DNA of 64,000 bases from an uncultured Gammaproteobacteria bacterium (GTDB lineage Bacteria; Patescibacteriota; Patescibacteriia; Magasanikbacterales; UBA922). This document shows, in pieces, positions 1 through 64,000 of the stretch. Made by a program: the position numbers and the translations under genes. The notes below the pieces were generated by a model that did no database searches, was not told the DNA's origin, and saw only the letters and a program-made list of their open reading frames with translations. The stretch lies in the NCBI GenBank assembly GCA_964345045.1, contig CAYFPM010000002.1, forward strand, positions 140,330 to 204,329, given 5' to 3'. Numbering within the stretch: the first letter of the stretch is position 1; the number at the start of each line of letters is the position of its first letter.

Positions 1-284
1 CAGAAAAACCAGTTATCCCAAAAAAATTAAAAGGTTATACTGTAGCAATGAAATTCTTTGCCCAAGAAGAAGGCACTTTGGCCAAAGTAACTGGGATCAA
101 AAAAATTCAAGAACTAAAATCTTTTAAAAGAATTTATATTCACAAAAACACCGGCGAGCAATGCCACTTTGCCAAAAACGGAGGCAGTAGCGTGTTTGAT
201 CTGGTAATGTTTAATCCCGATAGATCAAAACTCTTGGCAGACATAAGAAGAGTCGAAAAACTAGTTTCTATAGAAACCAAATAA
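1..284 (+). CDS. C-terminal part of a hypothetical protein whose reading frame is open to the window edge
   Basis: The frame is open from nt 3 with no upstream stop. The ORF ends with a stop at 284 and is followed by an intrinsic terminator. No recognisable family. Confidence 0.3.
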   Translation, partial: EKPVIPKKLKGYTVAMKFFAQEEGTLAKVTGIKKIQELKSFKRIYIHKNTGEQCHFAKNGGSSVFDLVMFNPDRSKLLADIRRVEKLVSIETK

Positions 285-287
285 ACT

Positions 288-320
288 AAAAATCCTCAGT
301 GCAAGACTGAGGATTTTTAG
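288..320. terminator. bidirectional rho-independent terminator
   Basis: Hairpin aatcctcagt/actgaggatt (5-nt loop gcaag) with an A-run before and a T-run after. It lies between convergent ORFs. Confidence 0.7.
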
Positions 321-379
321 TATTTGAGGAAGTCTGTTATGCCCCGTTCGAGACTTCTTCTGGTTGGGACTCGGCAAAG

Positions 380-670
380 CTAGGTGCAAGCTCCGTTGCA
401 GGTACAAGCGCCATCTCTCTTGTGCGGCTTGCACTGACCACAAGTGGGACAGTGGTAGTAGCCACATCCAAACCCATCATTGCCATGGGTACACTTCTTC
501 GCACTACGACTGTCGATGATGTGTCTGTAGTCGCCGCAACCACACTCCACCAACCACCATCTTTTGCCACAGCTAGTACACTTGCTAGCAGGGTAGCCAT
601 CAAGTATTCCATCGGAAACAGCGTCCCCACCACACTTACAAGTGTGAGGATACAAAAAGCTTGTTGTCAT
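380..670 (-). CDS. small cysteine-rich protein (96 aa, about 18 Cys, many CxC and CxxC pairs), unknown family
   Basis: ATG at 668-670 is preceded by AGGAGG at an 8-nt spacing. Translation is MTTSFLYPHTCKCGG...CPTCGQCKPHKRDGACTCNGACT. The local GC content is clearly higher than the flanks. Confidence 0.5.
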   Translation of the reverse strand: MTTSFLYPHTCKCGGDAVSDGILDGYPASKCTSCGKRWWLVECGCGDYRHIIDSRSAKKCTHGNDGFGCGYYHCPTCGQCKPHKRDGACTCNGACT

Positions 671-774
671 CCCCAATTCCTCCTACAAACACCAGTTAAC
701 CATTTAAAGAAATTCGTGTCAAACAAAAAACTGACCAAAAGTCAGTTTTAAAATTTAAAATTACAAATTTGAAA

Positions 775-1479
775 TTAAATTGCTGCTCTTATTTTCTTTT
801 CGTGTTTTCTTCCCACATAATGACCTTTGGCACTACAAACAGCCTCGTAGCTATGCGCTGGTCCTAACAAACATAGACCATATTCAAAAGATAAAATTTG
901 TTCCCTTATCTCTTCGGCCAATTCGGGGTGCTCTTGTTCGTCGTCGGCCATAGTACGCAGAGTGTCTAATCTTTTTTCAATATCATCCAATATTATTTGG
1001 AATTCAACCACTTTCTTTTCGTATCTCTGTCTATCACCGGTTACCACAGCTTGGGCAGCGTGATCCCTTACAGACTTGTTCATCTCTACCAGAGCCATGC
1101 ACAATTCGGTTCTCTCTTCTGGAGTAAAAAAAGAGGCTGGATTACCAGTATGCAAATCTCTAAGAGTTCCTCCATGAGCCAAAAATTCTTGATATCTATT
1201 GGCAATATTTTTGGTTAATTTGCCAAGCAAAAATTTTTCTCCGAGCTGTGCCTCGTATACATCCAAAAATTCTTCAAAAGCTTTTCTATATGGCCATAAC
1301 TTTTTACCAAATACAATTACTGTTTTATCTAATTCTTTAATTTCCAAATCAAAATTAGACCTTATTTGTTCTATAGCTTGGTCAATATCATCTACAATTT
1401 CTGCCGGAACCAAAGGCGGCACGTCTTTGCGTAACCTTTCAAATATCCAAAGGGTGTGTTGTACAATTGGAGTGTGCAT
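775..1479 (-). CDS. hypothetical protein (234 aa)
   Basis: Long ORF with AT-rich native-like composition. No recognised motifs. Confidence 0.5.
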   Translation of the reverse strand: MHTPIVQHTLWIFERLRKDVPPLVPAEIVDDIDQAIEQIRSNFDLEIKELDKTVIVFGKKLWPYRKAFEEFLDVYEAQLGEKFLLGKLTKNIANRYQEFLAHGGTLRDLHTGNPASFFTPEERTELCMALVEMNKSVRDHAAQAVVTGDRQRYEKKVVEFQIILDDIEKRLDTLRTMADDEQEHPELAEEIREQILSFEYGLCLLGPAHSYEAVCSAKGHYVGRKHEKKIRAAI

Positions 1480-1490
1480 ATTTTTAGTGT

Positions 1491-1561
1491 GTAGGCAGGA
1501 GGCAACAGGTAGTAGAAAATAAAAAAATACTATTGCCTAAATTCTACTGCCTCCTGCCTAC
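1491..1561. repeat. intergenic palindromic element gtaggcaggaggca ... tgcctcctgcctac (family member a)
   Basis: Perfect 14-nt inverted repeat flanking an A/T spacer that contains tactattgcc. Related copies occur at 13346, 17741, 20744 and 36487. Confidence 0.6.
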
Positions 1562-1577
1562 AAAGTATACCAAAAAT

Positions 1578-2042
1578 CTACTTATCTAACGAATATCTAA
1601 TGCGTTCCATAGCAATACCAGCCGCTACGCTTACGTTTAGACTCTTTTTTTGTCCAAGCATAGGAATATGTACCACCTTGTCACACATCTGCAAAACTTT
1701 TTTGTCTACTCCTTCTACCTCGTTGCCCACTACCAAAGCAACCGGCTTTTTAAATTCTACTGAATTTATCTCTACGCTGTTTTCACTTTTTTCGAGAGCC
1801 ACTATTTCAAAACCTTGCTTTCGCAGTTTTTCCAAGACCGGTTTTGTATACTTTTTCTTCTCCCAAGGGATCCATTGTTCTGCTCCCAAAGAAACTTTGT
1901 CTATCTGAGGTTTGGGGGGCGAAGCAGTGTAGCCTAGTAAATAAAGTTTATCAACACCAAAAGCATCGGCAGTCCGAAACATGGCACCTACATTGTGAGC
2001 CGATCTAATATTTGGCAAGATTAAACAAAAATCTTCTTTCAT
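1578..2042 (-). CDS. SpoU/TrmH-family RNA 2'-O-methyltransferase (SPOUT)
   Basis: Motifs ILPNIRSAHNVGAMFRTADAFGV, LVVGNEVEGV and VHIPMLGQKKSLNVSVAAGIAM. Start chosen at MKEDF. The longer ORF to 2102 adds a hydrophobic extension that is probably spurious. Confidence 0.7.
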   Translation of the reverse strand: MKEDFCLILPNIRSAHNVGAMFRTADAFGVDKLYLLGYTASPPKPQIDKVSLGAEQWIPWEKKKYTKPVLEKLRKQGFEIVALEKSENSVEINSVEFKKPVALVVGNEVEGVDKKVLQMCDKVVHIPMLGQKKSLNVSVAAGIAMERIRYSLDK

Positions 2043-2148
2043 AATATCTAATATTAACCATACCAAAGCACAAAAAGCAAGTAAGAACCCATAAAAAAAC
2101 AAGAGACTCTAATCTCTTGTTTTTTATTTCTTATAAAAGTTCTTCTAG

Positions 2149-3531
2149 CTAATTGTCTATCTTTTGCATTTGTTTCACTTCTTTTATCTTTTTCACTGCC
2201 GGTTTTTTCTCATTAATTTTTTTGGCCTTTTCTCTAGCATCTTCCAATTTCTTTTTGTCTGCTTCGCGTTTGTTCTCTACTTTCTTTTTTGCTCTTTCCA
2301 AAGCCTTTTTGGCAGCTTCTTTTTTATCCTCATCTTCTATATTTTCTAGTTTGTTTTTAGCTCTTTCTATAGTTTTTTGTTTTACTTCAGCCTTATTTTC
2401 TATAACTTTTTTCTTAAGCTCTGTTTTGTTTTCTATATCTAGACCTCGTTCTTTTATTTCTGATTTTACTTCTTTTTTGATCTTATTTTTTATAACTCTT
2501 TCTTTTACATTTTCCTTACGGTTTTCTTTTCTTTCTTCATTTACCTTTTTCAATTTGTCGGTGGTAGCGTTCAAAATTCTCAAACGCTTTTTGGCCTCTT
2601 CATCTCCTTCGGCAGCTCTTTCTTGCAAATTTTCTTTTTTGGCACGGTATTCTACTCTAATTTCGTGAACTCTTTCTTTTTTCTTATCTCTCAATTCTTG
2701 TAATTCTTCTCTGGCACTTTCGTCTCCTTCTTTGGCTGCTTGCAGTAGAGTATTTCTTTTTTCTCTATACTCTTTTACAGCTTCGGCGTGTTTTTCTACT
2801 CTTGTCTTTACATCTTGCAAATGTTCTCTAACTCTTTCTGGAACATTTTCATTATCAATGGCATTTAGCAACCGACGAGCTCTTTCTTTTTGATTATCAC
2901 GAAGTTGTTCAAATCTTTCTCTTTTTTCTTCTGGCAAACGGTCTTCTACTTTGTCCAAAATTCTCTCACGTCTTACCTGGTGGGTAGCAATATTTTTTAT
3001 CAATCTCTCAACTCTTTCACCACCATTTTCCAAAAAATCATCTTTCCTTTCTTCTACTCTGGCCATAAATTGGTTGGCTCTCTCTATCATGGCTTCGGCT
3101 CGCTCTTGCATAGCCGGGTTATCAATTTTTTCAGAAAGTTTTTCTGCAATTTTAATTCTTTCTTCGGCAAATTTTATTTGTTTTTCTGCTTTTTTGACTG
3201 GATCAAAAGTTACAGCCAAACTAACTCTTTCTCTTACATTTCTCCAAAATAATCCAAACCCAGATGGAGCTGTTTCTACTTCTTCTATTTCCAAACCTTC
3301 TAATTCTTCTTCACCAATTTCTTCTTCCAATTCCTCTTCTATCTCTGCTGCCGCTGCATCATCTTCTGCTATTGCAACAACTTCTACTTCTGCAGTTGTT
3401 TCTACTTCGAGAGAAGTCTCGTCTGTTTCTGTTTGTGCCAAAGCTGGAGCAACAAACAACAATGAGATAATAAATGCTACTACCATAAGTAGCCAAAAAT
3501 TCTTCAAACTCTGCGTCATATTTTTATACAT
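2149..3531 (-). CDS. secreted K/E-rich coiled-coil protein (signal peptide plus long charged low-complexity region)
   Basis: N-terminus MTQSLKNFWLLMVVAFIISLLFVAPALA, followed by E/K/R-rich heptad-like sequence over about 400 aa. Confidence 0.55.
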   Translation of the reverse strand: MYKNMTQSLKNFWLLMVVAFIISLLFVAPALAQTETDETSLEVETTAEVEVVAIAEDDAAAAEIEEELEEEIGEEELEGLEIEEVETAPSGFGLFWRNVRERVSLAVTFDPVKKAEKQIKFAEERIKIAEKLSEKIDNPAMQERAEAMIERANQFMARVEERKDDFLENGGERVERLIKNIATHQVRRERILDKVEDRLPEEKRERFEQLRDNQKERARRLLNAIDNENVPERVREHLQDVKTRVEKHAEAVKEYREKRNTLLQAAKEGDESAREELQELRDKKKERVHEIRVEYRAKKENLQERAAEGDEEAKKRLRILNATTDKLKKVNEERKENRKENVKERVIKNKIKKEVKSEIKERGLDIENKTELKKKVIENKAEVKQKTIERAKNKLENIEDEDKKEAAKKALERAKKKVENKREADKKKLEDAREKAKKINEKKPAVKKIKEVKQMQKIDN

Positions 3532-3578
3532 TAATAATATATATACATTATAATACTTTTACGCAAATCAAGAAAGAA

Positions 3579-3607
3579 TTGACCATAAAAGACTTGTGTC
3601 GTAAAAT
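3579..3607 (+). promoter_or_regulatory. sigma70-like promoter (TTGACC-17-TAAAAT) driving leaderless xerD
   Basis: TTGACC at 3579-3584, a 17-nt spacer and TAAAAT at 3602-3607. ATG at 3614 sits at the expected transcription start. Confidence 0.5.
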
Positions 3608-4588
3608 ATGTACATGAAACTATCAAAATATCTCCGTCAATTCCTAGAGTATCTAGAGATTGAAAAAAATCGTAGCCACAAAACCATTGAAAACTATAAT
3701 TTTTATCTTAGTCGCTTTTTGGATTGGTTTGGAGACAAAGATCCAGGAAAAATCGATATTGAATCAGTCCGCCAATATAGATTATGGTTGAATAGACTAA
3801 TTGATGTACACGGAGAACCTCTAAAGAAAAATACTCAAAATTATCACCTAATTGCGCTTCGATCATTTTTGAAATATCTAACAAAACAAGATGTAAAAAC
3901 CATGGCTCCAGAAAAAATTGAGTTAATGAAAATGCCAGACAGAGAAGTCACCTTTCTCGAAGGAAGTGATTTGAATAGAATCTTGGAAGCCCCCTTGATT
4001 GTTTACAAAGATGCTACAGCCGGTCAAATCCAGGCAAAATATCGCGACAAAGCCATCTTGGAATTACTATTCTCCACAGGCTTGCGTGTATCGGAATTGG
4101 CTAATTTGAAAAAAGAAAATGTTAATCTAAAGAAAGATGAGTTTACAGTAACAGGAAAAGGAAGGAAATCTCGAGTAGTCTTTTTGTCCGAACAATCCAG
4201 GTACTGGTTAAAAAAATATTTAGAATCTAGAAAGGATCTTAACCCTTATTTATTTATTTCTCACGACAAAAGAAGCAAACACGAACGTGGGGTAAAAAAA
4301 TCAGGAGGCAAAATGCAATCGGATGAACAACCCATAACATCAAGATCTATCCAAAGACTAGTAAAAAAATATGCCAAAGCAGCTGGTATCACCAAACCGG
4401 TTACTCCACACACATTGCGTCACTCTTATGCTACCGATCTACTCCAAAACGGAGCCGATATCCGCAGTGTTCAAACTATGCTTGGCCACTCTTCTATCAC
4501 CACTACCCAGATTTATACCCACATTACAGACAAAGAGCTAAGAAATATTCACAAAAAATTTCATGGTAAAAAAAGAGACGAAGATTGA
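3608..4588 (+). CDS. xerD: tyrosine site-specific recombinase XerC/XerD family
   Basis: N-terminal SAM-like domain (ENYNFYLSRFLDWF) and C-terminal catalytic motifs LRHSYATDLL and GHSSITTTQIYTH (R..HxxR..Y). The likely leaderless start is at 3614. Confidence 0.8.
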   Translation: MYMKLSKYLRQFLEYLEIEKNRSHKTIENYNFYLSRFLDWFGDKDPGKIDIESVRQYRLWLNRLIDVHGEPLKKNTQNYHLIALRSFLKYLTKQDVKTMAPEKIELMKMPDREVTFLEGSDLNRILEAPLIVYKDATAGQIQAKYRDKAILELLFSTGLRVSELANLKKENVNLKKDEFTVTGKGRKSRVVFLSEQSRYWLKKYLESRKDLNPYLFISHDKRSKHERGVKKSGGKMQSDEQPITSRSIQRLVKKYAKAAGITKPVTPHTLRHSYATDLLQNGADIRSVQTMLGHSSITTTQIYTHITDKELRNIHKKFHGKKRDED

Positions 4589-4616
4589 CAAAAGTCCTGT
4601 TTTGCATTAAAATGCT

Positions 4617-4688
4617 CTCATCTACGGGCCTGTAGTTAAATGGATATAACAGAAGCCTTCTAAGCTTCGGTTCGAGGTTCGATTCCTC
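4617..4688 (+). tRNA. tRNA-Arg (anticodon TCT)
   Basis: Cloverleaf folded by hand. Acceptor GGGCCTG/CGGGCCC, D-arm GTTA/TAAC, anticodon stem GAAGC/GCTTC with loop CTTCTAA, T-arm CGAGG-TTCGATT-CCTCG, discriminator A. No encoded CCA. Confidence 0.75.
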
Positions 4689-4710
4689 GCGGGCCCACAA
4701 AAGGGATGCC

Positions 4711-4733
4711 CTTCTCAAAAAGAGCCTACTAGG
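4711..4733 (+). terminator. intrinsic terminator after tRNA-Arg
   Basis: Hairpin agcct-act-aggct followed by a T7 run. Confidence 0.6.
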
Positions 4734-4846
4734 CTTTTTTTGTTATCTATCTTTTCTGGTTTCTCTGGCATCTATATCTCCAAATACCGTTTGACCAACC
4801 CAAAACCTAGTGCTAGGATAAACCTATACTCATATAATTTGTACAT

Positions 4847-5587
4847 ATGTTTGAAACTCTCATAACTCTAGTGGTGATTGTACTACTAGTTTCTATCCGC
4901 CAGGTCAACCAGTACCAACGCGGTGTAAAATTTCAACTGGGCAAATTCACAAAGGTCGTTGAGCCGGGCTGGCGTATAATTGTGCCGGTTTTCCAAAGCA
5001 TGACCAAGGTAGACATTCGTACCAAGGCTGTAGATGTCCCTTTTCAAGAAGCCATTACCAAAGACAATGTATCGGCCAAAATTAACGCTGTAATTTATTA
5101 CAAAGTAAATGATTCGGCCAGAGCAATTTTAGAAGTAGAAAACTTCTTGTTTGCTATGAACCAACTAGCTCAAACCACTATGAGAAATGTAGTTGGAGAG
5201 TTGGAATTAGATGAACTATTGGCCAACCGCGAACAAGCAGCAAAAAGAATTAAAGAAATCGTAGATTCTGCTTCTGATCCTTGGGGTATAAAAGTAGAAG
5301 GAGTAGAACTAAAAGACGTAATTCTACCAGACGATATGCAACGGGTAATTGCCAAGCAAGCAGAGGCCGAAAGAGAAAGAAGAGCTGTAGTCATAAAATC
5401 CGAGGGAGAAGTAACTGCTGCTAGTAACCTAGCCAAAGCCGCAGGGATGCTCCACGAACAAACCGGCGCTTTGCACCTAAGAACCTTAAATACTCTAAAC
5501 GATCTTAGTTCTGATCAATCAAATACTGTTATCTTTGCCATGCCTCTTGAAATATTAAGAGCTTTTGAAAGAGTCAGTACCAAATAA
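4847..5587 (+). CDS. SPFH/band-7 (stomatin-like) membrane protein
   Basis: N-terminal TM segment followed by an SPFH-like core (QYQRGVKFQLGKF..., coiled-coil AKQAEAERERRA). Confidence 0.7.
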   Translation: MFETLITLVVIVLLVSIRQVNQYQRGVKFQLGKFTKVVEPGWRIIVPVFQSMTKVDIRTKAVDVPFQEAITKDNVSAKINAVIYYKVNDSARAILEVENFLFAMNQLAQTTMRNVVGELELDELLANREQAAKRIKEIVDSASDPWGIKVEGVELKDVILPDDMQRVIAKQAEAERERRAVVIKSEGEVTAASNLAKAAGMLHEQTGALHLRTLNTLNDLSSDQSNTVIFAMPLEILRAFERVSTK

Positions 5588-5682
5588 CTACCCAAACAAA
5601 CTCAAAGCCCTGGTTGACAATCAGGGCTTTTTGATATATAATCTCATCGCTAACTATAAAAAATTATATAAGTCCCTAGTGG

Positions 5683-5758
5683 GGTGGCCATGGTATAATG
5701 GTTATTACTTCGGGTTGTGGTCCCGACAATACGGGTTCAATTCCCGTTGGCCACCCCA
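5683..5758 (+). tRNA. tRNA-His (anticodon GTG) with encoded G-1 and 3' CCA
   Basis: Acceptor GTGGCCA/TGGCCAC with an extra 5' G opposite discriminator C. Anticodon stem TCGGG/CCCGA with loop TTGTGGT. T-arm ACGGG-TTCAATT-CCCGT. CCA is encoded. Confidence 0.75.
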
Positions 5759-5780
5759 GTGGGGATCTGTAAAATATAAA

Positions 5781-5810
5781 AAAATCACTCTCTTTGGGAG
5801 TGATTTTTTA
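5781..5810 (+). terminator. intrinsic terminator after tRNA-His
   Basis: Hairpin atcactc-tctttgg-gagtgat followed by a T-run. Confidence 0.65.
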
Positions 5811-5852
5811 CTTTACCAAGCCAGCTATTTGGACTAAAATATAGATAATTTC

Positions 5853-7421
5853 ATGAGAACTAATATGAATACTTTATTCAATAATAAAATAATAAAAGGA
5901 TTAGTCTTGCTACTAATAGTCGCTTGGTATGCTCTTCTTTTGATAAGACCAGTTGAAATAGCCAGTGGGGATCTGGGCAGACATTTAAAAAACGGCGAAA
6001 TAATTCTAGATATTATAGAAGGAGCAGACAAAAAAGCTATTTTTTCTAGTAATTTTTACTCCTATACTCATCCTGATCATCCTTTTGTAAATCATCATTG
6101 GGGTAGTGGCCTGATTTTTTATATCATCTATCAATCTTTTGGTTTTTTGGGTCTACAAACTTTTTTTATTTTGCTAAGCATAACCACCTTGGCTATTTTT
6201 TTTAGAATTTCTCAAAAAGAAAGTAATTTTTGGATAGCAGCTTCTTATCTTATATTTTTAATGCCTTTACTAGCAGAACGTCGACAAATAAGACCCGAAA
6301 CTTTTAGTTACCTATTTTTGGCTATTTATATTTTTATTTTACTAAAATACAAAAATTCTAAGCAACGTAGACTTTTGTATGCCTTGCCCCCCATTATGTT
6401 ACTTTGGGTTAATACTCATATTTTCTTTGTTTTTGGTTTTTTCTTAATTGTGGTGTTTTTACTAGAATCAATTTGGCAAAAAGAAACTGTAAACAAAAAA
6501 AACTTTTTAATAACTTTGTTTGCTGCTGGTGTGGCCAGTCTATTTAACCCCTTACGTTTACAAACTATTTTTTACCCTTTTAAAATTTTTAATAATTTGG
6601 GATTAAAAATAAAGGAGACTCTTTCTATAAAAGAAGCTGCTGGGACAGTTGTCCCAATGGATAGGATTTTTGTATTTGTTTTTAGCCTGGTTCTTTTTTA
6701 TATAATTTTGTTTATACTTCTAAAAAAGAAAAACTTTTCCAAAATCAAGCCAAGACTAATGCTTGTCCTAATCACTACGATCTTTGCCCTGCTAGCTTAT
6801 AAAATGATCCGTAATCTAACCTTGTATGCTTTATTTGTTTTGCCAATTCTTTCCTACCTTTCGTATGGATTAATCGAAACCTACAAAAACAAATTTAATA
6901 AAGAAAAAATGGCTCTCTATCTTTTTGCATTCTTTCTGCTTGTCACTATTTTTGTAAACAAAACCAGAATTCCAAATGCAATAGAAGGCCTTGGATACAA
7001 TTTGCCAGAGGGTAGCCAGGCTGCCGGGGAATTTGTTGCTGAAAATAATATAAAAGGACCCCTCTTTAACGACTTTGACAGTGGCAGCTATGTAATATAT
7101 CATCTTTACCCTAGGCTAAAACCATTTGTAGACAATCGCCCAGAGGCCTATCCTAGCCAATTTTTTAGAGATACCTATATACCACTTAGAAACGATATAA
7201 AAATGTGGAAAGAAACAGATGCCGAATACAATTTCAATGTAGTGTTACTATCTCTAAAAGATAAGTCCAGACCAAATGCTAGATTTGTTGGTTATTTTTT
7301 GGATAATAAAGATTGGACTACAATTTTTGCCAATGACAAACATATAGTTTTTGTAAAAAATAATGAAGGGAACAAAAGTATAATAGAAAAATTTTCTCTC
7401 GACAAATATGAATCTGAATAA
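5853..7421 (+). CDS. polytopic membrane protein, possibly a GT-C-type glycosyltransferase or mannosyltransferase-like protein
   Basis: 522 aa with more than 10 predicted TM helices in the N-terminal two thirds and a C-terminal soluble domain. The family is not resolved. Confidence 0.45.
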   Translation: MRTNMNTLFNNKIIKGLVLLLIVAWYALLLIRPVEIASGDLGRHLKNGEIILDIIEGADKKAIFSSNFYSYTHPDHPFVNHHWGSGLIFYIIYQSFGFLGLQTFFILLSITTLAIFFRISQKESNFWIAASYLIFLMPLLAERRQIRPETFSYLFLAIYIFILLKYKNSKQRRLLYALPPIMLLWVNTHIFFVFGFFLIVVFLLESIWQKETVNKKNFLITLFAAGVASLFNPLRLQTIFYPFKIFNNLGLKIKETLSIKEAAGTVVPMDRIFVFVFSLVLFYIILFILLKKKNFSKIKPRLMLVLITTIFALLAYKMIRNLTLYALFVLPILSYLSYGLIETYKNKFNKEKMALYLFAFFLLVTIFVNKTRIPNAIEGLGYNLPEGSQAAGEFVAENNIKGPLFNDFDSGSYVIYHLYPRLKPFVDNRPEAYPSQFFRDTYIPLRNDIKMWKETDAEYNFNVVLLSLKDKSRPNARFVGYFLDNKDWTTIFANDKHIVFVKNNEGNKSIIEKFSLDKYESE

Positions 7422-8514
7422 TAAAAAAGTGCTAATTGTATCTGTAGCTGCTGGGGCAGGGCATGTTCGAGCTGCCGAAGCTATGAAAAAACAATTAGAG
7501 TCAGACCACCCAGATTGGAATGTCTCTCACATAGATATGCTCGATTATATTAGCTTGGCTTCTAAAAAACTTTTTTTTGATTCATACAATCTAATTATTT
7601 CAGAAATCCCCAAAATGTGGGGCGTATTATACAATTCTATAGATGTTCCAAAAAGAAGAAAACAATTTGACAAAATGACCAATGTTTTCAAAAAAATTGA
7701 AAAAAATAAGTTTACAAAAGCTATAGAAAATTTTGATCCGGATTATATAATCTGTACTCATTTTACTCCCCCGGGGATAATCGGCGACAGTTATAAAAAC
7801 AAAATGGGAATAATTGTAACAGATTATTATTTACACGAACTATGGTTTTATAAACCAGATTGTGACTACTTTGTATCTACCGGCAAAATGGCCTGGAAAC
7901 TAAAAAACTACGGCGTAAACGACAAAAATATTCATATTACCACTATCCCTATTAGTTCTTGTTTTGGAGAAGAAAAGAATGTAAACAAACTAAAAGAAAA
8001 ATATAATATAGACAATAATAAAAAAAATATTTTAGTCTTGTCTGGTGGTCATGGCCTAGGCAATACTCCTGAAATAGTTAGCAATCTTTGTCTAAGCCAA
8101 GAGAATTTAAATATTTTTGCTATAGCTGGCAAAAGTGAAAAATTAAAAAGAAAATTAGAAAAAATAAAAACCCCAGAAAATATACAATTAAACCCTATTG
8201 GTTGGACAGATAGTATCGATGAATATATGAGAATATCTGATTTGATAATTACCAAACCCGGAGGGCTAACTGTAAGTGAAGTTATTTATTTGCAAAAACC
8301 AATTATTGCTATCAATCCTATCCCTGGCCAAGAAGAAAGAAATATAGAATATATGCTAGAAAAAGATTATGGCAAACAGGCTCATACAGCAGCCGATCTT
8401 TTGTACTACATCCAAAAAAATCCCACAGAGCTAGCTCCGGGGTATAATTTGATAAAAAAAGAACAGCCTACGGCTGCCCAAAAAATTTCTCAGAAATTAA
8501 TTAAAAAAATATAA
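7408..8514 (+). CDS. GT28 MGDG-synthase/UgtP-like diacylglycerol glycosyltransferase
   Basis: N-terminus VLIVSVAAGAGHVRAAEAM resembles the MGDG_synth N-terminal motif. C-terminal GT-B region with ITKPGGLTVSE. Confidence 0.6.
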   Translation: MNLNNKKVLIVSVAAGAGHVRAAEAMKKQLESDHPDWNVSHIDMLDYISLASKKLFFDSYNLIISEIPKMWGVLYNSIDVPKRRKQFDKMTNVFKKIEKNKFTKAIENFDPDYIICTHFTPPGIIGDSYKNKMGIIVTDYYLHELWFYKPDCDYFVSTGKMAWKLKNYGVNDKNIHITTIPISSCFGEEKNVNKLKEKYNIDNNKKNILVLSGGHGLGNTPEIVSNLCLSQENLNIFAIAGKSEKLKRKLEKIKTPENIQLNPIGWTDSIDEYMRISDLIITKPGGLTVSEVIYLQKPIIAINPIPGQEERNIEYMLEKDYGKQAHTAADLLYYIQKNPTELAPGYNLIKKEQPTAAQKISQKLIKKI

Positions 8515-8516
8515 AG

Positions 8517-9011
8517 TTACCGATTACACACGGCAGGATCACTAAAGTTACCATTGGCACAAGGGTTGTATTCTTCTGTGTCGGAGTAATGGAAAAAACC
8601 TTCTTCCGGCTCTCCTACAGATCTTCTAACCGTTCTATCTACAAATATCAATATAGAATAGGCACTAGCAGCTACCAAAACTCCAATCACAGCCGTACGC
8701 AAAGTCTTTTTGCCTTTTTCTACTTTTTGTTCGTCTCCACCAGAAGTTAAGATAAGATAACCGGCATACACAGTATAACCAATAAATAGAATTCCAATAA
8801 AACCAAGTAAGCGACGAATAATCTGGGCAGCAACCAATCTAGGATCTTCTGCTATGCCAAAATCGGCTCCTCTATTTCCAGCAAAGGCTCCGGTTTGTTG
8901 ATTCAAATCTTCGGCAAAGCTGGCCGCATTTACAAAATCCGAAGTTGCTAAAAAAAACAAACCAGCCAAAGCAAAGCTAAACAATAATATTTTTTTCTTT
9001 TTGCTAAACAT
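8517..9011 (-). CDS. pilin-like secreted protein, TrbC/VirB2-like two-helix core (paralog 1) with a short Cys-containing C-terminal tail
   Basis: Signal peptide. Core LLGFIGILFIGYTVYAGYLILTSGGDEQKVEKGKKTLRTAVIGVLVAASAYSI. Tail ends ...NPCANGNFSDPAVCNR. Confidence 0.6.
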   Translation of the reverse strand: MFSKKKKILLFSFALAGLFFLATSDFVNAASFAEDLNQQTGAFAGNRGADFGIAEDPRLVAAQIIRRLLGFIGILFIGYTVYAGYLILTSGGDEQKVEKGKKTLRTAVIGVLVAASAYSILIFVDRTVRRSVGEPEEGFFHYSDTEEYNPCANGNFSDPAVCNR

Positions 9012-9016
9012 AGTTA

Positions 9017-9460
9017 TTAGGGATTCGATCTATTTTGTTCCAAAGCTTCTCTCACGGCTTCTCTAGGATTTTGCTTTTGCAAAGAACCTTGCACCGCGCT
9101 ACTTATAAACCTAGTAATAGAGTAAGCCAAAAGAACTATAATAAGACCAATTATGGCTCCGCGTACAGTTTTGGTGGCTTTTTCTACCTTACTTTCGTCT
9201 CCACGAGAGGTAATATACCAATAGCCGGCCATAAGTACCAAAACTATAAAAAAAGTTCCTACAAAGCCAAGTAAGACTTGTACAATCTCGGCAATGATTA
9301 TCCTAGGGTCAGCCGCACCTCCAAAACCGGCTCTATTGGCTCCGGCTGTAATCTGACTACCGACTTGGCTACCCAAATCTCCTGCCATAGCTGGAGAAAA
9401 GAAAAACAAAGAAAGTGATAAAGAAAAAAACAAAACCAAAATCACTAATTTATTACGCAT
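9017..9460 (-). CDS. pilin-like secreted protein, TrbC/VirB2-like core (paralog 2)
   Basis: Signal peptide. Core LLGFVGTFFIVLVLMAGYWYITSRGDESKVEKATKTVRGAIIGLIIVLLAYSI. Confidence 0.6.
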   Translation of the reverse strand: MRNKLVILVLFFSLSLSLFFFSPAMAGDLGSQVGSQITAGANRAGFGGAADPRIIIAEIVQVLLGFVGTFFIVLVLMAGYWYITSRGDESKVEKATKTVRGAIIGLIIVLLAYSITRFISSAVQGSLQKQNPREAVREALEQNRSNP

Positions 9461-9462
9461 AC

Positions 9463-10188
9463 TTATAATCTAATCAAAGCTTGGTTATTGAAATTACAGG
9501 TCCAACCAACCCCTGGAGAATTACTCTGGCACCAAGTTCTACAACCAGAAGCGTCTTGAATATTGGTATTTGGTCTTTGGGTTCCTCCCCCAGTATTTCT
9601 CACCCATTCACAAACACCCGAAGTACTTTGCAAGATTTGACCATTAAACTCACAGTTCCAACCGGCTGCACTAACAGGATTCCCTACACACCAAGCCTGA
9701 CACTCGGCAGAGTTGGCAATTGGAGTGCTTGGGGTTTGGCTACCACTGCCTTGGGTGTTTACCCAACGACAACTACCACTACCACCAGCCGGAGAGCTAC
9801 TCCCCGTAGAACCACCACTAGCTCTATCTATTAGTCTAGGAACTACAAAAGAAGTAATGCTATAGGCTCCTACAGTAATTATAAGTCCAATTATCGCTGC
9901 TCTTATAATATTTTGAGCTTTGCTTATTTTGTCTTCTTCGCCTCTCGCAGTCATCCACATAAAACCAGCATATACCATAAGGATCATAAAGATTACCCCC
10001 ACAAAAGACAAGGCCGCTCGAACTATGTCTCCCAAAGTTTCGGCAAAACTAGTTTCTGTGGTGTTGGGGTCAAAACCAGCTTCTTTGGCTGCTTCTCTAG
10101 CCAGTCCAGTGCCCAAATCAATAGCCAAAGTGCTTTGTGGCAAAAATAATACCAAACCAAGCAAAACAAAAAGTAAAAACTTTTTCAT
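9463..10188 (-). CDS. pilin-like protein with a C-terminal tandem Cys-rich module (paralog 3)
   Basis: Core ALSFVGVIFMILMVYAGFMWMTARGEEDKISKAQNIIRAAIIGLIITVGAYSI. A C-terminal module of about 45 aa is repeated twice (CxWVxNTxG...CxxWCxxN...GWxCxFNxQ). Confidence 0.6.
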   Translation of the reverse strand: MKKFLLFVLLGLVLFLPQSTLAIDLGTGLAREAAKEAGFDPNTTETSFAETLGDIVRAALSFVGVIFMILMVYAGFMWMTARGEEDKISKAQNIIRAAIIGLIITVGAYSITSFVVPRLIDRASGGSTGSSSPAGGSGSCRWVNTQGSGSQTPSTPIANSAECQAWCVGNPVSAAGWNCEFNGQILQSTSGVCEWVRNTGGGTQRPNTNIQDASGCRTWCQSNSPGVGWTCNFNNQALIRL

Positions 10189-10321
10189 ACAAATAAATCA
10201 ATTCCCTTGCCCTGTTATTAATATTAAGGGCAAAGTATAAAATAAATATTTTTTAAACACTCATTAAATCTAATTCAATCCCTTTTCTGCGGAATCTTTA
10301 TAAATCAATGAAATCAGTGTT

Positions 10322-10360
10322 TAAAAAACCAAACCTGATTACAAGCATACACCAGGTTTA
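10322..10360 (-). terminator. intrinsic terminator after pilin paralog 4
   Basis: Minus-strand hairpin aaacctg...caggttt followed by a U-run (an A-run on the plus strand at 10323-10328). Confidence 0.55.
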
Positions 10361-10372
10361 GCCTGCCTATTA

Positions 10373-10744
10373 TTACGAACCACCTAATCTTCCAGTAACA
10401 AACACAGTGATTGCATAAGCTGATACTACTATAACCAGACCAATAATAGTACTGACTATAACTTTTTGCGCTTTTTGAACTTGTTCTTCGTTGCCACGAG
10501 CTGTCATCCAAAGATAACCTCCATAAACCATTAAGAGCAAAAATATAATACCCACCAGTGTAAGCGCTGCGTTTATAATTCTACCAGTAGCAGTTTCCAG
10601 ATCCCGAACATCGTCTACCCCGGCTCTACTACCAACATTTTCTAGTGGACTACCACCACCAAAAGCATCTTGTAGACCACCAGCCAAAGTCACACTAGGA
10701 AAAAGTAATAACGCAGTTAAAATTATTATTGAAAATTTTTTCAT
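10373..10744 (-). CDS. pilin-like secreted protein, TrbC/VirB2-like core (paralog 4)
   Basis: Start at MKKFSII. Core LTLVGIIFLLLMVYGGYLWMTARGNEEQVQKAQKVIVSTIIGLVIVVSAYAI. Confidence 0.6.
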   Translation of the reverse strand: MKKFSIIILTALLLFPSVTLAGGLQDAFGGGSPLENVGSRAGVDDVRDLETATGRIINAALTLVGIIFLLLMVYGGYLWMTARGNEEQVQKAQKVIVSTIIGLVIVVSAYAITVFVTGRLGGS

Positions 10745-10758
10745 ATAGCTTAATAATA

Positions 10759-11127
10759 TCAATTTGTAAGTCTACCGACAAATAGTGTAATAGCATAAGC
10801 CATTACTACCACAGCTGCCCCAATTATAGCAGCTATTACAGTTTTTTTACCCTTTTCTATTCTTTCTTCGCTACCTCTAGCTGTCATCCATATAAAACCA
10901 CCATAAATAGTAAGAATAAAGAAAAATAATCCTACAAGCGAAATCCCCGCACGTAGTCCATCGGCGACAATGTTTGTGACACTAGATCTTTCTACTCCAG
11001 CTCTCCCAGCTACGTTTTCGGTAAAACCAGTGGCATTATTTATTTTATAACCAGCCAAAACAATATTTGGCAGAAGCCAAAAAGCCAAGACTAAAGTATA
11101 AAACAAATGATTAACAATCTTGGGCAT
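10759..11127 (-). CDS. pilin-like secreted protein (paralog 5)
   Basis: Core ISLVGLFFFILTIYGGFIWMTARGSEERIEKGKKTVIAAIIGAAVVVMAYAI. Confidence 0.6.
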   Translation of the reverse strand: MPKIVNHLFYTLVLAFWLLPNIVLAGYKINNATGFTENVAGRAGVERSSVTNIVADGLRAGISLVGLFFFILTIYGGFIWMTARGSEERIEKGKKTVIAAIIGAAVVVMAYAITLFVGRLTN

Positions 11128-11129
11128 AA

Positions 11130-11693
11130 TTAATTACAATTGGAAGCCGATATATTTGGGTTCACAGTAGCTGTTAAGCCAGGACCTCCCTGACACAAAC
11201 TGCTAGCATTACTTGGAAAATAAGGACCTCTTACACATTGAACTGCTCCACCTGTAGCTCCAGTGGTACAAACCACACAACAACCAGCGTCTACCGCCGT
11301 AGTCCCAGCTCCAGGTGCTGGGGTTGTTGGTTGCGTAGCTGTACCTACACTTTGGAATACAAATCTGGTAATAGCATAAGAAGCAATCACCAAAATAAGA
11401 CCAATAATGGCAGCTGTCACCGTACTAAGTGCTTTTTTACTTATTTCTTCATTGCCTCTGGCTAGCATCCAACTAATACCCGCGTAGATCATAAGTATAA
11501 AAAACAGAACCCCGATTAGAGTAAGGCCAGCGCCAATTACATTTCCTACAATATCGGCTAGACTCCCCCTAGCTGTGGTATCTAGCCCAGATTCCTCTGC
11601 AGTTTGTTCCAATCCATAACCAGCCAAGGCCAAAGACGGAAAAGCTACAGCCAAACCAGCCAAGAAACCAAACAAATAATTTTTCTTTTTCAT
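11130..11693 (-). CDS. pilin-like protein with a Cys-rich C-terminal domain (paralog 6)
   Basis: Core LTLIGVLFFILMIYAGISWMLARGNEEISKKALSTVTAAIIGLILVIASYAI. Tail ...GCCVVCTTGATGGAVQCVRGPYFPSNASSLCQGG...SNCN. Confidence 0.6.
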   Translation of the reverse strand: MKKKNYLFGFLAGLAVAFPSLALAGYGLEQTAEESGLDTTARGSLADIVGNVIGAGLTLIGVLFFILMIYAGISWMLARGNEEISKKALSTVTAAIIGLILVIASYAITRFVFQSVGTATQPTTPAPGAGTTAVDAGCCVVCTTGATGGAVQCVRGPYFPSNASSLCQGGPGLTATVNPNISASNCN

Positions 11694-11704
11694 ATAATTA
11701 AAAA

Positions 11705-12319
11705 TTAAGAACCAGCGGCAATACAACAAACATTATTACGTCCTCCGGGACAAACACCTGTTTCTATAGTGGCCGGGTCACACGAATTTCTTTCCTGACA
11801 TCTATAATTAGGGTTAGTGTCACCAAAGGTAATTGTACAAAATGTTTGACATCTACCAGCAACACAAGCAGTCTGTGGACCACAGTCCGTATCGGCTGTA
11901 CAACTAGCCCCAGGAGCTCCAGCAGTAGCACCAGGTGCCCCACCAGAAGTAGTCCCTCCCTCGACTGTACCAAATACAAACCGAGTAATAGCATAAGCAG
12001 ACAATACTATAATAAGACCAACAATCGCAGAAACAATAATTTTTAGCCCTTTCATAGCTTGTTCATTGTTGCCATGAGAAGTCATCCAAGTAACTCCACC
12101 GTATATAGTAAGAATAAAAAATAGTACTCCTACAAAAGACAATGCTCCACCCAAAAATCTACCGGTAGCCGTAGGGATATCCCCAAATTTTTGCAAACCA
12201 GATCTACTAGAAACTAGTTCTAATCCATACTCATCGGCAGCCATAGTTGGAGGCAAAAACAAAAACATCCCTAGAAAAAAAGCCGACAAAAATGAAACTA
12301 TAAATATTTTTTTAGGCAT
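11705..12319 (-). CDS. pilin-like protein with a Cys-rich C-terminal domain (paralog 7)
   Basis: Core LSFVGVLFFILTIYGGVTWMTSHGNNEQAMKGLKIIVSAIVGLIIVLSAYAI. Tail has 10 or more Cys (CTADTDCGPQTACVAGRCQTFC...). Confidence 0.6.
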   Translation of the reverse strand: MPKKIFIVSFLSAFFLGMFLFLPPTMAADEYGLELVSSRSGLQKFGDIPTATGRFLGGALSFVGVLFFILTIYGGVTWMTSHGNNEQAMKGLKIIVSAIVGLIIVLSAYAITRFVFGTVEGGTTSGGAPGATAGAPGASCTADTDCGPQTACVAGRCQTFCTITFGDTNPNYRCQERNSCDPATIETGVCPGGRNNVCCIAAGS

Positions 12320-12329
12320 GGATCAAAAA

Positions 12330-12716
12330 TTATAGGGTATAACCAGTAGTTGCTCTATAAATATTGCTAAGAACAAAACTGGTTACTGCATAAGCGCTTA
12401 AAATTATAATAAGACCAATTACTGCTGCCCACAAAGTTTTTTTAGCTTTGGTGATACTTTCTTCGTTTCCTCCAGCAGTCATCCACATAAAACCGGCATA
12501 CAATATAACCCCCAAAGAGATGACTCCCAACAAACTAAGAAAAACTTGAATTATTGTGCCAACCGAATTTCTCAAATCACGATCTCCCAAACCACTAAAT
12601 TTGCCATATTCTGTGCCTAGCAAATCTGCTCCGGCCAAAACGGGATTTATTTGTAAAATAAAAAAACCGAAAGCTACAAAAGTTAAAAAAACTATGATTT
12701 GCTTGGTATTTTTCAT
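12330..12716 (-). CDS. pilin-like secreted protein (paralog 8)
   Basis: Start at MKNTKQIIVFL. Core FLSLLGVISLGVILYAGFMWMTAGGNEESITKAKKTLWAAVIGLIIILSAYAV. Confidence 0.55.
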   Translation of the reverse strand: MKNTKQIIVFLTFVAFGFFILQINPVLAGADLLGTEYGKFSGLGDRDLRNSVGTIIQVFLSLLGVISLGVILYAGFMWMTAGGNEESITKAKKTLWAAVIGLIIILSAYAVTSFVLSNIYRATTGYTL

Positions 12717-12824
12717 AAAGATTGATTTTGGTGCAAAAGAAACAAAAATTATCTCTTTAGCACCACCATCAAAATACAAAGGGCAGAGATCTCCACGTGG
12801 GGTTAGACCCCTGCCCAATGTAAG

Positions 12825-13244
12825 TTAGAATGTTACGGATTGTCCGGCACCTGCTGTAGTACCAGTGGCAATAGCCAACTGATTTAGCACGAAACGTGCA
12901 ATAGCAAAGGCACTCAAGATAATAGCCAAACCAATGATTCCAGCAAAGATTCTCTTGCGAGCTTCGGCAACTTTTTCTTCGTTACCACCAGCTGTCATCC
13001 ATTGAAAACCACCAGCCAAGATAATTACCAATGCAACGATACCCAAAAGGCTAAGTGCTACACGGATAATTTGACCGATAGTGTCACGGATATCTTGGTT
13101 TCCAAGTCCACTAGTTGTACCGTATTCTAGACCGAATACAGTAGCACCAGCGTGAGCAGAAGGAACTAGAAATACACCCATAAGAAGCACGGCAACAGCA
13201 ACCCAAGCGAGACGGTATTTGGCGACTGTGTTTATCCAATACAT
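12825..13244 (-). CDS. short pilin-like protein with a strong Shine-Dalgarno site, candidate major subunit (paralog 9)
   Basis: 139 aa. Core ALSLLGIVALVIILAGGFQWMTAGGNEEKVAEARKRIFAGIIGLAIILSAFAI. Upstream GGAGGTGAGACT-ATG is the strongest RBS in the cluster. Confidence 0.6.
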   Translation of the reverse strand: MYWINTVAKYRLAWVAVAVLLMGVFLVPSAHAGATVFGLEYGTTSGLGNQDIRDTIGQIIRVALSLLGIVALVIILAGGFQWMTAGGNEEKVAEARKRIFAGIIGLAIILSAFAIARFVLNQLAIATGTTAGAGQSVTF

Positions 13245-13345
13245 AGTCTCACCTCCCTTCCGTTATAAATGTTTTTATTCATATAGCAATAGTATACGTG
13301 AATAAGCCTAGTTTTACAAAATAGATGTGGACAGTGATATAGGGT

Positions 13346-13416
13346 TTAGGCAACAGGCATTAGTAACTAGAAAAACACTATTGCCTATTCCCTATTCCCT
13401 ATTGCCTGTTGCCTAA
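13346..13416. repeat. intergenic palindromic element ttaggcaacaggcat ... attgcctgttgcctaa (family member b)
   Basis: 15-nt inverted repeat. The centre contains tactattgcc and three cctattcc direct repeats. Confidence 0.55.
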
Positions 13417-14210
13417 CTACCAGTAAGCCCACGGATAACTGTATTCAAAATAGCATAGGCCGAAAATATAACAGCCAACCCGATTACCGCATAAAGCATG
13501 GTATTGGTTCCTTTTTTTACTCTTTCTGGATTTCCTGCCGAAGTAAGCCACATTACTCCCCCAGCAAAAAAGACTAACAAAGTAATAGATCCAATCACAG
13601 CCATAGCATTTCTAATCACATCGGCTACAATTACTCGCAAATCTGTTTTTTCTGGATCACTCCCCAAAGGATTTTTTAAACAAAAAACTCCCGGATCATC
13701 ACATCTGTCTTTGGTTGTCCCAGCTCCACCGGCACTCTCGGTTCCTTCTGCCAGAGTACAACCTAGTGAAAAATTAACAGATTGCCCGGCAGAACCAACG
13801 GAAACAGTCTGCGATATGCTAGATGTTTCACAGGTGTTAGCATCGAGACTTACAGAAGCAGCTACATTTGGGTTAGCCATAATAGCAGCCGGAGCGCCGG
13901 CTTGTTGGACTTGGCTACACCCAGCATCCTTGGCAGCAGCAAACGCCGAGGCAATAGTCTGATTTAGATCCAAACTAGATCCCAAAGCAGTGTTGTTGGT
14001 AAAGGCAGCATCATTACAAGCTGGAGTAGTGCTTTTTATACTAGTAACACAACGACAGACCTCGGCTGCCTGGGCTGGGTTTGGTGACAGAAGACTGGAA
14101 AAAAATATAGCCCCCAAAACAAATACAAATAAATTTATCTGTTTTATTGCCACCCTTTGGGTGATCAGCCGAAGGCTGGCTTTATTACTTTTTTGCTTTT
14201 TTGTTTTCAT
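13413..14210 (-). CDS. secreted Cys-containing protein with a C-terminal TrbC/VirB2-like pilin core (paralog 10, permuted domain order)
   Basis: Signal peptide, variable ectodomain, then VIRNAMAVIGSITLLVFFAGGVMWLTSAGNPERVKKGTNTMLYAVIGLAVIFSAYAI at the C-terminus. Confidence 0.55.
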   Translation of the reverse strand: MKTKKQKSNKASLRLITQRVAIKQINLFVFVLGAIFFSSLLSPNPAQAAEVCRCVTSIKSTTPACNDAAFTNNTALGSSLDLNQTIASAFAAAKDAGCSQVQQAGAPAAIMANPNVAASVSLDANTCETSSISQTVSVGSAGQSVNFSLGCTLAEGTESAGGAGTTKDRCDDPGVFCLKNPLGSDPEKTDLRVIVADVIRNAMAVIGSITLLVFFAGGVMWLTSAGNPERVKKGTNTMLYAVIGLAVIFSAYAILNTVIRGLTGS

Positions 14211-14219
14211 ACAATTAAC

Positions 14220-15071
14220 CTAAAATCTAAAGACTTCCTCTACACCCAAACTGTCTAATAAGAAATTAACTAATAGATAGGCACTTAGCGAAATCGTTAC
14301 CCCTATTATAGCAGCCACTAGAATTTGTTGCCCTTGTTTAAATTTTTCTGGGTTGCCAAAAGCAGTTACCATTGTAACACCACCATAAACAAACATAACA
14401 AAAGCCACCACTCCAAGTAAACTAAACACTCTGGCTGAATAATTTAAAACCAAAATAAGCAAATCATCTACATCACGACAAGTTCCACTAATAGCACAAG
14501 CCGGCAAAAGACTTCCATCTTCGGCTGTATAACCAGCACTAAGACTTGATTCCAATATGGTTATACAAACATTATCACTCCAACCACAAGCCGAGGATCT
14601 TTCACAAGTAGTAGAATCTCTAATATCTCTACAAATATTGCCATCTGCCAAAGAATAACAAGCATTGTTTACCCAAAAACAACTGCCTTGGTTGCCCCCA
14701 CTCTCACACTGTGATCTGTCTAGCTCCGGGCACTTTACAATAGTTTCTACAAATTTGTCTCTACATCTAATATGCCCTAGACAATCTATTTCTCTTTCTC
14801 TTATCAAATCACAAGTTTCAAAACCTTCTCTTCTGGATCTTATACAATTCTTTTTTACTTCTGTAGTTTTGCAAGGACTGGTTTGCTTTATACTACAACT
14901 GTTAACTCTAAATTCTGTATCATGTCCTCTTTTTATCTCTTCTATACAACACTGTGCCGCACTAGCACTATCTACCTGCAAAAAATAAGAAAAAAATAAA
15001 ACAAAAACAAATATGCCAAATCTGTTAAAACGTTTTAATGATTTCATGCTTTCATGATTTAATGATTTCAT
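14220..15071 (-). CDS. secreted Cys-rich protein with a C-terminal pilin core (paralog 11)
   Basis: About 20 Cys in the ectodomain. C-terminus VFSLLGVVAFVMFVYGGVTMVTAFGNPEKFKQGQQILVAAIIGVTISLSAYLLVNFLLD. Confidence 0.55.
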   Translation of the reverse strand: MKSLNHESMKSLKRFNRFGIFVFVLFFSYFLQVDSASAAQCCIEEIKRGHDTEFRVNSCSIKQTSPCKTTEVKKNCIRSRREGFETCDLIREREIDCLGHIRCRDKFVETIVKCPELDRSQCESGGNQGSCFWVNNACYSLADGNICRDIRDSTTCERSSACGWSDNVCITILESSLSAGYTAEDGSLLPACAISGTCRDVDDLLILVLNYSARVFSLLGVVAFVMFVYGGVTMVTAFGNPEKFKQGQQILVAAIIGVTISLSAYLLVNFLLDSLGVEEVFRF

Positions 15072-15083
15072 GTTTTAATATTT

Positions 15084-16196
15084 TTAAAATGGTCTAAAAA
15101 AATCTATTACACCAAAAGCGTCTAACAAGAAATTGACCAACAAGTAAGCGCTAAAAACTATTACCAAACCAACTACCGAAGCAACCAAGACATTAACCCC
15201 TTTTTTAAATTTTTCTGGATTACCAAAAGATGTAATCATAGTGATACCGCCTACCAAAAAACTAATAAAGGCAAGTAAACCAGCAAAACCAAACGCCCAA
15301 GTAGCATAACCAAGTTGCTGCTGCAAAATATCGTTCAAACTATCGCAAGTACCATCGTGACCACAAGGAGGAAAAGCTCCTGGTCTACTAAAATCTATAT
15401 TGCCCGACAAACCAGATTGGAGCAAGGTGTTGCATTTGCCAGTATCTTCATTCCACTTGCAAACTTTACTGCCAGCTCCACCATCACAAAGATCTTTGCT
15501 TCTCAATTTGAAACAGAGATCATTATTTTGTCTAGATTCACACTTGTTTTCAAAAACAAAACAAGAAGCCAAAGGACAGCTAGCAGCACTATGATCTAGG
15601 CAATTGATGGTTCCGCTTATCAAAACTTCATCTGAAAAACCTATAAAATATAGATATCTACCTCCATTTACCGCCGGGGTAGTGTATCTCACCCTAGAAT
15701 TACAACTTTGATTTGGAACTGAAACTGTTTTTTGTAATTTGTAAGAAACATTATCCAAAGTTTGTTTGTAAGCAAATCCAGCCACGTTATTTCGCCACCA
15801 GCCGGCAGTTTGAAAAACACCAGCCGAGCAGTAAGTAATTTCTTCGTTTACTAACCATTTCCCAGCACTATTAAATTCTATCCCCGTAGCCGTATTTAAT
15901 TCTTGCAATGCTCCAATAGTTTTTAGTTGATCATAACTAACGGTTTGGTCGTTTTGATCTACCAAAACACAAAAACTAAAATTAGGAATTGGTTCAAAAT
16001 TTGGATTACCGTTGTCATTGTTAGCTGCTACAAATACTGCATATCTTTTGCCACTGGGAGGAGTTGGGCAGTTAACATTGTAATCCGATTGAGCCAAGCT
16101 AGGAGAAGGAAATAAAAAGAAAATAAAAATCAAAAAAACCAGCTTGCTAAAATATTTTCTTATTTTTTGTTTTTTTAAATTTTTTGTTTTTAGCAT
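15084..16196 (-). CDS. secreted Cys-rich protein with a C-terminal pilin core (paralog 12)
   Basis: C-terminus FGFAGLLAFISFLVGGITMITSFGNPEKFKKGVNVLVASVVGLVIVFSAYLLVNFLLDAFG closely resembles paralog 11. Confidence 0.55.
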   Translation of the reverse strand: MLKTKNLKKQKIRKYFSKLVFLIFIFFLFPSPSLAQSDYNVNCPTPPSGKRYAVFVAANNDNGNPNFEPIPNFSFCVLVDQNDQTVSYDQLKTIGALQELNTATGIEFNSAGKWLVNEEITYCSAGVFQTAGWWRNNVAGFAYKQTLDNVSYKLQKTVSVPNQSCNSRVRYTTPAVNGGRYLYFIGFSDEVLISGTINCLDHSAASCPLASCFVFENKCESRQNNDLCFKLRSKDLCDGGAGSKVCKWNEDTGKCNTLLQSGLSGNIDFSRPGAFPPCGHDGTCDSLNDILQQQLGYATWAFGFAGLLAFISFLVGGITMITSFGNPEKFKKGVNVLVASVVGLVIVFSAYLLVNFLLDAFGVIDFFRPF

Positions 16197-16246
16197 CTAA
16201 ACTAATAAAAATTTTAAACCAAATTTTACCAAACTGACTTTTTGAA

Positions 16247-16310
16247 ATGACACTTTACTCTTGAAACACGACCCAAAACAAAAAGCGTCAAGTTATAAGC
16301 GTCATGTGTC
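16247..16310. repeat. 64-nt intergenic repeat, copy 1 (atgacact..cttgaaacacgacccaa..cgtcaagttataagcgtcatg)
   Basis: Near-identical second copy at 19232-19290. Both lie upstream of minus-strand gene starts. Confidence 0.5.
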
Positions 16311-16355
16311 ATATTTTTCTAGTTGCTACAGCATATTGTCTATCCTCTTCCTAAT

Positions 16356-17732
16356 CTAATATGTTTGTTGTACTTTTTGTTGCGTTTGGATTAGCAATCT
16401 ACTGTCTCTTTCAAAAGGTCTTTCCCCTTCACCATACGGTTGCAAATAATCACCCAACAAATCTACAAAAGCTTGTTTGGCAGCTTCGTAGTCACGCCCT
16501 TTGTACCAATTTTTGGCAGTCAAAACTTGAGAAGCAAATGGCTCGAGTAACGGGTCTCCCTGCTGTTCGGCAACTTGCGCCCGTAGTGGGCTAGGCTGCA
16601 AGGTAGCATCCAAATATCTTTTTACATTTTCCGGACTAGAGATATAACGTACAAAATCCCAGGCTTCATTTGGATTTTTGGTTCTTTTTACAACAGACTC
16701 TACCCAATAATTGGCTACATTCCCAGAGAACTGAGGATTTAATTGTGGGATTGAAACTACTGAAAAATCTAGCTGTGGAGCTTGGGCTTGTATCCTAGCT
16801 CTGTCGTGAGCAAAACCTACATAAAATACTGCTTTACCTCTGGCAAATTCTTCTAGGGCATTACCAAAATTTTCGTTCCAAGCATATACATCTTTGTTTG
16901 GTTTGGCAAAATCACTATAAAATTGTAATGATTGCAAAGCTGGATGATTTTCATTGGCTCTATTTAAACCTAGAGCAAAAGTTACAAAATTTTCATCGGT
17001 AACTTCTACTCCATTTTGCAGCATTAGCATCATTAGAATATCGGCAGCGTTGTCTATGTTGTTTCCAGTACCAAAGCTAATACCAGACTGCAAGATATTG
17101 CCAGAGTTATCATATCTGGTAGCTTTTTTTACAGCTTCGCTTAATTCTGTCCAACTCTCTGGAGGTAGAGCAATACCAGCTTTGTCGAGGAGTTCTGTAT
17201 TGTAATAGAGTGCCAAAGTATCCATGGCCAGTGGCAAACCATATATTTCATTCTCCAAAATCACATCTTCGGCTACAGTGCTCACATAATTTCTACGAAC
17301 AGTACTTTGGGTTGGTAGCAAATTTTGTTCTGTTTCTACAATTATCTCTGGTTGATACTTGCCTTTTACAAAAACTCTCGAAACAGTTACTCCCCTTGGC
17401 ATAGGCATTAATCTGTTTTGATATTTTTTTAACCAACGAGAATGCATCGATACCAAATCCGGAGCCACATCATCGGCCAAAGCGTTCACAAAAAGATTAT
17501 CAAATTCTTCGTAACGAACCTGACGAATATTTATGTTTACATAAGATCTTATTTCTTTGTATTCTTTGGCAAATGTACGAAGCGTTTCTACATCATCAAA
17601 AACTGTCCAATAGTTGATAGTTACCGGCTGTATAGCAGCTCTTTCTTCTTGGGTCAATCCCTTGCAACCAAAACCAATCAACAAAAAAATCAAGAAAAAA
17701 ACACTTAGTTTCCCAAAAATTTTAAAATTCAT
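16356..17732 (-). CDS. extracellular solute-binding lipoprotein (ABC transporter SBP family 1-like)
   Basis: Lipobox LLIGFGC after the MNFKIFGKL signal. About 450-aa periplasmic-binding-fold-like sequence. No permease gene is adjacent. Confidence 0.55.
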   Translation of the reverse strand: MNFKIFGKLSVFFLIFLLIGFGCKGLTQEERAAIQPVTINYWTVFDDVETLRTFAKEYKEIRSYVNINIRQVRYEEFDNLFVNALADDVAPDLVSMHSRWLKKYQNRLMPMPRGVTVSRVFVKGKYQPEIIVETEQNLLPTQSTVRRNYVSTVAEDVILENEIYGLPLAMDTLALYYNTELLDKAGIALPPESWTELSEAVKKATRYDNSGNILQSGISFGTGNNIDNAADILMMLMLQNGVEVTDENFVTFALGLNRANENHPALQSLQFYSDFAKPNKDVYAWNENFGNALEEFARGKAVFYVGFAHDRARIQAQAPQLDFSVVSIPQLNPQFSGNVANYWVESVVKRTKNPNEAWDFVRYISSPENVKRYLDATLQPSPLRAQVAEQQGDPLLEPFASQVLTAKNWYKGRDYEAAKQAFVDLLGDYLQPYGEGERPFERDSRLLIQTQQKVQQTY

Positions 17733-17740
17733 AGCAAGGT

Positions 17741-17800
17741 ATTTAGAAAATAGGCAACAGGCAGGAGGCAATAGTATTTTTTTCAGTTTTACTATTGCCT
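17741..17800. repeat. intergenic palindromic element ggcaggaggcaatagta ... tactattgcctcctgcc (family member c)
   Basis: 17-nt perfect inverted repeat around a T-run. Bidirectional terminator-like. Confidence 0.6.
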
Positions 17801-17822
17801 CCTGCCTAACCCCTACATCCTA

Positions 17823-18272
17823 TTATCCCACCGCCTGAAATAAGAAAGAAACTATGGCGTAACTAGCCAAAATTACAACCAAACCAAGACTAGACCAGAC
17901 TAGCGTTTTGGTAGCCAGAGCTGTTCGCTCGCTATTGCCCCGAGAAGTCATCCACATTATGCCGCCGGCTACAAACATTACCAGAGATACAGAACCTATA
18001 ATCCCCATGGCAATTCTAATAAGTCTACCAATCAACACTTGTGGAGAAGTCGTGCCAAGCCTATTTAAATCTTTTACAAGATCTTTTGTACTAGTACTTA
18101 ACAATTCGGATCCGGTTTGATCTGGAGGCACAACCGGTTCTACTTCTCCTGGAACTCCGGCATTTGTTACACTAGGCAAACCAAAGAAAACAAAAAAAGA
18201 CAAAAAAATTGCCAATAGGATTACAAAAGCTTTGTTTATTTTTTTGTGTGGCGAGTGACAAGCTACCGCCAT
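17823..18272 (-). CDS. pilin-like secreted protein, TrbC/VirB2-like core (paralog 13)
   Basis: Core IRIAMGIIGSVSLVMFVAGGIMWMTSRGNSERTALATKTLVWSSLGLVVILASYAI. Confidence 0.55.
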   Translation of the reverse strand: MAVACHSPHKKINKAFVILLAIFLSFFVFFGLPSVTNAGVPGEVEPVVPPDQTGSELLSTSTKDLVKDLNRLGTTSPQVLIGRLIRIAMGIIGSVSLVMFVAGGIMWMTSRGNSERTALATKTLVWSSLGLVVILASYAIVSFLFQAVG

Positions 18273-18287
18273 AAAATTTAGTTAAAA

Positions 18288-19139
18288 CTAAAGAAGATTT
18301 TCTTTTTCGGCAAAATGAATAGCTGTTTTTAACAAAGCTATTTTGTTGCCAGTATCAAAATATTCTCCATCGTATTCATAAGCAAGAAAAGGTTTTTTCT
18401 TGGCCAAATCATTGGCAGCGTCGGCTACCCAGATTTCTCCATCTCTTCCTTTACCTTGTTTTTCCAGGCTCTTCCAAATATCTTTGGTAAACACATAACG
18501 CATGCCCCCAACAATAAGTCCATGAGGAGAAACTTTTTTTAGACTTGGCTTTTCTATAAATTTATCAACCTTAAAAACTCTTTTTTCTTTGGTCTCGCTT
18601 GCATAAACATTACCATATTTGGTCATGGCTTGTCGATCGGAAATTCTTTGTACTCCAATTATAGAAGCTTGTTTTTTGTTGAATATTTTTAAAAGTTGTT
18701 TTATTGCCGGAACCTTGGCATCGATTATGCTGTCTCCATCGGAAAAAGCAAATGGTTCATCTCCTACAAATTCTTTGGCACAGAGCAAAGCATGACCATT
18801 GCCTTTTGGAGCTGGTTGTCTGGTATAAAAAAATCTTACTTTTTTACGCAAGTCTATAAGAGGTTGAATTCTATCTAGTTTGCCTTTTTTTTCCAGCATG
18901 TGCTCCAAGGCATTGTCACGATCAAAGTGATCTTCGATTGCTCTTTTGTTGGCACTGGTTACAAACATAATATCTGTAATACCACTTTCGGCCATTTCTT
19001 CTACTATGTACTGTACTACTGGTTTGTCTAGTACTGGTAACATTTCTTTGGGCATGGCTTTGGTAGCTGGCAAAAATCTAGTACCCAATCCTCCCACGGT
19101 AATTACACCTTTTGTCACTTTTTGATTTTTTTGTGGCAT
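18288..19139 (-). CDS. galU: UTP--glucose-1-phosphate uridylyltransferase
   Basis: N-terminus KGVITVGGLGTRFLPATKAMPKEMLPVLDKPVVQYIVEE matches the GalU nucleotidyltransferase signature. Confidence 0.8.
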   Translation of the reverse strand: MPQKNQKVTKGVITVGGLGTRFLPATKAMPKEMLPVLDKPVVQYIVEEMAESGITDIMFVTSANKRAIEDHFDRDNALEHMLEKKGKLDRIQPLIDLRKKVRFFYTRQPAPKGNGHALLCAKEFVGDEPFAFSDGDSIIDAKVPAIKQLLKIFNKKQASIIGVQRISDRQAMTKYGNVYASETKEKRVFKVDKFIEKPSLKKVSPHGLIVGGMRYVFTKDIWKSLEKQGKGRDGEIWVADAANDLAKKKPFLAYEYDGEYFDTGNKIALLKTAIHFAEKENLL

Positions 19140-19231
19140 ACATCTATAAATTTATATGTGGAGACTATATCATGGTCTAACAAATTTTTCTAGAAGAAAA
19201 ATTATGGCATATGACTCCTAACGCTTGGCAG

Positions 19232-19290
19232 ATGACACTTGAAACATGACCCAAGTTATACAAAAACGTCAAGTTACAAGAGTCATGGGT
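19232..19290. repeat. 64-nt intergenic repeat, copy 2
   Basis: Sequence atgacacttgaaacatgacccaagttatacaaaaacgtcaagttacaagagtcatgggt. See copy 1 at 16247. Confidence 0.5.
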
Positions 19291-19294
19291 AATG

Positions 19295-20707
19295 CTATTC
19301 AAGCTCTTCCCAACTAATTAGTTCATAAGTATTGCCAACCGGGAAACCTGGTGGTGGCAAATAACGCAAATTACCATCGTAAATATACAAAGTATCTATA
19401 AAACCAGAGATAACATGCCCCCAACCATTTACCCATTTCATACCACCGGGCAAATAATCTATTTGTGAGCCATAAACAGTTAGGCTGGTTCGGGTTTGAC
19501 CACTATAAAAAGGTCGATGAATGGCTCCAAACTGAGAAAGCATGGCCGCTTCAATAGTCATTTGATCTGGAACTTCGTAAGGAATAATAATATCTCCCTG
19601 GGTAAAAAGCCCGGTCACATCGTCGTCGTTCCTTTGTGCGTAGGTTAGATTACCGGTTACAAAAATATTTTTATAAGGTTGTTGTACTGGAATTTCTCCA
19701 GCAGCCAGACTCAATCGTCCATCTACATTTCCTTCTACCCAGACATCATCTTCTACAAAAATAGCTCCATTGGCTGGTATAGGGTTGCCACTACTTACCA
19801 GCGTTTCATTGCCAATGTCATAACAATAGATATCACCATCCCAATACCAACCTACCCAAAATCTATACCTCCATCTACCACTACCATAATAACAATCTCT
19901 ACTGGTAACTCTGTATAAATCATAGGTACTACCATTGAATACAAAATGCCAACCTTCTTGACCAGAAGAAGTAAGCAAAACACCGGCATCAACCGCCATG
20001 GTACGCAGAGCCGATAGATCTGCTGTTACCCCAAAAAAATCTACACTTGGTACTGGAAATTCCCAAAAGGCTCGGGTCTCGGCATTGGCTCCTCCCCAAA
20101 CACCGTTCCTCCATTGACCAGGTTGGTACTCATAACTATCTTTGGCGCTTCTTACCCAAGAAGTAGCCGTACCATCGAACTTAATTCCTCCGTTGGAATG
20201 GGTTTGTCCGTTTACAGTAGAGGTAAAACTAAAAGACATATTGGAATTGGATACAAAAGCATAATCAGTCAGAGCCGGGAATCCCATCCTAACTTGAATG
20301 GTACGCTTCTCGTCTGGTTTGCCCACTGTCCAACCGGTAGAGCTAACCATTACCACGGTAGTGCCGGACAAAGGTGGTTGAATTTGCAAAGAAAAATAAC
20401 CAACCGTATCACCATCTTTGTCTAGATATGGGTGAACGTATGGCCCAGGTTGGCCAGTACCGTCCTGGTAATCTGTAGGGGCATGAGCTAGATGCCAACG
20501 ATAATAATTTATACCAGACTCAGCAATATGAAAGGCTTGGTCTCTTTTGTAAATTCTGTTGGAAGCTCTGTTTTCTAATATGGCATAAGAAGCCAAACCA
20601 GCCACAATCATAGTAAAAGCAGCCGATCCAAAAATAAGCACAAATATCATTACAGAACCTTTTTTATCATTTTTTAACTTTGTGAATTGTTTAAAAAAAT
20701 TTTTCAT
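19295..20707 (-). CDS. type IV pilus minor-pilin/PilX-like protein
   Basis: N-terminal hydrophobic segment after the basic stretch KKGSVMIFVLIFGSAAFTMIVAGLASYAILENR, followed by a large periplasmic domain. First gene downstream of two prepilin-type genes. Confidence 0.45.
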   Translation of the reverse strand: MKNFFKQFTKLKNDKKGSVMIFVLIFGSAAFTMIVAGLASYAILENRASNRIYKRDQAFHIAESGINYYRWHLAHAPTDYQDGTGQPGPYVHPYLDKDGDTVGYFSLQIQPPLSGTTVVMVSSTGWTVGKPDEKRTIQVRMGFPALTDYAFVSNSNMSFSFTSTVNGQTHSNGGIKFDGTATSWVRSAKDSYEYQPGQWRNGVWGGANAETRAFWEFPVPSVDFFGVTADLSALRTMAVDAGVLLTSSGQEGWHFVFNGSTYDLYRVTSRDCYYGSGRWRYRFWVGWYWDGDIYCYDIGNETLVSSGNPIPANGAIFVEDDVWVEGNVDGRLSLAAGEIPVQQPYKNIFVTGNLTYAQRNDDDVTGLFTQGDIIIPYEVPDQMTIEAAMLSQFGAIHRPFYSGQTRTSLTVYGSQIDYLPGGMKWVNGWGHVISGFIDTLYIYDGNLRYLPPPGFPVGNTYELISWEELE

Positions 20708-20743
20708 ACAATAAATTAATAAACCGTGAACAACCCCAAACAC

Positions 20744-20775
20744 TACTCCCTGTTGCCTCCTGCCTACCCCCTCCC
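20744..20775. repeat. half-copy of the ggcaggaggca palindromic element (family member d)
   Basis: Contains tgttgcctcctgcctaccccctcc. The tgcctaccccct tail also occurs at 36487. Confidence 0.4.
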
Positions 20776-20781
20776 AACTAT

Positions 20782-21405
20782 CTAATTCGTTTTTAAATTT
20801 CTAATATGAGCCACAGACTCCAAAGAAAGAGTTGTGGAATTACTAGCTGTGACTTTTTCAAAATCCAAATTAACTCTAACTACATGCACCATAGTGCTAG
20901 AAGCTGTGTCGGCTACAAAAGGTAGTGGCGTCCCGACTCCATTGTAACTTTCGTCATAATAAGTAAAAACATCGGTTCCATTATCATCGTTAATTACATT
21001 TGTAGCTAGTAGTCTACTGGTTTCGTTTCCCAAATCATAGGTCAAGGGATCTCCACTTGGCTTTACCACTCCTTTGTAAAAAATATTGTTGTTTTGATCC
21101 AAATAAAATCTGATTCTTTCTCTTAGAGAATCTTGATCATCGTTGGCATAAAAAATAAACTCGTATCTTTTGGCAGAAAAAACAGGGTAAGCCCCAGTGC
21201 TGGACTCTTCGGCACGACGAGCTACGTTTACAAATTCACTTAGAGCTCTTCGGCCATCACTTTGCAAACTTAGTTTGTCCCATAGCCTAGCATTATTTCT
21301 TTGACCATAAATAATAAGAGAAGCTGCTCCAATTGTAATTACCATAATGATAGCCATAGCCACCATTATCTCTAGCAAAGAAAATCCTTTGTTATCTTTG
21401 AACAT
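20782..21405 (-). CDS. type IV pilin/pseudopilin (prepilin-type N-terminus)
   Basis: N-terminus MFKDNKGFSLLEIMVAMAIIMVI has the class III signal (G|FSLLE with E at +5). Confidence 0.65.
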   Translation of the reverse strand: MFKDNKGFSLLEIMVAMAIIMVITIGAASLIIYGQRNNARLWDKLSLQSDGRRALSEFVNVARRAEESSTGAYPVFSAKRYEFIFYANDDQDSLRERIRFYLDQNNNIFYKGVVKPSGDPLTYDLGNETSRLLATNVINDDNGTDVFTYYDESYNGVGTPLPFVADTASSTMVHVVRVNLDFEKVTASNSTTLSLESVAHIRNLKTN

Positions 21406-21409
21406 AAAA

Positions 21410-23197
21410 TTATTGAGATACCAAATCTACAGTCATTGATAAATTACCATTAACATCTACTTGACTGGTTTTTGTTTGATAACCGGTTTTGGAAACTTCT
21501 ACAGCATAGCTAGTAGCGGACAAACTTCCAAAATAAGCTTGCCCTGGTGGGGTACAACTGGTGGTATAAGTAAGGGTAAAATCGGACAAAGTGGGGGTAG
21601 TAGAAACTGTATCTGTGGTTAGATAAGTTTTGTATCTTAGGTATCTGTCGCCATCGTGTACACTGCTCACAACCGGAGTAGTTTGATCATAGTATGTCAA
21701 AGCCGTCCCATCTGGACCAAAATAATCCCAACTAGTTGGGGTAGTAGTAACACTGGTGGCCACCTGAAAACGAAGAGAAGTGCTGCCTGTTTCTGGAGGT
21801 TGAGCCAAAGGTTGCCAATCAATATTGACCAAATTGGCAGAAACTCCCAAATCAAATATAGAAGATTCTAACTCTGCACTTGGTACATAATTTTGACCAA
21901 CCAATCTTAATTTCAAATCTCCTGCCGGACTAGAATTTTCTACTCCACCATCGTCACTCCAATATTTGGTGTTGTCTACCATGTTCAATTGATTGCCTCC
22001 ACCAGACCAATCGGTTTGTCTTATATATCCAACTCCTGTTTGCAAAGATTGATTGTAGCTAGTCGAAGTTACAGTAACATTGGCATTGGCCACTGGTTGA
22101 CCGGTCACACTATCGAGCACATTTACCAAAAGTGAATTGGCTGTTTGGGGACCTAGTATCAAATCTACATCTTGCACAGTGTTGGCCGCAATAGCAATAG
22201 GTAGTGGAGGAATTGTCCCGAGCAAATCATAGCCAGTTGGTCGAATTCCATAAGTATCCCAAATCAAATTGGAAAAAGTATAAAGCCCGGAACTATCGGT
22301 AGAAACAGTGGTGCTCACCATTCTAATATCCGGACTAGTACCAAGTAATTTGGAACCGGCAAAAGAGACTGGCACACTACCAACTGGTTGGCAACTACTA
22401 TCTTGGGTAGACAAATTTATTTGTGAAACCAAATCTATCCAAAAACTAATAGAGCTAACTGACTGAGCGATTACAGAAGTTGGCGGTTTGGTAGGGTTGG
22501 GATTTTGTAGGCTAGAGGTAACGGTTTTGTCGGCTGTATAACCGGCTTTGTGTACGGTTAAATGGTATTCTCCTACACCTTCTGGCAAATCTACTATATT
22601 TAACTCTCCGGCATTGTTGGTAACATCGGTAATGTCTACAGTAGAGCTGGTAGAAGTAGCCCATACTCTTACTGTGGCCCCCTGAACTGGTTGGGCTAGT
22701 GAATCGTAAACCGATATAAACAAAGCTCCATTCCATTGATTGCCTTCTAGATATTTTGGTCCAATATAAGAACTAATTATAATTGGATCAGTCTGGCCGC
22801 AACGCACACAGATTACTGATAATTCTACTAATTTGTAATCTGCGGGAGCGGTATCATTTGGCGAACCGCCAATAGTTCCATCAAAAGCGTCGTCAATATT
22901 TCTAATGGTTCTGGTTATTTCAAAATCAATTCCATTTCTGGTGGTGGTTACAGTTCTTTCGAGGACACCGCTAGGACTACCGTTTACTATACCCACATCA
23001 TTAAAAGGAATATTTCTAATTATTTCTATTTGTTCGTTCAAAATTCCGGTTTCTATAATTCTTAACCTAGAGTTATAAACTACTTTGAAAATAAATTGAA
23101 GAGAAGAATATATGCCAATGGCAAAAACCAAAAACACTCCCAAAGTTACGATTATTTCTACGAGAGAATATCCTTTTTTGTTGACAGGCCAATGCAT
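21410..23197 (-). CDS. large type IV minor pilin-like protein with Ig/carboxypeptidase-regulatory-like repeats
   Basis: N-terminus KKGYSLVEIIVTLGVFLVFAIGI (prepilin-like, E at +5). About 560 aa of Thr/Ser/Val-rich beta-repeat sequence. Confidence 0.55.
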   Translation of the reverse strand: MHWPVNKKGYSLVEIIVTLGVFLVFAIGIYSSLQFIFKVVYNSRLRIIETGILNEQIEIIRNIPFNDVGIVNGSPSGVLERTVTTTRNGIDFEITRTIRNIDDAFDGTIGGSPNDTAPADYKLVELSVICVRCGQTDPIIISSYIGPKYLEGNQWNGALFISVYDSLAQPVQGATVRVWATSTSSTVDITDVTNNAGELNIVDLPEGVGEYHLTVHKAGYTADKTVTSSLQNPNPTKPPTSVIAQSVSSISFWIDLVSQINLSTQDSSCQPVGSVPVSFAGSKLLGTSPDIRMVSTTVSTDSSGLYTFSNLIWDTYGIRPTGYDLLGTIPPLPIAIAANTVQDVDLILGPQTANSLLVNVLDSVTGQPVANANVTVTSTSYNQSLQTGVGYIRQTDWSGGGNQLNMVDNTKYWSDDGGVENSSPAGDLKLRLVGQNYVPSAELESSIFDLGVSANLVNIDWQPLAQPPETGSTSLRFQVATSVTTTPTSWDYFGPDGTALTYYDQTTPVVSSVHDGDRYLRYKTYLTTDTVSTTPTLSDFTLTYTTSCTPPGQAYFGSLSATSYAVEVSKTGYQTKTSQVDVNGNLSMTVDLVSQ

Positions 23198-23278
23198 AAG
23201 TATTTAAGCAAAAAAATTTAGCAATTTTTGCTTTGTTTTGTTTACATTATATCACAAGCGGATTAAGCTTGCTTATGG

Positions 23279-23307
23279 TTGACAAAAAGTTAATTATAGA
23301 GTAAGAT
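23279..23307 (+). promoter_or_regulatory. sigma70-like promoter TTGACA-17-TAAGAT for Zn-ribbon gene A
   Basis: TTGACA at 23279-23284, a 17-nt spacer and TAAGAT at 23302-23307. Confidence 0.45.
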
Positions 23308-23326
23308 CTTACATCGATCTTTTTTT

Positions 23327-23394
23327 CACTATTGGGCACTATCTTTATCAAACTTTGGTAACGATTGTGCCCAATAGCGGATTAGGCAACCGCA
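23327..23394 (+). promoter_or_regulatory. conserved leader element A (dyad TTATCAAACTTTGGTAA plus gtgcccaa hairpin)
   Basis: About 62 of 66 nt are identical to the leader at 24836-24893. It lies between the promoter and the ATG. The dyad is at 23345-23361. An inverted repeat attgggcac/gtgcccaat flanks it. Confidence 0.45.
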
Positions 23395-23411
23395 ATTTTT
23401 AAGGAGACAGG

Positions 23412-23801
23412 ATGCAAGCTTGTTTGATTTGTGGGGCGAATACCCCCACCAGCGACGACTTCGAGAGAAACAACGACGACGACTTCGCACGTTTGCAAGT
23501 GTTCAACGGGAATGAACATCGATTCGTCGTGATCTGTGGTGGTTGCTGCGGGGCTCCGGAACCTGTCCTGCTGGGGGTGAACTTGACTGGCCCCGTGTCT
23601 ACAACCGGTTTCAAGATCAAAATCCCCGGGCAAATCCCCAGTCACACCAACATTGCATGGACGCTCGAAGACATCTTGCGCCGCATGATCCAAGGAGCCA
23701 GGGTCCCCGAGCTGACCGATGCGCACATCGCGAAGTTGCTCGAGGCCTTCGGGATCGCCCCCTCCCCCACCCAGCCCCATACTCTCCGTTGGCTGGCGTA
23801 A
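23412..23801 (+). CDS. small Zn-ribbon protein A (129 aa), GC-rich foreign-like gene
   Basis: Motifs CLIC...CGGCC. RBS AAGGAG 6 nt upstream of the ATG. GC-rich codon third positions. Paralog of the ORF at 24910. Confidence 0.5.
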   Translation: MQACLICGANTPTSDDFERNNDDDFARLQVFNGNEHRFVVICGGCCGAPEPVLLGVNLTGPVSTTGFKIKIPGQIPSHTNIAWTLEDILRRMIQGARVPELTDAHIAKLLEAFGIAPSPTQPHTLRWLA

Positions 23802-23919
23802 AGTAGCGGCCTGCTACAGCGGTAGCCCATATACGCACCAGAGTGCGGGCGTACCAAAGGTACCCTGCGCTCGCCCCTATCTCAATTCTTTTTAAAATTA
23901 AAAGTAATTGAAATAAACA

Positions 23920-23948
23920 AAATCCAACACTACGTTGGATTTTGTTTT
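23920..23948 (+). terminator. intrinsic terminator
   Basis: Hairpin atccaac-actac-gttggat followed by TTTGTTTT. Confidence 0.7.
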
Positions 23949-23979
23949 GCAAAAATTTTTGAACCAAAACTAAATACAC

Positions 23980-24008
23980 TTGACAACCCTGCCAGAAAAT
24001 GATAAACC
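23980..24008 (+). promoter_or_regulatory. putative promoter (TTGACA, weak -10)
   Basis: TTGACA at 23980-23985. Candidate -10 elements are GATAAA or TAAACC. Confidence 0.3.
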
Positions 24009-24039
24009 AAAACCAAGTTCACTCTGTAGGAGGAGTACT

Positions 24040-24600
24040 ATGAATAACTTGGAACTGGCCGACTTCGGCATCTCCGGGACCCCCGGCTTTGCCCAGATCG
24101 CCTTCCTCACAACACCCACCCCTACCCAGAACCTTCATGGCATGCTTCGAGCCTTTTTGGCACCAGAGGACGGACTCTGCGACAATCCCCGAGACCTTCA
24201 AGCCAAGATGCTTCGGCTCTCTCGAGACCTCGGCAGACACACCCTGATGGATGAGTGTACTCAAAATTGCTGGGGCAAGCTCTATTACGATAGACGTGTG
24301 AAAGAGCGCAACTTCAGACTATTGATGATTGTCTTCCCGGATCCACTGGTTGCCCTAGGGGTGGCCTTGGACGCCGCCAGCGAGGATCGCGGAGGACTAG
24401 GCAGAATGATAGTGCCCGACGAGGATGTCCGGGCGCAAACCACTGGACTCGATCGTAACAACTACAATTGGTCCAGACCCGAACGCACTGTCCGCCATCG
24501 AAAAGACGGTGCCACCTTCGTTTACCCAGGTGGCAAAAGGCTTCGAATCGACTGGCCCGAACGGCCACCGATGCGTACCCGCTGGCTCAGATCTTTGTAG
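24040..24600 (+). CDS. hypothetical protein (186 aa), GC-rich island gene
   Basis: AGGAGG is 7 nt upstream of the ATG. Translation MNNLELADFGISGTPGF... . No family recognised. Confidence 0.45.
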   Translation: MNNLELADFGISGTPGFAQIAFLTTPTPTQNLHGMLRAFLAPEDGLCDNPRDLQAKMLRLSRDLGRHTLMDECTQNCWGKLYYDRRVKERNFRLLMIVFPDPLVALGVALDAASEDRGGLGRMIVPDEDVRAQTTGLDRNNYNWSRPERTVRHRKDGATFVYPGGKRLRIDWPERPPMRTRWLRSL

Positions 24601-24689
24601 GTAGCCACCGCGCTACCAACCCTAGCGACGAGTTACCCCCTCGTCCTCCCATTCCAATTCTTTTTAGCTTTAGAAATAATTGGACTGTA

Positions 24690-24723
24690 CAAAAACCGAC
24701 TGTGTAAGTCGGTTTTTGTTTTG
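24690..24723 (+). terminator. intrinsic terminator
   Basis: Hairpin aaaccgact-gtgta-agtcggttt followed by TTGTTTTG. Confidence 0.7.
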
Positions 24724-24755
24724 TAAAAATAGTTCTACTAACTTTGGCAAAACAC

Positions 24756-24784
24756 TTGACAAAAACCAAACAATTCTATAACCT
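24756..24784 (+). promoter_or_regulatory. sigma70-like promoter (TTGACA ... TATAAC)
   Basis: TTGACA at 24756-24761. TATAAC at 24777-24782 (15-nt spacer) or TAACCT (17-nt spacer). Confidence 0.45.
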
Positions 24785-24835
24785 AAGTCGTTGTTCTTTG
24801 TAGGAGAAATGCTCAGCATTTATTTCGCCGTTTGA

Positions 24836-24893
24836 CACTGTCTTTATCAAGCTTTGGTAAAGATTGTGCCCAACAGCGGACTTGGCACCCGCA
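24836..24893 (+). promoter_or_regulatory. conserved leader element B (dyad TTATCAAGCTTTGGTAA plus gtgcc/ggcac hairpin)
   Basis: Paralogous to leader A. The dyad is at 24844-24860. A hairpin GTGCC-N13-GGCAC follows. Confidence 0.45.
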
Positions 24894-24909
24894 TCGACCC
24901 GAGGTAATC

Positions 24910-25242
24910 GTGAAAACTTGCATCGTCTGTAATACCCAAACCGTGAAAACCAGTGGCAGTGGATGTGCAGATCCAAGGCTGGAAATCTACAACGGAGGAA
25001 CCGAAGTGTCTCGGTGCATCTGCCCCAAGTGCTGCCAGGCTCGCGAGCCCATCGTGCTCACGGTCTCAAGCTCTGGAGAAGTCGCCCAGCAGCGCATCGG
25101 CAGTGAGACCAACACCGTAAACCGCCTGCCGCTCGCTCAGGTTCTCGCCGCTCTCCAACAAGCAGAGCACATCCACCTCACCGGCAATGAGGTCGCCCAG
25201 ATCACCCGTCACTTCAACGCCCCTCTAGCAGCTGCCAGCTAG
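24910..25242 (+). CDS. small Zn-ribbon protein B (110 aa), paralog of A
   Basis: GTG start after GAGGT. Motifs CIVC...CICPKCC. A shared C-terminal pattern (LT..E.A.I...F) with protein A. Confidence 0.45.
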   Translation: MKTCIVCNTQTVKTSGSGCADPRLEIYNGGTEVSRCICPKCCQAREPIVLTVSSSGEVAQQRIGSETNTVNRLPLAQVLAALQQAEHIHLTGNEVAQITRHFNAPLAAAS

Positions 25243-25352
25243 ATGAGCAACGAACAGAGCGGTGGATACAGCCATACAACTTGGCTCACTCCACCGCTCG
25301 ATCCCAAAAAAGTTATAAATTAAAAAACCGGCTTAGACCGATTTTTTTGTTT

Positions 25353-25685
25353 TTATTTGGCTGTAAAAATTGCCAAGAAAAAAGCAAACAGAAACGAAAG
25401 AATATATGCTGCTACAAAGTTAAGCCAATGAGTTTTTAAAAATTGCGAATTGAAAATAATAAGCACCACGCTAAACAAAATAGCTGCCAAAGCTCCGTAG
25501 ATTCCCCCGATAAGGAATTCTTTGGCCATGGCTTTGTTTTGCATAGTTACCAAAACATAAGAGACTGCAAACACAATTGGAATCCCTCCAATAGCACCGG
25601 CCAAACGTGGTCCAGAGTATTTGGCAATTAGCAAAATAATAGCTGTAACTGCCGCCGAAGCCAAACTTTTTAAAACAATATCCAT
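25353..25685 (-). CDS. small integral membrane protein (about 4 TM helices)
   Basis: 110 aa and hydrophobic throughout. AT-rich native composition inside the GC-rich neighbourhood. Confidence 0.5.
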   Translation of the reverse strand: MDIVLKSLASAAVTAIILLIAKYSGPRLAGAIGGIPIVFAVSYVLVTMQNKAMAKEFLIGGIYGALAAILFSVVLIIFNSQFLKTHWLNFVAAYILSFLFAFFLAIFTAK

Positions 25686-25686
25686 A

Positions 25687-26160
25687 TTAACTCAAAACAT
25701 CATTAATTAAATTATCTACCATTTGTTCTGCTTTTTGCTGCAATTCTTCGTGGCTTAGCACCACCCCTTGATTTTTTAGTTCTGCTATTTGTTCGCGCAC
25801 CAGATCTTCTCGCATTTTTATTATTTCTTCTCTGTATTCGGCAATCTGTTTTTTTAATTCTGCTACCTTGGTTTTGTCCCTAGCTACAGAGGCATCTTCG
25901 CCATCTTCAACCAGTTGCAACTGTTGCCTAATTTTTTTTATAGCTGCCGTTACTTGCTGAATATGTAACAAAATATTCTGCATTTGTTTTTGGCTAGATT
26001 TTATTTCTTTGGTTAGGTAGTCTGCTCTTTCCATGGCAGCAGCTTTTTTCAATTCTGGATCTACTTCGGCTTCTTTGCTTTCTTTTTGTTCTACCCCAAC
26101 TTCGCGCGCTTCTAGCGAACGACGTCTCAGTTCTCGTTCTCTTTCTTTTTCAAAAGACAT
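25687..26160 (-). CDS. coiled-coil protein (157 aa), E/K/Q-rich
   Basis: Heptad-like sequence. No family recognised. Confidence 0.45.
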   Translation of the reverse strand: MSFEKERERELRRRSLEAREVGVEQKESKEAEVDPELKKAAAMERADYLTKEIKSSQKQMQNILLHIQQVTAAIKKIRQQLQLVEDGEDASVARDKTKVAELKKQIAEYREEIIKMREDLVREQIAELKNQGVVLSHEELQQKAEQMVDNLINDVLS

Positions 26161-26273
26161 AGTGGAAGAAGTAAGTTTTAAATTATAAGAAATAAGATTT
26201 GACTATTATATAACATTAAGAAAAGCAAGCCAAAGCCATAACCTTGACTTTTACTTACTTTTGATATAGGTTT

Positions 26274-26714
26274 ATGAACGTGAACGGAGATACCGCCCGC
26301 CGGTTTGTGTGGGCAATCAACCATTCTTGCATGATTCACATGCATTTTTTCGGAGGGGAAGAATATCTTTCGCTGACGAAGTCGCCAGGAGGTATGACTT
26401 ACACAGCCAAACTCGACGACGGCAAGCCCCTCCTGACCATCGAAGGTCACTGGGATGACACCAAAAATGGAGAACACGACTTGAGTGGAGTGTACAAAGC
26501 CAACCTCACTAGCGAAAGGAGCGGCACCCGATTTGTAACATTGTGGGGGTGTACTAACTACACTTTCGTGAATAGTTACCCAGCAAGACTGGAAGGACAC
26601 CCCTTAAAGCGAGGGAAAACTATGACCGCATGGGATTACCTGGCTAGATTTGGCTACCCCCTCGACGTATGCCCCAAAAAAGCCCGTCGAGACAATTCAA
26701 AAACAGCTTTGTAG
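26274..26714 (+). CDS. hypothetical protein (146 aa), GC-rich gene with a leaderless start
   Basis: TTGACT ... TATAGG lies immediately upstream of the ATG. GC-rich codon usage. A terminator follows. Confidence 0.45.
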   Translation: MNVNGDTARRFVWAINHSCMIHMHFFGGEEYLSLTKSPGGMTYTAKLDDGKPLLTIEGHWDDTKNGEHDLSGVYKANLTSERSGTRFVTLWGCTNYTFVNSYPARLEGHPLKRGKTMTAWDYLARFGYPLDVCPKKARRDNSKTAL

Positions 26715-26732
26715 AAAAGCTGTTTTTGTTTT
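26700..26732 (+). terminator. intrinsic terminator
   Basis: Hairpin aacagcttt-gtaga-aaagctgtt followed by TTTGTTTT. The stop codon lies within the loop. Confidence 0.7.
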
Positions 26733-26829
26733 ATACAATTCTACAAAATATTAATATCATCACTACTTTCAAATAAGATCCAAAATTTGTTTAAATGTTT
26801 GTATGTTTAAATGCTTAAATATTTATACC

Positions 26830-26857
26830 AAAAAAGAGCCAATAGGCTCTTTTTTTC
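26830..26857. terminator. bidirectional intrinsic terminator (serves rpsR on the minus strand)
   Basis: Hairpin agagcc-aata-ggctct flanked by an A5 run and a T7 run. Confidence 0.7.
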
Positions 26858-26934
26858 ATAACAGAATTCTTATCTGTGTAATCTACACAAATCAGCCTGC
26901 CCCGATCAAAGTATCGGGGTGAAATCTGTACTTC

Positions 26935-27153
26935 TTATTTTGGTACAAAACCTAGCAAACCAGCAATTCTAGCTTGCTTGATAGCTTTGGCTACCTTGCG
27001 TTGATGAAAAGCGCACAAACCACTACGACGTCTTGGAGCAATCTTCATATAAGAAGAAACAAAACGACGAAGAGATTGAACATCTTTGTAATCAACCGCT
27101 TTTTTATTGTTTACACAATAAAAACATTGTTTTGGTTGTTTTCTTTTTTGCAT
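26935..27153 (-). CDS. rpsR: 30S ribosomal protein S18
   Basis: Motifs CFYC...DYKDV..LRRF...RR.SGLCA.HQR..AIK.AR. Confidence 0.85.
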   Translation of the reverse strand: MQKRKQPKQCFYCVNNKKAVDYKDVQSLRRFVSSYMKIAPRRRSGLCAFHQRKVAKAIKQARIAGLLGFVPK

Positions 27154-27160
27154 AATAATA

Positions 27161-27227
27161 GTTCACGGTTCATGGCCAATCGCCAATATAAAATTACTGG
27201 CTATGAACTATTGGCTACGAACTAAAA
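27161..27227. repeat. intergenic repeat catggccaatcg...ggctatgaac...gaactaaaac (copy 1)
   Basis: Related copy at 30270-30336 after pilB. Confidence 0.45.
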
Positions 27228-27668
27228 CGGAATGTCTTCTACTTTAATTTCGTCCGATGCAGCACCACCATCTTCTACCGGCGGAGCACTATCGTCAGAA
27301 TTATTTTGTTGAGGAACATTGTTGCTAGCACCACTACCCTTTGGGCCGTCTAGCATAATCATATTGTCTACGACAATTTCTGTTCTATATCTTTTTACAC
27401 CGTCATTGCCAGTCCAATCTCTGGTTTGCAATCTACCTTCCATATATACTCTTCTACCTTTGGATAGGTATTGTCCGGCAATTTCTGCCAATTTACCCCA
27501 CAAAACACAGTTGTGAAATTCGGTAAATTCTTGTTTGGCACCGCTTTGGTCAGTCCAACTGCGGCCGGTAGCTACACCAATAGAAGCTACAGATTTTCCA
27601 TTTGGAGTAGTACGTACTTCTGGGTCACGAGTTAAACGTCCCAAAATAGTCGCTCGGTTTAGATCCAT
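27222..27668 (-). CDS. ssb: single-stranded DNA-binding protein
   Basis: OB-fold N-terminus (LNRATILGRLTRDPE...). Gly/Asn-rich linker. Acidic C-terminus ...DIPF. Confidence 0.85.
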   Translation of the reverse strand: MDLNRATILGRLTRDPEVRTTPNGKSVASIGVATGRSWTDQSGAKQEFTEFHNCVLWGKLAEIAGQYLSKGRRVYMEGRLQTRDWTGNDGVKRYRTEIVVDNMIMLDGPKGSGASNNVPQQNNSDDSAPPVEDGGAASDEIKVEDIPF

Positions 27669-27736
27669 ACTATATAGGTTACTTAATTAATAAATACAAA
27701 TACTGGCCTACATTGCCCTCCATAATCTTACCTTGA

Positions 27737-28324
27737 TTAGACGTCTGCTATGTCTGTTTCTAGCAATTCGTCTAATTTTTTATCAATGTCTTCCATTTTT
27801 ACGCCTTCGGCTTTGGAAGATTTTTCTTCTTTTGTTTCTTTCTTTTCTTCTTTGGCTTCGTCCTTTTTAGGAGCATCCATTTTTCTGGCAGCAGCTTCGG
27901 CAGTTTCTGTTTCTTTTACTGCACCAGAGCTTTCGGCAGAGGCAGATTCTTTTCCTTCTGTATCTCTGCTTCTACCACCACGATCTCTAACAGTTACGTC
28001 GCTAATAGCTGTAATGTTGTCTATCTTGGCAGCTTCTGGAGAATCTACTTTGCGAATTACAGTTCGCAATAGTCCAGACAAAAGTTTCAATTCGGCATTT
28101 ATTTTTGGCAAAACACTAGGTTCTGCTTGAAAACTTCCCAATTGAAAATAACCATAACGAATATGTTTCATTGGGTAGGCCAAACGGCTTTTACCTTTGT
28201 CTTCTATAGAGATATCGCTAGCACCAGAGGTTTCCAAGGCTTTTTTTACCTTGTCTACTTCTGGAGTCACTTCATCTTCAGACAAAGTTCCTGGAAGAAC
28301 GAATAATATTTCGTAATATTTCAT
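27737..28324 (-). CDS. rpsF: 30S ribosomal protein S6 with a charged C-terminal extension
   Basis: N-terminus MKYYEILFVL. The conserved gene order rpsF-ssb-rpsR is present. Confidence 0.8.
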   Translation of the reverse strand: MKYYEILFVLPGTLSEDEVTPEVDKVKKALETSGASDISIEDKGKSRLAYPMKHIRYGYFQLGSFQAEPSVLPKINAELKLLSGLLRTVIRKVDSPEAAKIDNITAISDVTVRDRGGRSRDTEGKESASAESSGAVKETETAEAAARKMDAPKKDEAKEEKKETKEEKSSKAEGVKMEDIDKKLDELLETDIADV

Positions 28325-28542
28325 AATTTAGTTTATTTTGGCTAGCCCTAGTATGCCTAGTGATCGACCAATAGGCAGGCCAGCTGTTTGCGCTGATTTT
28401 TTGGAGTGGAGTCACTATAGCAGCCATAAGGGAATTTGTCAACCATACTATATATTACAATTCATCTTTCACCAAAACCATGATATAATTGTAATAGCGA
28501 TACCCTCCAAGTTATCGCTTTGTATGTATCACAAATTCCCAT

Positions 28543-30270
28543 ATGTTGTCGCAGGACTTACTACTAGATCTACTAAAATCCAAATACAATCTAAAAGCTC
28601 CCGAGATAAAAAACTACCAAACCAAGGCTCAAAAAATAAATAAAAGTTTGGAAGATTACCTTGTAGCAGAAGGAGTAATAGACGAAGTAGCCCTATATAC
28701 AGAAGCTGCCAAACTAATGGAAGTCCCTTTTACTATCTTAAAAGGCAAAGAAATAAAAAAAGAGGTTCTAAACATGGTACCGCCAAGTTTGGCTCAAACT
28801 CACAAAATAGTCGCTTTTGAAGCTAGCAAAACCGAAATTAGCTTGGCCATGCTCGACCCGCTAGACATACAAACCATAGAATTTATCCAAAGAAAAACTG
28901 GTTTAACCCCTGTAGCCTACTTGACTACACCAAGTGACATAAAAGATTCTCTGCGTCGCTACCATGCTGACTTAAACGAAGATATGATGGTAGTCCAACT
29001 AAGTAGCGAATCTGCCAAAGACGAAGGAGATCTAAAAAAAGTAGCCGAAGAATTACCTATAATTAATATAGTAAATAGTATACTAGAACATGCTGTTTTT
29101 GAAGGTGCCAGTGATATCCATATAGAACCACAAGAAAAAGAAGTATCTGTACGTTATCGAGTAGATGGAGTGTTAAAACAAGTCATGACTCTACCCAAAA
29201 AAGTACAAGCCGGTATTGTGGCTCGTATCAAAATTTTGTCTAAATTAAAAATAGACGAACATATGGTACCCCAAGACGGTAGGTTCAAAATACAAATCCA
29301 AGAAGACAAATTATCTTTTCGTGTTTCTATTATCCCAGTTTACGATGGCGAAAAAATAGTAATGCGTCTTTTGCGAGAAGATCAAAAACCCCTATCTCTA
29401 GACCAACTAGGATTTTTGCCAGGACCAAAAAAGCTGGTAGAATCTGCTATTCGTAGACCACATGGCATGGTGCTGGTTACCGGACCAACCGGATCTGGTA
29501 AGACCACTACCCTATACTCCATTTTGTTTATGTTAAACAAACCTGGAGTAAATATTTCTACCATCGAAGATCCTATCGAATACCATGTAAAAGGCATCAA
29601 CCAAAGCCAAATTAATCCTCGTGCCAAATTTACCTTTGCTTCTGGCCTGCGCGCCTTTTTGCGTCAAGATCCAGACATTATCATGGTTGGAGAAATCCGC
29701 GACGAAGAGACTGCAGAAGTTTCTATTCACGCCGCTATGACCGGTCACTTGGTACTCTCTACCCTCCATACCAACGATGCCCCTACCACCTTGCCTCGTC
29801 TTATGGATATGGGAGTTCCTCCATTTTTAGTTGCTTTTACCACCAATGTAATTGTAGCGCAAAGATTGGTAAGAAAAATCTGCAAAGACTGTAAAAAAGA
29901 ATTTACCTTGGATTCAAAAACCATAGAACAATTAGAAAAAATCCTTGACCAAAAATCTTTGCCTACCCTTTTCAAAAATCAAAATATAAAATTAAACCCC
30001 AAAGAAAAAAACTTGCAAAGCATGACATTTTATAGAGGTGAGGGTTGTAGAAAATGCAATCAATCTGGCTACAAAGGCCGAATTGGTATTTACGAAGTTC
30101 TCGATATAGACAAAGATCTGATCAACAAAATAAACCAAAGAGCCACTGCCGAAGAAATCCGCAAACACGCTATTAGCAAAAACATGATTACTATTTTGCA
30201 AGACGGCATTATAAAAGCCAAACAAGGAATCACCTCTATAGAAGAAGTCCTTCGTGTAACCAGAGATTAG
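28543..30270 (+). CDS. pilB: type IV pilus assembly ATPase (GspE/PilB family)
   Basis: N-terminal GSPII_E_N-like domains. Walker A LVTGPTGSGKTTTLYS. Asp and His boxes. C-terminal tetracysteine CRKC. Confidence 0.85.
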   Translation: MLSQDLLLDLLKSKYNLKAPEIKNYQTKAQKINKSLEDYLVAEGVIDEVALYTEAAKLMEVPFTILKGKEIKKEVLNMVPPSLAQTHKIVAFEASKTEISLAMLDPLDIQTIEFIQRKTGLTPVAYLTTPSDIKDSLRRYHADLNEDMMVVQLSSESAKDEGDLKKVAEELPIINIVNSILEHAVFEGASDIHIEPQEKEVSVRYRVDGVLKQVMTLPKKVQAGIVARIKILSKLKIDEHMVPQDGRFKIQIQEDKLSFRVSIIPVYDGEKIVMRLLREDQKPLSLDQLGFLPGPKKLVESAIRRPHGMVLVTGPTGSGKTTTLYSILFMLNKPGVNISTIEDPIEYHVKGINQSQINPRAKFTFASGLRAFLRQDPDIIMVGEIRDEETAEVSIHAAMTGHLVLSTLHTNDAPTTLPRLMDMGVPPFLVAFTTNVIVAQRLVRKICKDCKKEFTLDSKTIEQLEKILDQKSLPTLFKNQNIKLNPKEKNLQSMTFYRGEGCRKCNQSGYKGRIGIYEVLDIDKDLINKINQRATAEEIRKHAISKNMITILQDGIIKAKQGITSIEEVLRVTRD

Positions 30271-30336
30271 TTCATAGCCAATAGTGCATGGCCAATCGTC
30301 AGTAATACCGATTGGCTATGAACCATGAACTAAAAA
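30270..30336. repeat. intergenic repeat (copy 2) with perfect inverted repeat gttcatagccaat/attggctatgaac
   Basis: Shares catggccaatcg and ggctatgaac..gaactaaaa with the copy at 27161. Confidence 0.45.
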
Positions 30337-30434
30337 CTAGCTAAAAGTCCTGTCATTATGAATCAGTTCGAGAAAAAACAAACTGTCAATCAAAAAATTA
30401 TAAATAATTTCAGATTATACCTGTTTATTTTTTA

Positions 30435-30512
30435 ATTTTCGTAAATTCGTAAATTTATCCGATGCCTTGATCGGAGTCCGTATCGCTTGCGCATCGGACG
30501 TATTTCGTACAT
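30435..30512. repeat. array of TTCGTAAA/TTCGTACA octamers plus a ccgatgc/gcatcgg hairpin upstream of pilC
   Basis: ttttcgtaaattcgtaaattt and gtatttcgtacata. The same octamer array occurs at 51225-51305. Confidence 0.4.
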
Positions 30513-30521
30513 AATTTCATT

Positions 30522-31631
30522 ATGAAAAAAAAGCGAGAACTATCTCCGCTAGAAGAAAAGCTAAACGATTTTTTTAGTCGTTTTTCGCGTATCCCGTTTG
30601 TCCAAAAAATATTTTTTGTCGACCACTTGCGTACCATGGTGCATGCCAGTCTTTCTTTGGTAGAAGCCTTGGGTATCTTGGCCAAAGAAATAGAAAACCG
30701 CAAATTCAAAAAAATTATTGAAAAAATAAAAGACGAAGTAGAAGCCGGGAAACCACTTAGCGAAGCACTGGCAAAGTATCCCAAAGCTTTTCCACCTATT
30801 TATGTAAAAATGGTTTCTTCTGGAGAAATTTCCGGAAAATTGGACGAAGCCTTGGAGCAAGTAACTGTCCAAATGAAAAAATCACACGAACTAGCTTCTA
30901 GCATCCGCGGGGCTATGATCTATCCGGCAGTAATTCTTTTTGCTATGGGCGGGGTAGGTATACTTATGACCACAGTGGTATTGCCAAAACTAATTGGAAT
31001 ATTCGAAGAATTTGATACCGAATTACCTTTGGCCACCCAATTACTTATAAAATTAACTAACTTCTTGAGTAACCCTCTTTATTTAATTCTTTCCATTTCT
31101 TTATTAGTATCTTTTGTAGTTCTATTTGTGATATTATTAAGAAAAAGTCGTCCTTTTAGAAAAACTATTCACAATATAAATCTACACTTGCCAATTTTTG
31201 GTGGAGTTATAAAACAAATAAACTTAGCTCGTTTCTCGCTTACTCTGTCCTCTCTTTTGAAAAGTACTATTCCTATAATTGACGCCATGGAAATTACAGC
31301 CGAAACTTGCTCCAATGTAGTTTACCAAGATGCCATCCACAAAGTGGCCAAAGATATAAAATCCGGAACCCCTATTTCCGAACTGCTTCGCCAATACGAT
31401 ACCCTATTTCCACCAATGATAACCGAAATGGTCATGGTTGGCGAAAGATCGGGTGAAGTAGATAAACTTCTAGAAGAATTATCCAATTTTTTTGGCAACG
31501 AAGTAGACAAAACCATGAAAAACTTTACCTCTGTAATTGAACCGGTTATTATCTTGGCTCTAGGTATCGCCGTGGCCGGAGTAGCCGTAGCAGTAATCAT
31601 GCCAATGTATTCTTTGGTGCAAAATTTCTAA
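30522..31631 (+). CDS. pilC: type IV pilus inner-membrane platform protein (GspF/PilC family)
   Basis: T2SS-F repeat architecture. Motifs PLSEALAKYPKAFPPIYVKMVSSGEISG and PISELLRQYDTLFPPMITEMVMVGERSG. Confidence 0.8.
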   Translation: MKKKRELSPLEEKLNDFFSRFSRIPFVQKIFFVDHLRTMVHASLSLVEALGILAKEIENRKFKKIIEKIKDEVEAGKPLSEALAKYPKAFPPIYVKMVSSGEISGKLDEALEQVTVQMKKSHELASSIRGAMIYPAVILFAMGGVGILMTTVVLPKLIGIFEEFDTELPLATQLLIKLTNFLSNPLYLILSISLLVSFVVLFVILLRKSRPFRKTIHNINLHLPIFGGVIKQINLARFSLTLSSLLKSTIPIIDAMEITAETCSNVVYQDAIHKVAKDIKSGTPISELLRQYDTLFPPMITEMVMVGERSGEVDKLLEELSNFFGNEVDKTMKNFTSVIEPVIILALGIAVAGVAVAVIMPMYSLVQNF

Positions 31632-31632
31632 C

Positions 31633-32733
31633 ATGTTACTTTCTCCTTTTCCAAATGCTATCGGACTAGACATAAATGATTTGTCTATAAAACTAGTCCA
31701 ACTAAAAAATATCTCTAGAAGAAGTAAGGGAAGTTCTTTTGTTCTTTCTTCTGCCAGAAAAACATCTTTGCCACATGGTCTAATTGCCGATGGAATAATC
31801 CAAGAACCGGAAAAAGTTAGAAAATATTTGCAACATATTTTGAATAAAAAAGGGAGCAATGGCACAAAAATAAAATCTCCTTGGGCAGTCTGTTCTTTGC
31901 CAGACAGTCAAGGATTTTTAAAATTAATCCACTTGGAAAAAACAGCCGAAGACGTAATAGAAGAAGATATAAAAGAAGCAGCCAAAAGACATGTCCCCCT
32001 CGACGAAGGAGAATATTATCTAGATTGGCAGATAATGCCTCCTCATACCAGTGAATCTGAACATACAGATATCTTGCTTACAGCCATACCAGTCCATTTA
32101 TCAGATATGTATACTTATCTTTTGGAAAGTGTTGGGCTAACTCCGATTGCTCTAGAACTTCGAGCTCTCTCGACAGCTCGATCAGTTATACCTTTTCAAA
32201 CTCAAAATTCCGAAGGAGCCAGAGCCATCTTAGACATTGGAGCCACCCAATCTGTTATGACTATATATGATCACGGTTATATACAGTTTAGTAGAGCCTT
32301 ATCTTACTCTGGGGAAATATTGACTACAGCTATATCACAAAAATTACATTTGGATTACGAAAAAGCCGAAGAATTAAAAAAAGAAAATGGATTAGAATAC
32401 CAAAAAAGTAAAGTATGGCCAATCGTCTCGGGATTTACAGACAAATTGGTAGATGATGTCCAAAAAACCATAAGCTTTTATTACACTCATTTTCCAGATA
32501 GCAACAAGGTGACTCATATAGATATGTGCGGTGGAGTATCTGCTATGAGCAAATTGTCCGATATATTAAGTATGAAATTAAATATAGAATGTTCCATTAG
32601 CAACATCTGGCAAAACTTGCATAGCAAACGCCCGATTACCCTATCAAAAGAAAAATCGCTTCCATTTGCTACAGCGGCAGGGTTAGCTCTTAGAGCAGCC
32701 GATAATCCTTTTTTTAGATCTGATACTATCTAA
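31633..32733 (+). CDS. pilM: type IV pilus assembly protein PilM (actin-like ATPase)
   Basis: N-terminus GLDINDLSIKLVQL. Hsp70/actin-like fold signature. ATAAGLALRA near the C-terminus. Confidence 0.75.
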   Translation: MLLSPFPNAIGLDINDLSIKLVQLKNISRRSKGSSFVLSSARKTSLPHGLIADGIIQEPEKVRKYLQHILNKKGSNGTKIKSPWAVCSLPDSQGFLKLIHLEKTAEDVIEEDIKEAAKRHVPLDEGEYYLDWQIMPPHTSESEHTDILLTAIPVHLSDMYTYLLESVGLTPIALELRALSTARSVIPFQTQNSEGARAILDIGATQSVMTIYDHGYIQFSRALSYSGEILTTAISQKLHLDYEKAEELKKENGLEYQKSKVWPIVSGFTDKLVDDVQKTISFYYTHFPDSNKVTHIDMCGGVSAMSKLSDILSMKLNIECSISNIWQNLHSKRPITLSKEKSLPFATAAGLALRAADNPFFRSDTI

Positions 32734-32735
32734 GT

Positions 32736-33269
32736 ATGTTTCCTACTAGATTAAACTTATTATCTCCAAACAAACGCAAATACTTGCGTAAGATGCTGTA
32801 TGCCCAATTTGTCAAAGCTAGTTTGGAGAGTTTTGTTTTTGTTATTAGTTTGGTAAGTATTCTTTTTTTGGGGACAGAATGGGTGTTGCAAACCAACTTT
32901 AACAATCTTAGTACATCGCTTGTAACAAACAATGGCCAAGAAGCCGAAAGAAACAATAAGATAAAAAAGATAAATAATGTATTGGAAAAAATGACAGAAC
33001 TTCAAAAAACTCACACCTTATGGACATCTATAATGGAAGATTTTACCCGCGTGATTCCAAAAGAAATCACCCTAACTAGTCTAAATATAAATGAACTATC
33101 TGGTAATTACCAATTAAGTGGTACTGCCCCAACAAGAGATGATCTTCTGAAATTAAAAGCTAGCTTGGAATCTTTGGAATATATAGAACCTGTTGAGATT
33201 CCGCTATCTTTGCTTACTCAAAAAGAAGATATATCATTTTCTTTAACTGCCAAGCTAAAAACTCCTTAA
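32736..33269 (+). CDS. pilN: PilN-like bitopic membrane protein
   Basis: N-terminus RLNLLSPNKRK followed by a single TM segment, typical of PilN. Confidence 0.55.
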   Translation: MFPTRLNLLSPNKRKYLRKMLYAQFVKASLESFVFVISLVSILFLGTEWVLQTNFNNLSTSLVTNNGQEAERNNKIKKINNVLEKMTELQKTHTLWTSIMEDFTRVIPKEITLTSLNINELSGNYQLSGTAPTRDDLLKLKASLESLEYIEPVEIPLSLLTQKEDISFSLTAKLKTP

Positions 33270-33270
33270 T

Positions 33271-33852
33271 ATGAGATTGACTGCCAAAAAACAAATTTTT
33301 ATTTTGTTAAGCACTATTACTATTTTGGCAATGGCTATTATTATACTTATTGTAATCCCCACTACCAAAAGTATAGTTGAGTTAAGCAAACACACATCCG
33401 AAACCCAAGAAATAATAGAACAAAAATACCAAAGAGCAAAACTTTTAAAAAAATCTAGTCATTCTTTGGCTGATGCAGAATCAATTATAAGCAAATACGA
33501 AACAGCTGCACTAAAAAAAGGACAAGAGCTGGAAATGATTACCCTTTTGGAAAACATGGCCGAAGATTACAAAATAGAACAAACTTTGTCTGTAAATTAT
33601 GTAGAAGATGGATTACTTCAAGGCACACCCCGAAATAATTCGGCCAAAACCAACATAAAAACACCATTGTATATTTTTTCTTTTTTAAATCATGGAGAAT
33701 ACCAAGACCAATTAAAATATTTACGAGCTCTAGAAAGACTTCCACAGTATCTAATTATAGAAAACATCCAATGGAACCATCGATCGCAAGGCTCCGAAGG
33801 ACAAAACTATGTTACCCTTCGATTTGATGCCAAAATTCGTATAAATGAATAA
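33271..33852 (+). CDS. PilO-like bitopic membrane protein
   Basis: Single N-terminal TM segment followed by a coiled-coil, in the PilO position of the operon. Confidence 0.4.
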   Translation: MRLTAKKQIFILLSTITILAMAIIILIVIPTTKSIVELSKHTSETQEIIEQKYQRAKLLKKSSHSLADAESIISKYETAALKKGQELEMITLLENMAEDYKIEQTLSVNYVEDGLLQGTPRNNSAKTNIKTPLYIFSFLNHGEYQDQLKYLRALERLPQYLIIENIQWNHRSQGSEGQNYVTLRFDAKIRINE

Positions 33853-34255
33853 AGGTATGCCATTACCAAAATTACAACTAAGAAAAGAAAGTGGAGCAAA
33901 AAAAAATCCCAAGGTGGGACCAAAAGAATATAGACACACTACTCTACTAAAACTACTAACTGGTTTTTTGATTTTGTCTCTATCGGTTATTTTTCTTGGT
34001 TCTATTTGGTTTGTTTTTGATAAAGTCAAAACTACTATACATGGTGTGAATACTATTATGCAGCTCCAATCAGAATTAACTTTTGAGCCACTTAATTTTG
34101 ATAATCTCGACAATGTCGAAAAAAACTGGCAAGAAAAACATGCTACCAGCACCTTAACTATACACCGAGATCCTTTTCACGAAGCTCCTGTGATAGTAGA
34201 AATAGTTGAAGAGACAAATGATACTACTATTGACGAAAACAAAATAGAAGAGTAG
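33845..34255 (+). CDS. small bitopic membrane protein (possible PilP-like lipoprotein substitute)
   Basis: Basic N-terminus, one TM segment and an acidic C-terminus. Its start overlaps the previous stop. Confidence 0.35.
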   Translation: MNKGMPLPKLQLRKESGAKKNPKVGPKEYRHTTLLKLLTGFLILSLSVIFLGSIWFVFDKVKTTIHGVNTIMQLQSELTFEPLNFDNLDNVEKNWQEKHATSTLTIHRDPFHEAPVIVEIVEETNDTTIDENKIEE

Positions 34256-34267
34256 TTTGCTTGGCAT

Positions 34268-35392
34268 ATGGCAACGTATTTATTTCAATTAGGACGAGAA
34301 CCAAAAATTTCAACCGCGGAGATAAACGCGGTTTTTGCGCTACAAAAAATTTCTTATCTCAAAATACAAGAAACTAGCAAATTTTTAATTTTGGAAACTA
34401 GTAAAAAAATAAATACAGAAGATTTGATGCAAACTTTGGGAGGCACTATAAAAATAGGAAAGCTCTTAAACAAAAATAATGAAAAGCCAGAAGAAATAAT
34501 TGTAGAAAACATTTTGGAAAATCAACCAGAAGGTAAAATAGTTTTTTCACTAAACGAAAAAAAATTGGCTTTGAAAATAAAAAAGATGATTAAAGAAACC
34601 GGCCGCAATGTCCGTTATGTTGAGTTAAAAAATAGTGCCAGTATTTTGCACAATAATTTGTTAGAAAGAAAAAGTGATTTTACGAAAATAGATAATCAGG
34701 TATTTGTTACCGCCGTTTTGCAACCACTAGAAGAATTTGGCAAACGTGACTATGGTAAACCAGGAAGAGACAAATACAGTGGCATGCTTCCACCAAAACT
34801 ATCTAAAATAATGATAAATTTGGGGCAAGTGAATCCGGACAACAAAACTTTTTTAGATCCTTTCTGTGGCTCTGGCACAGTTTTGTTAGAAGCAGCTTTA
34901 TCTAATTTTAAAAATATTTTTGGGAGCGATATCTCGGACAAGGCTACAAAAGATAGCCAAACAAATTTGGAATGGCTTCAAAATGAATATGGAATATCTA
35001 ATCTAAGATATTCAATATCCAAAACAGATGCCACCAAAATTGATTCTGTTATCAAAACAAATTCTATAGATTTGGTAGTTTCCGAACCTTTTATGGGTAT
35101 GCCTCTACGTGGCAGCGAATCCAGAGAATTTTTATTAAAACAAGCCAAAGATCTAAAAGAACTTTATATCAAAACCTTCAAAGCTTTGCTCAAAGTATTA
35201 AAAAAAGAAGGAGTAATTGTTTTTATTATTCCTTCTTTCAGTTTTGGAAAAGAAATTATCAGGATTGATTGTACAAAAGAAATAGAAAGACTTGGTTTCA
35301 AAACTTTGCCATTTGGAGAAGACCAATCTCTACTCTACCGCCGTCCTAATCAATACGTAGGTAGAAATATTTGGCGGTTTGTAAAAAAATAA
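34268..35392 (+). CDS. SAM-dependent N-methyltransferase, Trm11/RlmL (UPF0020)-like
   Basis: Motif I DPFCGSGT. Motif IV-like VSEPFMG. The N-terminal domain is reminiscent of THUMP. Confidence 0.5.
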   Translation: MATYLFQLGREPKISTAEINAVFALQKISYLKIQETSKFLILETSKKINTEDLMQTLGGTIKIGKLLNKNNEKPEEIIVENILENQPEGKIVFSLNEKKLALKIKKMIKETGRNVRYVELKNSASILHNNLLERKSDFTKIDNQVFVTAVLQPLEEFGKRDYGKPGRDKYSGMLPPKLSKIMINLGQVNPDNKTFLDPFCGSGTVLLEAALSNFKNIFGSDISDKATKDSQTNLEWLQNEYGISNLRYSISKTDATKIDSVIKTNSIDLVVSEPFMGMPLRGSESREFLLKQAKDLKELYIKTFKALLKVLKKEGVIVFIIPSFSFGKEIIRIDCTKEIERLGFKTLPFGEDQSLLYRRPNQYVGRNIWRFVKK

Positions 35393-35459
35393 AAAAACAC
35401 TAAACCAATAGTGTTTTTATGATTTTATGATTTAATGTTTTCTTGTTTTAATGATTAAA

Positions 35460-36179
35460 TCATTTCAGCCAAAGATTATCTACTACCTGACCAACAGCAT
35501 AACCAACCACAGCAGCCAACCCTGCCAAAGTTACCATCTCCATACCAGCTTTGATCCAATTCCTCTTGGAGAATTTGGCGGTGTATACTCCTAGCAAAAA
35601 CAAACCAACCAAAGTAATAGCAATAGACAAAGCAATCGCTGTATAAATAGGAAAGATAAAATAAGCTACAAGTGGAATCGCCCCGCCAAAAATATAAGAA
35701 ATCCCCATAACAGATCCGTTTTTTAACGGCTCTTCCAATTCACTTGGGAAAATTTTCAATTCATGATAAGCCATTTCTTGCAAAAACAAATCCGGTTTTT
35801 GCGAAGCTTCTTCGGCCATTTTCTTGGACAAATCTTTTGACCAACCATCTTCTTCGTACATCTCTATTAATTCTTGTTTTTCCTCTTCTGGATATTTTTC
35901 TAATTCTTGTTTTTCTTCAAACAATTTCCTCTCGTCTACTGCTCGCACCGACTTGCTAGACAAGTACGACCCCACTCCCATAGAAATTGATTCTACCGAA
36001 ACTACAACCAATCCTACCAAGATAGTGGTAAAAGGATCCTGTGTTGCAGCGGCTACACCAGTAATGGCCCCAAGGGTAGACACCATACCATCTTCCATCC
36101 CAAAGACCAATTCCCGTATAGTAGAAGCCTTGGTACTGTTGGTGTGGTGGATGTACTCTGGGTTATGCTCTACAGGCAT
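35460..36179 (-). CDS. VIT1/CCC1-family iron/manganese transporter
   Basis: Motif ELVFGMEDGMVSTLGAITGVA. Central acidic loop and C-terminal TM helices. Confidence 0.65.
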   Translation of the reverse strand: MPVEHNPEYIHHTNSTKASTIRELVFGMEDGMVSTLGAITGVAAATQDPFTTILVGLVVVSVESISMGVGSYLSSKSVRAVDERKLFEEKQELEKYPEEEKQELIEMYEEDGWSKDLSKKMAEEASQKPDLFLQEMAYHELKIFPSELEEPLKNGSVMGISYIFGGAIPLVAYFIFPIYTAIALSIAITLVGLFLLGVYTAKFSKRNWIKAGMEMVTLAGLAAVVGYAVGQVVDNLWLK

Positions 36180-36486
36180 ATTTTTAAACTTATATAGAAA
36201 AAATTACTTCACAAGTTAACAAACCAAAGATCTAGTTTATCAAATCTGCGTAATCCAAAAAAATCAGTGCAATCAATGTTATATATAGTACACCTTACAC
36301 ACAAAAATTTAAACCCACCTATTCGGTGGGGTTGTCTAGGGTGCTCTAAACCCTGGGTTAGAAAACTTTGTTTTTAATTTTTATTTTTTAATACATCATT
36401 TTGGATAAAGATAGTTAAACATACAAACACGCGTGTTAAGAATTATTTGTAAGAAATAAAGCAAAAAACAATCTACTCACTACAAC

Positions 36487-36502
36487 CTACTGCCTACCCC
36501 CT
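36487..36502. repeat. fragment ctactgcctaccccct of the ggcaggaggca palindromic element (family member e)
   Basis: Matches the tgcctaccccct tail seen at 20757. Confidence 0.35.
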
Positions 36503-36507
36503 AATAT

Positions 36508-36939
36508 TTATTCAGTCTCTACTAGTTTTTTGATACTTTCCAAAACTCCTTGCCAACCAGCTTCGGAATGTTTTTGGGCTTCTTCGTTGGCAAAACCTTG
36601 TTGACAGAGGGAGAGGGTCGTTTCGCCTTCTTCTTCTTTTAGTTTATAAGAAACCAAGGAGTAGTTATCCTCTTTGTCTTCCAAACCAGAAAAGCTACTA
36701 AGATAAGTATATTCCAGTTCTTTTTCCGGCTCGAACTTGGTTACTTTTCCTTTGTCCAAATAATCTTGTCCATTGTAATTACCGGAAAAAGTAATACTTT
36801 CGCCCACTTGCCAGCTGGTTGCTAGCTCGGTGTCGAACATATATTGTTTAACAATTTCTGGTTTGGTCAAGGCTGCCCAGATTTTTTCTATCGGAGCTTT
36901 GATTTTGATACTTTTTTCTATTTTTAATTCTTTATTCAT
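36508..36939 (-). CDS. SRPBCC/AHSA1-domain protein
   Basis: IKAPIEKIWAALTKPEIVKQYMF... is typical of an activator-of-Hsp90-ATPase-like or polyketide-cyclase fold. Confidence 0.6.
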   Translation of the reverse strand: MNKELKIEKSIKIKAPIEKIWAALTKPEIVKQYMFDTELATSWQVGESITFSGNYNGQDYLDKGKVTKFEPEKELEYTYLSSFSGLEDKEDNYSLVSYKLKEEEGETTLSLCQQGFANEEAQKHSEAGWQGVLESIKKLVETE

Positions 36940-36950
36940 AAATATATTAT

Positions 36951-37307
36951 TTAAAGTGTTTGTCTAATATGCGAGTAAGGATCACTGTCTGCAACTATTT
37001 CATCATGTTCAACAAAATAAGTCCCAGGTTCTGTATCACTTTCATTTATAAGACCCTCATCTAACAAAATTTTTAAGTGTTCTTTTGAATATTGTATCTT
37101 TCTAACTTCATTATAGTCCGGTTCCTCACTTGGTTTGTTTCTTGGAGGAAAAGACAAGGCGTTAAAACTATCCTTAATTTCTTCCAAAGTAAAACTTTTC
37201 GGATTTAGATTTTCTTTTATTTTTTCAAAGAGTTCCATAGCCGCAGCTCTAGCATTTTTGTATCTTGTTTCTTGACTAGGATTTCTAAAAAATCTACCTT
37301 CAATATT
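36951..37307 (-). CDS. hypothetical protein
   Basis: ORF starting at MNIEGRFF. No recognised motifs. Confidence 0.4.
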   Translation of the reverse strand, partial: NIEGRFFRNPSQETRYKNARAAAMELFEKIKENLNPKSFTLEEIKDSFNALSFPPRNKPSEEPDYNEVRKIQYSKEHLKILLDEGLINESDTEPGTYFVEHDEIVADSDPYSHIRQTL

Positions 37308-37347
37308 CATAATAAAACTAAATAACCCAAACTTTATTAATACAATT

Positions 37348-40300
37348 CTACCAACCAACAGATGCCAAGGCATCGTCAAGTCCAAAAAATGAAGTTAACA
37401 AATACATTATTTTGGATTGAGGTGCTTCTAATTTTGTACTTTGAATCTTTACACCATCAAAAGGAATTGGTTCGAATGAATCTCTTGGTGGAGGAGGCTG
37501 TGTTCCAAAATTTTGATCTTGTGGAGCTGGCATAGGTTGCCCATCAAACTGAGGAGGCGCAAAATTATTATTGTCTTCTATAGGAGGAGGAAAACCTTCG
37601 TCATAGTTACCGGGCGGCCCAACTTGTCCCGGTTCAAAATACCCCCCATCCGGTTCACCCGTACGCATACCACCGTCTTGCGGTGGACGTATAGGTTCGG
37701 TAGGGTATGGCATTTGTCCATCTGGACCGCCGTCTATAAACTTAAACTGTTCATCTCTATAATCTGGTTCAAAGTAAGGTTTTTCTCCTTCAAAAGGTTG
37801 AAAGTGGTCACCAGATTCACCTGGAATAAAAGGCTTATCAAACTCAGGAAAATCTTCTCTTGGAGCAAAGTCTGGCTTGTAATCAAAATCTGGTTTTTGA
37901 TCTAACTCTGGACGATACCTATGATCGATTGGTTCACCAGGACGAAAATCTTCTTTGAACTCTTCACCAAAAGGTTCTTTGTCAAAGTATCTGTCGTCTG
38001 GGCGGAAATCAGGTCTATCAAATTCCGGAATTTGTGGTTTGTCGAACTGTTCGATAACTTGTCTTTCTTGTAATAATTCTTGATCTTTTTTCTCGGCTTC
38101 TTCTTTTATTCTAAGTTTTTCTTCTTCTGTTTCCGCGCCATGTAATTTTTGTTCTAATAAAAATTGTTCTCTTCTACGTTTGGCTTCGATATCTTTGATA
38201 TTTTTTTCAATTTCTTCTGGAGTTAGTTGTGGTCTCTTTTCTCTTTCCACACGGTCAAAAGGTTGACCATCTGGCCCAAATTGCTCTTCACGGAATTCGC
38301 CTGGAAAACCTTGCCCCCTAGGACCTTCTGGTCCAAACTCCGGCATCCCTTCTGGGACAAAGAAATCCCTTCTAAATAACTCTTCCTGCATTCTTTGTTT
38401 TTCTACAATTAAGTTTTCAAAGAATCTTGACTCTTCTTCACGACATTTTTCGTCACAAAATGGATTAAACTTAATTCTTTCTTCGAAACTTCTCTTTTCC
38501 AAATTTAGTGAACGTTCGTTTAACAATCTTTGTTTTTCATCTTTTTCTTGAGCAATTCTTTCTACTTCGGCAAAGTCCCCTCTGGCTTTGGCCTCGTTCA
38601 TAAGTCTATCGCTCTCAATTCTTAGACTTTCTCTTTCTTCATCAAGAGCTTTCCATTCTCCTTCTAGAGCCGGGTCAGGACCTTGTTGCAAAGCTCTTTC
38701 GTTTATAAAACGAGTTTTGTCTTGAAAGATTTGACCAAAATTTGTTTCGCGGCGTTCAAATTCTTTGGCCAAATCCGGCGGACCTTGTTGAAATTTTCTT
38801 TGAAAATTTTCAAATTGACTAGGGTCTTCAATGTTTTTCAAATGTTCGGTAATACCTTCGGTATGTTTGTCGATTACTTTGTCAAAGATAAATTCAAATC
38901 CTGGTGGAGGGCCAAACTCTGGACCAAATCCCGGATCAAACTCTCCCGGAGGACCAAATCCTTCTGGTCCAAATTCTGGAGGAAATGGAGGGAAACCTTC
39001 TTCGCCAAATGGAGGAGGACCAAACTCTGAGCCAAATCCTTCTGGTGGGGCAAAAAATTGTTCTGGATTATCTTTGAAATCTTCTTGTAATTGTTTAAAA
39101 ATTTCAATGTCTTGTGGGTTGCTAGAAATTACTTTTTCAAAAAATTTGTCACCTTCGGTACGAGCGCGTTCTGCAAATTTACTTTTGGCTTCGCGTTCCA
39201 TTTGTTCGATAAATTTGGCTTTTTCCGGATCAGCGCGAACTTCTGCTTCTAGCTCTTGCAAAAGTCTAAAGGTGGTAGGATCTGGATTCTCAGCCATTTT
39301 TTGAGATAATTTTCTAAAACGTTCTGCTTGATCTTGGGATTCGGTGTCTACAAAAACATTTTTAAATTTCTCAATAGAGGCTTCGTGTTCTTTTTCAAAT
39401 TCTTCTTTTATTTCTTCATCATCAAACTCTACTCTTTGTCTGATTTCTTCCAAAACACGAAGTTTTACCACTTTTTCGGTTCCTTCGGCTTCTTGAAAAC
39501 GCTTAAACATTCTTTCACGCATTCTTTTGCTTACAGCTTCGTCACTAAAATTTTCATTAAATTCTTCTACCTTTTGTTTAAATTTTTGTGCAGAAATATC
39601 TTTGGCAGCCTCTATTCTTTCGGCAATTTCTGCTGGCAAATTTTCTTGATAATTTTTCATGCGATCAAATATTTCGATGTGCAAAGCATCGTCTCCACGC
39701 ATGTCTCTGGTATAATTTTCAAAACGAGTAGAAATTTCTTCTTTTGGCAACTCGTTTACTTTGTTTACAAAACGTTCAATAGCTTTGTCTTCTACTTTTT
39801 CCAAAGCTTCGCGAGCTTCCTCTGGCACATGTTCTTGGACACGTTTGATAACTTCCAAATTTCTTAATTCTTTAAAATGACTTCCTGCTTGACGATCCAA
39901 AACTCTGTCAAAATGAGTAGCTAATCTTTCTGGGTTAGTTTCGATTTGGCTTACAGCTTCACCTACACTGCTGGCAGAAACTTCTTTGGTTTGTTGAATT
40001 TTTTCTACTACTTTGGCAGCAATTTGTTCCGAAGCGGTTTCGGTTACTTTTTTTTCTATTTGTTCCAACACTTTTTGTTGTTTGATTTGCTTGTCCAAAA
40101 TTTCTTCAACCAACAAAGCTCCTTTTTCTTCTTCTATATCTTTTGAGCTTTCTTTTACTTTTTCCAAAGCGTTTTCAAAATTAGTAATAGCTCTCAAGGC
40201 TCTGTTGGCAGCAGCATCATTATTTGGTTCTTCTTCAATTACTTCTTTGGCACGCAACAAATCTTCGCTGGCAAATTTTACTTCTAGCTCCACCTTTTTG

Positions 40301-40659
40301 GCTTTGTCAAAAGTAATTACCTTTTGGATAGGACGAAAAAAACGCTTTAATCCATAAAAGCGTGTATTTGCCTCCAAATCTTGATCTGTTACAGTTTCGT
40401 CCAAGTTTACTTCTTGTGATGATAGAGACGGCTGATCACTCACTCCTTCGTTTGTGCCCTCGATTGACTGATCAATAGTCTCTACTACTGCTGTTTCTGC
40501 AGTTGGAGGCGGTGCCTCTTGGGCAGAAGCCGGTCTAGCGAACAAAAAAACAGCTACCAAAATTGTGATACCTGCCAATAGATAATAGTATACCCAAGAA
40601 AAGTGATGGGCTTCGTTTGTATTCAAAGAATTTGCAAACGCATTTTGTTTGTTTTTCAT
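37348..40659 (-). CDS. giant (about 1100 aa) secreted or anchored repetitive protein: coiled-coil E/K-rich N-terminal part and Pro/Gly/Phe-rich FGPEGF-type repeats
   Basis: Signal-anchor sequence. Repeats PEFGPEG, FGPPP and DFRPD. Extreme acidic and proline-rich composition. Confidence 0.55.
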   Translation of the reverse strand: MKNKQNAFANSLNTNEAHHFSWVYYYLLAGITILVAVFLFARPASAQEAPPPTAETAVVETIDQSIEGTNEGVSDQPSLSSQEVNLDETVTDQDLEANTRFYGLKRFFRPIQKVITFDKAKKVELEVKFASEDLLRAKEVIEEEPNNDAAANRALRAITNFENALEKVKESSKDIEEEKGALLVEEILDKQIKQQKVLEQIEKKVTETASEQIAAKVVEKIQQTKEVSASSVGEAVSQIETNPERLATHFDRVLDRQAGSHFKELRNLEVIKRVQEHVPEEAREALEKVEDKAIERFVNKVNELPKEEISTRFENYTRDMRGDDALHIEIFDRMKNYQENLPAEIAERIEAAKDISAQKFKQKVEEFNENFSDEAVSKRMRERMFKRFQEAEGTEKVVKLRVLEEIRQRVEFDDEEIKEEFEKEHEASIEKFKNVFVDTESQDQAERFRKLSQKMAENPDPTTFRLLQELEAEVRADPEKAKFIEQMEREAKSKFAERARTEGDKFFEKVISSNPQDIEIFKQLQEDFKDNPEQFFAPPEGFGSEFGPPPFGEEGFPPFPPEFGPEGFGPPGEFDPGFGPEFGPPPGFEFIFDKVIDKHTEGITEHLKNIEDPSQFENFQRKFQQGPPDLAKEFERRETNFGQIFQDKTRFINERALQQGPDPALEGEWKALDEERESLRIESDRLMNEAKARGDFAEVERIAQEKDEKQRLLNERSLNLEKRSFEERIKFNPFCDEKCREEESRFFENLIVEKQRMQEELFRRDFFVPEGMPEFGPEGPRGQGFPGEFREEQFGPDGQPFDRVEREKRPQLTPEEIEKNIKDIEAKRRREQFLLEQKLHGAETEEEKLRIKEEAEKKDQELLQERQVIEQFDKPQIPEFDRPDFRPDDRYFDKEPFGEEFKEDFRPGEPIDHRYRPELDQKPDFDYKPDFAPREDFPEFDKPFIPGESGDHFQPFEGEKPYFEPDYRDEQFKFIDGGPDGQMPYPTEPIRPPQDGGMRTGEPDGGYFEPGQVGPPGNYDEGFPPPIEDNNNFAPPQFDGQPMPAPQDQNFGTQPPPPRDSFEPIPFDGVKIQSTKLEAPQSKIMYLLTSFFGLDDALASVGW

Positions 40660-41068
40660 ATTTTTGTTTTTATTTTTGTTTTTGATTAATTATTTTTTGT
40701 TTTTACTCCTCTCTTACAACGAGATTTTGTAATTTTTTTATTTTTTGTTTTAATCTGCTGAGCTTATCTGTATTTTTCTTTTGTAATAAAGATAAATCCG
40801 AGAAAATTAATTGTTTATAGATCCATTATAGCACAAAAAAACGGTTTTGTCAACCCCTTTTTGTATAGACTATTGTATACTTTTTACTTTTTTCCATTCT
40901 TTTTTTCAAAAACAATAAATTTCTTATCTTTAGAAAAAAATTTACTTAAATCTATCAACTACACCAAAAAAACAGCTCAACGCTGTTTTGTTTTATATGA
41001 ATTTTGTCGACCGAACTCCCCACAAGTTCGGTCTAGGTCCCCTTTGGCAAAGTCAGCCGACGATCAAC

Positions 41069-41371
41069 TCAAGTTGGTTGATCGTAGCGACACGAGAAGG
41101 TGGAAACCCCAACACTCTCGAATGAGATGTCCTGCCCTTTCTCGAAAATCAAGGACTCGAACACGCAAGCTCTTGTCCAGACCTTCTTATCTTTCTCTTC
41201 TCCCGTAGTGAGCTTGCCATTTTCGACGGTGATCTGCACCCGCCTCTCGGCCGGTCCCAGGTTATGTACACCAGGCCTTACAGTTACCGAAGCAAACCTT
41301 CTTCCGGCTTGATCGAGATAAGAGGTGATGAAAACACCCTCATCTTCGTTTGTAAAATGTTCGATAGTCAT
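41069..41371 (-). CDS. small hypothetical protein (101 aa), tandem paralog 1, GC-rich
   Basis: Starts 5 nt after the stop of paralog 2. Shared motif ITVENGKLTTGE...FEKGQDISF. GC-rich codons. Confidence 0.45.
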   Translation of the reverse strand: MTIEHFTNEDEGVFITSYLDQAGRRFASVTVRPGVHNLGPAERRVQITVENGKLTTGEEKDKKVWTRACVFESLIFEKGQDISFESVGVSTFSCRYDQPT

Positions 41372-41375
41372 TCTT

Positions 41376-41681
41376 CTACCCCCCAATCTCACCGTAGCGA
41401 ATCACAAAGCTAGCGTCTACCGGAGCGGTGAATTTGATCTTGTCTCCTTCTTGAAACACGAGGGTATCGCTGAGCTGGTGATAGCTCTTCTCTCCAACAA
41501 CCAGTTGTCCATTGGTGACCGTGAACCGCATCGTACACCGAGCCAACCCCAGGTCGTAGGGAGCCTCTCTCGTATCGGCCATGCCGATTGAGAGAACTTT
41601 TTTCGATCCCGTGTTATCGTAGCGGTTCATGATCATCACCTGACCACTATCGAACCGGGTAACGTCTTTGAATCGAGCCAT
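41376..41681 (-). CDS. small hypothetical protein (101 aa), tandem paralog 2, GC-rich
   Basis: Purine-rich SD GGAAAGAGGGAAAAGG. Upstream TTGACA lies inside the palindrome aaccattgacaaaatggtt. Motif FTVTNGQLVVGE...FQEGDKIKF. Confidence 0.45.
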   Translation of the reverse strand: MARFKDVTRFDSGQVMIMNRYDNTGSKKVLSIGMADTREAPYDLGLARCTMRFTVTNGQLVVGEKSYHQLSDTLVFQEGDKIKFTAPVDASFVIRYGEIGG

Positions 41682-41851
41682 CCTTTTCCCTCTTTCCTCT
41701 CACCAAAAGGTGGTGAATACTCAAATTTATCCCATAATTTAACCATTTTGTCAATGGTTTTTTGAATTTGAAGAAAATTAACAAATTTATAAAATTCCTT
41801 ATATGGTTTATAATTCAACTGTATAATCTCCTTTTAAATTAGTTACTTACT

Positions 41852-42667
41852 ATGCTCAATTACCGTTATATACTTGTTATATTAATATTTACTTTTTCTT
41901 CCATTGCCGCTTACCCTAGCTCCGCAACCGCCTTTTCTTGCACAGGAGTATCCACCCAAGTTGGAATTGTTAAAAGAATTTTAAAAGATAATAATGATCT
42001 AAAAAAAATAGAATTGTCCAAAGTTCATTTTTTTTCACTACCCGAAGAGATATACGAAAAAAACATCCCACTAGACTTTTTTGAAAAAATTGCTCAAACT
42101 TATCCAAATAGTGAAGACCTTACAGCTTCCAAAAACAAATTCCATTATATAGATAATATCCCTGAAGAATATTTAAAACGTCTTGATATTGATATAGGTG
42201 AAATGATTATGGTTAGCCCTATGGCGGGCCATGGTTGCTTGTATAATTTTTGGGCAGTGTTTACTCCCTCTGGAAAATTAAAAATTGCTGAGATTTCTAC
42301 TACTTTTGATAAGTCTATTCAATTTAGAAACACCCTAATTGAAATGTCGGCTGGAGAAGATATATCTTGTGACGATAACCTATGTTCGGTTAAAACGAAT
42401 TTTTTGATAGACAGCAAGGAAAAGTTTTCTCTTGTCGAAGGAGAATCAAAAAAATTAAAATCTCTAAAAAATGATATTAATAAATTAAGTTTAATAACTG
42501 CCAATTTGCGTCCGGAAGATAAAAAGGATGTAAGAGGTCTTGCTTCATTTTTATATTCAGAAGGTCTAACCTTTTCCATAACTCCAGCAACTGAGTTAGA
42601 CAATCCTTTTAAAAAACCTTGGTATTCAAAAATTTGGCAATGGTTGGTGGGATTAATTAATTTTTGA
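41852..42667 (+). CDS. hypothetical secreted protein (271 aa)
   Basis: Signal peptide MLNYRYILVILIFTFSSIAAYPSSATA. AT-rich. Confidence 0.5.
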   Translation: MLNYRYILVILIFTFSSIAAYPSSATAFSCTGVSTQVGIVKRILKDNNDLKKIELSKVHFFSLPEEIYEKNIPLDFFEKIAQTYPNSEDLTASKNKFHYIDNIPEEYLKRLDIDIGEMIMVSPMAGHGCLYNFWAVFTPSGKLKIAEISTTFDKSIQFRNTLIEMSAGEDISCDDNLCSVKTNFLIDSKEKFSLVEGESKKLKSLKNDINKLSLITANLRPEDKKDVRGLASFLYSEGLTFSITPATELDNPFKKPWYSKIWQWLVGLINF

Positions 42668-42722
42668 TAAAAATCCTCCCAAAATGAAGAAGAGCAAGTA
42701 TGTACCATGACAAACTTGCTCA

Positions 42723-42935
42723 CTAGAGGGCACCTCTTGTATCTGGATTGCAAATCCTGTGGCAATGGCGACACTGCAATTGGCCACGAGGATTCCTCCC
42801 CACCTGCCCCTTGCATACAGGGCAAACCATCCATCTATTCTCTCTTCTCAATTTCTCTATTACCCGAAAAAGGCACCCCAATCTGTGCCCCTGTTTTTTC
42901 CCGCATAGTTTACACGAAACCTCCAAAGGCACCAC
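42723..42935 (-). CDS. small Zn-ribbon protein (70 aa, four CxxC pairs)
   Basis: GTG start after AGGAG. Motifs CKLCG, CPVCKG and CRHCHRIC. Local GC content is elevated. Antisense ORFs overlap, so strand assignment is tentative. Confidence 0.35.
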   Translation of the reverse strand: MVPLEVSCKLCGKKQGHRLGCLFRVIEKLRRENRWMVCPVCKGQVGRNPRGQLQCRHCHRICNPDTRGAL

Positions 42936-43017
42936 AGACTCCTAACTCCTATATTTAAAAAAATCTCCTTATTATAAGAAAACATTTATAGGGAGGTAGG
43001 TCAAGGAAAAATTAAAA

Positions 43018-43053
43018 AACATATACTTGAAAGTATATGTTTTATTTTTATCT
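43018..43053. terminator. bidirectional intrinsic terminator
   Basis: Hairpin acatatac-ttgaaa-gtatatgt flanked by A and T runs. Confidence 0.6.
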
Positions 43054-43070
43054 TTAAATAATTTTAAATT

Positions 43071-46047
43071 TTATTCCTCCCCCCTCACCTCATAGCTTAG
43101 CTCCAGCCCCTTACTAGTCATAAGGAAACCCTTCACGACAATCCTCTGCGCATGAATATCATTGTGACATTCTTTGCAAATAGGCAGTAAATTAAATTTG
43201 TGATTTTTGTGAATGTGACCAATGTTGCCATCTTCGTCTGCCATCTCCTGCGGCGAAATATGGTGAGTGTCGTCCACATTTTTTTGGCAGATAGCACAAG
43301 TCGACAAGTATAGCTCTTTGCTATACTTGCTTTTATTTTTCTGAGTCAATAATTCTAGATCGGTGTAGTCGGCAGCTAGAGATTTCCGTACATCTTTGGC
43401 ATAGCGTAAGAATTGCTCGTCCATGTGTAGCGACTGGGCGAACTCTAGGCCATAGATAGTACTACCATTCCCAGGCTGGAGGGTGCGATCAAAGATTAAC
43501 TTGTCTTCGTCTTTGTCATAATGCACACTCATGTGAACACTAGCCACTTCGTGCAATTCTTGAAGTTCGCGAATACTACAAATCTGATGCAAGTGCGTGG
43601 TAAAAAGAAACATAGCTTTTTGCTCTACCAATCTTTTTATGGTGGCAGTAACAATAGCAATGGCAGACAAAGTTTCGGTGCCATGGCTAATCTCGTCGCC
43701 AAGAACAAGACTTTTTGGAGTAGAACGATTAAAAATATTTTTTAGCTCCATCATTTCTACAGCAAAAGAAGATAATCCTTTGGCAAAATTATCTCGCGAA
43801 ACTATGCGGGTAAAGAGTTCGTGGCAAAGACTAAAACGCATGGCTGTTGCAGGAACATACATACCTGCCTGAGCCAGGATTACTGCAATGCCCAAACTTT
43901 TCATTAGAGAAGATTTTCCACTAGAGTTAATTCCATAAAGCAGCATCCCTCGCACATCACCTACAGTTTCTGTAGCGATTACTGATTCTTTATTCTGTTT
44001 GGAAAACAAATTCTCCGAACCCAGTACAATATCGTTTGGAATATAAATACCACCTTCTTCGCGAGCTTCTACTAGCGGATGACGTAGGTCTTTTATAGAA
44101 ATATATTGTTCTTCTTCTGTTGTTTCTACTATTTCTGGGCGAACCAGCCGATAAGCAGTAGCATTTTTGCCGGTCGATACAGCCACGTCTATTCTAGCCA
44201 ATACTTTGCTACATTCGGATACAAAGTCCGAAAAATTCTTGTCCATGTGTTCCAGAGCTTCGGCAAAGAGAGACTTTACCAACTGCACAATTCGGGCTTC
44301 AACATCTGTTAGCTCTTTCGAAAATTCTTGTATTACTTCGGCCGAAATTTTGACATTGTTAGTTTGCTGTTTGTATTGAAATTCGGACAAAGCATAGACA
44401 GTGCCATCGATAGGCAAAAAAGTTTCTTTCAAAGATTGCTCGATCAAACTAAAACGAGCTTTGGTCATAATCAAATGATGTCGTTCTTTGTCTAGCTTGC
44501 GGAGAGTTACATATTCTGGTTCGTGTTTGCCTGTAGCGTTTTCTAATAACTCTACAAATTTCATGCGAATAAGCGAAAGTTTTTCTTCCAAAATATTTTT
44601 TTCTTTCATTAATTCTGTCAATTCTTTTTGATATTCCGGAGCAAATATATTGGTGCTAATAGTTTGGGTAGTAACTTTGGCAGTTTCATCCAAATCAAAA
44701 GTTTCTTCGATATATCTCTTGGTGTCGGCCAAACTATTTTGTTGCGAAATAAATTCTGGCAAAAGTTCGGCGGCACTTTCTTTTACAAGTTCTAAGATAG
44801 TTTGTGCTCCTAGCATTGAATCGTACAAAAAATTAATCTCAAACGGATGCAAACGGCCAAGCCGGATACGACGAACAATTCTTTCTAGATCATAAATTTT
44901 TCGCAAAGCTTGTTCAATATTACTTTGCTTGGGCAAGAGAGCCTCTACCAGATCATAACGAGTTTCTATTTCTTTTTTATCGGTAATTGGATTGGTAAGA
45001 CGGTCTCTAAAAAGACGTTTACCAATAGCCGTAGAAGTATGATCTAGATAAGATAGCAAAGTCCGCTCACGTGGATCCGGGCTAACAATGCTAAGCTGCT
45101 CGAGTGGATTATTACCCAAATACAAATATTTTTCCGGTTCAATAATTGTAGGCTTTTTGAGATTTTCAATCACGCGCGCGTCATGCTCTACGATAAATTC
45201 GATAAGGTGTGCCAAAGCTTCGGAAGTAAGGGGTTGGCGTTCTAGATCGAGAAATTCTATGGGTGAAAGAAATGATTTTACTACATAAGCTCGTTTAAAA
45301 AGTTCATTTTGATAATTTACAGACAACCTTTTTTCTCTTTCGTGAATATTTTGAAAATCTGCCAGTTCCAAATATTTCAAAATTTCTTCTTTGTTTATTT
45401 CTTTGCTACCGGGAGTAAGGATTAACTCGGCCAAATTGTGCGAGCGGACTAGTCCAAAAAGCTGATCAAGAGCAGCAGATTTATCTTCTTTTGTACTATG
45501 CCCCTCAAAAAGATAAGTCTTGCCAGTAGTCACGTCTAGTGCAGCATAACCCACCGAGTAAAGTCCTTGGTGTTCTTCTACCATTATAGAAGCAATAAAA
45601 TTGTCGGCATGGTCTAGGCAATACTCCATGTTTACACCCGGAGAAATAATTTGGTCTAGATAGCGAGTAATATTTGGAGGAGTTCCTTTTTGACGAATCA
45701 CTACAATAGTATATTTTTTTTCAGAAATAAGTCTGGCAATGTAACGATCAAAAGTAGCCGTAGGAAAACCGGCCATGAGTGGATTGGTAATCGAATTTTC
45801 TTTGATACTTTTGTTACGGCGAGTTAACTGCAAATTTAGCAGATCGGCAATTTCTTTTACTTTACCAAGGGTCACCTCTTCGTTATCTACTCCATAAACT
45901 TCAAAAAAAGAGCCTAACTCTATTAGTACAATTGTGTTTTCTCCATAGCGTTCGGAGTAAATCTTGTGTAAATCAAAGTATCCCTCAAGGATATTTTTAT
46001 CCGGGTTACCTAGGTAGTAATTGATATCGATAGGTTCTCTTTGCATA
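43071..46047 (-). CDS. mutS: MutS-family DNA mismatch recognition ATPase with a C-terminal HNH endonuclease domain (MutS7-like architecture)
   Basis: MutS domains (Walker A GINSSGKSSLMKSLG, DE..HGT). The C-terminus CAICQKNVDDTHHISPQEMADEDGNIGHIHKNHKFNLLPICKECHNDIH carries an HNH motif. Start chosen at MQREPIDINYY. Confidence 0.7.
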
Positions 46048-46156
46048 TTTTTGTGCCATATATGGTAGCATATTGAGAGCTTTGAACATATAGCTGGCGA
46101 CATTAACTTAATCTCTGCTACAATAAGCATCTAAATAAATTAATCTAAAAATTAAT

Positions 46157-46813
46157 ATGCCCTCCAAAAAAAGTATTTGCCCGTTTTTGGTAATAATAAT
46201 CGCTGTGGCTGCCGCTGTCTTCTTTTTGGCTCAACCAGAACCTATAGCAGAAACTCCTCAACCACAAACCGCAGAACCTAGCCAAAAATCTCCTTATGTA
46301 GGAGAAGAAACCAGAACTATAAAAACTTTGTCAAAACAAGATACAGAAGGTCTTTTGGCCGGAGTTGGGACGCCTTTTGGTGGTATGGCCAAGGCTGCCG
46401 AGCTAAATGGTTATCCAGGGCCTAGGCACGTTCTAGACGCTCACCTAGCCGGAAATTTGGAGCTAACCACCCAGCAAAAAGATCAAATCGAAAAATTATA
46501 CGAAGAAATGAAAACCCAAGCTATTAATCTAGGCAAACAAATAATCGACATAGAGACTCAATTGGACAAATTCTTTAAGGAAAAAACTATTAATCAAGAT
46601 CTTTTGGAAAGAGCTGTAGCCGAGAGTACCGATGCCTATAGCAAATTGAGAGTAGTACACCTTAGTTATCATTTAAAAATGGTTGAAATCTTAACCGCCG
46701 AACAAATAGCTAGCTATAATGAAGCCCGTGGTTATAATCAAGAAGATCCTTGTGACAATATTCCAGAAGGACATGACGCAGATATGTGGAGACTACATAA
46801 TAATTGTGAGTAG
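46157..46813 (+). CDS. periplasmic LTXXQ-motif (CpxP/Spy-like) protein
   Basis: Signal anchor. Two LTxxQ-like motifs ([26 protein letters not shown]). Confidence 0.45.
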
Positions 46814-46839
46814 AAAAAAATAATCAATATTATAAAAAT

Positions 46840-47178
46840 ATGCAAACTATAGAATGGAATGATTTTGAAAAAGTAGAACTAAGAGTTGGTACGATTACCC
46901 AAGTAGAAGATTTTCCCGAAGCAAAAATACCAGCTTACAAAATAGTGGCGGATTTTGGCGAAGGCATTGGTGAGAAAAAAACCAGTGCTAGAATTACCGA
47001 CTTGTATAGCAAAGAAGATTTGCATGGCAAAAAGATAATTGGCGTAGTAAACTTTCCACCAAAACAAATAGGGCCTTTTGTATCGGAATTTTTGTGTACA
47101 GGTTTTTATCGTACAGATGGTTCGGTAGTTCTTGCTGTGCCAGATCAAGATGTAGATAATGGCGCTAAACTTGCTTAA
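46840..47178 (+). CDS. csaA: tRNA-binding domain protein (CsaA/Trbp111-like)
   Basis: [32 protein letters not shown] is typical of the tRNA_bind OB-fold. Confidence 0.7.
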
Positions 47179-47364
47179 GGTGTGAATCACTCCGAGTATT
47201 CGTCATCTCGAGCGAAGTCGAGAGATCTGTCACTGTGCTATTTTTCTTGATTTGATAGTATTTACTAAAGCGGAGTACATCACCATGTCAGATCCCTCTC
47301 CATCTTTCTTCGCTCAAGCTTCGGAAGACTGCGATCGGGATGACAAAATTAATTTTCAAATCTA

Positions 47365-49515
47365 ATGATTAAAGAAGCCCAAAATTCTCTCAAGCATTCA
47401 TTTGGTTTCAACAGCTTTTTGCCCACCCAAGAAGAAGTGGTAAAAGCTGTGCTTGCCAAAAAAGATTGCATGGTGCTTATGCCAACCGGGGGTGGTAAAT
47501 CTTTGTGTTACCAATTGCCGGCAACTGTTTTACCCGGACTTACCATTGTAGTTTCTCCATTGATTGCTCTTATGAAAGATCAAGTAGAAAACTTGGTAGA
47601 AAATGGAATCAAAGCAGCTTATATAAATAGCTCGCTTAATCTAGAAGAGGCCAACGAAGTTATGACGGCTGCCAGAGAAGGCGATATAAAATTACTTTAT
47701 ATCTCTCCAGAAAAAATTGTTTCTAGTTTTTTTCAAAACTTTTTAAACAGCATAGACATTAGTTTGTTTGCTGTAGACGAAGCCCATTGTATCTCGGCTT
47801 GGGGACATGATTTTCGTCCGGAGTATACCAAGCTAAGATCTATCAAAGAAAAATTTCCAAACACACCAATTATTGCTCTCACTGCTACAGCCGACAAGTT
47901 AACTCGCAAAGATATTTTGAGTCAGTTAAGACTAAAAGACCCAGAAATTTTTATTTCTTCTTTCGACAGACCAAATTTGCAACTCACTGTTTTGCCAGGA
48001 AAAAACAGGGCTGAAAAAATAATAGATTTTATAAGAAAAAGAAAAAACGAATCTGGGATTGTGTATTGCCTAAGTAGAAAACAAACCGAAAAAATGGCCG
48101 ACGCTTTGGCAAAAGCCGGAATCAAAGCCGAATACTACCATGCTGGTTTAGACAGTAACGAAAGATCGAGAGTTCAAGAGAACTTTGTCCATGGCCGCAC
48201 TCCGGTGATTACAGCCACCATTGCTTTTGGTATGGGAATTGATAAATCAAATGTAAGATATGTTATTCACCACAACTTGCCAAAAAATCTAGAAGGTTAT
48301 TACCAAGAGATTGGCCGGGCTGGTCGTGATGGACTCCCAAGTGAAACTGTCTTATTTTATTCGCTCGCCGATTTGGTTCTGTTAAAAAAATTTGCTCGTG
48401 AATCTGGCCAGCCAGATTTGCAAACCTCCAAATTGGAAAGAATGCAACAATATGCCAATGCTCTTATTTGTAGACGTAGAATTTTACTTTCGTATTTTGG
48501 TGAGCATGTAGAAAACAATTGTGGCAACTGCGACGTGTGCCACAACCCTCCGGAATTTTTTGATGGCAGCAAAACTGCTCAAAAAGTTTTGTCGGCGATT
48601 TATAGATTAAATGAAAAAGCTGGGGTAAACACAGTTATAGATGTGTTGCGTGGTTCTGCTCGCCAAGAAATCATTGCGAATAATTTTCACAAAATCAAAA
48701 CCTATGGCATTGGCAAAGACACTCCGGTAGAACACTGGCAACACTATGTACTGCAAATGATTAATCTAGGTCTACTCGACATTGCTTACGACGATCACAA
48801 TAGTTTGAAAATCACCGAGGCTGGTAGAGACGTGATTTTGGAAGATAAAAAAGTCCAGCTAGTAACAATTAAATCTATTGAAGAGAGAATGGTTGAAGAA
48901 ATTAGTGCTAGCAAAACCAAATCAAAACGCAAAGAAGCCGAAGAAGAACTCTTTGATAAACTTCGTGAGTTGCGCAAGTCTATTGCTCAAGCGGCTGGGG
49001 TACCGCCGTATATTGTATTTAACGATGCTACGCTAGACGAAATGACCGCCCAAATGCCGGCGAGTGAAAAAACTATGAAAAAAATTACTGGTGTGGGTGA
49101 CAAAAAATTTGCTAGCTACGGCAAACAATTTATAAATGTTATTGCCAAGTTTATAAAAGAAAAAGATAAGTCTGGCCAAAAGGTGCAAGGCAGTACCCAA
49201 GATGTAACTTTTGCCTACTACAAGCAGGGCCTACCAGTAGCACAAATTGCCAGAGAAAGAAGCTTGGCCGAACAAACTATTTACAGTCACTTGGCCGAGC
49301 TATATGAAAGAGGTCATGAGATTAATATATCTGAATTTTTGCCAAAGTCAGATTTGAAAAAAATTGTAGCGTCTATAAAGGAAAAAGGCATCCCCAAACA
49401 ACTAAAAACTCTCCACGAGAGATTTGGCGGAGAGTTTGATTATCACAAATTGAAATTGGCTATTGCCCACTACAAAGTAAATTTTGGTGAGCAAGGGGTT
49501 ATACGGTATGATTGA
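47365..49515 (+). CDS. recQ: ATP-dependent DNA helicase RecQ
   Basis: Helicase motifs [19 protein letters not shown] and TATA. Zn-binding CGNCDVC. RQC and HRDC regions. Confidence 0.85.
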
Positions 49516-49517
49516 TT

Positions 49518-49793
49518 TTATTTTCTTTTCTCTATTTCTTTGTAAACAACCGATCTGTGTTCAATGGCAAATATTTTGACTAGTTTTTTCTCAATCCTAA
49601 ATATAACTCTATAACTACCTACTCTTAATTTTCTATATCCCTTTAGCGATCTACGCAAAGGCAAACCGAACAAATCTGGTTCTTTTATTAATTTGTTTTC
49701 AATAGCTAGACGAATTCTTTTTTTTGCTGTTCCTGATAATTTTTTTATATCTTCTTTTACCACTGCTTCGTGATAAACAATCTCGTAACTCAT
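49518..49793 (-). CDS. type II toxin, RelE/ParE family
   Basis: Start MSYEIVYHE. KGYRKLRVGSYRVIFRIE...IFAIEHRS is a typical ParE/RelE sequence. It overlaps the upstream antitoxin gene by 4 nt (49790-49793). Confidence 0.65.
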   Translation of the reverse strand: MSYEIVYHEAVVKEDIKKLSGTAKKRIRLAIENKLIKEPDLFGLPLRRSLKGYRKLRVGSYRVIFRIEKKLVKIFAIEHRSVVYKEIEKRK

Positions 49794-50011
49794 ACCCAAG
49801 CTTCTTCATGAGAGACAAACTTGGATTTTCTTTTGTCTCTAGAGGTTGCTAATTTATCCCACACCACATCTTCTTCTATTTCTAGAGCCAGACTAAGCAA
49901 CTCGGCTGCTTTGGTAGCAGTAGGCACCCCATCTCGACGAGCTACCTTGGTAAGCACAGTGTCTACTGGTTTGGACAAAGTTACATTAATTCTTTTTTTA
50001 TCTGTTGGCAT
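49790..50011 (-). CDS. ribbon-helix-helix antitoxin
   Basis: KRINVTLSKPVDTVLTKVARRDGVPTATKAAELL is an RHH beta-alpha-alpha element. Encoded upstream of the toxin. Confidence 0.55.
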   Translation of the reverse strand: MPTDKKRINVTLSKPVDTVLTKVARRDGVPTATKAAELLSLALEIEEDVVWDKLATSRDKRKSKFVSHEEAWV

Positions 50012-50071
50012 ATATTTAATTTAGATATCACAACCCAAGTGTATCAAAAGTGTATCACCTTGTCAAGTAAA

Positions 50072-50100
50072 ACAAAAACTCTCATTGCTGAGAGTTTTTT
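50072..50100. terminator. bidirectional terminator (ychF 3' end)
   Basis: Hairpin aaactctc-attgc-tgagagttt followed by a T-run. Confidence 0.6.
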
Positions 50101-50104
50101 ATTT

Positions 50105-50122
50105 CCTCCCCTATCAGGGGGG
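50105..50122. repeat. palindrome CCTCCCCTATCAGGGGGG (copy 1 of 3)
   Basis: The same element occurs at 61222 and, in inverted orientation, at 61647. Confidence 0.55.
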
Positions 50123-50129
50123 TAGTTAT

Positions 50130-51200
50130 CTAGGCTATGTGAAAATAGCAAACATCCCCATCTTTCACAAAATAATCCTTCCCTACCAATTGCATCTTCC
50201 CTTTCTCCTTTACACCATTCCAACCACCACAATCTACAAAGTCTTCCCACTCTGCCACATCGGCCTTTACAAACCCTTTTATAAAATCGGTATGAATCAC
50301 TCCGGCTGCTTCTGGCGCTGGAGTTTCTTTTTTTACTGTCCAAGCTCTGGTCTCTTCTACTCCACTGGTAAAATAAGTTACCAGATCTAGCAACTTGTAA
50401 CCAGCCAAAATAATTTTGTCGAGTCCAGATTGATCCATACCCAAGTCAGCCATATACTCTTTGGCCTCTTCTTTACTTAGGTCTGCCAACTCGGCTTCGA
50501 GTCTGGCACAAACAAAAACAACATCTTCACCAAAATCATTTAAAATTTTTGATTTATCATTTATGATTTCGTCAGTATTGACGATATACATCATTGGTTT
50601 CATGCTAAGCAGATGCAGCTCCTTCATAATTTCCATTTCGTCTTCGGTGTATTCCAATTCTCTGGCTGCTTTGCCGTTTTGCAAATGTTCACTTAGCTTT
50701 TCCAAAAGTTCAATTTCTAATTTCACTTCCTTGGCTTGGATTCCTTTGGCTTTTTTCTTGGTATTTTCCAAACGTTTGCTTACTGTTTGCCAATCTGCCA
50801 AAACAAGTTCCAAGTTAATTACATCGGCATCGTCTTTGGGATCAACTTTGTTGTGTACATGGGTAATGTTGCCATCTTCAAAAGCGCGCACTACCTGAGC
50901 AATGGCATCTACCTCACGAATATGGGTTAAAAATTTGTTTCCTAGTCCTTCTCCTTCGGAAGCTCCTTTTACCAGCCCGGCAATATCTACAAACTCTATG
51001 GTAGTAGGAATTGTTTTTTGTGAATTGGAAACTTCGGTCAAAGCTTGTAAGCGATGGTCTGGTACCTCAACAATTCCAACGTTTGGTTCGATAGTGCAGA
51101 ATGGATAATTTTGGGCATCGGCTTGCTTGCTACTAGTTAAAGCATTGAAAAGTGTAGACTTGCCTACATTTGGAAGACCGACAATACCTAAAGACAACAT
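50130..51200 (-). CDS. ychF: ribosome-binding ATPase YchF
   Basis: G1 motif GIVGLPNVGKSTLFNALT. TGS domain at the C-terminus. Confidence 0.85.
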   Translation of the reverse strand: MLSLGIVGLPNVGKSTLFNALTSSKQADAQNYPFCTIEPNVGIVEVPDHRLQALTEVSNSQKTIPTTIEFVDIAGLVKGASEGEGLGNKFLTHIREVDAIAQVVRAFEDGNITHVHNKVDPKDDADVINLELVLADWQTVSKRLENTKKKAKGIQAKEVKLEIELLEKLSEHLQNGKAARELEYTEDEMEIMKELHLLSMKPMMYIVNTDEIINDKSKILNDFGEDVVFVCARLEAELADLSKEEAKEYMADLGMDQSGLDKIILAGYKLLDLVTYFTSGVEETRAWTVKKETPAPEAAGVIHTDFIKGFVKADVAEWEDFVDCGGWNGVKEKGKMQLVGKDYFVKDGDVCYFHIA

Positions 51201-51224
51201 GGTATAAAAATTAGGTTAAAATAA

Positions 51225-51305
51225 AAATGTACGAAATGCGAAAGTTACGAAAATACGAATTAAGTTATTAAATTTTCGTAATTTCGTACAATTCGTAATT
51301 CGTAC
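51225..51305. repeat. palindromic array of TTCGTAMW octamers upstream of ychF
   Basis: ttttcgtaatttcgtacaattcgtaattcgtaca and, on the other side, gtacgaaatgcgaaagttacgaaaatacgaatt. Confidence 0.45.
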
Positions 51306-51312
51306 ATAGCTG

Positions 51313-51386
51313 TGGACCTGAGGGGATTTGAACCCCTGACTTCTACCATGCCATGGTAGCACTCTAGCCAGCTGAGTTACAGGCCC
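51313..51386 (-). tRNA. tRNA-Ala (anticodon GGC)
   Basis: Minus-strand GGGCCTG-TA-ACTC..GAGT-CTACC-ATGGCAT-GGTAG-AAGTC-AGGGG-TTCAAAT-CCCCT-CAGGTCC-A with the G3:U70 alanine identity pair. Confidence 0.75.
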
Positions 51387-51443
51387 TTAGAATGTTAAAC
51401 ATTAAACCACAAACCTTTTTAAAAATCAAGTCTCAGCAAAAAC

Positions 51444-51470
51444 TCTTGACATTTTGTAAGTTGAGTTATA
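51444..51470 (+). promoter_or_regulatory. sigma70-like promoter TTGACA-15-TATAAA
   Basis: TTGACA at 51444-51449 and TATAAA at 51465-51470. Confidence 0.45.
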
Positions 51471-51485
51471 AAGTTAAGCCACAAT

Positions 51486-51640
51486 CAAAAAATATCAAGA
51501 GTGAGGATAGCGACTTGGCGCCACAACCCTCTACCAACCGAGCTTAACTACGGTGGTTCCAACCCCAATGGGAAAGATAGGCCTTTTAAACAAAAGGAAA
51601 ATAAGGAGTTTCTTATCTTATCCGGGTAAGAAATTTTTGT
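51486..51640 (+). ncRNA. candidate SAM-I (S-box) riboswitch with an intrinsic terminator expression platform
   Basis: P1 UAUC/GAUA. J1/2 AAGAG. Segments resembling the S-box consensus (AUCAAGAG, ACCAACC, GGUGnUUCC, GAAAGAUA). A terminator hairpin tttctta-N11-taagaaa plus a U-run lies at 51607-51640, about 75 nt before the ATG. Confidence 0.45.
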
Positions 51641-51716
51641 TTTATATGAGCAATATAAAATAGAAACTTCTTACTCACAAGAGATAAGAAGAAAATAAAG
51701 AACAACGGAGTTCACC

Positions 51717-52649
51717 ATGAAAGACGGAAAAGACACTTATTTCTTCAGCGATTGCTTTCAACACGGAAGCTCCCAATTTGATCCGAATGCCGCCTCCCGA
51801 ACGATGGCTCGCTTTCGCAAGATTAGTAGACAAATCAGGCCAGAAGTATCCCCACCTTTCCTCGACAGACAAGGAGCTTGGCGAGGGACTGACCTAGGTT
51901 TTCTGATGGCCGAGTTGGCTCATCAACACACAGGGCTGGTCATTGGTGGAAATGCTGCCAAGCGAATCCCTGGGAAAAAAAACGGAACTTCTTTTTCTTT
52001 GGCAACGGTAGGTGGCAACCTAATCCTTTCTACTGTGGGCAAAAACACCTACCCAGTAATGGCTCGTCTTCTTGGGCTAGACTCAATCGAAGTTGCCCTC
52101 CTCGATATCGGAAACGCTGCCCAGAAGATGAATGTCCAAAACAAAGAAAGGATGACAACCACTCAATACCGTTCGCTCTGGTTTCAAACAGCGGCTTTGG
52201 CTCAGCTGGCTCACCTCGAAACACTCCCCACTCACCCAAATTCGATCTTCGGCGGGGAAGTAAAAACAATCAAGCCTGACAGCGGAATGCGAATTGTCTA
52301 TATCGATAGCTTCGGAAACTTGAAGCTCTCTGGTAGAAGAAAAGACTTGCCCAAGGGAGAAAGAATCAAGGTCTCTTTCCCAGAAAAAGCACATCGAAAC
52401 CTCTCGCCACTTGGAGCGAACAACACAGCACATATCACAGGTGGAAGGGAAAACGAATTTCAAGTTTCAGTCGGATCAAGTATCCCTACCGAAGCAGGCG
52501 GTCTACTAGAACTCCAAATCCTCGGTGGAACTAGGATAGGAGTCGATACGGCTGCAGACAAAGTTCTAGGGCACTTCCTGGGCGTCCCGGACGTTCGCTG
52601 CCATCACGACCTCATAGGTATCAAAGTGAGGCTCAGCAAAGCCTCCTAA
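51717..52649 (+). CDS. DUF62-like protein (SAM hydroxide adenosyltransferase / SalL-FlA family), GC-rich gene
   Basis: N-terminus FFSDCFQHGSS. Central YRSLWFQTAALAQLA. C-terminal domain IVYIDSFGNLKLS resembles the D.FGN motif of DUF62 enzymes. Foreign-like codon usage. Confidence 0.4.
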   Translation: MKDGKDTYFFSDCFQHGSSQFDPNAASRTMARFRKISRQIRPEVSPPFLDRQGAWRGTDLGFLMAELAHQHTGLVIGGNAAKRIPGKKNGTSFSLATVGGNLILSTVGKNTYPVMARLLGLDSIEVALLDIGNAAQKMNVQNKERMTTTQYRSLWFQTAALAQLAHLETLPTHPNSIFGGEVKTIKPDSGMRIVYIDSFGNLKLSGRRKDLPKGERIKVSFPEKAHRNLSPLGANNTAHITGGRENEFQVSVGSSIPTEAGGLLELQILGGTRIGVDTAADKVLGHFLGVPDVRCHHDLIGIKVRLSKAS

Positions 52650-52673
52650 AACCTTCTATTAGTTTTGGCACAA

Positions 52674-52737
52674 ACGCAGGAAGCAGATTGAGTCTAGTCG
52701 ACAAACCTACGTCGATTGAGATTCTCGCTTCCTGCGT
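52674..52737. repeat. long imperfect hairpin acgcaggaagc...gcttcctgcgt after the DUF62-like gene
   Basis: Arms of about 28 nt with a few mismatches. No T-run follows. Confidence 0.4.
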
Positions 52738-52930
52738 TCGATCCATCTCTAAAAAACAATTATAACAACCTTACAAAAAAAGGTTTTTTATTTGTTTTTT
52801 ATAATTATATTGTACGACATTATTTATTATTTAATTTTAGTCATTTTTTACAAAAAATTAACAAGGGTAACTCTTCCTCCAAAACAATTTTACAAACCAC
52901 TCCTCTCAAACCACACCCTCAGACAAAAAA

Positions 52931-52946
52931 TGTTCCACGTGGAACA
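52931..52946. promoter_or_regulatory. perfect 16-bp palindrome TGTTCCACGTGGAACA (site 1)
   Basis: Exact self-complementary 16-mer with a CACGTG core. It shares flanking sequence ...tttgatt..gattt with site 3. Confidence 0.5.
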
Positions 52947-53089
52947 TTTTGATTCTAGATTTTTGGATTATGATTTCAAAAATCAAACATATCGCACCTC
53001 ACTTCAATTAAACCAAAATTTTACCTTATCTCGGTTTTGTTGGAACAAAATCAAATCAATAATTCCAAGCTCTTACATCTGCAATCATT

Positions 53090-53105
53090 TGTTCCACGTG
53101 GAACA
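53090..53105. promoter_or_regulatory. perfect 16-bp palindrome TGTTCCACGTGGAACA (site 2)
   Basis: Exact copy lying 60 nt downstream of the Ham1-like gene. Confidence 0.5.
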
Positions 53106-53164
53106 AAACAACAGCCTAAAAGCTGTTATTATTTTGTATACAATAGTGTGTACAATTATACTTT

Positions 53165-53773
53165 TTATTTTAAATATTCTTCTATAGATTTATCAAACAC
53201 TTCTTGTAAGTCGCTATATGCCAATAGATTTTCCTCTCTTTTCATTTCTGCATGAAACTTACCCAGTTTCTGGTTGTAGCAAAGTGCTGACAAAGGTAAC
53301 CCTGAAATATAATGGGGTTGATTGTCTACAAGTTTGAAAGCAAATTCTCTATTGTAGGCAAATTCTATTATTTTTCCTTCTGCAGTACAGATAGCAAAGG
53401 CAAAATGCCATTTGCCTCCTGTTAAGTTTTTTTCAACAATTTGTTTGTGCCAATAATCATATATTTCTTTATCTGTGGCTCTGGTCTTACCATCAAAAAT
53501 TCTTCTAGCATGCACCCCTGGTTGCTCAGCTTCTGAGATTTCATCTACAAACAGAGCAATGTCTACAGCCAAAACATCTGTTTTAAATTCACGAGAGTAT
53601 ACACTAGCCTTATATTTGGCGTTTTTTTCGGCAGTTTCAAAAGGCTCCTCAACTTCAAAATCAACAGAAAAATCATTCAAAGACTTAATCTCCAAATTCT
53701 CATATTTGACAAGGTAATGAGAAAAAAATTCCAATTTTCCAGAATTAGTTGTAGCCAAAGTTAATTCTTTCAT
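53165..53773 (-). CDS. Ham1/RdgB-family non-canonical purine NTP pyrophosphatase-like protein
   Basis: N-terminus LATTNSGKLEFF resembles the ITPase motif LATGNxGKxxEF. About 200 aa. Confidence 0.5.
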   Translation of the reverse strand: MKELTLATTNSGKLEFFSHYLVKYENLEIKSLNDFSVDFEVEEPFETAEKNAKYKASVYSREFKTDVLAVDIALFVDEISEAEQPGVHARRIFDGKTRATDKEIYDYWHKQIVEKNLTGGKWHFAFAICTAEGKIIEFAYNREFAFKLVDNQPHYISGLPLSALCYNQKLGKFHAEMKREENLLAYSDLQEVFDKSIEEYLK

Positions 53774-53816
53774 TCAATAAATACTACTGATTACCCAAAG
53801 TAAGAAGACGATCAAT

Positions 53817-53832
53817 TGTTCCACGTGGAACA
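53817..53832. promoter_or_regulatory. perfect 16-bp palindrome TGTTCCACGTGGAACA (site 3, 44 nt upstream of the Ham1-like start)
   Basis: Exact copy in an operator position for the gene at 53165-53773. Confidence 0.5.
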
Positions 53833-53920
53833 ATTTGATTACGGATTTATGAATCTTGATTGCTAAATTTTGGTTGATTAAAGAATATTCCAAAATCAAA
53901 AATCATAATTCAGAAATTCA

Positions 53921-54053
53921 TTGTGCCCCCACCAGCCCGCCAGAGGCGGATCACCCGAAGGGTGAGAATCCCAGCCTCCGGCTGATGACCCGTAGGGTCA
54001 GAACCTAGATTTAGGCGTTAGGAGTGCCTCGTTCCCAGCCTGCCACTGCCTGT
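53921..54053. other. GC-rich structured element of unknown nature next to tRNA-Arg(CCT)
   Basis: A series of short GC hairpins (ccgcc-aga-ggcgg, caccc-gaa-gggtg, gaccc-gta-gggtc, ccta-gatt-tagg). Its end, ggtgggggcaca, repeats the tRNA 3' acceptor sequence gacgggggcaca. Confidence 0.25.
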
Positions 54054-54125
54054 GCCCCCGTCACGAATCGAACGTGAACCCAAAACTTAGGAGGTTTTTG
54101 TTCTATCCATTAAACTACAGGGGCA
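54054..54125 (-). tRNA. tRNA-Arg (anticodon CCT)
   Basis: Minus-strand GCCCCTG-TA-GTTT-AATGGATA-GAAC-A-AAAAC-CTCCTAA-GTTTT-GGGT-TCACG-TTCGATT-CGTGA-CGGGGGC-A. Confidence 0.7.
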
Positions 54126-54170
54126 TTGGCACTGGCGGGCAGGTATCCATTGAACTACAGGGCTTAACTT
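54126..54170 (-). other. partial duplicate of the tRNA-Arg 5' region (GCCCTGTAGTTCAATGGATA)
   Basis: Lies immediately 5' of the tRNA and matches its first 21 nt except for 2 nt. It does not continue into a cloverleaf. Confidence 0.3.
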
Positions 54171-54322
54171 AGGTAAAAATAAGTGTCGTACAATTATTCT
54201 AATGATCTATTCTTACAAACCAGAGTAGGCTATTCAAAAAAATAATTTCTGTTATACTACTTTTACTATATAAACGAACAAACCTAGTCTAGCTAGGTTT
54301 GTGGAAAAAATCAACCTTATAT

Positions 54323-55447
54323 ATGGAAAATATTCTACTTACAATTGTTTCACTCGGTCTTGCTGCCGCTGTAGGCGTAATCTTTTTTATGTTCAAGAAG
54401 TTATCCGATTTGCAGCAAGGCAAAAATTCTGGAGACGAAGAAAAAAACATGTTTGTCATGCTGCAAAACCAAATGCAAGATCTAGCCAAAACTTTTGACA
54501 ACAAAATGGGGGAGACGCACAAAACCATGCACGCCACTCAGCAAGATATTAACAAAACTTTGCAAGAACAATTTGGTCACAATACCCGATTGATCCAAGG
54601 TGTTACGAGCCAAAGCACCAAAATGATTGCAGACATCACCGAGAAACTTACTAGTCTTGATAAAACTAATCAACAAGTGATTGGTTTTTCTGAACAGCTA
54701 AATAACTTGGAAAAAGTTTTGAAAAGCCAAAAACAAAGAGGGAATCTGGGCGAAGCTGGTTTGCAACTAGTGCTAGAAAACATTTTGCCTCCAACTGCTT
54801 TTTCTATTCAGCATAATTTTAAAGATGGTGACACGGTGGACGCAGCTATCTTTACCAAAGATGGGATTATCCCAGTTGATGCCAAATTCTCTTTGGAAAA
54901 TTATCAAAAACTAATTGACGAAACCGATGAAAACCGCAAAGCCACGCTAGAGCGAGAATTTAAAAATGATTTGAAAAAACGCATTGACGAAACTAGTAAA
55001 TACATAAAACCAAAAGAGGGGACACTCGATTTTGCCTTTATGTTTATTCCGAGCGAAGCTATTTATTATGATCTCTTGGTAAACGAAGTTGGCGCTGTCA
55101 AAGTTAACACCAGAGATTTGATTGATTATGCTTTTAATGAAAAGAAAGTGATTATAGTTTCACCAACTACTTTTGCTGCTTACCTCCAAACAGTTTTGCA
55201 AGGTTTGCGCGCACTCAAAATTGAAGAAGGAGCCAAGAGTATACGAAAAAATGTGGAGATGCTGGGTAAACATGTCAAAGCTTACGAAGAATATATGAAA
55301 AAGCTTGGCAGCAGCATGACCACTACTGTAAATCATTACAACACAGCTTACAAAGAACTAGGCAAGATTGATAAAGACGTGATGAAAATAACTGATGGTG
55401 AAAAAATGATTGAGGTGGAGCAGATTGAGCGGCCAAAAGGGGAGTAG
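54323..55447 (+). CDS. rmuC: DNA recombination protein RmuC
   Basis: N-terminal TM helix plus coiled-coil. C-terminal RmuC nuclease-like domain ([34 protein letters not shown]). Confidence 0.75.
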
Positions 55448-55448
55448 T

Positions 55449-55616
55449 ATGCCCAATACAAAAAACACCAAACCCCGTATATACACCATGAGCTTTGCCA
55501 GTGTCTACCCTCACTATATTACCAAAGCAGAGAAAAAGGGACGCACGAAAAAAGAAGTAGATGAAATTATTCGTTGGTTAACAGGTTTGAGACTTTCTTT
55601 GCCGAAGCCAAGCTAA
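55449..55616 (+). CDS. DUF2200-like N-terminal fragment (55 aa), possibly truncated
   Basis: [46 protein letters not shown] then diverges and stops. Full-length family members are about twice as long. Confidence 0.35.
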
Positions 55617-55657
55617 ATCCTCTGCGGACTGCTATAAACACCTAGTATCTCACCCAG

Positions 55658-55686
55658 CTTGACAAAAAACCCTATTTTCGGTATAA
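55658..55686 (+). promoter_or_regulatory. consensus sigma70 promoter TTGACA-17-TATAAT for rpsT
   Basis: TTGACA at 55658-55663 and TATAAT at 55681-55686. Confidence 0.6.
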
Positions 55687-55760
55687 TGGTCACGCTCTCA
55701 AAAATCGTAAATTTCACTAAGTTTACGACTTACAACTAATCTTTTAGAATAATTCTAATT

Positions 55761-56021
55761 ATGCCAATCAAAAACAGCGCCAAAAAGGCTTTTCGCCAAA
55801 GTCAAAAGCGTACGGCAGAAAACAAAATCGTCAAAGACGCCTACAAACAAGCTGTAAAAGCAGTACTAAAAGCAGTTGAATCTGGTAAAGAGGTAAACGA
55901 AGTAGTTCGTTTGGCTCAAAAGAAACTAGACAAAGCTGCCAAAAAAGGTGTCCTAAAGCCAAACACAGCTTCTCGTAAGTTGTCTAGACTAATGAAAAAA
56001 GTGCACGCTAGTGCCAAATAA
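55761..56021 (+). CDS. rpsT: 30S ribosomal protein S20
   Basis: MPIKNSAKKAFRQSQKRTAENK... with a Lys/Ala-rich helical sequence. Confidence 0.85.
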   Translation: MPIKNSAKKAFRQSQKRTAENKIVKDAYKQAVKAVLKAVESGKEVNEVVRLAQKKLDKAAKKGVLKPNTASRKLSRLMKKVHASAK

Positions 56022-56053
56022 AAAAAACTCCGGCAAATGTCGGAGTTTTTTTA
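56022..56053 (+). terminator. intrinsic terminator after rpsT
   Basis: Hairpin aactccg-gcaaatgt-cggagtt followed by a T7 run. Confidence 0.75.
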
Positions 56054-56300
56054 TTTATCAAATACTACTAACCACTACAAACTAATATTTATCTGTAAAA
56101 TCTAAAAATGAAACTGGGGTCTGGGGTAGCAGCTAAGCGCCCATCTAGAAAAGATAGACTTTACCGATGCCAATGTGAGCGATTCTGCACCCCAGCAGTT
56201 TCCTGCCTACCGGCAGGCAGGTTGGTTACTTTTTGCTGTCAAAAAGTAACACTTAGAAAGCTAACCTTTTATTTATTAAACAAAGCTATTAATCAAAATC

Positions 56301-57716
56301 TTACCTTATATAACTAAGTGGATTTTGCCTACGACCATTTAGTCGTACCTCGTAGTGAATATGAGGACCGGTAGATCTACCGGTAGACCCCATAGAAGCA
56401 ATATTTTGACCTTGGGTCACAACATCTCCGACAGATACATACAATCTAGAAGCATGAGCATACAGGGTCTGCACACCATTGCCATGATCAATAATAATAT
56501 AACAACCATAACCACCGTTCCAACCACATTGTGATTTGATTACCGTACCACCTCTAGAAGCATAAAGCGGCGAACCAAGCGGCCCGGCAATATCCAAACC
56601 AGTATGACGCCAACCATAATACTGAGTAATTCTACGTACATTGGTTGGCCACAAATAACCAGACCCAGCCGGAGCAGTTACCGATGGAGCCGGAGCAGAG
56701 ATCTTGGAAAGAGAAGTACTTCGGCTAGGAGTAGGCGCTACATAAACCGGTCTAGGTTTTTCTCCACCAGGCACCAAAAGCTCTTCACCAACCACAATGT
56801 CCGATCCACCTTCTTGAAGTTTGTTATATTTTACAATATCTTCAGACTCCGCATCGTAGAGTCTGGCAATTTTTGAAACCGTTTCTCCTCTTTTTACAGT
56901 ATGCAAAAGTCCGTTGACCGGTAAAATTTTCAACTCGTCTCCCGGACGAATATAAGAGCGAGTAGACAAATTATTAGCCCACAAAATTGTGGTTACATTT
57001 ATGCCATACTCTTCGGCGATTCTACCTATCACATCACCTGGTTTTACCGTGTGAGTTATTACACTACTGCGATCCGAACTACTTGGTTTGGGCAATTCTG
57101 TTCCCGGCAAAATAGTCGGTTTCGAAACAGCACTACCACCAGCACTTACACTACCCAATTCTTGATCATTATTTACTATAAAAATAGCATCGGTGCCATT
57201 GTAATTTTCGGCCACAACCGAACCTTCGCGCCAACCACGACTATCTCTTTGAGCCAGTTGAGTCAAATCAACTTCTACTTCTTCTATTTCAAAATCCAAA
57301 TCTCCCGGCCCAACCAAATTGTAAAGCAAGGTCCCTCTACCAGCTATGGTTTGAGTTTCTTTGGTGTACAGCTTACTATGAGGAATCATTATTACTACAG
57401 CCACTACAAACAAAGCTGCTTGCAGAGTAGCTCTTTGTCCCAAAAAACCGGTTATCCCATCGTCTACCGATATGTTGGCCTTTCGCAATTGGTTTTTTAG
57501 CCAAAAAGAAAACTTATAAACTCGAAAACCAAGATGTTTGCGGTAAAAAGACATAAAGATACGCCCCAGACTAACTGATTCATAAAAAAACCAAACTACA
57601 GCTCTTTTGGCATAGATAAGCGAGCGCAAAAAGGTAAGAAAAATTTTGTACCAAATATTTTTCATTTTGTAGGTTAAATACTGTGCTAGAGTAGCATCAA
57701 AGCTACCTTTTTTCAA
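56301..57716 (-). CDS. LysM-domain M23 family metallopeptidase
   Basis: TM anchor. Two LysM repeats (HTVKPGDVIGRIAEEYGI, HTVKRGETVSKIARLYD). M23 motifs HTGLDIAGPLGSPLYA and GSTGRSTGPHIHYEV. Start codon ambiguous. Confidence 0.75.
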   Translation of the reverse strand: MKKGSFDATLAQYLTYKMKNIWYKIFLTFLRSLIYAKRAVVWFFYESVSLGRIFMSFYRKHLGFRVYKFSFWLKNQLRKANISVDDGITGFLGQRATLQAALFVVAVVIMIPHSKLYTKETQTIAGRGTLLYNLVGPGDLDFEIEEVEVDLTQLAQRDSRGWREGSVVAENYNGTDAIFIVNNDQELGSVSAGGSAVSKPTILPGTELPKPSSSDRSSVITHTVKPGDVIGRIAEEYGINVTTILWANNLSTRSYIRPGDELKILPVNGLLHTVKRGETVSKIARLYDAESEDIVKYNKLQEGGSDIVVGEELLVPGGEKPRPVYVAPTPSRSTSLSKISAPAPSVTAPAGSGYLWPTNVRRITQYYGWRHTGLDIAGPLGSPLYASRGGTVIKSQCGWNGGYGCYIIIDHGNGVQTLYAHASRLYVSVGDVVTQGQNIASMGSTGRSTGPHIHYEVRLNGRRQNPLSYIR

Positions 57717-57870
57717 GGGTTAATAATGTTTTTTTTGCTTATTTTAGGTCTTTTTTGAATTAATTAATAAACCACACCTTATATAACAAAGATTGACAAA
57801 TAGACAGCTTTCCGCTATGCTAGCCAAATCTTTTATAACTTCTAGCTCTAATAGGCTATTAAAATCCAAA

Positions 57871-59163
57871 TATATGGACTACAAAACCAAAAAACTAGAT
57901 AATTCCGAATTGGAACTAACTATCACAGTTACTCCCGAAGATTACCAAAACAAACTAGAGGCCGCTGCCAAAAAACTATCCGAAAGAGTAGCCATAAAAG
58001 GCTTTCGCAAAGGCAATGTTCCTTTTGAAATTATGAAAAAAGAAGTTGGTGAAATGCCAATTTTGCAAGAAGCCTTGGAAGTAGTTGTTCAAGAAAGCTT
58101 TTTTGATGTAGTAAAAAAAGAAGAATTGGAAACTATTGGTATGCCAAAAATAGAAGTAGAAAAATTGGCTCCGGGCAACGATATTGTTTACAAAGCAATA
58201 GTTGGTTTGATCCCAAATGTAAAACTAGCTGATCCAAGCAAGATCAAAGTAGAAAAAAAAGTAAAAGAAGTAGACGAAAAAAGATTAACCGAAACTTTGG
58301 ACGCTTTGCGTGGGATGCACGCCAAGGAAGTAGTAAAAGAAGGTACTGCCGAAGGCACAGACAAACTAGTAATCGACATGGATATGCTACTAGACAAAGT
58401 TCCTGTTGACGGCGGTCAAGCCAAAGATTATCAAGTTTACCTTAGCGAAGATCATTATGTACCTGGATTTAACGAACATGTAAAAGGTTTGAAAAAAGGC
58501 GATGAAAAAGAATTTTCACTAGACTTTCCACCAGAACATTACCAAAAAATGTTGGCTGGCAAAAAAGTAGATTTTAAAGTAAAAGTAAAAGAAGTTTACG
58601 AAAGACAGCTTCCAGAATTGTCCGATGACATGGCCAAAAAACTTGGTCAAGATAGTGTAGAAAAATTGAAAGAGTTGATAAGAAACAACATGAAAGAAGA
58701 AGCCGAACAAAAGGCTGAACAATCTATGGAAGTAGAAATCCTAGACAAGATGATTGAAAAAACTACTTTTGATCCAATTCCAAACGTAATTGTAGACGCC
58801 GAAAAACAAAAAATGTTTTACGAATTGAAAAGAGATTTGGAAAGAAACGGAGTAAGTATAGAAGACTATCTAAGAGATATTAAGAAAAAAGAAGACGAAC
58901 TGTTTAACGACTTTCAAGTCCAAGCCGAAAAACGCGCCAAAGCTGCATTACTATCTCGCCAAATTGCCAAAGAGCAAAAGATTGAAATAAGCAAAGAAGA
59001 AATTGACGAAGAAATTAAGATGATGGAAGGTGTTTACAAAGATAATCCAGAAGTACTAGAAAACCTAAAACGTGCCGAAGTAAGAGAATCTATTGCCACC
59101 ACCCTGCAAAACAAAAAAGTAATGACTTGGTTAAAAGAGCAAATGATGGGTGAAAAGAAATAA
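57871..59163 (+). CDS. tig: trigger factor
   Basis: N-terminal ribosome-binding motif GFRKGNVP. PPIase-like middle domain. C-terminal helical arm. Start at MDYKTKK. Confidence 0.8.
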   Translation, partial: YMDYKTKKLDNSELELTITVTPEDYQNKLEAAAKKLSERVAIKGFRKGNVPFEIMKKEVGEMPILQEALEVVVQESFFDVVKKEELETIGMPKIEVEKLAPGNDIVYKAIVGLIPNVKLADPSKIKVEKKVKEVDEKRLTETLDALRGMHAKEVVKEGTAEGTDKLVIDMDMLLDKVPVDGGQAKDYQVYLSEDHYVPGFNEHVKGLKKGDEKEFSLDFPPEHYQKMLAGKKVDFKVKVKEVYERQLPELSDDMAKKLGQDSVEKLKELIRNNMKEEAEQKAEQSMEVEILDKMIEKTTFDPIPNVIVDAEKQKMFYELKRDLERNGVSIEDYLRDIKKKEDELFNDFQVQAEKRAKAALLSRQIAKEQKIEISKEEIDEEIKMMEGVYKDNPEVLENLKRAEVRESIATTLQNKKVMTWLKEQMMGEKK

Positions 59164-59182
59164 GAATTAAAGAAAAAAATAA

Positions 59183-59212
59183 AACCGTTCAAATTTATGA
59201 ACGGTTTTATTT
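59183..59212 (+). terminator. intrinsic terminator after tig
   Basis: Hairpin aaaccgttc-aaatttatg-aacggttt followed by TATTTT. Confidence 0.65.
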
Positions 59213-59299
59213 TACCGGCGATTCCCCTAAAATATTTTTTAGGAAAATTGTGAGTGGGTTGGGTTTGGAAAAGACAAGGCCAACAAAAAAATGATTTCA

Positions 59300-59773
59300 T
59301 CATTCTTGCTTCATTGACCCAGAAAAAAACAAGGCGGCACAAGCAAAAATAGTAAGCACGGTCGAGAAAATACAAACCTTTGCCAACGAAGGATGGCTCA
59401 GTGTTCCCTCCCACAAATATTCCAGATTTCCATCTTCGCACATAGGAGGATACCATCGAAGGAAAACTGGCATAGAAAAAGAAAGTAGATGAGAAAAGCA
59501 GCACAAATTCAATACAGATAAAATCTGCACGAACTTCCAGTGCTTTTGGTTATTTAGCAGCCGAATCTTTCGAGAAAAGCAAAACCACAAAGAAAACAAT
59601 ATCACAGCTCCAGTACCAACAAGAGAAGTCAGAGCCACAATAAAGTATCCATGCTGTTTAATTAGGGTATCTACGAAGAGTAGATCAGCCCAAAAAACAG
59701 CACAGAGTGGAAAGATCATTAGAAACAGGTAAAGAGAGAGGGGCAGTTCTTTTTGTTTACCGATATTTTCCAT
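59300..59773 (-). CDS. hypothetical integral membrane protein
   Basis: 4-5 hydrophobic helices. Start chosen at MENIGKQKEL. Confidence 0.35.
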   Translation of the reverse strand: MENIGKQKELPLSLYLFLMIFPLCAVFWADLLFVDTLIKQHGYFIVALTSLVGTGAVILFSLWFCFSRKIRLLNNQKHWKFVQILSVLNLCCFSHLLSFSMPVFLRWYPPMCEDGNLEYLWEGTLSHPSLAKVCIFSTVLTIFACAALFFSGSMKQE

Positions 59774-59904
59774 CAGAAAATCCTTTTTGTTGACGGTTTG
59801 CATAGACACAAACCCACTGAAAAGATCTGTAGATTTTTTACCACAGAGAGCTCCAATCGTCAATAATCCTCCCAAATAACAAAAAGGTGCTATAATAAAA
59901 ACCT

Positions 59905-60687
59905 ATGAAAAAATCAAAAGAATTGGAGGTAGCTATCAAACTGGCGAGACAAGCTAACAACATCTTAAAGAAAAAATTTAGTAGATTGGGTGTAGAAAAT
60001 ATAAAATTCAAAGAGCACAAAAGCATCGTTACTAGTGTAGATATTGAAATAAACAAACTACTGATATCCAAACTACACGAGGCCTTTCCAAATGATCTAA
60101 TTGTTAGCGAAGAAGATCACGATATCCCGGGCAAAAATGGCAAAGCCTGGTACATAGACCCTATAGACGGTACGGCCAACTTTGCTCGCGGCTCCAAACT
60201 TTTTGGGGTTAGTATTGGTATGACCAAGAATGAAGAAGTTGAACTGGGCGTAATCGGTCTGCCTATGCAAAAAGAAATTTACTTTTCTCAAAAAGGTTTG
60301 GGAGTTTTTGAAAAAAACAAAAAAATTATTCCCCAACCACAAAACGGCGCTCGACCGCTATACTTGGTAGGCGCAGCTTCGCCCAGAGCTAGGCAAAAAT
60401 TAAAAGATTTTATAAACAAAAGTGACATGACCACCTACAACGCCCAAATGTATGGCTGCGCCGTAGAGCATTTGACGGCAGTAGCTACCGGCAGAGCCTC
60501 TGCCAGTATAATGATGGATATCCACCCTTGGGATGTAGTGGCTGGTGTGGCTATGGTAAGAGAAGCTGGTGGGATAGTGACAAACTTATGGGGTGAAACT
60601 TGGACCACACAAGACAAAACTATCGTAGCCGCAAACAAAGAAAATTGGGACAAAATAATAGCCGTCACCAAAACAATTACTGATTAG
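59905..60687 (+). CDS. suhB: inositol monophosphatase family protein
   Basis: Motifs WYIDPIDGTANFARG, SEED and WDVVAG. Confidence 0.75.
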   Translation: MKKSKELEVAIKLARQANNILKKKFSRLGVENIKFKEHKSIVTSVDIEINKLLISKLHEAFPNDLIVSEEDHDIPGKNGKAWYIDPIDGTANFARGSKLFGVSIGMTKNEEVELGVIGLPMQKEIYFSQKGLGVFEKNKKIIPQPQNGARPLYLVGAASPRARQKLKDFINKSDMTTYNAQMYGCAVEHLTAVATGRASASIMMDIHPWDVVAGVAMVREAGGIVTNLWGETWTTQDKTIVAANKENWDKIIAVTKTITD

Positions 60688-60688
60688 T

Positions 60689-60910
60689 ATGGTTAAAAAA
60701 ATTTCTGTAAAAGTTGTTCCTAAAGCTTCTAAAAATGAAATAATAAAAATAACTGAAAATAATTATAAAGTAAGGTTGACGGCTGCCCCGATAGATGGTG
60801 AAGCTAATAAAAAATTGATTGAGCTTCTTAGTAAATTTTTTAAAGTTTCCAAAACTTCAATCCAAATAAAAAAAGGCTTAAAAAGCAAGAATAAAATTTT
60901 AGAAATTTAA
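60689..60910 (+). CDS. DUF167 (YggU) family protein
   Basis: ISVKVVPKASKNEI...RLTAAPIDGEANKKLIELLSK. Confidence 0.7.
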   Translation: MVKKISVKVVPKASKNEIIKITENNYKVRLTAAPIDGEANKKLIELLSKFFKVSKTSIQIKKGLKSKNKILEI

Positions 60911-60911
60911 T

Positions 60912-61178
60912 TTATTCCGGATAATCCTCCCCACCTTTACTCCAAGGATTACAACGCAAAATCCTCCAAACAGTTTTTGGCACTCCCAATAATAAACCTT
61001 TTTTCTTTATCACTTCGTAACCATACTGACTACACGTAGGATAAAATTTGCAGTACCCATGCGGGTTATTTTTTTTCGCCCAAAAAGAATGATCTGGTGA
61101 CAATATCTTTTGATACAAAAAAATTAACCAGAGAATTGGATAACGAGGAAGGTGGATTATTTTTTTAAATACAGACAT
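60912..61178 (-). CDS. yidD: membrane protein insertion efficiency factor YidD
   Basis: Motif CKFYPTCSQYGYEVIKKKG. Confidence 0.7.
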   Translation of the reverse strand: MSVFKKIIHLPRYPILWLIFLYQKILSPDHSFWAKKNNPHGYCKFYPTCSQYGYEVIKKKGLLLGVPKTVWRILRCNPWSKGGEDYPE

Positions 61179-61221
61179 AACGTACATAGCACTCTCCCTC
61201 TCCTTTTAGAACTTTTTAGTT

Positions 61222-61240
61222 CCTCCCCTATCAGGGGAGG
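61222..61240. repeat. palindrome CCTCCCCTATCAGGGGAGG (copy 2), flanking the DUF559 gene
   Basis: Hairpin of 7 bp with a 5-nt loop. An inverted-orientation copy lies on the other side of the gene at 61647. Confidence 0.55.
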
Positions 61241-61255
61241 TTAGGAGGGGTCGAG

Positions 61256-61630
61256 TTATAATTTTAACTCCTGGATATTATTGTATATATCTTGCAAAAC
61301 AGCCTTCAGCTCATACATAACTTGTTCATTCCTATAACGTAACACCTTGTATCCTTTTCTCTCAAGATACTTATCACGAATAATATCTTTCTTTCTATAT
61401 TCTTCCTCACCATGAATCCACCCATCAAGCTCTATTACTAAACGAACTTCATGAGAATAAAAATCTACAATATAGTAGTCAATGTTATACTGACGACGAA
61501 ATTTAACTCCGAATTGCTTTGATCGTAAATACTTCCACAATTGCATTTCTGCTTCTGTTGGTTCATATCTAAGCTTCTTTCTTTTTTGTTTTAATGAAGA
61601 TTTGTTTTGGTACCTCCCAATTTTTTCCAT
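61256..61630 (-). CDS. DUF559/Vsr-like endonuclease domain protein
   Basis: YIVDFYSHEVRLVIELDGWIHGEEEYRKKDIIRDKYLERKGYKVLRY is a PD-(D/E)xK Vsr-like signature. Confidence 0.6.
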   Translation of the reverse strand: MEKIGRYQNKSSLKQKRKKLRYEPTEAEMQLWKYLRSKQFGVKFRRQYNIDYYIVDFYSHEVRLVIELDGWIHGEEEYRKKDIIRDKYLERKGYKVLRYRNEQVMYELKAVLQDIYNNIQELKL

Positions 61631-61646
61631 ATTAGACCCCCTCTAA

Positions 61647-61665
61647 CTCCCCCTGATAGGGGGAG
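61647..61665. repeat. palindrome CTCCCCCTGATAGGGGGAG (copy 3, inverted orientation)
   Basis: Reverse-complement variant of the copy at 61222. Together they bracket the DUF559 gene. Confidence 0.55.
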
Positions 61666-61714
61666 AATTAATTCCTTCCATCTCTCTTTAGGAGAGAGAA
61701 CTTTCTAAGAAAAT

Positions 61715-62092
61715 TTATAATAAAACTCTCGCCCTTTTCAAAACATTCACCACACTCTTTTCGATATCTTTATACTCTGCTTCCAAAATCTGTGGCTTGG
61801 CCATAACAGAAACCATAAAACCATTTTTTATCTTGCCGTCTTTTATAAGCAATCTTACCACTTCTCTCATTTGTCTTTTGATCCGATTTCTCTTTACAGC
61901 ACTTTTATGAATTTTTTTGCTAACCACAAATCCAATCAACGTTTTGTCTTTGGAATAATTCCGACGAGGATGTTTGTCTGGATCAACTTGCCATACTTTG
62001 GCTGTTACCACTTTTTCACCCACAAAAAAACCTTCTTTGAAGAGGATATCAAAATCTTTCATGTGTTTTAGGCGGTATTCTTTGGGAAGCAT
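61715..62092 (-). CDS. rnpA: ribonuclease P protein component
   Basis: Motif FVVSKKIHKSAVKRNRIKRQMRE. Immediately downstream of rpmH. Confidence 0.75.
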   Translation of the reverse strand: MLPKEYRLKHMKDFDILFKEGFFVGEKVVTAKVWQVDPDKHPRRNYSKDKTLIGFVVSKKIHKSAVKRNRIKRQMREVVRLLIKDGKIKNGFMVSVMAKPQILEAEYKDIEKSVVNVLKRARVLL

Positions 62093-62194
62093 ACTCAAAA
62101 ATAGACAAGATACAGGAATCAATATACATCAGTATAAAATAAATTTGTATCTTATTCCATATATTTTGTATTTTAAAAACCCCTTAAGGGGTTT

Positions 62195-62371
62195 TTAACG
62201 TGTTTTACGCATTCTTTTGCCACTGCGCTCATCGCTTACAGTTAGCTTTTTGCGGCCTTTTTGGCGACGGCGTTTTAGCACATCGCGACCATCTTTGGAT
62301 TTCATACGGCTACGAAAACCATGAGTCTTGGCGCGTTTGCGTTTTTTTGGTTGATAAGTTCTTTTTGGCAT
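62195..62371 (-). CDS. rpmH: 50S ribosomal protein L34 (58 aa, C-terminally extended)
   Basis: [45 protein letters not shown]... . It is not in the ORF track because it is under 60 aa. A hairpin aaaacccctt/aaggggtttt lies between rpmH and rnpA. Confidence 0.8.
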
Positions 62372-62429
62372 ATTTTTTTATGAAGTCTTGGATTAGGCGT
62401 TCCACTTCCCAACCACTTGCAACGTCACA

Positions 62430-62458
62430 AATATACATTATTTAGCAAAAAAAGTCAA
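62430..62458 (-). promoter_or_regulatory. sigma70-like promoter TTGACT-17-TATATT for rpmH
   Basis: On the minus strand, ccTTGACTttttttgctaaataatgTATATT. Confidence 0.45.
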
Positions 62459-62549
62459 GGCTAAACAGAAAAACCACCTCTCGGTGGATATTTCTGCTCT
62501 ATTTTTGCAAAAAATGGAATTGGCATGTTTGGTAGGTACATGCCGAACC

Positions 62550-63242
62550 TTATGAGACCTGGCACTCGTCGTAGAGGCCATGCCACCAGCTGCCCATGGC
62601 AGATAGGACGGCTTGGGCTCCGCAGACAAAGTCGGCTTGGCACACTCCGTGGCTTTGCAAAAGAGCTTGCTTCAACCCTTCCTGATGCCCGGGCTCCCAG
62701 ACGTTGATGTGCTTATCCAAGAATTTTCGCAGGCCATTAGCCAGTGGTTTGTTATGGAAATCCTCAGAAAGCCTCTCCAAGAGGACCTTTACGACCAACA
62801 GCTCGGGACGAGCCGTAGCCTCCAGAGCATAGGCTGCCCCCAAGGAAAGTGACGAATTAGAACCGTTAATCGCATCTTCGACACTACCAAGAAAGCTACT
62901 TGTAGCCTTCGAGGAAATGGTATGGCGAACGGACAACCCCAAGCCTACCTGGAGTGTCCCTTCCAGCATCTCGTAGTGGGTAATACCCACACTGTCCGAG
63001 CCGAGTTCTTCGCCGATATTGCGGCTGAGCTCTAGCTCTACAGTCTTCAAACCACACCGACGCGCTGCATCCCTAGATCTCGTCAGAAACCGGACAATCT
63101 CCTTGGGAAAAAGAGTGTATTGAGCAACAACATACTCCAGGATCGCACGGTTGGTGTGGCGCGTGGTGAAGGGGTTCCCATCGACCTTTAGCTCAGCAGT
63201 GCTTGCCACGAGTGCGTCGATGGTCTGGATTGAATTTTTCAT
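62550..63242 (-). CDS. hypothetical protein (230 aa), GC-rich, possibly a heme-oxygenase-like or iron-containing redox enzyme fold
   Basis: Higher GC than its neighbours. Helical sequence with a NIGEELG....H.EM segment reminiscent of ExxH metal sites. Weak assignment. Confidence 0.3.
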   Translation of the reverse strand: MKNSIQTIDALVASTAELKVDGNPFTTRHTNRAILEYVVAQYTLFPKEIVRFLTRSRDAARRCGLKTVELELSRNIGEELGSDSVGITHYEMLEGTLQVGLGLSVRHTISSKATSSFLGSVEDAINGSNSSLSLGAAYALEATARPELLVVKVLLERLSEDFHNKPLANGLRKFLDKHINVWEPGHQEGLKQALLQSHGVCQADFVCGAQAVLSAMGSWWHGLYDECQVS

Positions 63243-63380
63243 TAGAAGGATCTCTCTTGTCTACACCAACCAGATGGTTAGCGGCTCAAGCATTCTTTAT
63301 CTTGAACAAGTCATTGTAACTTAATTTTACGTTTTTGTAAATATTAAACTGTATATTTATTGTTATTTATTTAAAATATG

Positions 63381-63409
63381 TTGACATTTAGCTAAAAAAA
63401 TGATATAAT
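63381..63409 (+). promoter_or_regulatory. consensus sigma70 promoter TTGACA-17-TATAAT
   Basis: TTGACA at 63381-63386 and TATAAT at 63404-63409. A second TTGACA at 63415. Confidence 0.6.
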
Positions 63410-63432
63410 TAATATTGACAAAAACATACAAA

Positions 63433-64000
63433 TATGGATATTCACAAACAATTATCACAAATTGGTCTACACAAATCAGAAATTGAGGTTTACCTATACT
63501 TACTCGAAAATGGCATTTCTACCCCACCACAAATAGCCAAAGGCACCAAAATTGCTCGTACCAATTGCTACAATCTACTCCAAAGCCTAAAAGACAAAGG
63601 CCTAATCTTGGAACAAGAGAAAGGCAAAAGAAAAGCTTATATAGCTTCTGACCCAGAGGCAATTCTTCGCTCTATAGAGCAAAAAAAAGAAGCAGTAGAG
63701 AGAATTTTGCCAGATCTTCGCGCTCTCTATACCACCCAAAAAAACAAACCAACTATCAAATTTTACGAAGGTTTTGAGCAAATTAAAGAGATATACTGGC
63801 AAGCCACCCAAACAGAAAAGCTTTTGGCAATTGGGTCTACCAAACTACTAAGCGAAAAAGACCCTATTTTCTTTAAAAAATTTCAAGAAGAATTAAAAAG
63901 AAAAGAAGTTTTCTTGCAAGACATTATTACCAGCCAATCAGAAACTGTTGGTACAGAAGAAACCAAGCAAATTCTAAAAGGTTTTTATGATTTTCAAACT
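63433..64000 (+). CDS. TrmB-family HTH transcriptional regulator (3' end beyond the window)
   Basis: MDIHKQLSQIGLHKSEIEVYLYLLENGISTPPQIAKGTKIARTNCYNLLQSLKDKGLI matches the TrmB winged-helix N-terminus. No stop codon within the window. Confidence 0.6.

What the first reader, a model, noticed from the sequence alone, without database searches (positions are those of the whole stretch)
41000..41760. Second GC-rich islet: tandem 101-aa paralogs with a purine-rich SD and a palindrome-embedded -35
Two back-to-back minus-strand genes (41376-41681, then 41069-41371, 5 nt apart) encode diverged paralogs with a shared G(K/Q)L..GE...F.EGD.I.F core. Their codon usage is GC-rich and foreign-like. Upstream are an exceptional SD (GGAAAGAGGGAAAAGG) and a TTGACA inside the perfect palindrome AACCATTGACAAAATGGTT. 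This arrangement would suit a repressor overlapping the -35. No family is recognisable. Tandem small beta-rich paralogs in an acquired islet could be a toxin/immunity or effector pair.
Basis: seen in the sequence. Interest (0 to 1): 0.6.

Follow-up and report, generated by a model that had tools for sequence, protein, structure and literature searches.

The report
Tandem diverged PpnP-like cupin genes
The two small back-to-back genes are real, but they are not a family-less toxin/immunity pair: they are sister copies of a very diverged PpnP/DUF1255 cupin (small beta-barrel, nucleoside-phosphorylase family) on a sharply bounded GC-rich, probably imported 710-bp piece of a Patescibacteria-like genome, and both have lost the polar residues that are invariant in that family.

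Summary
The sequence observation holds. Two intact minus-strand ORFs (41376-41681, 101 aa; 41069-41371, 100 aa) lie 4 nt apart. They are 26% identical (E 4e-8) and sit in a 710-bp block of 51% GC with flanks of 24-28% GC. "No family is recognisable" is wrong. Direct Pfam and NCBIfam scans fail, but an exhaustive profile search links the pair to short proteins that Pfam assigns to PF06865 (Ppnp/DUF1255). Profile-profile comparison gives 97.8% probability (E 1e-12). An AlphaFold model built on that alignment (pLDDT 88.6) matches solved PpnP/DUF1255 cupins best. A and B are sister paralogs nested in a divergent short-loop PpnP subfamily. Both have replaced the family's invariant Ser, Glu and two Tyr with other, mostly hydrophobic residues, so canonical nucleoside phosphorylase activity is doubtful. 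Toxin/immunity, defence, phage and RNA readings found no support. The "palindrome" is a 7-bp inverted repeat with a 5-nt spacer, a class seen about once per 600 bp in this window, and no regulator gene is nearby. The Shine-Dalgarno tract is unusual: 0 of 26 native genes have one. No close relatives or synteny exist in public data. This is an ordinary-to-modest finding: a new variant of a known fold family, function untested.

The parts
41006..41715 (.). GC-rich module: 710 bp at 50.8% GC, against flanks of 24% and 28% GC. It contains the leader hairpin, the SD tract, both ORFs and the 3' hairpin, but not the promoter or the terminator.
   Evidence: Two-change-point likelihood segmentation; GC profiles.
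41741..41759 (-). Inverted repeat AACCATT-GACAA-AATGGTT (7-bp arms, 5-nt spacer) that overlaps the -35 hexamer.
   Evidence: It is not statistically unusual: 106 such repeats occur in the window.
41749..41754 (-). -35 hexamer TTGACA, a perfect consensus match.
   Evidence: Read from the sequence.
41726..41734 (-). Putative extended -10: TGg + GATAAA, lying 17 nt after the -35. The -10 matches 4 of 6 positions. This is inferred; the consensus scan did not call it because the last base is A.
   Evidence: Sequence; scan.
41700..41716 (-). Small leader hairpin TCACCA-CCTTT-TGGTGA just upstream of the SD tract. The leader folds no better than shuffled sequence.
   Evidence: Sequence; fold z-score 0.08.
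41682..41701 (-). 20-nt purine tract GAGAGGAAAGAGGGAAAAGG. The SD core GAGGG (41688-41692) lies 6 nt before the ATG. This is the longest purine run in the window.
   Evidence: 0 of 26 native ORFs have an SD core.
41376..41681 (-). ORF A, 101 aa (stop at 41376-41378): a diverged PpnP/DUF1255-like cupin. Public gene calls start it at Met16 (86 aa), but homology to the family and the SD tract support Met1.
41372..41375 (-). 4-nt intercistronic gap (AAGA) between the TAG of A and the ATG of B. Translational coupling is likely (inferred).
   Evidence: Sequence.
41069..41371 (-). ORF B, 100 aa (stop at 41069-41071): sister paralog of A and also a diverged PpnP/DUF1255-like cupin. It is not called in most public assemblies of this contig.
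41009..41033 (-). 10-bp GC-rich hairpin GACCGAACUU-GUGGG-GAGUUCGGUC at the 3' edge of the GC-rich module. It has no U tract.
   Evidence: Fold of 40955-41075(-), z-score -2.65.
40962..40989 (-). Intrinsic terminator AAAACAGC-GUUGA-GCUGUUUU followed by a U run, in AT-rich native-like DNA.

Best explanation
This is a two-gene operon encoding sister paralogs of a highly diverged branch of the PpnP/DUF1255 (Pfam PF06865, E. coli YaiE) family of roughly 95-residue single-domain cupin beta-barrels. The genes lie on a sharply bounded 710-bp GC-rich module (41006-41715). That module was most likely imported by horizontal transfer into an AT-rich, Shine-Dalgarno-independent Patescibacteria (Magasanikbacteria-like) genome. 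Likely workings, all inferred: transcription starts from TTGACA-17-(TG)GATAAA in native AT-rich DNA. A roughly 37-nt leader carries a donor-type SD. ORF A and ORF B are translated in a coupled fashion across the 4-nt gap. Transcription ends at the intrinsic terminator at 40969-40989. Each product folds as a cupin barrel and, like PpnP (dimeric, from memory of the 7EYJ-7EYP structure paper), probably pairs up, plausibly as an A-B heterodimer. Both copies have replaced the family's invariant polar residues with other, mostly hydrophobic ones: Ser to Ile/Ile, Glu to Met/Val, C-terminal Tyr to Phe/Phe, and N-terminal Tyr to Arg/Asn. I therefore expect that they no longer carry out canonical nucleoside phosphorolysis. 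More likely they bind a different, more hydrophobic small ligand, or are otherwise neofunctionalised or non-catalytic. Shown: the ORFs, their paralogy, family homology, fold compatibility, loss of invariant residues and foreign composition. Inferred: operon expression, dimerisation, loss of activity and horizontal origin.
Against: Neither ORF reaches any score against the Pfam PF06865 model or NCBIfam. Against canonical PpnP alone the link is weak: hhalign probability is 67% for the pair, 44% for A alone and 9% for B alone. Homology therefore rests on an intermediate subfamily. The confident AF2 model was built on a PpnP-family alignment, so its PpnP-like fold is not independent evidence. With only the two sequences the model was useless (pLDDT 37). 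Which residues of PpnP are catalytic is not established here, because I could not retrieve the structural paper. 'Loss of activity' is therefore an inference from invariance. There are no relatives, no sequence variants (all public copies are 100% identical) and no expression data. Purifying selection, expression and dimerisation are untested, and the genes could be neutral passengers.
Confidence: 0.6

Rival explanations
1. The pair are functional pyrimidine/purine nucleoside phosphorylases (true PpnP isozymes). They would serve nucleoside salvage in a CPR bacterium that cannot make nucleotides de novo, using a differently composed active site.
For: They are homologous to the PpnP family with the same size and fold. 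From general knowledge, salvage is important for Patescibacteria. Multiple PpnP paralogs in one locus exist elsewhere (L084).
Against: The polar positions that are invariant across 59 family members are substituted in both copies: Ser 100%, Glu 100%, Tyr 100%, Tyr 98%. There is no Pfam or NCBIfam hit. No nucleoside or ribose-phosphate metabolism gene is adjacent.
Confidence: 0.15
2. The module is recently acquired, selectively neutral or decaying cargo. The ORFs are intact and homologous to cupins but are not used by the host.
For: Strongly foreign GC and GC3 with sharp boundaries. The genes are found in only one organism, and no synteny exists in 80 related MutS loci. Family-invariant residues are lost.
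Against: Both ORFs are full-length relative to the family with no frameshifts or stops. A perfect -35, an SD, a 4-nt coupling gap and a terminator are all in place. A and B share only about 27% identity yet keep the Gly and hydrophobic pattern of the fold and model confidently. This implies long purifying selection, at least in the donor lineage.
Confidence: 0.15
3. One reading: a toxin/immunity (or effector/immunity) pair, controlled by a repressor binding the inverted repeat over the -35.
For: The genes are small, tandem and tightly spaced in an acquired islet. An inverted repeat overlaps the -35.
Against: The two proteins are sister paralogs of one cupin fold rather than two different proteins. 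Nothing matches in PADLOC, PHROGs, Pfam or NCBIfam. No secretion signal is visible on reading the translations, and no mobile-element or secretion genes are adjacent. The inverted repeat is of a class seen 106 times in the window, and no regulator gene is nearby.
Confidence: 0.03
4. The GC-rich islet is not protein-coding. Instead it is a structured RNA, the opposite-strand ORFs are the real genes, or the protein is a TRAP-like RNA-binding protein.
For: GC-rich islands in AT-rich genomes are often RNAs. The A+B profile gives a weak N-terminal match to TRAP/MtrB (E 0.013 on an engineered tandem TRAP, 0.37-0.5 on natural chains). Antisense ORFs of 70 and 88 aa exist.
Against: There is no Rfam match at the gathering or E<=1 thresholds. 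Protein homology is significant in the sense frame. The antisense ORFs have no family. The per-domain TRAP E-values are 21-28, which is noise.
Confidence: 0.02

Closest known systems
PpnP / YaiE pyrimidine/purine nucleoside phosphorylase (Pfam PF06865, formerly DUF1255/UPF0345; structures 7EYJ-7EYP, 2OYZ, 3HQX, 3EO6)
   Different: No score against the Pfam model. The family-invariant Ser, Glu, Tyr and Tyr are replaced in both copies. The 'KLPG..W' loop of canonical PpnP is missing. A has a 4-5 residue insertion (ADTRE) and B a 6-residue insertion (VWTRAC). The genes are present as a tandem pair. Activity is untested.
Divergent short-loop PpnP subfamily from groundwater and other metagenomes
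   Same: These are the closest relatives: 28-38% identity, HMM E 4e-6 against 1.84 billion sequences. A and B nest inside this group in the NJ tree. One contig (L084) also carries two paralogs.
   Different: These proteins keep all the family invariants (KVQS, E, SYxC) and pass the Pfam threshold. They are single genes, next to trpA/trpB or a TrmB regulator, not tandem pairs.
EutQ and other small RmlC-like cupins
   Different: Lower structural scores than DUF1255 structures. No sequence-level relationship was detected. The typical cupin His/Glu metal motif is absent from A and B when their sequences are read.

Membership tests
Pfam PF06865 Ppnp (DUF1255/YaiE) | Scores at or above the Pfam gathering threshold (25 bits) against the family HMM | tested here: not met
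   hmmscan at E<=1 lists no PF06865 hit for A or B. NCBIfam also gives nothing.
Pfam PF06865 Ppnp (DUF1255/YaiE) | Statistically significant homology to family members (profile or transitive) | tested here: met
   The A+B profile hits P0004/5/6 at E 4e-6 to 2e-4 in 1.84 billion sequences, and these are PF06865 at E 6e-14 to 6e-9. hhalign gives 97.8%, E 1.1e-12. Against canonical members only it gives 67%.
Pfam PF06865 Ppnp (DUF1255/YaiE) | Single-domain cupin beta-barrel of about 90-100 residues | tested here: met
   AF2 gives pLDDT 88.6 and an all-beta model. The top PDB matches are PpnP/DUF1255. Caveat: the model used a PpnP-family alignment, and only ORF A was modelled.
Pfam PF06865 Ppnp (DUF1255/YaiE) | Family-invariant residues: N-terminal Tyr, G-K-V-Q-S Ser, A-T-x-G-V, Glu before V-T-S-G, C-terminal S-Y-x-C | tested here: not met
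   Tyr (98%) is Arg in A and Asn in B. Ser (100%) is Ile in both. Glu (100%) is Met in A and Val in B. Tyr (100%) is Phe in both. Cys (97%) is Ile in A and kept in B. Thr (95%) is Ser in A and Ala in B. Only G-x-V and the VT-x-G Gly are kept.
Pfam PF06865 Ppnp (DUF1255/YaiE) | Phosphorolysis of purine and pyrimidine nucleosides | not testable with these tools
   This needs an enzyme assay. E. coli ppnP is treated as a guanosine phosphorylase in PMC11186194.
Pfam PF06865 Ppnp (DUF1255/YaiE) | Dimeric assembly | not testable with these tools
   No multimer prediction was available. That PpnP is a dimer is recalled from the 7EYJ-7EYP structure paper and was not verified here.
Toxin-antitoxin / toxin-immunity / defence pairs | At least one partner matches a known toxin, antitoxin, immunity or defence family | tested here: not met
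   PADLOC gives 0 hits. PHROGs gives only E>0.1 noise. Pfam and NCBIfam give none.
Toxin-antitoxin / toxin-immunity / defence pairs | Two functionally distinct partners (a toxin and a different neutralising protein) | tested here: not met
   A and B are sister paralogs of the same fold.
TRAP (MtrB) RNA-binding attenuation protein | Significant sequence similarity to TRAP | tested here: not met
   E is 0.37-0.5 on natural TRAP chains, and per-domain E is 21-28. The fold search gives cupins, not TRAP.
Structured non-coding RNA (Rfam families) | Match to a covariance model | tested here: not met
   There is no hit in 40700-43100 beyond two chance-level ones outside the ORFs, and none at gathering scores.

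The most novel reading that the evidence does not exclude
The pair is a neofunctionalised 'pseudo-PpnP': a hetero-dimeric cupin that has exchanged the nucleoside-phosphorylase pocket for a hydrophobic one and acquired a new ligand or catalytic activity. It would be one of several recently imported GC-rich modules in an SD-independent Patescibacteria genome, another of which (23.4-25.3 kb) also carries a diverged paralog pair. That would give a view of ongoing gene import into a reduced symbiont.
Probability: 0.25. Interest if true: 0.45.

Novelty: new variant of a known kind. Interest (0 to 1): 0.25.

Why it matters
The main value is annotation clean-up. An apparent ORFan pair, truncated (ORF A) or missed (ORF B) by public gene calls, is placed in the PpnP/DUF1255 cupin superfamily. 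The toxin/immunity idea can be dropped. If the loss of the invariant polar residues reflects a new function, the pair would define a non-phosphorylase branch of a family whose only characterised activity is nucleoside phosphorolysis. It is also a clean example of a foreign module in a small Patescibacteria genome whose own genes lack Shine-Dalgarno sequences. The module has sharp GC boundaries, its own SD, and native promoter and terminator around it. This bears on how such reduced genomes take up and express foreign genes. None of this would surprise a specialist much.

Tried and rejected
- **Direct family scans of A and B.** Pfam, NCBIfam, PADLOC and PHROGs gave nothing.
- **Word-index protein searches.** Only self hits from one metagenome project came back.
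- **AF2 with only the two paralogs as alignment.** pLDDT was 37, which is unusable.
- **PDB sequence search.** The single sequence gave no hit. The A+B profile gave only a chance-level TRAP/MtrB N-terminal match, which I rejected.
- **Rfam, at gathering and permissive thresholds.** Nothing lies in the islet.
- **Leader RNA fold.** It is no better than shuffles (z 0.08), so there is no evidence for a riboswitch or attenuator.
- **Search for relatives at the DNA level.** GTDB genomes, JGI metagenomes and IMG/VR gave none.
- **Synteny via the neighbouring MutS gene.** 80 loci were fetched and none carries A, B or the other neighbours.
- **Ka/Ks.** Not possible, because all public copies are 100% identical in DNA and A and B are saturated relative to each other.
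- **Operator idea.** The motif is unique in the window, and inverted repeats of that class are common.
- **Antisense ORFs.** They have no family.
- **Literature on PpnP active-site residues.** The structural paper is not in the searchable library.
- **AFDB fold library.** It was unavailable.
- **Gene context of the nearest subfamily members.** Neighbours were trpA/trpB, TrmB and tRNA_bind. No consistent functional clue emerged.

Full report
**1. What is in the sequence**

On the minus strand there are two intact ORFs.
- ORF A is 41376-41681, 101 aa, with an ATG start.
- ORF B is 41069-41371, 100 aa, with an ATG start.
- They are separated by 4 nt (TAG-AAGA-ATG).

They are paralogs: BLASTP gives 26% identity over 88 residues, E 4e-8, and 27 columns are identical in the MAFFT alignment.

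The window is 38% GC. ORF A is 52% GC with GC3 0.63, and ORF B is 49% GC with GC3 0.53. Native long ORFs have GC3 of 0.24-0.40.

A two-change-point likelihood fit puts the islet at 41006-41715, with 50.8% GC inside and 24% and 28% GC outside. The foreign-looking block therefore contains a small leader hairpin, the purine tract, both ORFs and a 10-bp GC-rich 3' hairpin (41009-41033). The promoter-like hexamers and the intrinsic terminator (40969-40989 plus U run) lie in AT-rich, native-looking DNA.

**2.

- **Shine-Dalgarno tract.** The purine tract GAGAGGAAAGAGGGAAAAGG (41682-41701) is real. It is the longest purine run in the window and places GAGGG 6 nt before the ATG. It is unusual for this genome: none of 26 native-composition long ORFs has GGAG, GAGG or AGGA at -20..-4. 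The host seems not to rely on Shine-Dalgarno pairing, and the SD most simply came in with the module.
- **-35 and inverted repeat.** TTGACA (41749-41754) is embedded in AACCATT-GACAA-AATGGTT (41741-41759). This is a 7-bp inverted repeat with a 5-nt spacer, not a perfect palindrome. It belongs to a class that occurs 106 times in the 64-kb window, and a second member of that class also contains a TTGACA. The motif has no second copy within three mismatches, and no DNA-binding regulator is encoded nearby.
- **-10.** The -10 is GATAAA, 17 nt downstream and preceded by TG. It is plausible, but too weak for the consensus scan.
- **Leader.** It folds no better than shuffled sequence (z 0.08).

So there is a plausible promoter and a genuinely odd SD, but no evidence for an operator.

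**3. Are they genes, and of what family?**

Direct scans find nothing: Pfam and NCBIfam, PADLOC, PHROGs, and PDB by sequence. Word-indexed searches of 5.8 billion clusters find only the same sequences from one metagenome project.

An exhaustive hmmsearch with the two-sequence profile against 1.84 billion representatives gave five non-self hits.
- Three are 92-95-aa proteins (P0004, P0005, P0006; E 3.9e-6, 1.5e-4, 2.4e-4). Pfam assigns these to PF06865, Ppnp (pyrimidine/purine nucleoside phosphorylase, formerly DUF1255/YaiE), at E 6e-14 to 6e-9.
- Two are long repetitive proteins matched only over short stretches.

A profile of A, B and the three short proteins recovers 138 proteins, and every non-self hit among the 120 listed carries PF06865.

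Profile-profile comparison of A+B with an independent 39-member alignment that excludes A and B gives probability 97.8%, E 1.1e-12, over 90 columns. Against canonical PpnP only, with the intermediate subfamily removed, it falls to 67% for the pair, 44% for A and 9% for B. The link is therefore transitive, through a divergent short-loop subfamily.

Pairwise tblastn supports it: P0008 vs B is 33% over 96 aa, and P0006 vs A is 38% over 76 aa.

F..G..I.F) is the signature of that subfamily.

**4. Fold**

With only A and B as alignment, AlphaFold gave pLDDT 37. With a 61-sequence family alignment, ORF A models at pLDDT 88.6 and pTM 0.79 as an all-beta barrel.
- Foldseek against the PDB puts seven PpnP/DUF1255 structures first (7eyl, 7eym, 7eyp, 2oyz, 7eyj, 3hqx; TM 0.71-0.80), followed by EutQ and other cupins.

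Because the alignment was family-derived, this shows compatibility rather than independent proof.

**5. How the pair differs from the family**

Across 59 family members in the alignment, the following are conserved. Both ORFs keep only the G-x-V and the VT-x-G glycine.

| Family position | Conservation | ORF A | ORF B |
|---|---|---|---|
| Ser of G-K-V-Q-S | 100% | Ile | Ile |
| Glu before V-T-S-G | 100% | Met | Val |
| Tyr of S-Y-x-C | 100% | Phe | Phe |
| N-terminal Tyr | 98% | Arg | Asn |
| Cys | 97% | Ile | Cys |
| Thr | 95% | Ser | Ala |

The hhalign alignment gives the same correspondences.

A and B share the derived states Ser to Ile, Phe to Leu and Tyr to Phe. They are sisters in a neighbour-joining tree (bootstrap 75/100), nested beside P0005 and P0008. 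The duplication therefore followed the loss of the polar invariants, and the two copies then diverged to about 27% identity while keeping the fold pattern.

Invariant polar residues in an enzyme family usually line the active site. I therefore infer that the canonical phosphorylase chemistry is probably gone. I could not retrieve the PpnP structure paper to confirm which residues contact substrate.

**6. Context and origin**

The neighbours are:
- a 1103-aa DUF5667 protein (37348-40659, minus strand) with a perfect consensus promoter;
- a divergent 271-aa protein of unknown family, whose N-terminus reads as signal-like;
- a MutS with an HNH-like tail.

No mobile-element, secretion or nucleoside-metabolism genes are adjacent. 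The closest MutS relatives are Patescibacteria/Magasanikbacteria (51-57% identity). This, together with DUF5667, points to a Magasanikbacteria-like CPR host.

None of the 80 related MutS loci carries A, B or the other neighbours. DNA-level scans of GTDB genomes, JGI metagenomes and IMG/VR find no relatives. All public copies are 100% identical, so Ka/Ks cannot be computed.

The nearest subfamily members sit in genomes of 37-60% GC, so a donor of about 50-55% GC is plausible. Their gene contexts give no consistent functional clue: tail-to-tail with trpA/trpB, or downstream of a TrmB regulator. One of those contigs also carries two PpnP paralogs two genes apart.

**7. Verdict**

The exceptions are the gap size, the "perfect palindrome", and the significance of that repeat.
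- It is wrong that no family is recognisable.
- It is unsupported on toxin/immunity and on repressor control.

The best explanation is a bicistronic, probably horizontally acquired pair of diverged PpnP/DUF1255-type cupins. They likely act as a dimer and have probably lost canonical nucleoside phosphorylase chemistry.
- Confidence that they are PpnP-superfamily cupins: about 0.9.
- Confidence in the whole statement, including loss of activity: about 0.6.

Novelty is a new variant of a known kind. Interest is low to modest.

Noticed in passing
window 23351-25351: A much stronger GC-rich islet (60-64% GC against 38% for the window). Two Cys-rich ORFs, 23412-23801(+) and 24832-25242(+), are diverged paralogs (28% identity, E 9e-9) with no Pfam family. 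This is a second case of a paralog pair in a foreign-looking islet.
   Followed up: partly
window 42723-42935 (-), promoter about 42975-43005: An uncalled 70-aa ORF with four CxxC motifs (double zinc ribbon; weak zf-Di19 and Trm112p hits). It has a GTG start, an AGGAG SD and its own TTGACC...TATAAT promoter, and lies in a 46-50% GC patch between MutS and the 271-aa gene. It is absent from the public gene calls.
   Followed up: partly
whole window (26 native long ORFs): None of 26 native-composition ORFs has a GGAG/GAGG/AGGA core at -20..-4, so the host appears to initiate translation without Shine-Dalgarno pairing. Several GC-rich ORFs (41376-41681, 51717-52649, 23412-23801, 42723-42935) do carry one.
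   Followed up: partly
window 43071-46130 (-): A 1019-aa MutS (domains I, II, III, V) with a C-terminal HNH/DUF968-like tail. The closest relatives are Patescibacteria/Magasanikbacteria (51-57%), followed by dozens of Campylobacterota such as Sulfurovum and Hydrogenimonas (46-49%). From memory, this distribution resembles the MutS7 subfamily.
   Followed up: partly
window 51487-51613 (+) and 51717-52649 (+): A SAM-I/IV riboswitch (45.6 bits against a gathering score of 41.1) lies directly upstream of a GC-rich (49%) 310-aa ORF. That ORF has only a weak SAM_HAT_C (SAM hydroxide adenosyltransferase C-terminal) hit.
   Followed up: no
window 62550-63242 (-): Another GC-rich gene (53% GC, GC3 0.61) encoding a DUF3865 / haem-oxygenase-like protein (E 8e-39). 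It is probably also acquired.
   Followed up: no
window 41376-41681 and 41069-41371; loci L001-L003: Public gene calls start ORF A at Met16 (86 aa) and omit ORF B on three of the assemblies. Only one 2.5-kb contig has the 101-aa and 100-aa calls. Homology to PpnP extends to residues 4-15 of ORF A, so the long form is the right one.
   Followed up: yes
L084 2485-2751 and 4572-4850; L085, L087-L092, L095: The divergent short-loop PpnP subfamily shows recurring contexts. Members lie tail-to-tail with trpA-trpB (P0004, P0009) or downstream of a TrmB-family regulator (P0006, P0013). One contig holds two PpnP paralogs two genes apart.
   Followed up: partly
window 37348-40659 (-), promoter 40825-40853: A 1103-aa DUF5667 protein with long Pro/Glu/Phe/Gly-rich low-complexity stretches. 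It is driven by a perfect TTGACA-17-TATAAT promoter with a TG extension (12/12 match).
   Followed up: no
window 26178-26714: A 53% GC patch with overlapping ORFs on both strands (26178-26600 minus strand, 26274-26714 plus strand), neither with a Pfam family. Which strand codes, if either, is unresolved.
   Followed up: no

What the first reader, a model, noticed from the sequence alone, without database searches (positions are those of the whole stretch)
43071..46047. MutS fused to a C-terminal HNH endonuclease (MutS7-like architecture)
The about 990-aa MutS homolog ends with CAICQ...HHISPQ...HIHKNHKFNLLPICKECHNDIH, which has the Cys/His spacing of an HNH nuclease. MutS-HNH fusions (the MutS7 lineage) are known from octocoral mitochondria, some epsilonproteobacteria and giant viruses. 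They provide self-contained mismatch nicking without MutL/MutH. Finding one here is notable, and no mutL is in this window.
Basis: partly seen in the sequence, partly recalled or inferred. Interest (0 to 1): 0.55.

Follow-up and report, generated by a model that had tools for sequence, protein, structure and literature searches.

The report
MutS7 (MutS–HNH) in a Patescibacterium
The gene is a real, intact MutS mismatch-sensor fused to an HNH nuclease, a member of the already described MutS7 family, here in a tiny Magasanikbacteria-like (CPR) bacterium; the new point is the host lineage, while the proposed MutL-free repair remains untested.

Summary
Observation confirmed and interpretation supported. 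A minus-strand ORF (43071..46046, 991 aa; an upstream ATG at 46130 would give 1019 aa) encodes a complete MutS: Pfam domains I, III and V, and a confident AlphaFold model that superposes on all of E. coli MutS (TM 0.82-0.85), including the connector and clamp. A ~25-residue linker joins it to a C-terminal zinc-finger HNH domain. The window protein's own Pfam HNH hits are below threshold. At family level the call is solid: CxxC/HH/N/Cxx(C/H)H/H is invariant across homologs, 34 of 35 C-termini hit His-Me/HNH models, and the fold is beta-beta-alpha. The protein sits in a Patescibacteria clade (98-99% bootstrap). That clade is sister to the epsilonproteobacterial MutS7 proteins (81-84%) and related to named Mimiviridae MutS7, far from E. 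coli MutS1. It is not MutS2, because it has domain I and no Smr domain. No MutL or MutH homolog is in the window, ~10 kb beyond its left edge, or 1.17 Mb of related loci. The rest of the genome could not be checked. The host is Magasanikbacteria-like. The family is large, with more than 580 matching stretches in species-representative genomes. It is a new member of a known kind, and nicking is inferred, not shown.

The parts
43071..46046 (-). mutS7 coding sequence, 991 aa plus stop codon (stop at 43071-43073). An alternative upstream ATG at 46130 would give 1019 aa.
   Evidence: ORF list. Homolog lengths and N-terminal alignment favour 46046. Upstream sequence read.
45633..45941 (-). MutS domain I (mismatch-binding), residues ~36-138. 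The G-S-F47-F-E49-V-Y motif lies at 45900-45908.
   Evidence: Pfam MutS_I E=8.7e-10. F47 and E49 are invariant. They align with E. coli F36-x-E38 and are conserved at >=90% across the family.
45159..45602 (-). Connector domain (MutS domain II-like), residues ~149-296
   Evidence: Pfam MutS_II is only E=0.0064, below the cutoff. The region is modelled with high confidence and is covered by the full-length superposition on E. coli MutS.
44175..45104 (-). Core/lever domain III, residues ~315-624, with the clamp (domain IV-like beta region, residues ~513-568, at 44343-44510) inserted between two long helices
   Evidence: Pfam MutS_III E=3.1e-30. Secondary structure of the AF2 model. TM 0.82-0.85 to E. 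coli and Taq MutS over ~900 columns.
43377..43943 (-). ATPase domain V, residues ~702-890: Walker A GINSSGKS (705-712, at 43911-43934), Walker B GDE (783-785), THLH (817-820), and the C-terminal helix-turn-helix
   Evidence: Pfam MutS_V E=2.4e-43. Motifs aligned to E. coli and conserved at >=90% in the family.
43302..43373 (-). Flexible linker, residues ~892-915. It takes the place of E. coli MutS residues 801-853 (tetramerisation domain and beta-clamp motif).
   Evidence: pLDDT below 50 at residues 895-901. No counterpart of the E. coli QMSLL region in the alignment.
43149..43301 (-). HNH (beta-beta-alpha-metal) nuclease core with a zinc site: C917-x2-C920, H928-H929, N952, C957-x2-C960-H961, H965
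43074..43148 (-). Conserved C-terminal beta-hairpin (G973, T977 and G980 invariant; 'GF.MTS.GLEL'). Its role is unknown.
   Evidence: Invariant columns. Strands 969-977 and 980-987 in the model. The same signature appears in giant-virus members.

Best explanation
The gene encodes a MutS7-family protein: a complete MutS1-like mismatch sensor with an HNH nuclease tethered to its C-terminus by a flexible linker. It lies in the chromosome of a Magasanikbacteria-like Patescibacterium and looks vertically inherited in that lineage. SHOWN by computation: (a) all MutS parts needed for mismatch recognition and ATP-driven switching are present and under strong conservation (Phe-x-Glu wedge, clamp, Walker A/B, helix-turn-helix at the end of domain V); (b) the C-terminal ~75 residues are a zinc-stabilised beta-beta-alpha HNH with every catalytic and metal-binding position invariant across bacteria and giant viruses; (c) the E. 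coli C-terminal tetramerisation and beta-clamp-binding region is replaced by the linker plus HNH; (d) the gene stands alone, with no conserved partner nearby. INFERRED: a MutS7 dimer binds a mismatch through domain I and switches state on ATP binding. Its own HNH domain then nicks one strand near the mismatch, doing the job that MutL (or MutL+MutH) does elsewhere. General helicase, exonuclease, polymerase and ligase functions would finish the repair. How the nascent strand is chosen is unknown. My confidence that it is a MutS7 member is about 0.95. My confidence that the HNH is an active nuclease is about 0.75. My confidence that it acts as MutL-independent mismatch repair in this organism is about 0.45.
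Confidence: 0.8

Rival explanations
1. It works as an ordinary MutS in a MutL-dependent pathway. A mutL gene lies elsewhere in the genome, and the HNH domain is an accessory or back-up nuclease.
For: The MutS body is complete and MutS1-like. mutS and mutL are unlinked in many bacteria. Some CPR lineages carry MutS and MutL. Only about 75 kb of the genome was examined.
Against: It scores below the NCBIfam MutS1 equivalog cutoffs (383 against 480 bits, and 296 against 642). No MutL was found in the window or in 1.17 Mb around 80 homologs. The E. coli C-terminal region is replaced. The catalytic HNH residues are invariant from bacteria to giant viruses, which argues for an essential rather than accessory nuclease. 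Helicobacter-type epsilonproteobacteria lack MutL.
Confidence: 0.15
2. It is not a replication-error repair enzyme. Instead it is a heteroduplex or recombination-intermediate nuclease (anti-recombination or a barrier to foreign DNA), functionally analogous to MutS2-Smr, cutting mismatched heteroduplexes rather than starting repair.
For: The layout is analogous to MutS2, a MutS-family ATPase with a C-terminal nuclease. HNH nucleases are common in defence and conflict systems (one search hits include Cap5, McrA, TagI and HNH-Cascade). No strand-discrimination feature was found.
Against: Unlike MutS2, it keeps domain I with the invariant Phe-x-Glu mismatch wedge. It lies on the MutS1 side by score. 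It is a stand-alone chromosomal gene with no defence-island neighbours. The Mimiviridae review reports it in all fully sequenced genomes of that family, and it is also in octocoral mitochondria, where lower substitution rates are reported.
Confidence: 0.15
3. The C-terminal module is a catalytically inert zinc finger, used only for DNA binding or dimerisation.
For: The window protein's Pfam HNH scores are below threshold, and there is no significant PDB sequence hit.
Against: The catalytic positions (H929, N952, H961, H965), and not only the zinc ligands, are invariant across 35-150 sequences down to ~33% identity. Many family members do pass the HNH models.
Confidence: 0.05

Closest known systems
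MutS7 of Campylobacterota (epsilonproteobacteria: Sulfurimonas, Hydrogenimonas, Nitratiruptor, Arcobacter)
   Same: Full-length collinear homologs at 45-50% identity with the same domain order I-(II)-III/(IV)-V-linker-HNH-hairpin. They form the sister clade in the tree. They are stand-alone genes too.
   Different: The fourth zinc ligand is His (CxxHH) in Campylobacterota and Cys (CxxCH) in the window protein, other Patescibacteria and most giant-virus members. The host phylum differs.
Mimiviridae MutS7 (for example Mimivirus, Fadolivirus, Terrestrivirus) and octocoral mitochondrial mtMutS
   Same: Same family and architecture, with about 33-37% identity over the full length including the HNH and the C-terminal hairpin. 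The HHNH residues match the description for octocorals.
   Different: The viral members form a separate clade with 100% bootstrap. They often carry inteins or K/N-rich tails. No octocoral sequence was available to align here.
Canonical MutS1 (E. coli / Thermus aquaticus MutS)
   Same: The whole MutS fold (TM 0.82-0.85), the Phe-x-Glu wedge, the clamp, the ATPase motifs and the helix-turn-helix at the end of domain V.
   Different: Only 20-23% identity. Scores fall below the equivalog cutoffs. There is no C-terminal tetramerisation or beta-clamp motif, and an HNH nuclease is added. No MutL or MutH was found nearby.
MutS2 (MutS-Smr)
   Same: A MutS-family ATPase fused to a C-terminal endonuclease.
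   Different: MutS2 lacks domains I and II and carries an Smr nuclease, not an HNH. The window protein has domain I and scores 116 bits against the 400-bit MutS2 cutoff.
Zinc-ribbon and [CxxC]2 phage HNH nicking endonucleases; HNH domains of Cas9, IscB and HNH-Cascade
   Same: Beta-beta-alpha-metal core with His-Asn-His and a CxxC...CxxC zinc site (abstract of PMC3592412 as listed). They are single-active-site enzymes that typically cut one strand.

Membership tests
MutS7 (MutS-HNH lineage) | MutS domain I with the mismatch-binding Phe-x-Glu motif | tested here: met
   Pfam MutS_I E=8.7e-10. F47 and E49 are invariant and align with E. coli F36/E38.
MutS7 (MutS-HNH lineage) | MutS domain III (core/levers) | tested here: met
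   Pfam MutS_III E=3.1e-30.
MutS7 (MutS-HNH lineage) | MutS domain V ATPase with intact Walker A/B | tested here: met
   Pfam MutS_V E=2.4e-43. GINSSGKS, GDE and THLH are conserved.
MutS7 (MutS-HNH lineage) | C-terminal HNH endonuclease domain with the H-H-N-H residues | tested here: met
   H928, H929, N952 and H961/H965 plus the Cys ligands are invariant. Of 35 family C-termini, 34 hit DUF968, 23 HNH_2 and 18 HNH. The model is beta-beta-alpha. Caveat: the window protein's own Pfam hits are just below the cutoffs.
MutS7 (MutS-HNH lineage) | Phylogenetic clustering with epsilonproteobacterial and Mimiviridae MutS7, apart from MutS1 | tested here: met
   NJ trees with 100 bootstraps, with and without the HNH columns. 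Viral names come and epsilonproteobacterial names. No octocoral, MutS2 or MutS8 sequences were included.
MutS7 (MutS-HNH lineage) | No detectable domains II and IV, as the literature describes from HMM searches | tested here: inconclusive
   At the HMM level MutS_II is sub-threshold and MutS_IV is absent, in line with the literature. The AF2 model, however, contains both a connector and a clamp that superpose on E. coli MutS. The 'absence' is therefore probably an HMM sensitivity limit.
MutS7 (MutS-HNH lineage) | MutL/MutH-independent, self-contained nicking (the proposed function) | not testable with these tools
   No MutL or MutH in the window, ~10 kb beyond its left edge, or 80 loci.
MutS1 (canonical MutS) | Passes the NCBIfam MutS equivalog models | tested here: not met
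   NF003810 scores 383.4 against a 480-bit cutoff. TIGR01070 scores 295.9 against 641.7.
MutS1 (canonical MutS) | C-terminal tetramerisation domain and beta-clamp motif, with no nuclease domain | tested here: not met
   E. coli residues 801-853 have no counterpart; a linker plus HNH takes their place.
MutS2 | Lacks domain I, carries a C-terminal Smr domain, and passes TIGR01069 | tested here: not met
   Domain I is present and there is no Smr hit. TIGR01069 scores 116.1 against a 400-bit cutoff.
HNH / His-Me finger nucleases | Beta-beta-alpha-metal fold with the general-base His, Asn and metal-binding His | tested here: met

The most novel reading that the evidence does not exclude
In Magasanikbacteria-like Patescibacteria, MutS7 is the only mismatch-repair initiator. 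It would be a single-polypeptide, MutL-free sensor-plus-nickase kept in ultra-small genomes. The Patescibacteria clade shares the CxxCH zinc site with the giant-virus proteins, unlike the CxxHH epsilonproteobacterial clade. That would make it an overlooked bacterial reservoir bearing on where the Mimiviridae and octocoral MutS7 came from, and on the use of MutS7 as a metagenomic 'bait' for Mimiviridae.
Probability: 0.35. Interest if true: 0.55.

Novelty: new member of a known kind. Interest (0 to 1): 0.3.

Why it matters
MutS7 has been discussed for fifteen years as a possible one-protein mismatch-repair system, but only for octocoral mitochondria, Mimiviridae and epsilonproteobacteria. This analysis shows a large, well-supported Patescibacteria clade of the same protein. 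The papers I could search do not mention it, although database records already label these proteins 'DNA mismatch repair protein'. That widens the known host range to bacteria with about 1-Mb genomes, where a MutL-free repair module would make economic sense. It also offers small bacterial orthologs for biochemical tests. Finally it is a caution for studies that treat MutS7 hits in metagenomes as markers of giant viruses. The structural model also indicates that the reported 'missing' domains II and IV are probably present. None of this changes what is known about the family, so the finding is solid but of modest surprise.

Tried and rejected
Translating 43071-46047 failed on frame; the correct range is 43071-46046 on the minus strand.
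- **PDB sequence-profile search.** Searching with the HNH alignment gave only E=0.47-0.69 hits. One of them was a Cap5 HNH, which is suggestive but not significant.
- **Conserved neighbours and partners.** RecQ is adjacent in only 3 of 80 loci. Clustering the flanking ORFs found only lineage-local housekeeping synteny and no helicase, exonuclease or MutL partner.
- **Source names for distant clusters.** The listing of cluster members returned no taxon names. I solved this with a second homolog search seeded with P0239.
- **Ogata et al. 2011.** The paper that named MutS7 is not held, so the definition was taken from Bilewitch & Degnan 2011, Muthye & Lavrov 2021 and Claverie & Abergel 2018.
- **Zinc-site geometry.** Model coordinates are not exposed to scripts, so distances could not be measured.
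- **Genome-wide mutL check.** This was not possible. Contig walking reached ~10 kb past the left edge and ~2.4 kb past the right edge.
- **Rejected readings.** I rejected MutS2/Smr, canonical MutS1, a pseudogene or assembly chimera (the ORF is intact and collinear with hundreds of homologs), and a giant-virus origin of the window (bacterial housekeeping genes and Magasanikbacteria-like YchF).

Full report
**1. Observation**

The window has one long ORF on the minus strand, 43071..46130. From the first ATG it would be 1019 aa. The quoted C-terminal string CAICQ...HHISPQ...HIHKNHKFNLLPICKECHNDIH is present verbatim. Close homologs are mostly ~970-1010 aa and align from about residue 7 of the 991-aa form. 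The 46046 start is therefore the more likely one. Neither ATG has an obvious ribosome-binding site.

**2. The MutS body**

- Pfam finds MutS_I (8.7e-10), MutS_III (3.1e-30) and MutS_V (2.4e-43). MutS_II is sub-threshold and MutS_IV gives no hit.
- NCBIfam places the protein nearer MutS1 (383 and 296 bits) than MutS2 (116 bits), but below every equivalog cutoff.
- E. coli MutS aligns over its residues 7-790 at 23% identity, E=3e-45.
- A full-length AlphaFold model built from 40 homologs is confident (pLDDT 85.7, pTM 0.78). Foldseek matches it to E. coli and Taq MutS at E~1e-46, with TM 0.82-0.85 normalised to the target over ~900 columns. Human MSH2, MSH3 and MSH6 follow.
- The model has a connector domain, and a beta-rich clamp inserted between two long helices. 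The 'missing' domains II and IV reported for MutS7 from HMM searches are therefore probably an HMM sensitivity limit.
- The functional motifs are invariant or at least 90% conserved across the family: G45-S-F47-F-E49-V-Y (the E. coli F36-x-E38 mismatch wedge), Walker A GINSSGKS, Walker B GDE, the S-x-F-x-x-E-M signature and T-H-L-H.
- E. coli's C-terminal tetramerisation and beta-clamp region (residues 801-853) has no counterpart.

**3. The HNH domain**

- After a low-confidence linker (pLDDT below 50 at residues 895-901) comes a ~75-residue module.
- On its own, the window protein only reaches DUF968 at 21.6-26.6 bits (cutoff 27.8) and HNH_2 at E=0.74. A PDB sequence-profile search was not significant.
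- Family-level evidence is much stronger. C917, C920, H928, H929, N952, C957, H961 and H965 are invariant in 40 sequences sharing 47-87% identity with the window protein.
- Of 35 C-termini scanned individually, 34 hit DUF968, 23 hit HNH_2, 18 hit HNH (PF01844) and 6 hit HNHc_6. The best E-values range from 3.6e-9 to 8e-6.
- The domain model (pLDDT 75.5) has strand(HH)-strand(N)-helix(CH...H), which is the beta-beta-alpha-metal topology.
- The pattern CxxC...HH...N...Cxx(C/H)H...H matches the [CxxC]2 zinc site plus His-Asn-His described for phage HNH nicking enzymes (abstract of PMC3592412 as listed).
- From my own knowledge, not tested here: the HH doublet, the Asn, and two His residues four positions apart resemble colicin E9 H102/H103, N118, H127 and H131.
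- Patescibacterial and most viral members use CxxCH, whereas Campylobacterota use CxxHH.
- A conserved beta-hairpin (G973, T977, G980) follows the HNH core in all lineages. Its role is unknown.

**4. Family and phylogeny**

- The exhaustive representative search gives 3702 clusters (at 50% identity) with E<=1e-30. The top 150 are 33-60% identical and nearly all align through the HNH.
- 146 of 149 carry the HH..N..Cxx[C/H]H motif. The exceptions are two truncated fragments and one other protein.
- Species-representative genomes hold more than 581 relatives. The nearest (<=59% identity) are Magasanikbacteria, Uhrbacteria, Kerfeldbacteria and Nomurabacteria MAGs. Then come Sulfurimonas, Hydrogenimonas, Nitratiruptor, Arcobacter and other Campylobacterota at 45-50%. 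These are the 'epsilonproteobacterial MutS7' of the literature.
- A search seeded with a distant representative returned Edafosvirus, Terrestrivirus, Mimivirus LCMiAC01 and Fadolivirus proteins, some carrying inteins. That group is therefore the Mimiviridae MutS7 branch.
- In bootstrapped NJ trees rooted on E. coli MutS, Patescibacteria plus the window protein are monophyletic in 98-99% of replicates. Patescibacteria plus Campylobacterota are monophyletic in 81-84%, and the named viruses in 100%. Results are the same when the HNH columns are removed.
- This meets the literature definition of MutS7: domains I, III and V plus a C-terminal HNH with HHNH residues.

**5. Host and context**

- The window carries bacterial housekeeping genes, including YchF and trigger factor and four tRNAs. 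By eye, ORFs at 26.9-28.3 kb look like ribosomal proteins S6 and S18 and SSB; these were not scanned against a profile library.
- It also has features typical of CPR bacteria: two DUF5667 proteins, T4SS_pilin-domain proteins and a type IV pilus cluster.
- The named relatives of its YchF are all Magasanikbacteria/Patescibacteria at 69-74% identity.
- Because MutS7 groups with the same lineage, vertical inheritance in this clade is more likely than a recent transfer.
- The gene stands alone. It is convergent with an unknown ORF on one side and divergent from an LTXXQ protein, a tRNA-binding protein and RecQ on the other.
- No neighbour is conserved across the 80 loci. RecQ is adjacent in only 3 of them.

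**6. MutL**

- tblastn with E. coli MutL and MutH finds nothing in the window (best E=1.8) or in 1.17 Mb flanking 80 homologs.
- No ORF of 450 aa or more in the window has MutL domains.
- The ~10 kb beyond the left edge, and the ~2.4 kb recovered beyond the right edge, also hold none.
- The rest of the genome could not be examined.
- Literature context: Helicobacter-type epsilonproteobacteria have MutS2 only, with no MutL or MutS1. Among CPR lineages, some have MutS and MutL and others have neither.

**7. Mechanism**

- Shown: there is an intact, conserved mismatch sensor and ATPase, physically tethered to an HNH domain whose catalytic residues are conserved.
- Inferred: after mismatch recognition and the ATP-driven switch, the tethered HNH nicks one strand, in place of MutL or MutH. 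Strand choice is unexplained.
- I found no experimental test of this in the searchable literature, where it is still presented as a hypothesis.
- The rivals are a MutL-dependent role, an anti-recombination or heteroduplex-cleaving role, and an inert zinc finger. I rate them at 0.15, 0.15 and 0.05.

**8. Verdict**

This is a new member, and a little-noticed host clade, of a known family. The papers I could search list only octocorals, nucleocytoviruses and epsilonproteobacteria as hosts. The database records for the Patescibacteria proteins already read 'DNA mismatch repair protein'. Interest is modest at 0.3.

Noticed in passing
window 23400-25200 (and a patch at 26400-26700): A GC-rich island (50-58% GC) inside a ~37% GC genome. 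It holds two paralogous small Cys-rich ORFs on the + strand, 23412-23801 and 24832-25242 (28% identity, E=9e-9, motif CxxC...C.C..CC..EP), plus a 206-aa TTG-start ORF at 23980-24600. There is no Rfam match there. It may be foreign DNA or an unusual small-protein locus.
   Followed up: partly
window 51487-51613 (+), upstream of ORF 51717-52649: A SAM-I/IV riboswitch (45.6 bits, gathering score 41.1) precedes a 310-aa ORF that has no Pfam hit. That ORF could be an unrecognised SAM/methionine-related transporter or enzyme in a CPR genome.
   Followed up: no
window ~61700-64000 and just beyond the right end (L085): By mapping L085 onto the window, rnpA and rpmH lie at about 61.7-62.4 kb, and a TrmB-like gene followed by dnaA lies immediately past the window end. 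The window therefore abuts the likely replication origin. GC skew is negative across almost the whole window.
   Followed up: partly
L003, L011, L012 (genome contigs): Three MAGs titled 'uncultured Gammaproteobacteria bacterium' carry MutS7 proteins 54-57% identical to the window protein. The taxon labels are probably wrong, or these are transfers.
   Followed up: no
P0192, P0288, P0291, P0292, P0299, P0305, P0307 and other giant-virus-branch homologs: Many MutS7 proteins in the viral branch are 1150-1400 aa and carry intein/homing-endonuclease Pfam domains (PF05203, PF05204) or long K/N-rich C-terminal tails. None of the Patescibacteria or Campylobacterota members examined has these.
   Followed up: partly
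HNH zinc site, residue 960 of the window protein (family alignments A1, A2): The fourth zinc ligand is lineage-specific: Cys (CxxCH) in Patescibacteria and most viral members, His (CxxHH) in Campylobacterota. This could serve as a simple clade marker.
   Followed up: partly
window 47365-49515 (RecQ), 53165-53773 (Ham1/ITPase), 54299-55447 (RmuC): Several DNA-maintenance genes lie within 10 kb of mutS7: a RecQ with an extra C-terminal HTH_40 domain, a Ham1-family ITPase and RmuC. The linkage is not conserved, with RecQ adjacent in only 3 of 80 loci, so it is probably coincidental.
   Followed up: yes
window 2149-3531 and 37348-40659 (DUF5667 proteins); 15084-16196 and L086 353-2963 (T4SS_pilin): There are two large DUF5667 proteins and a run of T4SS_pilin-domain genes, plus a type IV pilus ATPase at 28543-30270. 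This is typical CPR cell-surface gene content and helped identify the host.
   Followed up: no

What the first reader, a model, noticed from the sequence alone, without database searches (positions are those of the whole stretch)
50105..61665. CCTCCCCTATCAGGGGAGG hairpin repeats in opposite orientation bracketing a DUF559/Vsr-like endonuclease gene, with a third copy near the toxin-antitoxin pair
Copies at 61222 and 61647 (inverted) flank the 124-aa PD-(D/E)xK endonuclease gene, giving a cassette-like structure. A third copy at 50105 follows ychF next to the RelE/ParE-RHH pair. A selfish endonuclease flanked by inverted repeats suggests a miniature mobile or homing unit.
Basis: seen in the sequence. 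Interest (0 to 1): 0.55.

Follow-up and report, generated by a model that had tools for sequence, protein, structure and literature searches.

The report
Endonuclease gene bracketed by triplex-forming repeats
A small DUF559 (Vsr-like) nuclease gene has been inserted between two conserved housekeeping genes and is bounded by inverted copies of a known but unexplained bacterial repeat (BoxC/PIT intrastrand-triplex motif), and comparison with about 200 other loci suggests this nuclease family is the missing partner of those repeats.

Summary
The hairpins are the cores of a 37-nt inverted repeat (61216-61252 / 61635-61671) around a DUF559 gene (61256-61630, minus strand). The gene lies between rnpA and yidD, which are adjacent in several relatives.

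Each repeat has three blocks: a pyrimidine block, a complementary purine block, and a third block that mirrors the purine block. This is the class II purine-motif intrastrand triplex repeat already described as BoxC / PIT / TM in E. coli, cyanobacteria and others. Its function is unknown and no mobility gene has been linked to it.

What looks new:
- In 80 DUF559 loci from many phyla, 76% have such a repeat within 150 nt and 38% have one on both sides. Other genes in the same loci score 10% and 0.4%.
- Gene-less doublets of the repeat often pair the same two end types as the cassettes.
- DUF559 is the only clearly recurrent cargo between inverted repeat pairs.
- E. coli ycjD sits beside TMECO #9.
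- At the rnpA-yidD site, relatives are empty, carry a different DUF559 cassette, or carry a decayed one.

The closest functionally characterised structure is a homing endonuclease. The most likely reading is a selfish, homing-type cassette. The mechanism is inferred, not shown. The copy at 50105 is a degenerate relic.

The parts
61635..61671 (-). 5' terminal inverted repeat of the cassette, read on the coding (-) strand: TTAATTC-CTCCCCCT-ATC-AGGGGGAG-TTA-GAGGGGGT-C. The blocks are Y 61665-61658, loop 61657-61655, R 61654-61647, spacer 61646-61644 and mirror block M 61643-61636. M ends 6 nt before the ATG and has a Shine-Dalgarno-like sequence.
61256..61630 (-). DUF559 / Vsr-like PD-(D/E)xK nuclease gene of 124 aa. 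E67, H73, E75 and D82 are invariant and D69 is nearly invariant among 42 homologs.
   Evidence: Pfam PF04480 at E 1.7e-33. 38% identical to E. coli YcjD. PDB 3HRL at E 4e-15. AF2 model pLDDT 85.9; Foldseek hits 3HRL, then I-Bth0305I homing endonuclease 3R3P (E 2.7e-4), then Vsr. Conservation.
61216..61252 (+). 3' terminal inverted repeat, written on the + strand: TTAGTTC-CCTCCCCT-ATC-AGGGGAGG-TTA-GGAGGGGT-C. The blocks are Y 61222-61229, loop 61230-61232, R 61233-61240, spacer 61241-61243 and M 61244-61251. Its stem type (CCTCCCC) differs from the 5' repeat (CTCCCCC), with all three blocks changed in step.
61672..61707 (-). Degenerate remnant of an older triplex repeat of the (TC)n type. On the coding strand it reads AAAGTTCTCTCTCCTAAAGAGAGATGGAAGGAAT. 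It aligns with the intact 5' repeat of the different DUF559 cassette that occupies this same site in L224/L225.
   Evidence: alignment A2
61190..61212 (-). Remnant of the purine arm of the older 3' repeat. On the coding strand it reads GTTCTAAAAGGAGAGGGAGAG. It aligns with the 3' repeat of L224 and L223 and has a Shine-Dalgarno-like AAGGAG just upstream of the yidD start.
   Evidence: alignment A3
61715..62122 (-). rnpA (RNase P protein), the upstream host gene. It is co-oriented with the cassette.
   Evidence: Pfam PF00825; synteny
60912..61187 (-). yidD, the downstream host gene. It directly follows rnpA in relatives that lack the cassette.
   Evidence: Pfam PF01809
50105..50123 (+). Solo, degenerate hairpin CCTCCCCTATCAGGGGGGT. 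Its outer flank (TTATTTC) resembles that of the 3' repeat, but it has no mirror block and a weak stem. It is probably a relic or footprint of a former repeat.

Best explanation
The locus is a compact selfish cassette. A DUF559 (YcjD-family, Vsr/EDxHD-like) nuclease gene is bounded by two inverted copies of a class II purine-motif intrastrand-triplex repeat (BoxC/PIT/TM kind). The cassette is inserted in the rpmH-rnpA-yidD operon in the same direction as its neighbours.

Shown here:
- The insertion relative to several relatives.
- The three-block repeat, with covariation in all three blocks.
- The association of such repeats with DUF559 genes across phyla.
- Gene-less doublets that often pair the same two end types as the cassettes.
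- Re-use of the rnpA-yidD site by an unrelated DUF559 cassette, and decay of one copy.

Inferred:
- The gene is transcribed by read-through from the host operon and translated from the G-run of the 5' repeat.
- The protein nicks or cuts DNA at, or guided by, the repeat. The target is either the folded hairpin/triplex on transiently single-stranded DNA or a gene-less doublet.
- Repair that uses the roughly 30-37 nt repeats as homology arms copies the gene into other repeat sites (homing) or replaces a resident cassette.
- The many solo and doublet repeats would then be non-autonomous relatives or footprints, as REP/REPIN sequences are for RAYT genes.
For: 1. Insertion. rnpA and yidD are 1-28 nt apart in L082-L085 and L222, against 527 nt here.

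2. Same site, different occupant. L224/L225 (RnpA 69% identical) carry a DUF559 gene only 40% identical to this one, flanked by (TC)n-type triplex repeats. L223 carries that type as a pseudogene with a frameshift and 3 stops. The window keeps remnants of those older repeats outside its own. The window's protein is 60-70% identical to genes at other loci in other Magasanikbacteria.

3. Association. Repeat density is 4.98 per kb within 150 nt of 80 DUF559 genes, against 0.148 per kb elsewhere in the same loci. 61/80 genes have a repeat nearby and 30/80 have one on both sides. For other ORFs the figures are 28/280 and 1/280.

4. Triplex code. Mirror(R) fits the 3' flank better than direct R in 74 hairpins against 19. 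Aligned positions give G->G 477/484 and A->A 113 or A->T 90.

5. Motif-first scan. 9 of 19 inverted pairs spaced 200-600 nt enclose DUF559. No other cargo clearly recurs (one 91-aa ORF appears twice with identical sequence). 44 M-inward and 53 M-outward gene-less doublets were found. Many M-inward doublets pair CTCCCCC with CCTCCCC, as the cassettes do.

6. The upstream neighbour is co-oriented in 64/70 loci.

7. Fold. The nearest structures are 3HRL, then the homing endonuclease I-Bth0305I, then Vsr.

8. E. coli. TMECO #9 lies 168 nt downstream of ycjD, with a duplicated ycjD 3' fragment between them.
Against: - There is no sign of recent movement. Identical proteins were found in one genomic context each, and paralogs in one genome are only 53-78% identical.
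- Only 11 of 128 motif-first copies are next to a DUF559 gene.
- No target-site duplication was seen.
- A hydrolytic PD-(D/E)xK nuclease cannot carry out strand transfer on its own.
- In a minority of loci, 6 of 80, the repeats face the other way, with M outward.
- Published in vivo footprinting did not detect a stable triplex in E. coli, and the authors found no mobility gene near TMECO sites (PMC4666352).
- E. coli ycjD is not bracketed on both sides.
- The nuclease activity and the substrate are untested.
Confidence: 0.55

Rival explanations
1. The repeats are RNA-level expression devices for the DUF559 gene. The 5' and 3' copies pair in the operon transcript into a long stem. That stem hides the Shine-Dalgarno run, or makes an RNase III site that releases or stabilises the small mRNA, as happens in rRNA intervening sequences. 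No DNA mobility role is needed.
For: The RNA fold of 61205-61685 (-) pairs the two repeats over about 26 bp and encloses the ORF (-130.6 kcal/mol, z -5.25). The M run lies 6 nt upstream of the ATG. The genes are co-oriented with the upstream gene in 64/70 loci.
Against: - The third block follows the antiparallel purine-motif code (G.GC, A.AT, T.AT). According to the literature cited in PMC4666352 this triplex does not form in RNA.
- Watson-Crick pairing alone would not constrain a mirror block.
- Most copies are gene-less doublets or solo copies at variable distances from genes.
- PIT elements showed no promoter or terminator activity.
- The repeat orientation is reversed in some lineages.
Confidence: 0.15
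2. The association is indirect. Triplex repeats make intergenic DNA unstable, so small horizontally acquired genes such as DUF559 tend to land or survive beside them. The nuclease has nothing to do with the repeats.
For: TM loci are more variable than control intergenic sites among E. coli strains (PMC4666352). The ycjD region is replaced by an efflux operon in about 38% of E. coli genomes.
Against: - DUF559 is the only clearly recurrent gene found between inverted repeat pairs.
- Flanking on both sides is about 100 times more frequent than for neighbouring genes (30/80 against 1/280).
- Orientation is regular, and the spacing can be as tight as 4-5 nt from the start codon.
- The two end types are conserved between cassettes and many doublets.
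Confidence: 0.13
3. DUF559 is a host-beneficial, structure-specific repair nuclease that removes hairpin or triplex blocks formed by these repeats. It is kept next to them by co-selection rather than selfish spread.
For: The protein has a Vsr-like repair nuclease fold. PIT elements arrest DNA polymerase in vitro.
Against: - Relatives show pseudogenisation (L223), replacement and empty sites at the same locus.
- The gene is absent from 38% of E. coli genomes.
- A trans-acting repair enzyme has no need to be bracketed by its substrate.
Confidence: 0.1
4. The hairpins are ordinary intrinsic terminators or mRNA-stabilising stem-loops that happen to flank the gene.
For: The stems are short and G+C-rich and lie at gene ends.
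Against: - No T-run follows either hairpin on either strand. The terminator scan does not call them, and ychF has its own canonical terminator beside the solo copy.
- Published assays found no terminator activity.
- A covarying mirror block is not a terminator feature.
Confidence: 0.02

Closest known systems
BoxC / PIT (potential intrastrand triplex) / TM and TMECO repeats (Bergler 1992; Hoyne & Maher 2000; Holder et al. 2015, PMC4666352)
   Same: - Same three-block architecture: pyrimidine block, loop of 3-6 nt, complementary purine block, loop of about 3 nt (TTA, as in TMECO type A), then a G/A/T block that mirrors the purine block (class II purine motif).
- Intergenic location.
- They occur solo and as inverted pairs made of two different types.
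- They are widespread across phyla.
   Different: - The blocks here are 8 nt and read CCTCCCCT / CTCCCCCT. They do not match the E. coli consensus CCCTCNCCC...GGGNGAGGG.
- The host is a CPR bacterium (Candidatus Magasanikbacteria).
- Here the pair encloses a gene. The published work reported no associated gene or mobility function.
REP / REPIN sequences and their RAYT genes (REPtrons)
   Same: - A single-copy nuclease-type gene is flanked by inverted copies of a short palindromic repeat.
- That repeat is far more abundant elsewhere in the genome as solo copies and as inverted doublets.
   Different: - RAYTs are HUH Y1 transposases of the IS200/IS605 TnpA family, whereas DUF559 is a PD-(D/E)xK Vsr-like hydrolase.
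- REPs are plain hairpins with a GTAG/CGTC tag, not three-block triplex motifs.
Free-standing and intron-borne homing endonuclease genes, especially the EDxHD/Vsr-like enzyme I-Bth0305I (PDB 3R3P)
   Same: - The catalytic fold is shared (Foldseek E 2.7e-4, probability 1.0).
- The gene is small and inserted between conserved host genes.
- One locus is found empty, intact, decayed or replaced in different relatives, which fits the homing cycle.
   Different: - Classical homing genes are not bounded by inverted structured repeats, and they target a unique host sequence.
- Here the candidate target is a dispersed repeat.
- No cleavage data exist.
IS200/IS605 elements and MITEs
   Same: The ends are structured (hairpin) or are terminal inverted repeats. 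Gene-less miniature derivatives exist. No target duplication is seen, as in IS200/IS605.
   Different: - There is no transposase (no HUH, DDE or serine/tyrosine recombinase).
- IS200/IS605 hairpins lie in direct, not inverted, orientation.
- MITEs normally have target-site duplications.

Membership tests
BoxC/PIT/TM class II intrastrand triplex repeat | A pyrimidine block followed by a complementary purine block (Watson-Crick hairpin) with a short loop | tested here: met
   CCTCCCCT-ATC-AGGGGAGG and CTCCCCCT-ATC-AGGGGGAG form perfect 8-bp stems.
BoxC/PIT/TM class II intrastrand triplex repeat | A third 3' block that mirrors the purine block and obeys the reverse-Hoogsteen code (G.GC, A.AT or T.AT) after a loop of about 3 nt | tested here: met
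   The blocks are GGAGGGGT and GAGGGGGT after TTA. In 78 related elements the code is G->G 477/484, A->A 113 and A->T 90. Mirror beats direct in 74 cases against 19, and observed mismatches are 2.50 against 3.42+-0.06 when permuted.
BoxC/PIT/TM class II intrastrand triplex repeat | Match to the E. coli TMECO consensus CCCTCNCCC-N3-6-GGGNGAGGG-N3-GGGNGAGGG | tested here: not met
   The window's blocks differ in sequence. It shares the architecture and is not the E. coli subfamily. Relatives L055, L060, L062 and L075 do carry TMECO-like blocks around DUF559 genes.
BoxC/PIT/TM class II intrastrand triplex repeat | The isolated strand actually forms a triplex (CD/NMR) | not testable with these tools
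   This was shown for TMECO oligonucleotides in PMC4666352. It has not been measured for this sequence.
REPtron (RAYT flanked by REPs) | The flanked gene encodes an HUH Y1 transposase (IS200/IS605 TnpA-like) | tested here: not met
   The gene is DUF559, a PD-(D/E)xK protein. This is an analogy only.
REPtron (RAYT flanked by REPs) | The gene is flanked by inverted copies of a repeat that is much more abundant elsewhere as solo copies and doublets | tested here: met
   E. coli has 23 TMECO and one ycjD.
Homing endonuclease gene | Nuclease of a family with proven homing members | tested here: met
   The second-best structural match is the I-Bth0305I catalytic domain. The acidic and His residues E67, D69, H73 and D82 are conserved.
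Homing endonuclease gene | Presence/absence polymorphism at one conserved site, with degenerate copies | tested here: met
   The site is empty in L082-85 and L222, intact in the window and L224/225, and decayed in L223.
Homing endonuclease gene | The enzyme cleaves the empty allele or target site | not testable with these tools
   No biochemical data.
DDE-type transposon / MITE | A transposase gene, and target-site duplications flanking the terminal inverted repeats | tested here: not met
   There is no transposase domain. No consistent direct repeat abuts the repeats in the window, L086, L092, L006 or L009. The 10/12-nt direct repeat AGAAAGTTCT/AAAAAGTTCT in the window is better explained as remnants of older repeats.
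Intrinsic terminator | A G+C-rich hairpin followed by a T-run | tested here: not met
Rfam RNA families | A match to any curated covariance model | tested here: not met
   There is no hit at gathering threshold, and only chance-level hits at E up to 10.

The most novel reading that the evidence does not exclude
DUF559/YcjD-family nucleases are the long-missing cognate enzymes of the BoxC/PIT intrastrand-triplex repeats. Together they form a previously unrecognised class of mobile element, found from CPR bacteria to E. coli. In it a Vsr-like hydrolytic nuclease recognises a folded DNA triplex/hairpin and spreads by repair-mediated copying between repeat sites. The abundant gene-less doublets are its non-autonomous derivatives.
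Probability: 0.35. Interest if true: 0.9.

Novelty: new variant of a known kind. Interest (0 to 1): 0.74.

Why it matters
BoxC/PIT/TM repeats have been known in E. coli since 1992. They form triplexes in vitro, occur in hundreds of genomes and mark unstable loci, yet they have no known function, origin or partner protein. DUF559 is one of the most common uncharacterised nuclease domains in bacteria.

A specific link between the two gives both a testable function. The test is straightforward: does YcjD or this CPR protein bind or cut TMECO-type DNA? A positive result would add a natural system in which a protein may read an intrastrand DNA triplex. It would also provide a second example of the REP-RAYT type of relationship, built from unrelated parts. 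And it would explain small "hypothetical" genes wedged into conserved operons of CPR genomes.

Tried and rejected
- Clean empty/occupied comparison in E. coli. ycjD is absent from 2048 of 5426 genomes, but in those examined the whole sapF-fabI interval is replaced by an eefRABC-type efflux operon with no repeat at the junction. It is not a simple excision.
- Recent transposition. Identical DUF559 proteins (P0010, P0020, P0115) each occur in one genomic context. Paralogs within one MAG are 53-78% identical.
- Target-site duplication. None is consistent. The AAAGTTCT direct repeat in the window is better read as remnants of older repeats.
- Rfam. No family matched.
- Phage carriage. Only 3 distant DUF559 relatives were found in 2.9 million viral contigs.
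- Terminator reading. Rejected.
- Literature. Searches for DUF559 or ycjD together with repeats or triplex found no paper linking them. Searching for the repeat strings themselves found nothing relevant.
- The strain-level relative L081 is 100% identical to the window and therefore uninformative.
- A G-quadruplex reading of the G-runs was considered. The covarying pyrimidine arm and the mirror code fit a hairpin/triplex better, but a quadruplex alternative cannot be excluded here.

Full report
**1. The observation**

The 19-mer CCTCCCCTATCAGGGGAGG is at 61222-61240. A 2-mismatch copy is at 50105-50123. No match occurred in 100 shuffles. The core CCCCTATCAGGGG occurs at 50108 (+), 61225 (+) and 61650 (-).

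The copy at 61647-61665 is CTCCCCCTGATAGGGGGAG. Compared with the reverse complement of the first copy it has four changes, and these keep the stem perfect.

The repeat is longer than the hairpin. The arms 61216-61252 and 61635-61671 are 37 nt and 81% complementary. Between them lies the only DUF559 gene of the window, 61256-61630 on the minus strand, with PF04480 at E 1.7e-33. No other homopyrimidine/homopurine hairpin exists in the 64 kb.

**2. Anatomy**

Read on the coding strand, the 5' repeat is TTAATTC-CTCCCCCT-ATC-AGGGGGAG-TTA-GAGGGGGT-C, followed by TAAT and the ATG. The 3' repeat is the inverted copy of TTAGTTC-CCTCCCCT-ATC-AGGGGAGG-TTA-GGAGGGGT-C.

Each unit has three blocks:
- Y, a pyrimidine block.
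- R, its Watson-Crick complement.
- M, which is the mirror image of R, not its complement.

The single A/T position shifts in step in all three blocks between the two copies. M of the 5' copy ends 6 nt before the start codon and looks like a Shine-Dalgarno sequence. As single-stranded DNA the hairpins fold at -8.6 and -10.2 kcal/mol.

**3. Context**

The organism is a CPR bacterium of the Candidatus Magasanikbacteria group, judged from homolog names. The gene order on the minus strand is rpmH (62195-62371), rnpA (61715-62122), DUF559, yidD (60912-61187).

In relatives with 65-69% identical RnpA, yidD follows rnpA after 28 nt (L082/L083), 1 nt (L084/L085) or about 24 nt (L222). The 527-nt interval in the window is therefore an insertion.

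**4. The same site in other relatives**

- L224/L225 have RnpA 69% identical to the window's. They carry, between rnpA and yidD, a different cassette. Its 5' repeat is CTCTCTCCT-TTT-AGGAGAGAG-ACA-GAGAGAGGT. It holds a 121-aa DUF559 gene only 40% identical to the window's. Its 3' repeat is an inverted ACCTCTCCCC-GA-CCCTCTCCT-AAA-AGGAGAGGG.
- L223 has that cassette type with the gene broken by a frameshift and three stop codons.
- The window keeps remnants of those (TC)n-type repeats outside its own repeats, at about 61672-61707 and 61190-61212 (alignments A2 and A3).
- The window's protein is 60-70% identical to DUF559 genes at unrelated loci of other Magasanikbacteria. Those sit next to a methyltransferase gene, upstream of tuf, and next to Wzz or Wzy genes.

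So the site has been invaded more than once, or a resident cassette has been replaced. Across relatives the site is seen empty, intact, decayed and replaced.

**5. Generality, starting from the protein**

I fetched 80 loci encoding relatives of the protein from one genome per species. They include Magasanikbacteria, Paceibacteria, Saccharibacteria, Nomurabacteria, Doudnabacteria, Bacteroidota, Ignavibacteria, cyanobacteria and others.

| Measure | DUF559 genes | Other ORFs of 100 aa or more, same loci |
|---|---|---|
| Three-block motif within 150 nt | 61/80 | 28/280 |
| Motif on both sides | 30/80 | 1/280 |

Motif density is 4.98 per kb within 150 nt of the DUF559 gene and 0.148 per kb in the rest of the loci.

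The usual arrangement has M facing the gene: 18 loci on both sides, 18 upstream only, 8 downstream only. Six loci have the opposite polarity. The upstream neighbour is co-oriented in 64 of 70 loci. Cassettes can be very tight. In L086 the upstream stop codon lies inside the outer TTAATTC of the repeat, and the next gene starts 9 nt after the 3' repeat.

**6. The mirror block**

I ran a hairpin-first test with no condition on the third block, using 141 hairpins near these genes.
- The mirror of R fits the 3' flank better than R itself in 74 cases against 19.
- The mean mismatch count is 2.50, against 3.42 +- 0.06 when R is swapped between elements.
- At aligned positions, G faces G in 477 of 484 cases. 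A faces A in 113, T in 90, C in 6 and G in 1.

This is the antiparallel purine-motif triplex code (G.GC, A.AT, T.AT).

**7. What is already known**

This motif is the BoxC repeat of E. coli. It was re-described as the PIT element and later as TM/TMECO (Holder et al. 2015, PMC4666352). That paper reports the following:
- CD and NMR show a stable class II purine-motif intrastrand triplex for the isolated strand.
- There are 23 copies in MG1655.
- There are five inverted pairs, each combining a type A (TTA loop) with a type B (CCG loop).
- Earlier work found no promoter or terminator activity.
- No stable triplex was detected by in vivo footprinting.
- TM loci are more variable between strains than control sites.
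- No associated mobility function was found.
- It cites work showing that purine-motif triplexes do not form in RNA.

The motif class itself is therefore not new.

**8. What appears new**

None of the papers found links these repeats to DUF559 or YcjD. Yet TMECO #9 (1,351,239-1,351,204) lies 168 nt downstream of ycjD (1,351,407-1,351,760), with a duplicated fragment of the ycjD 3' end between them. The window's protein is 38% identical to YcjD.

**9. Generality, starting from the motif**

I scanned metagenome contigs for CTCCCCCT-N3-AGGGGGAG-N3-GAGGGGGTC. Their classification:
- 4 have a DUF559 gene directly downstream.
- 7 have one adjacent in another position.
- 39 are gene-less doublets with M facing inward. 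Many gaps are about 32-34 nt, and the partner is often CCTCCCC or CCCCTCC type.
- 9 could not be determined.
- 69 are "other". Inspection shows that many of these are doublets of the opposite polarity.

Over these loci there are 44 inward and 53 outward doublets. Of 19 inverted pairs spaced 200-600 nt, 9 enclose a DUF559 gene with a gap of 375-435 nt. The other 10 enclose no recurrent gene, apart from a 91-aa ORF seen twice with identical sequence.

Gene-less doublets in Magasanikbacteria end at the same inner borders (GGGGTC / GACCCC) as the cassettes. They often pair the same two end types.

However, the pattern is the one seen for REP sequences and their single RAYT gene, not that of a terminator.

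**10. The protein**

An AlphaFold model built from 42 homologs has mean pLDDT 85.9. Its best structural matches are 3HRL (a Neisseria DUF559 protein of unknown function), then the catalytic domain of the homing endonuclease I-Bth0305I (E 2.7e-4, probability 1.0), then Vsr. E67, H73, E75 and D82 are invariant and D69 is nearly so. This fits an active nicking or cutting enzyme. Activity itself is not tested.

**11. The third copy**

50105-50123 has the outer flank and the Y-loop part of the 3' repeat type. Its purine arm is degenerate and it has no mirror block. The hairpin is weak (z -1.0). It lies between the ychF stop codon and a separate canonical bidirectional terminator at 50074-50099. A promoter-like site for the RHH/ParE pair follows.

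I read it as a relic. One possibility is a footprint left by recombination between the two hairpins of a former cassette or doublet. That is inference only. Nothing ties it functionally to the toxin-antitoxin pair.

**12. Mechanism**

The best-supported reading is a selfish cassette. It rides host transcription and uses the G-run of its 5' repeat as a ribosome-binding site. Its nuclease acts on the repeat, either folded on transiently single-stranded DNA or as a doublet. Repair then copies or replaces the gene between repeat sites.

- Shown: the insertion, the architecture, the covariation, the association, the doublets, and site re-use with decay.
- Inferred: the expression route, the cleavage, the substrate and the repair-mediated copying.

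Points against: no recent copies were detected, most repeats are far from any DUF559 gene, there is no strand-transfer enzyme, the polarity varies between lineages, and there is no in vivo triplex evidence in E. coli.

The main rival is an RNA-level role. The transcript can pair its two ends into a long stem (z -5.25). This does not explain the mirror block or the gene-less copies.

**13. Verdict**

The repeat class is known. Its systematic pairing with DUF559 genes, here and across phyla including E. coli ycjD, is to my knowledge unreported. It turns two long-standing unknowns into one testable hypothesis.

Noticed in passing
window 56202-56221; also L090/L091 (inside the 5' repeat, about 2950-2970), L025 (downstream end), L062 (downstream of the cassette): There is a second small palindrome family, CCTGCCTrCCGGCAGGCAGG. 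In L090 it sits nested in the spacer between the purine and mirror blocks of a DUF559 cassette repeat. Similar copies lie just downstream of cassettes in a Saccharibacteria locus and a TA06 locus. It may be another dispersed hairpin element of CPR genomes.
   Followed up: partly
window 51487-51613 (+): Rfam SAM-I/IV riboswitch hit (45.6 bits, gathering score 41.1). It lies upstream of a 310-aa ORF (51717-52649) that has no Pfam match.
   Followed up: no
L003/L090 2866-2921 and 3418-3472: The DUF559 cassette of this Magasanikbacteria genome is itself nested inside 55-nt inverted repeats built from TTTAGGT-like units.
   Followed up: no
L216/L217 (2001-2393 in L216): A DUF559 gene (P0115, seen on 52 contig blocks) sits inside a Type I restriction-modification operon: hsdM, ORF6N, hsdS, DUF559, DUF433, hsdR. 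A triplex repeat overlaps its 3' end.
   Followed up: no
L121 7644-8041 and L133 11629-12026: A 91-aa ORF of identical sequence, whose sequence looks FHA-like by eye (not tested), is the only non-DUF559 ORF found more than once between inward-facing inverted triplex repeats (gap 338 nt). It could be a second cargo type.
   Followed up: no
L095 (E. coli K-12 NC_000913.3 1351204-1351760); L218 (ST131): ycjD is followed by a partial duplicate of its own 3' end and then TMECO #9. ycjD is present in 3378 of 5426 complete E. coli genomes. In ST131 and others the interval upstream of fabI holds an RND efflux operon instead.
   Followed up: partly
window 62550-63242 (-): A DUF3865 / haem-oxygenase-like gene lies immediately upstream of rpmH. 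In relative L084, dnaA lies there. Local G+C is slightly raised (0.41). This may be another insertion or rearrangement near the origin region.
   Followed up: no
L222 1221-1244: The empty rnpA-yidD junction of this relative reads AATTAGTGTCCTCCCCTCGT. It contains the pyrimidine-arm sequence TCCTCCCCT of the window's 3' repeat, directly before the yidD start codon. It may be a footprint or a chance match.
   Followed up: no
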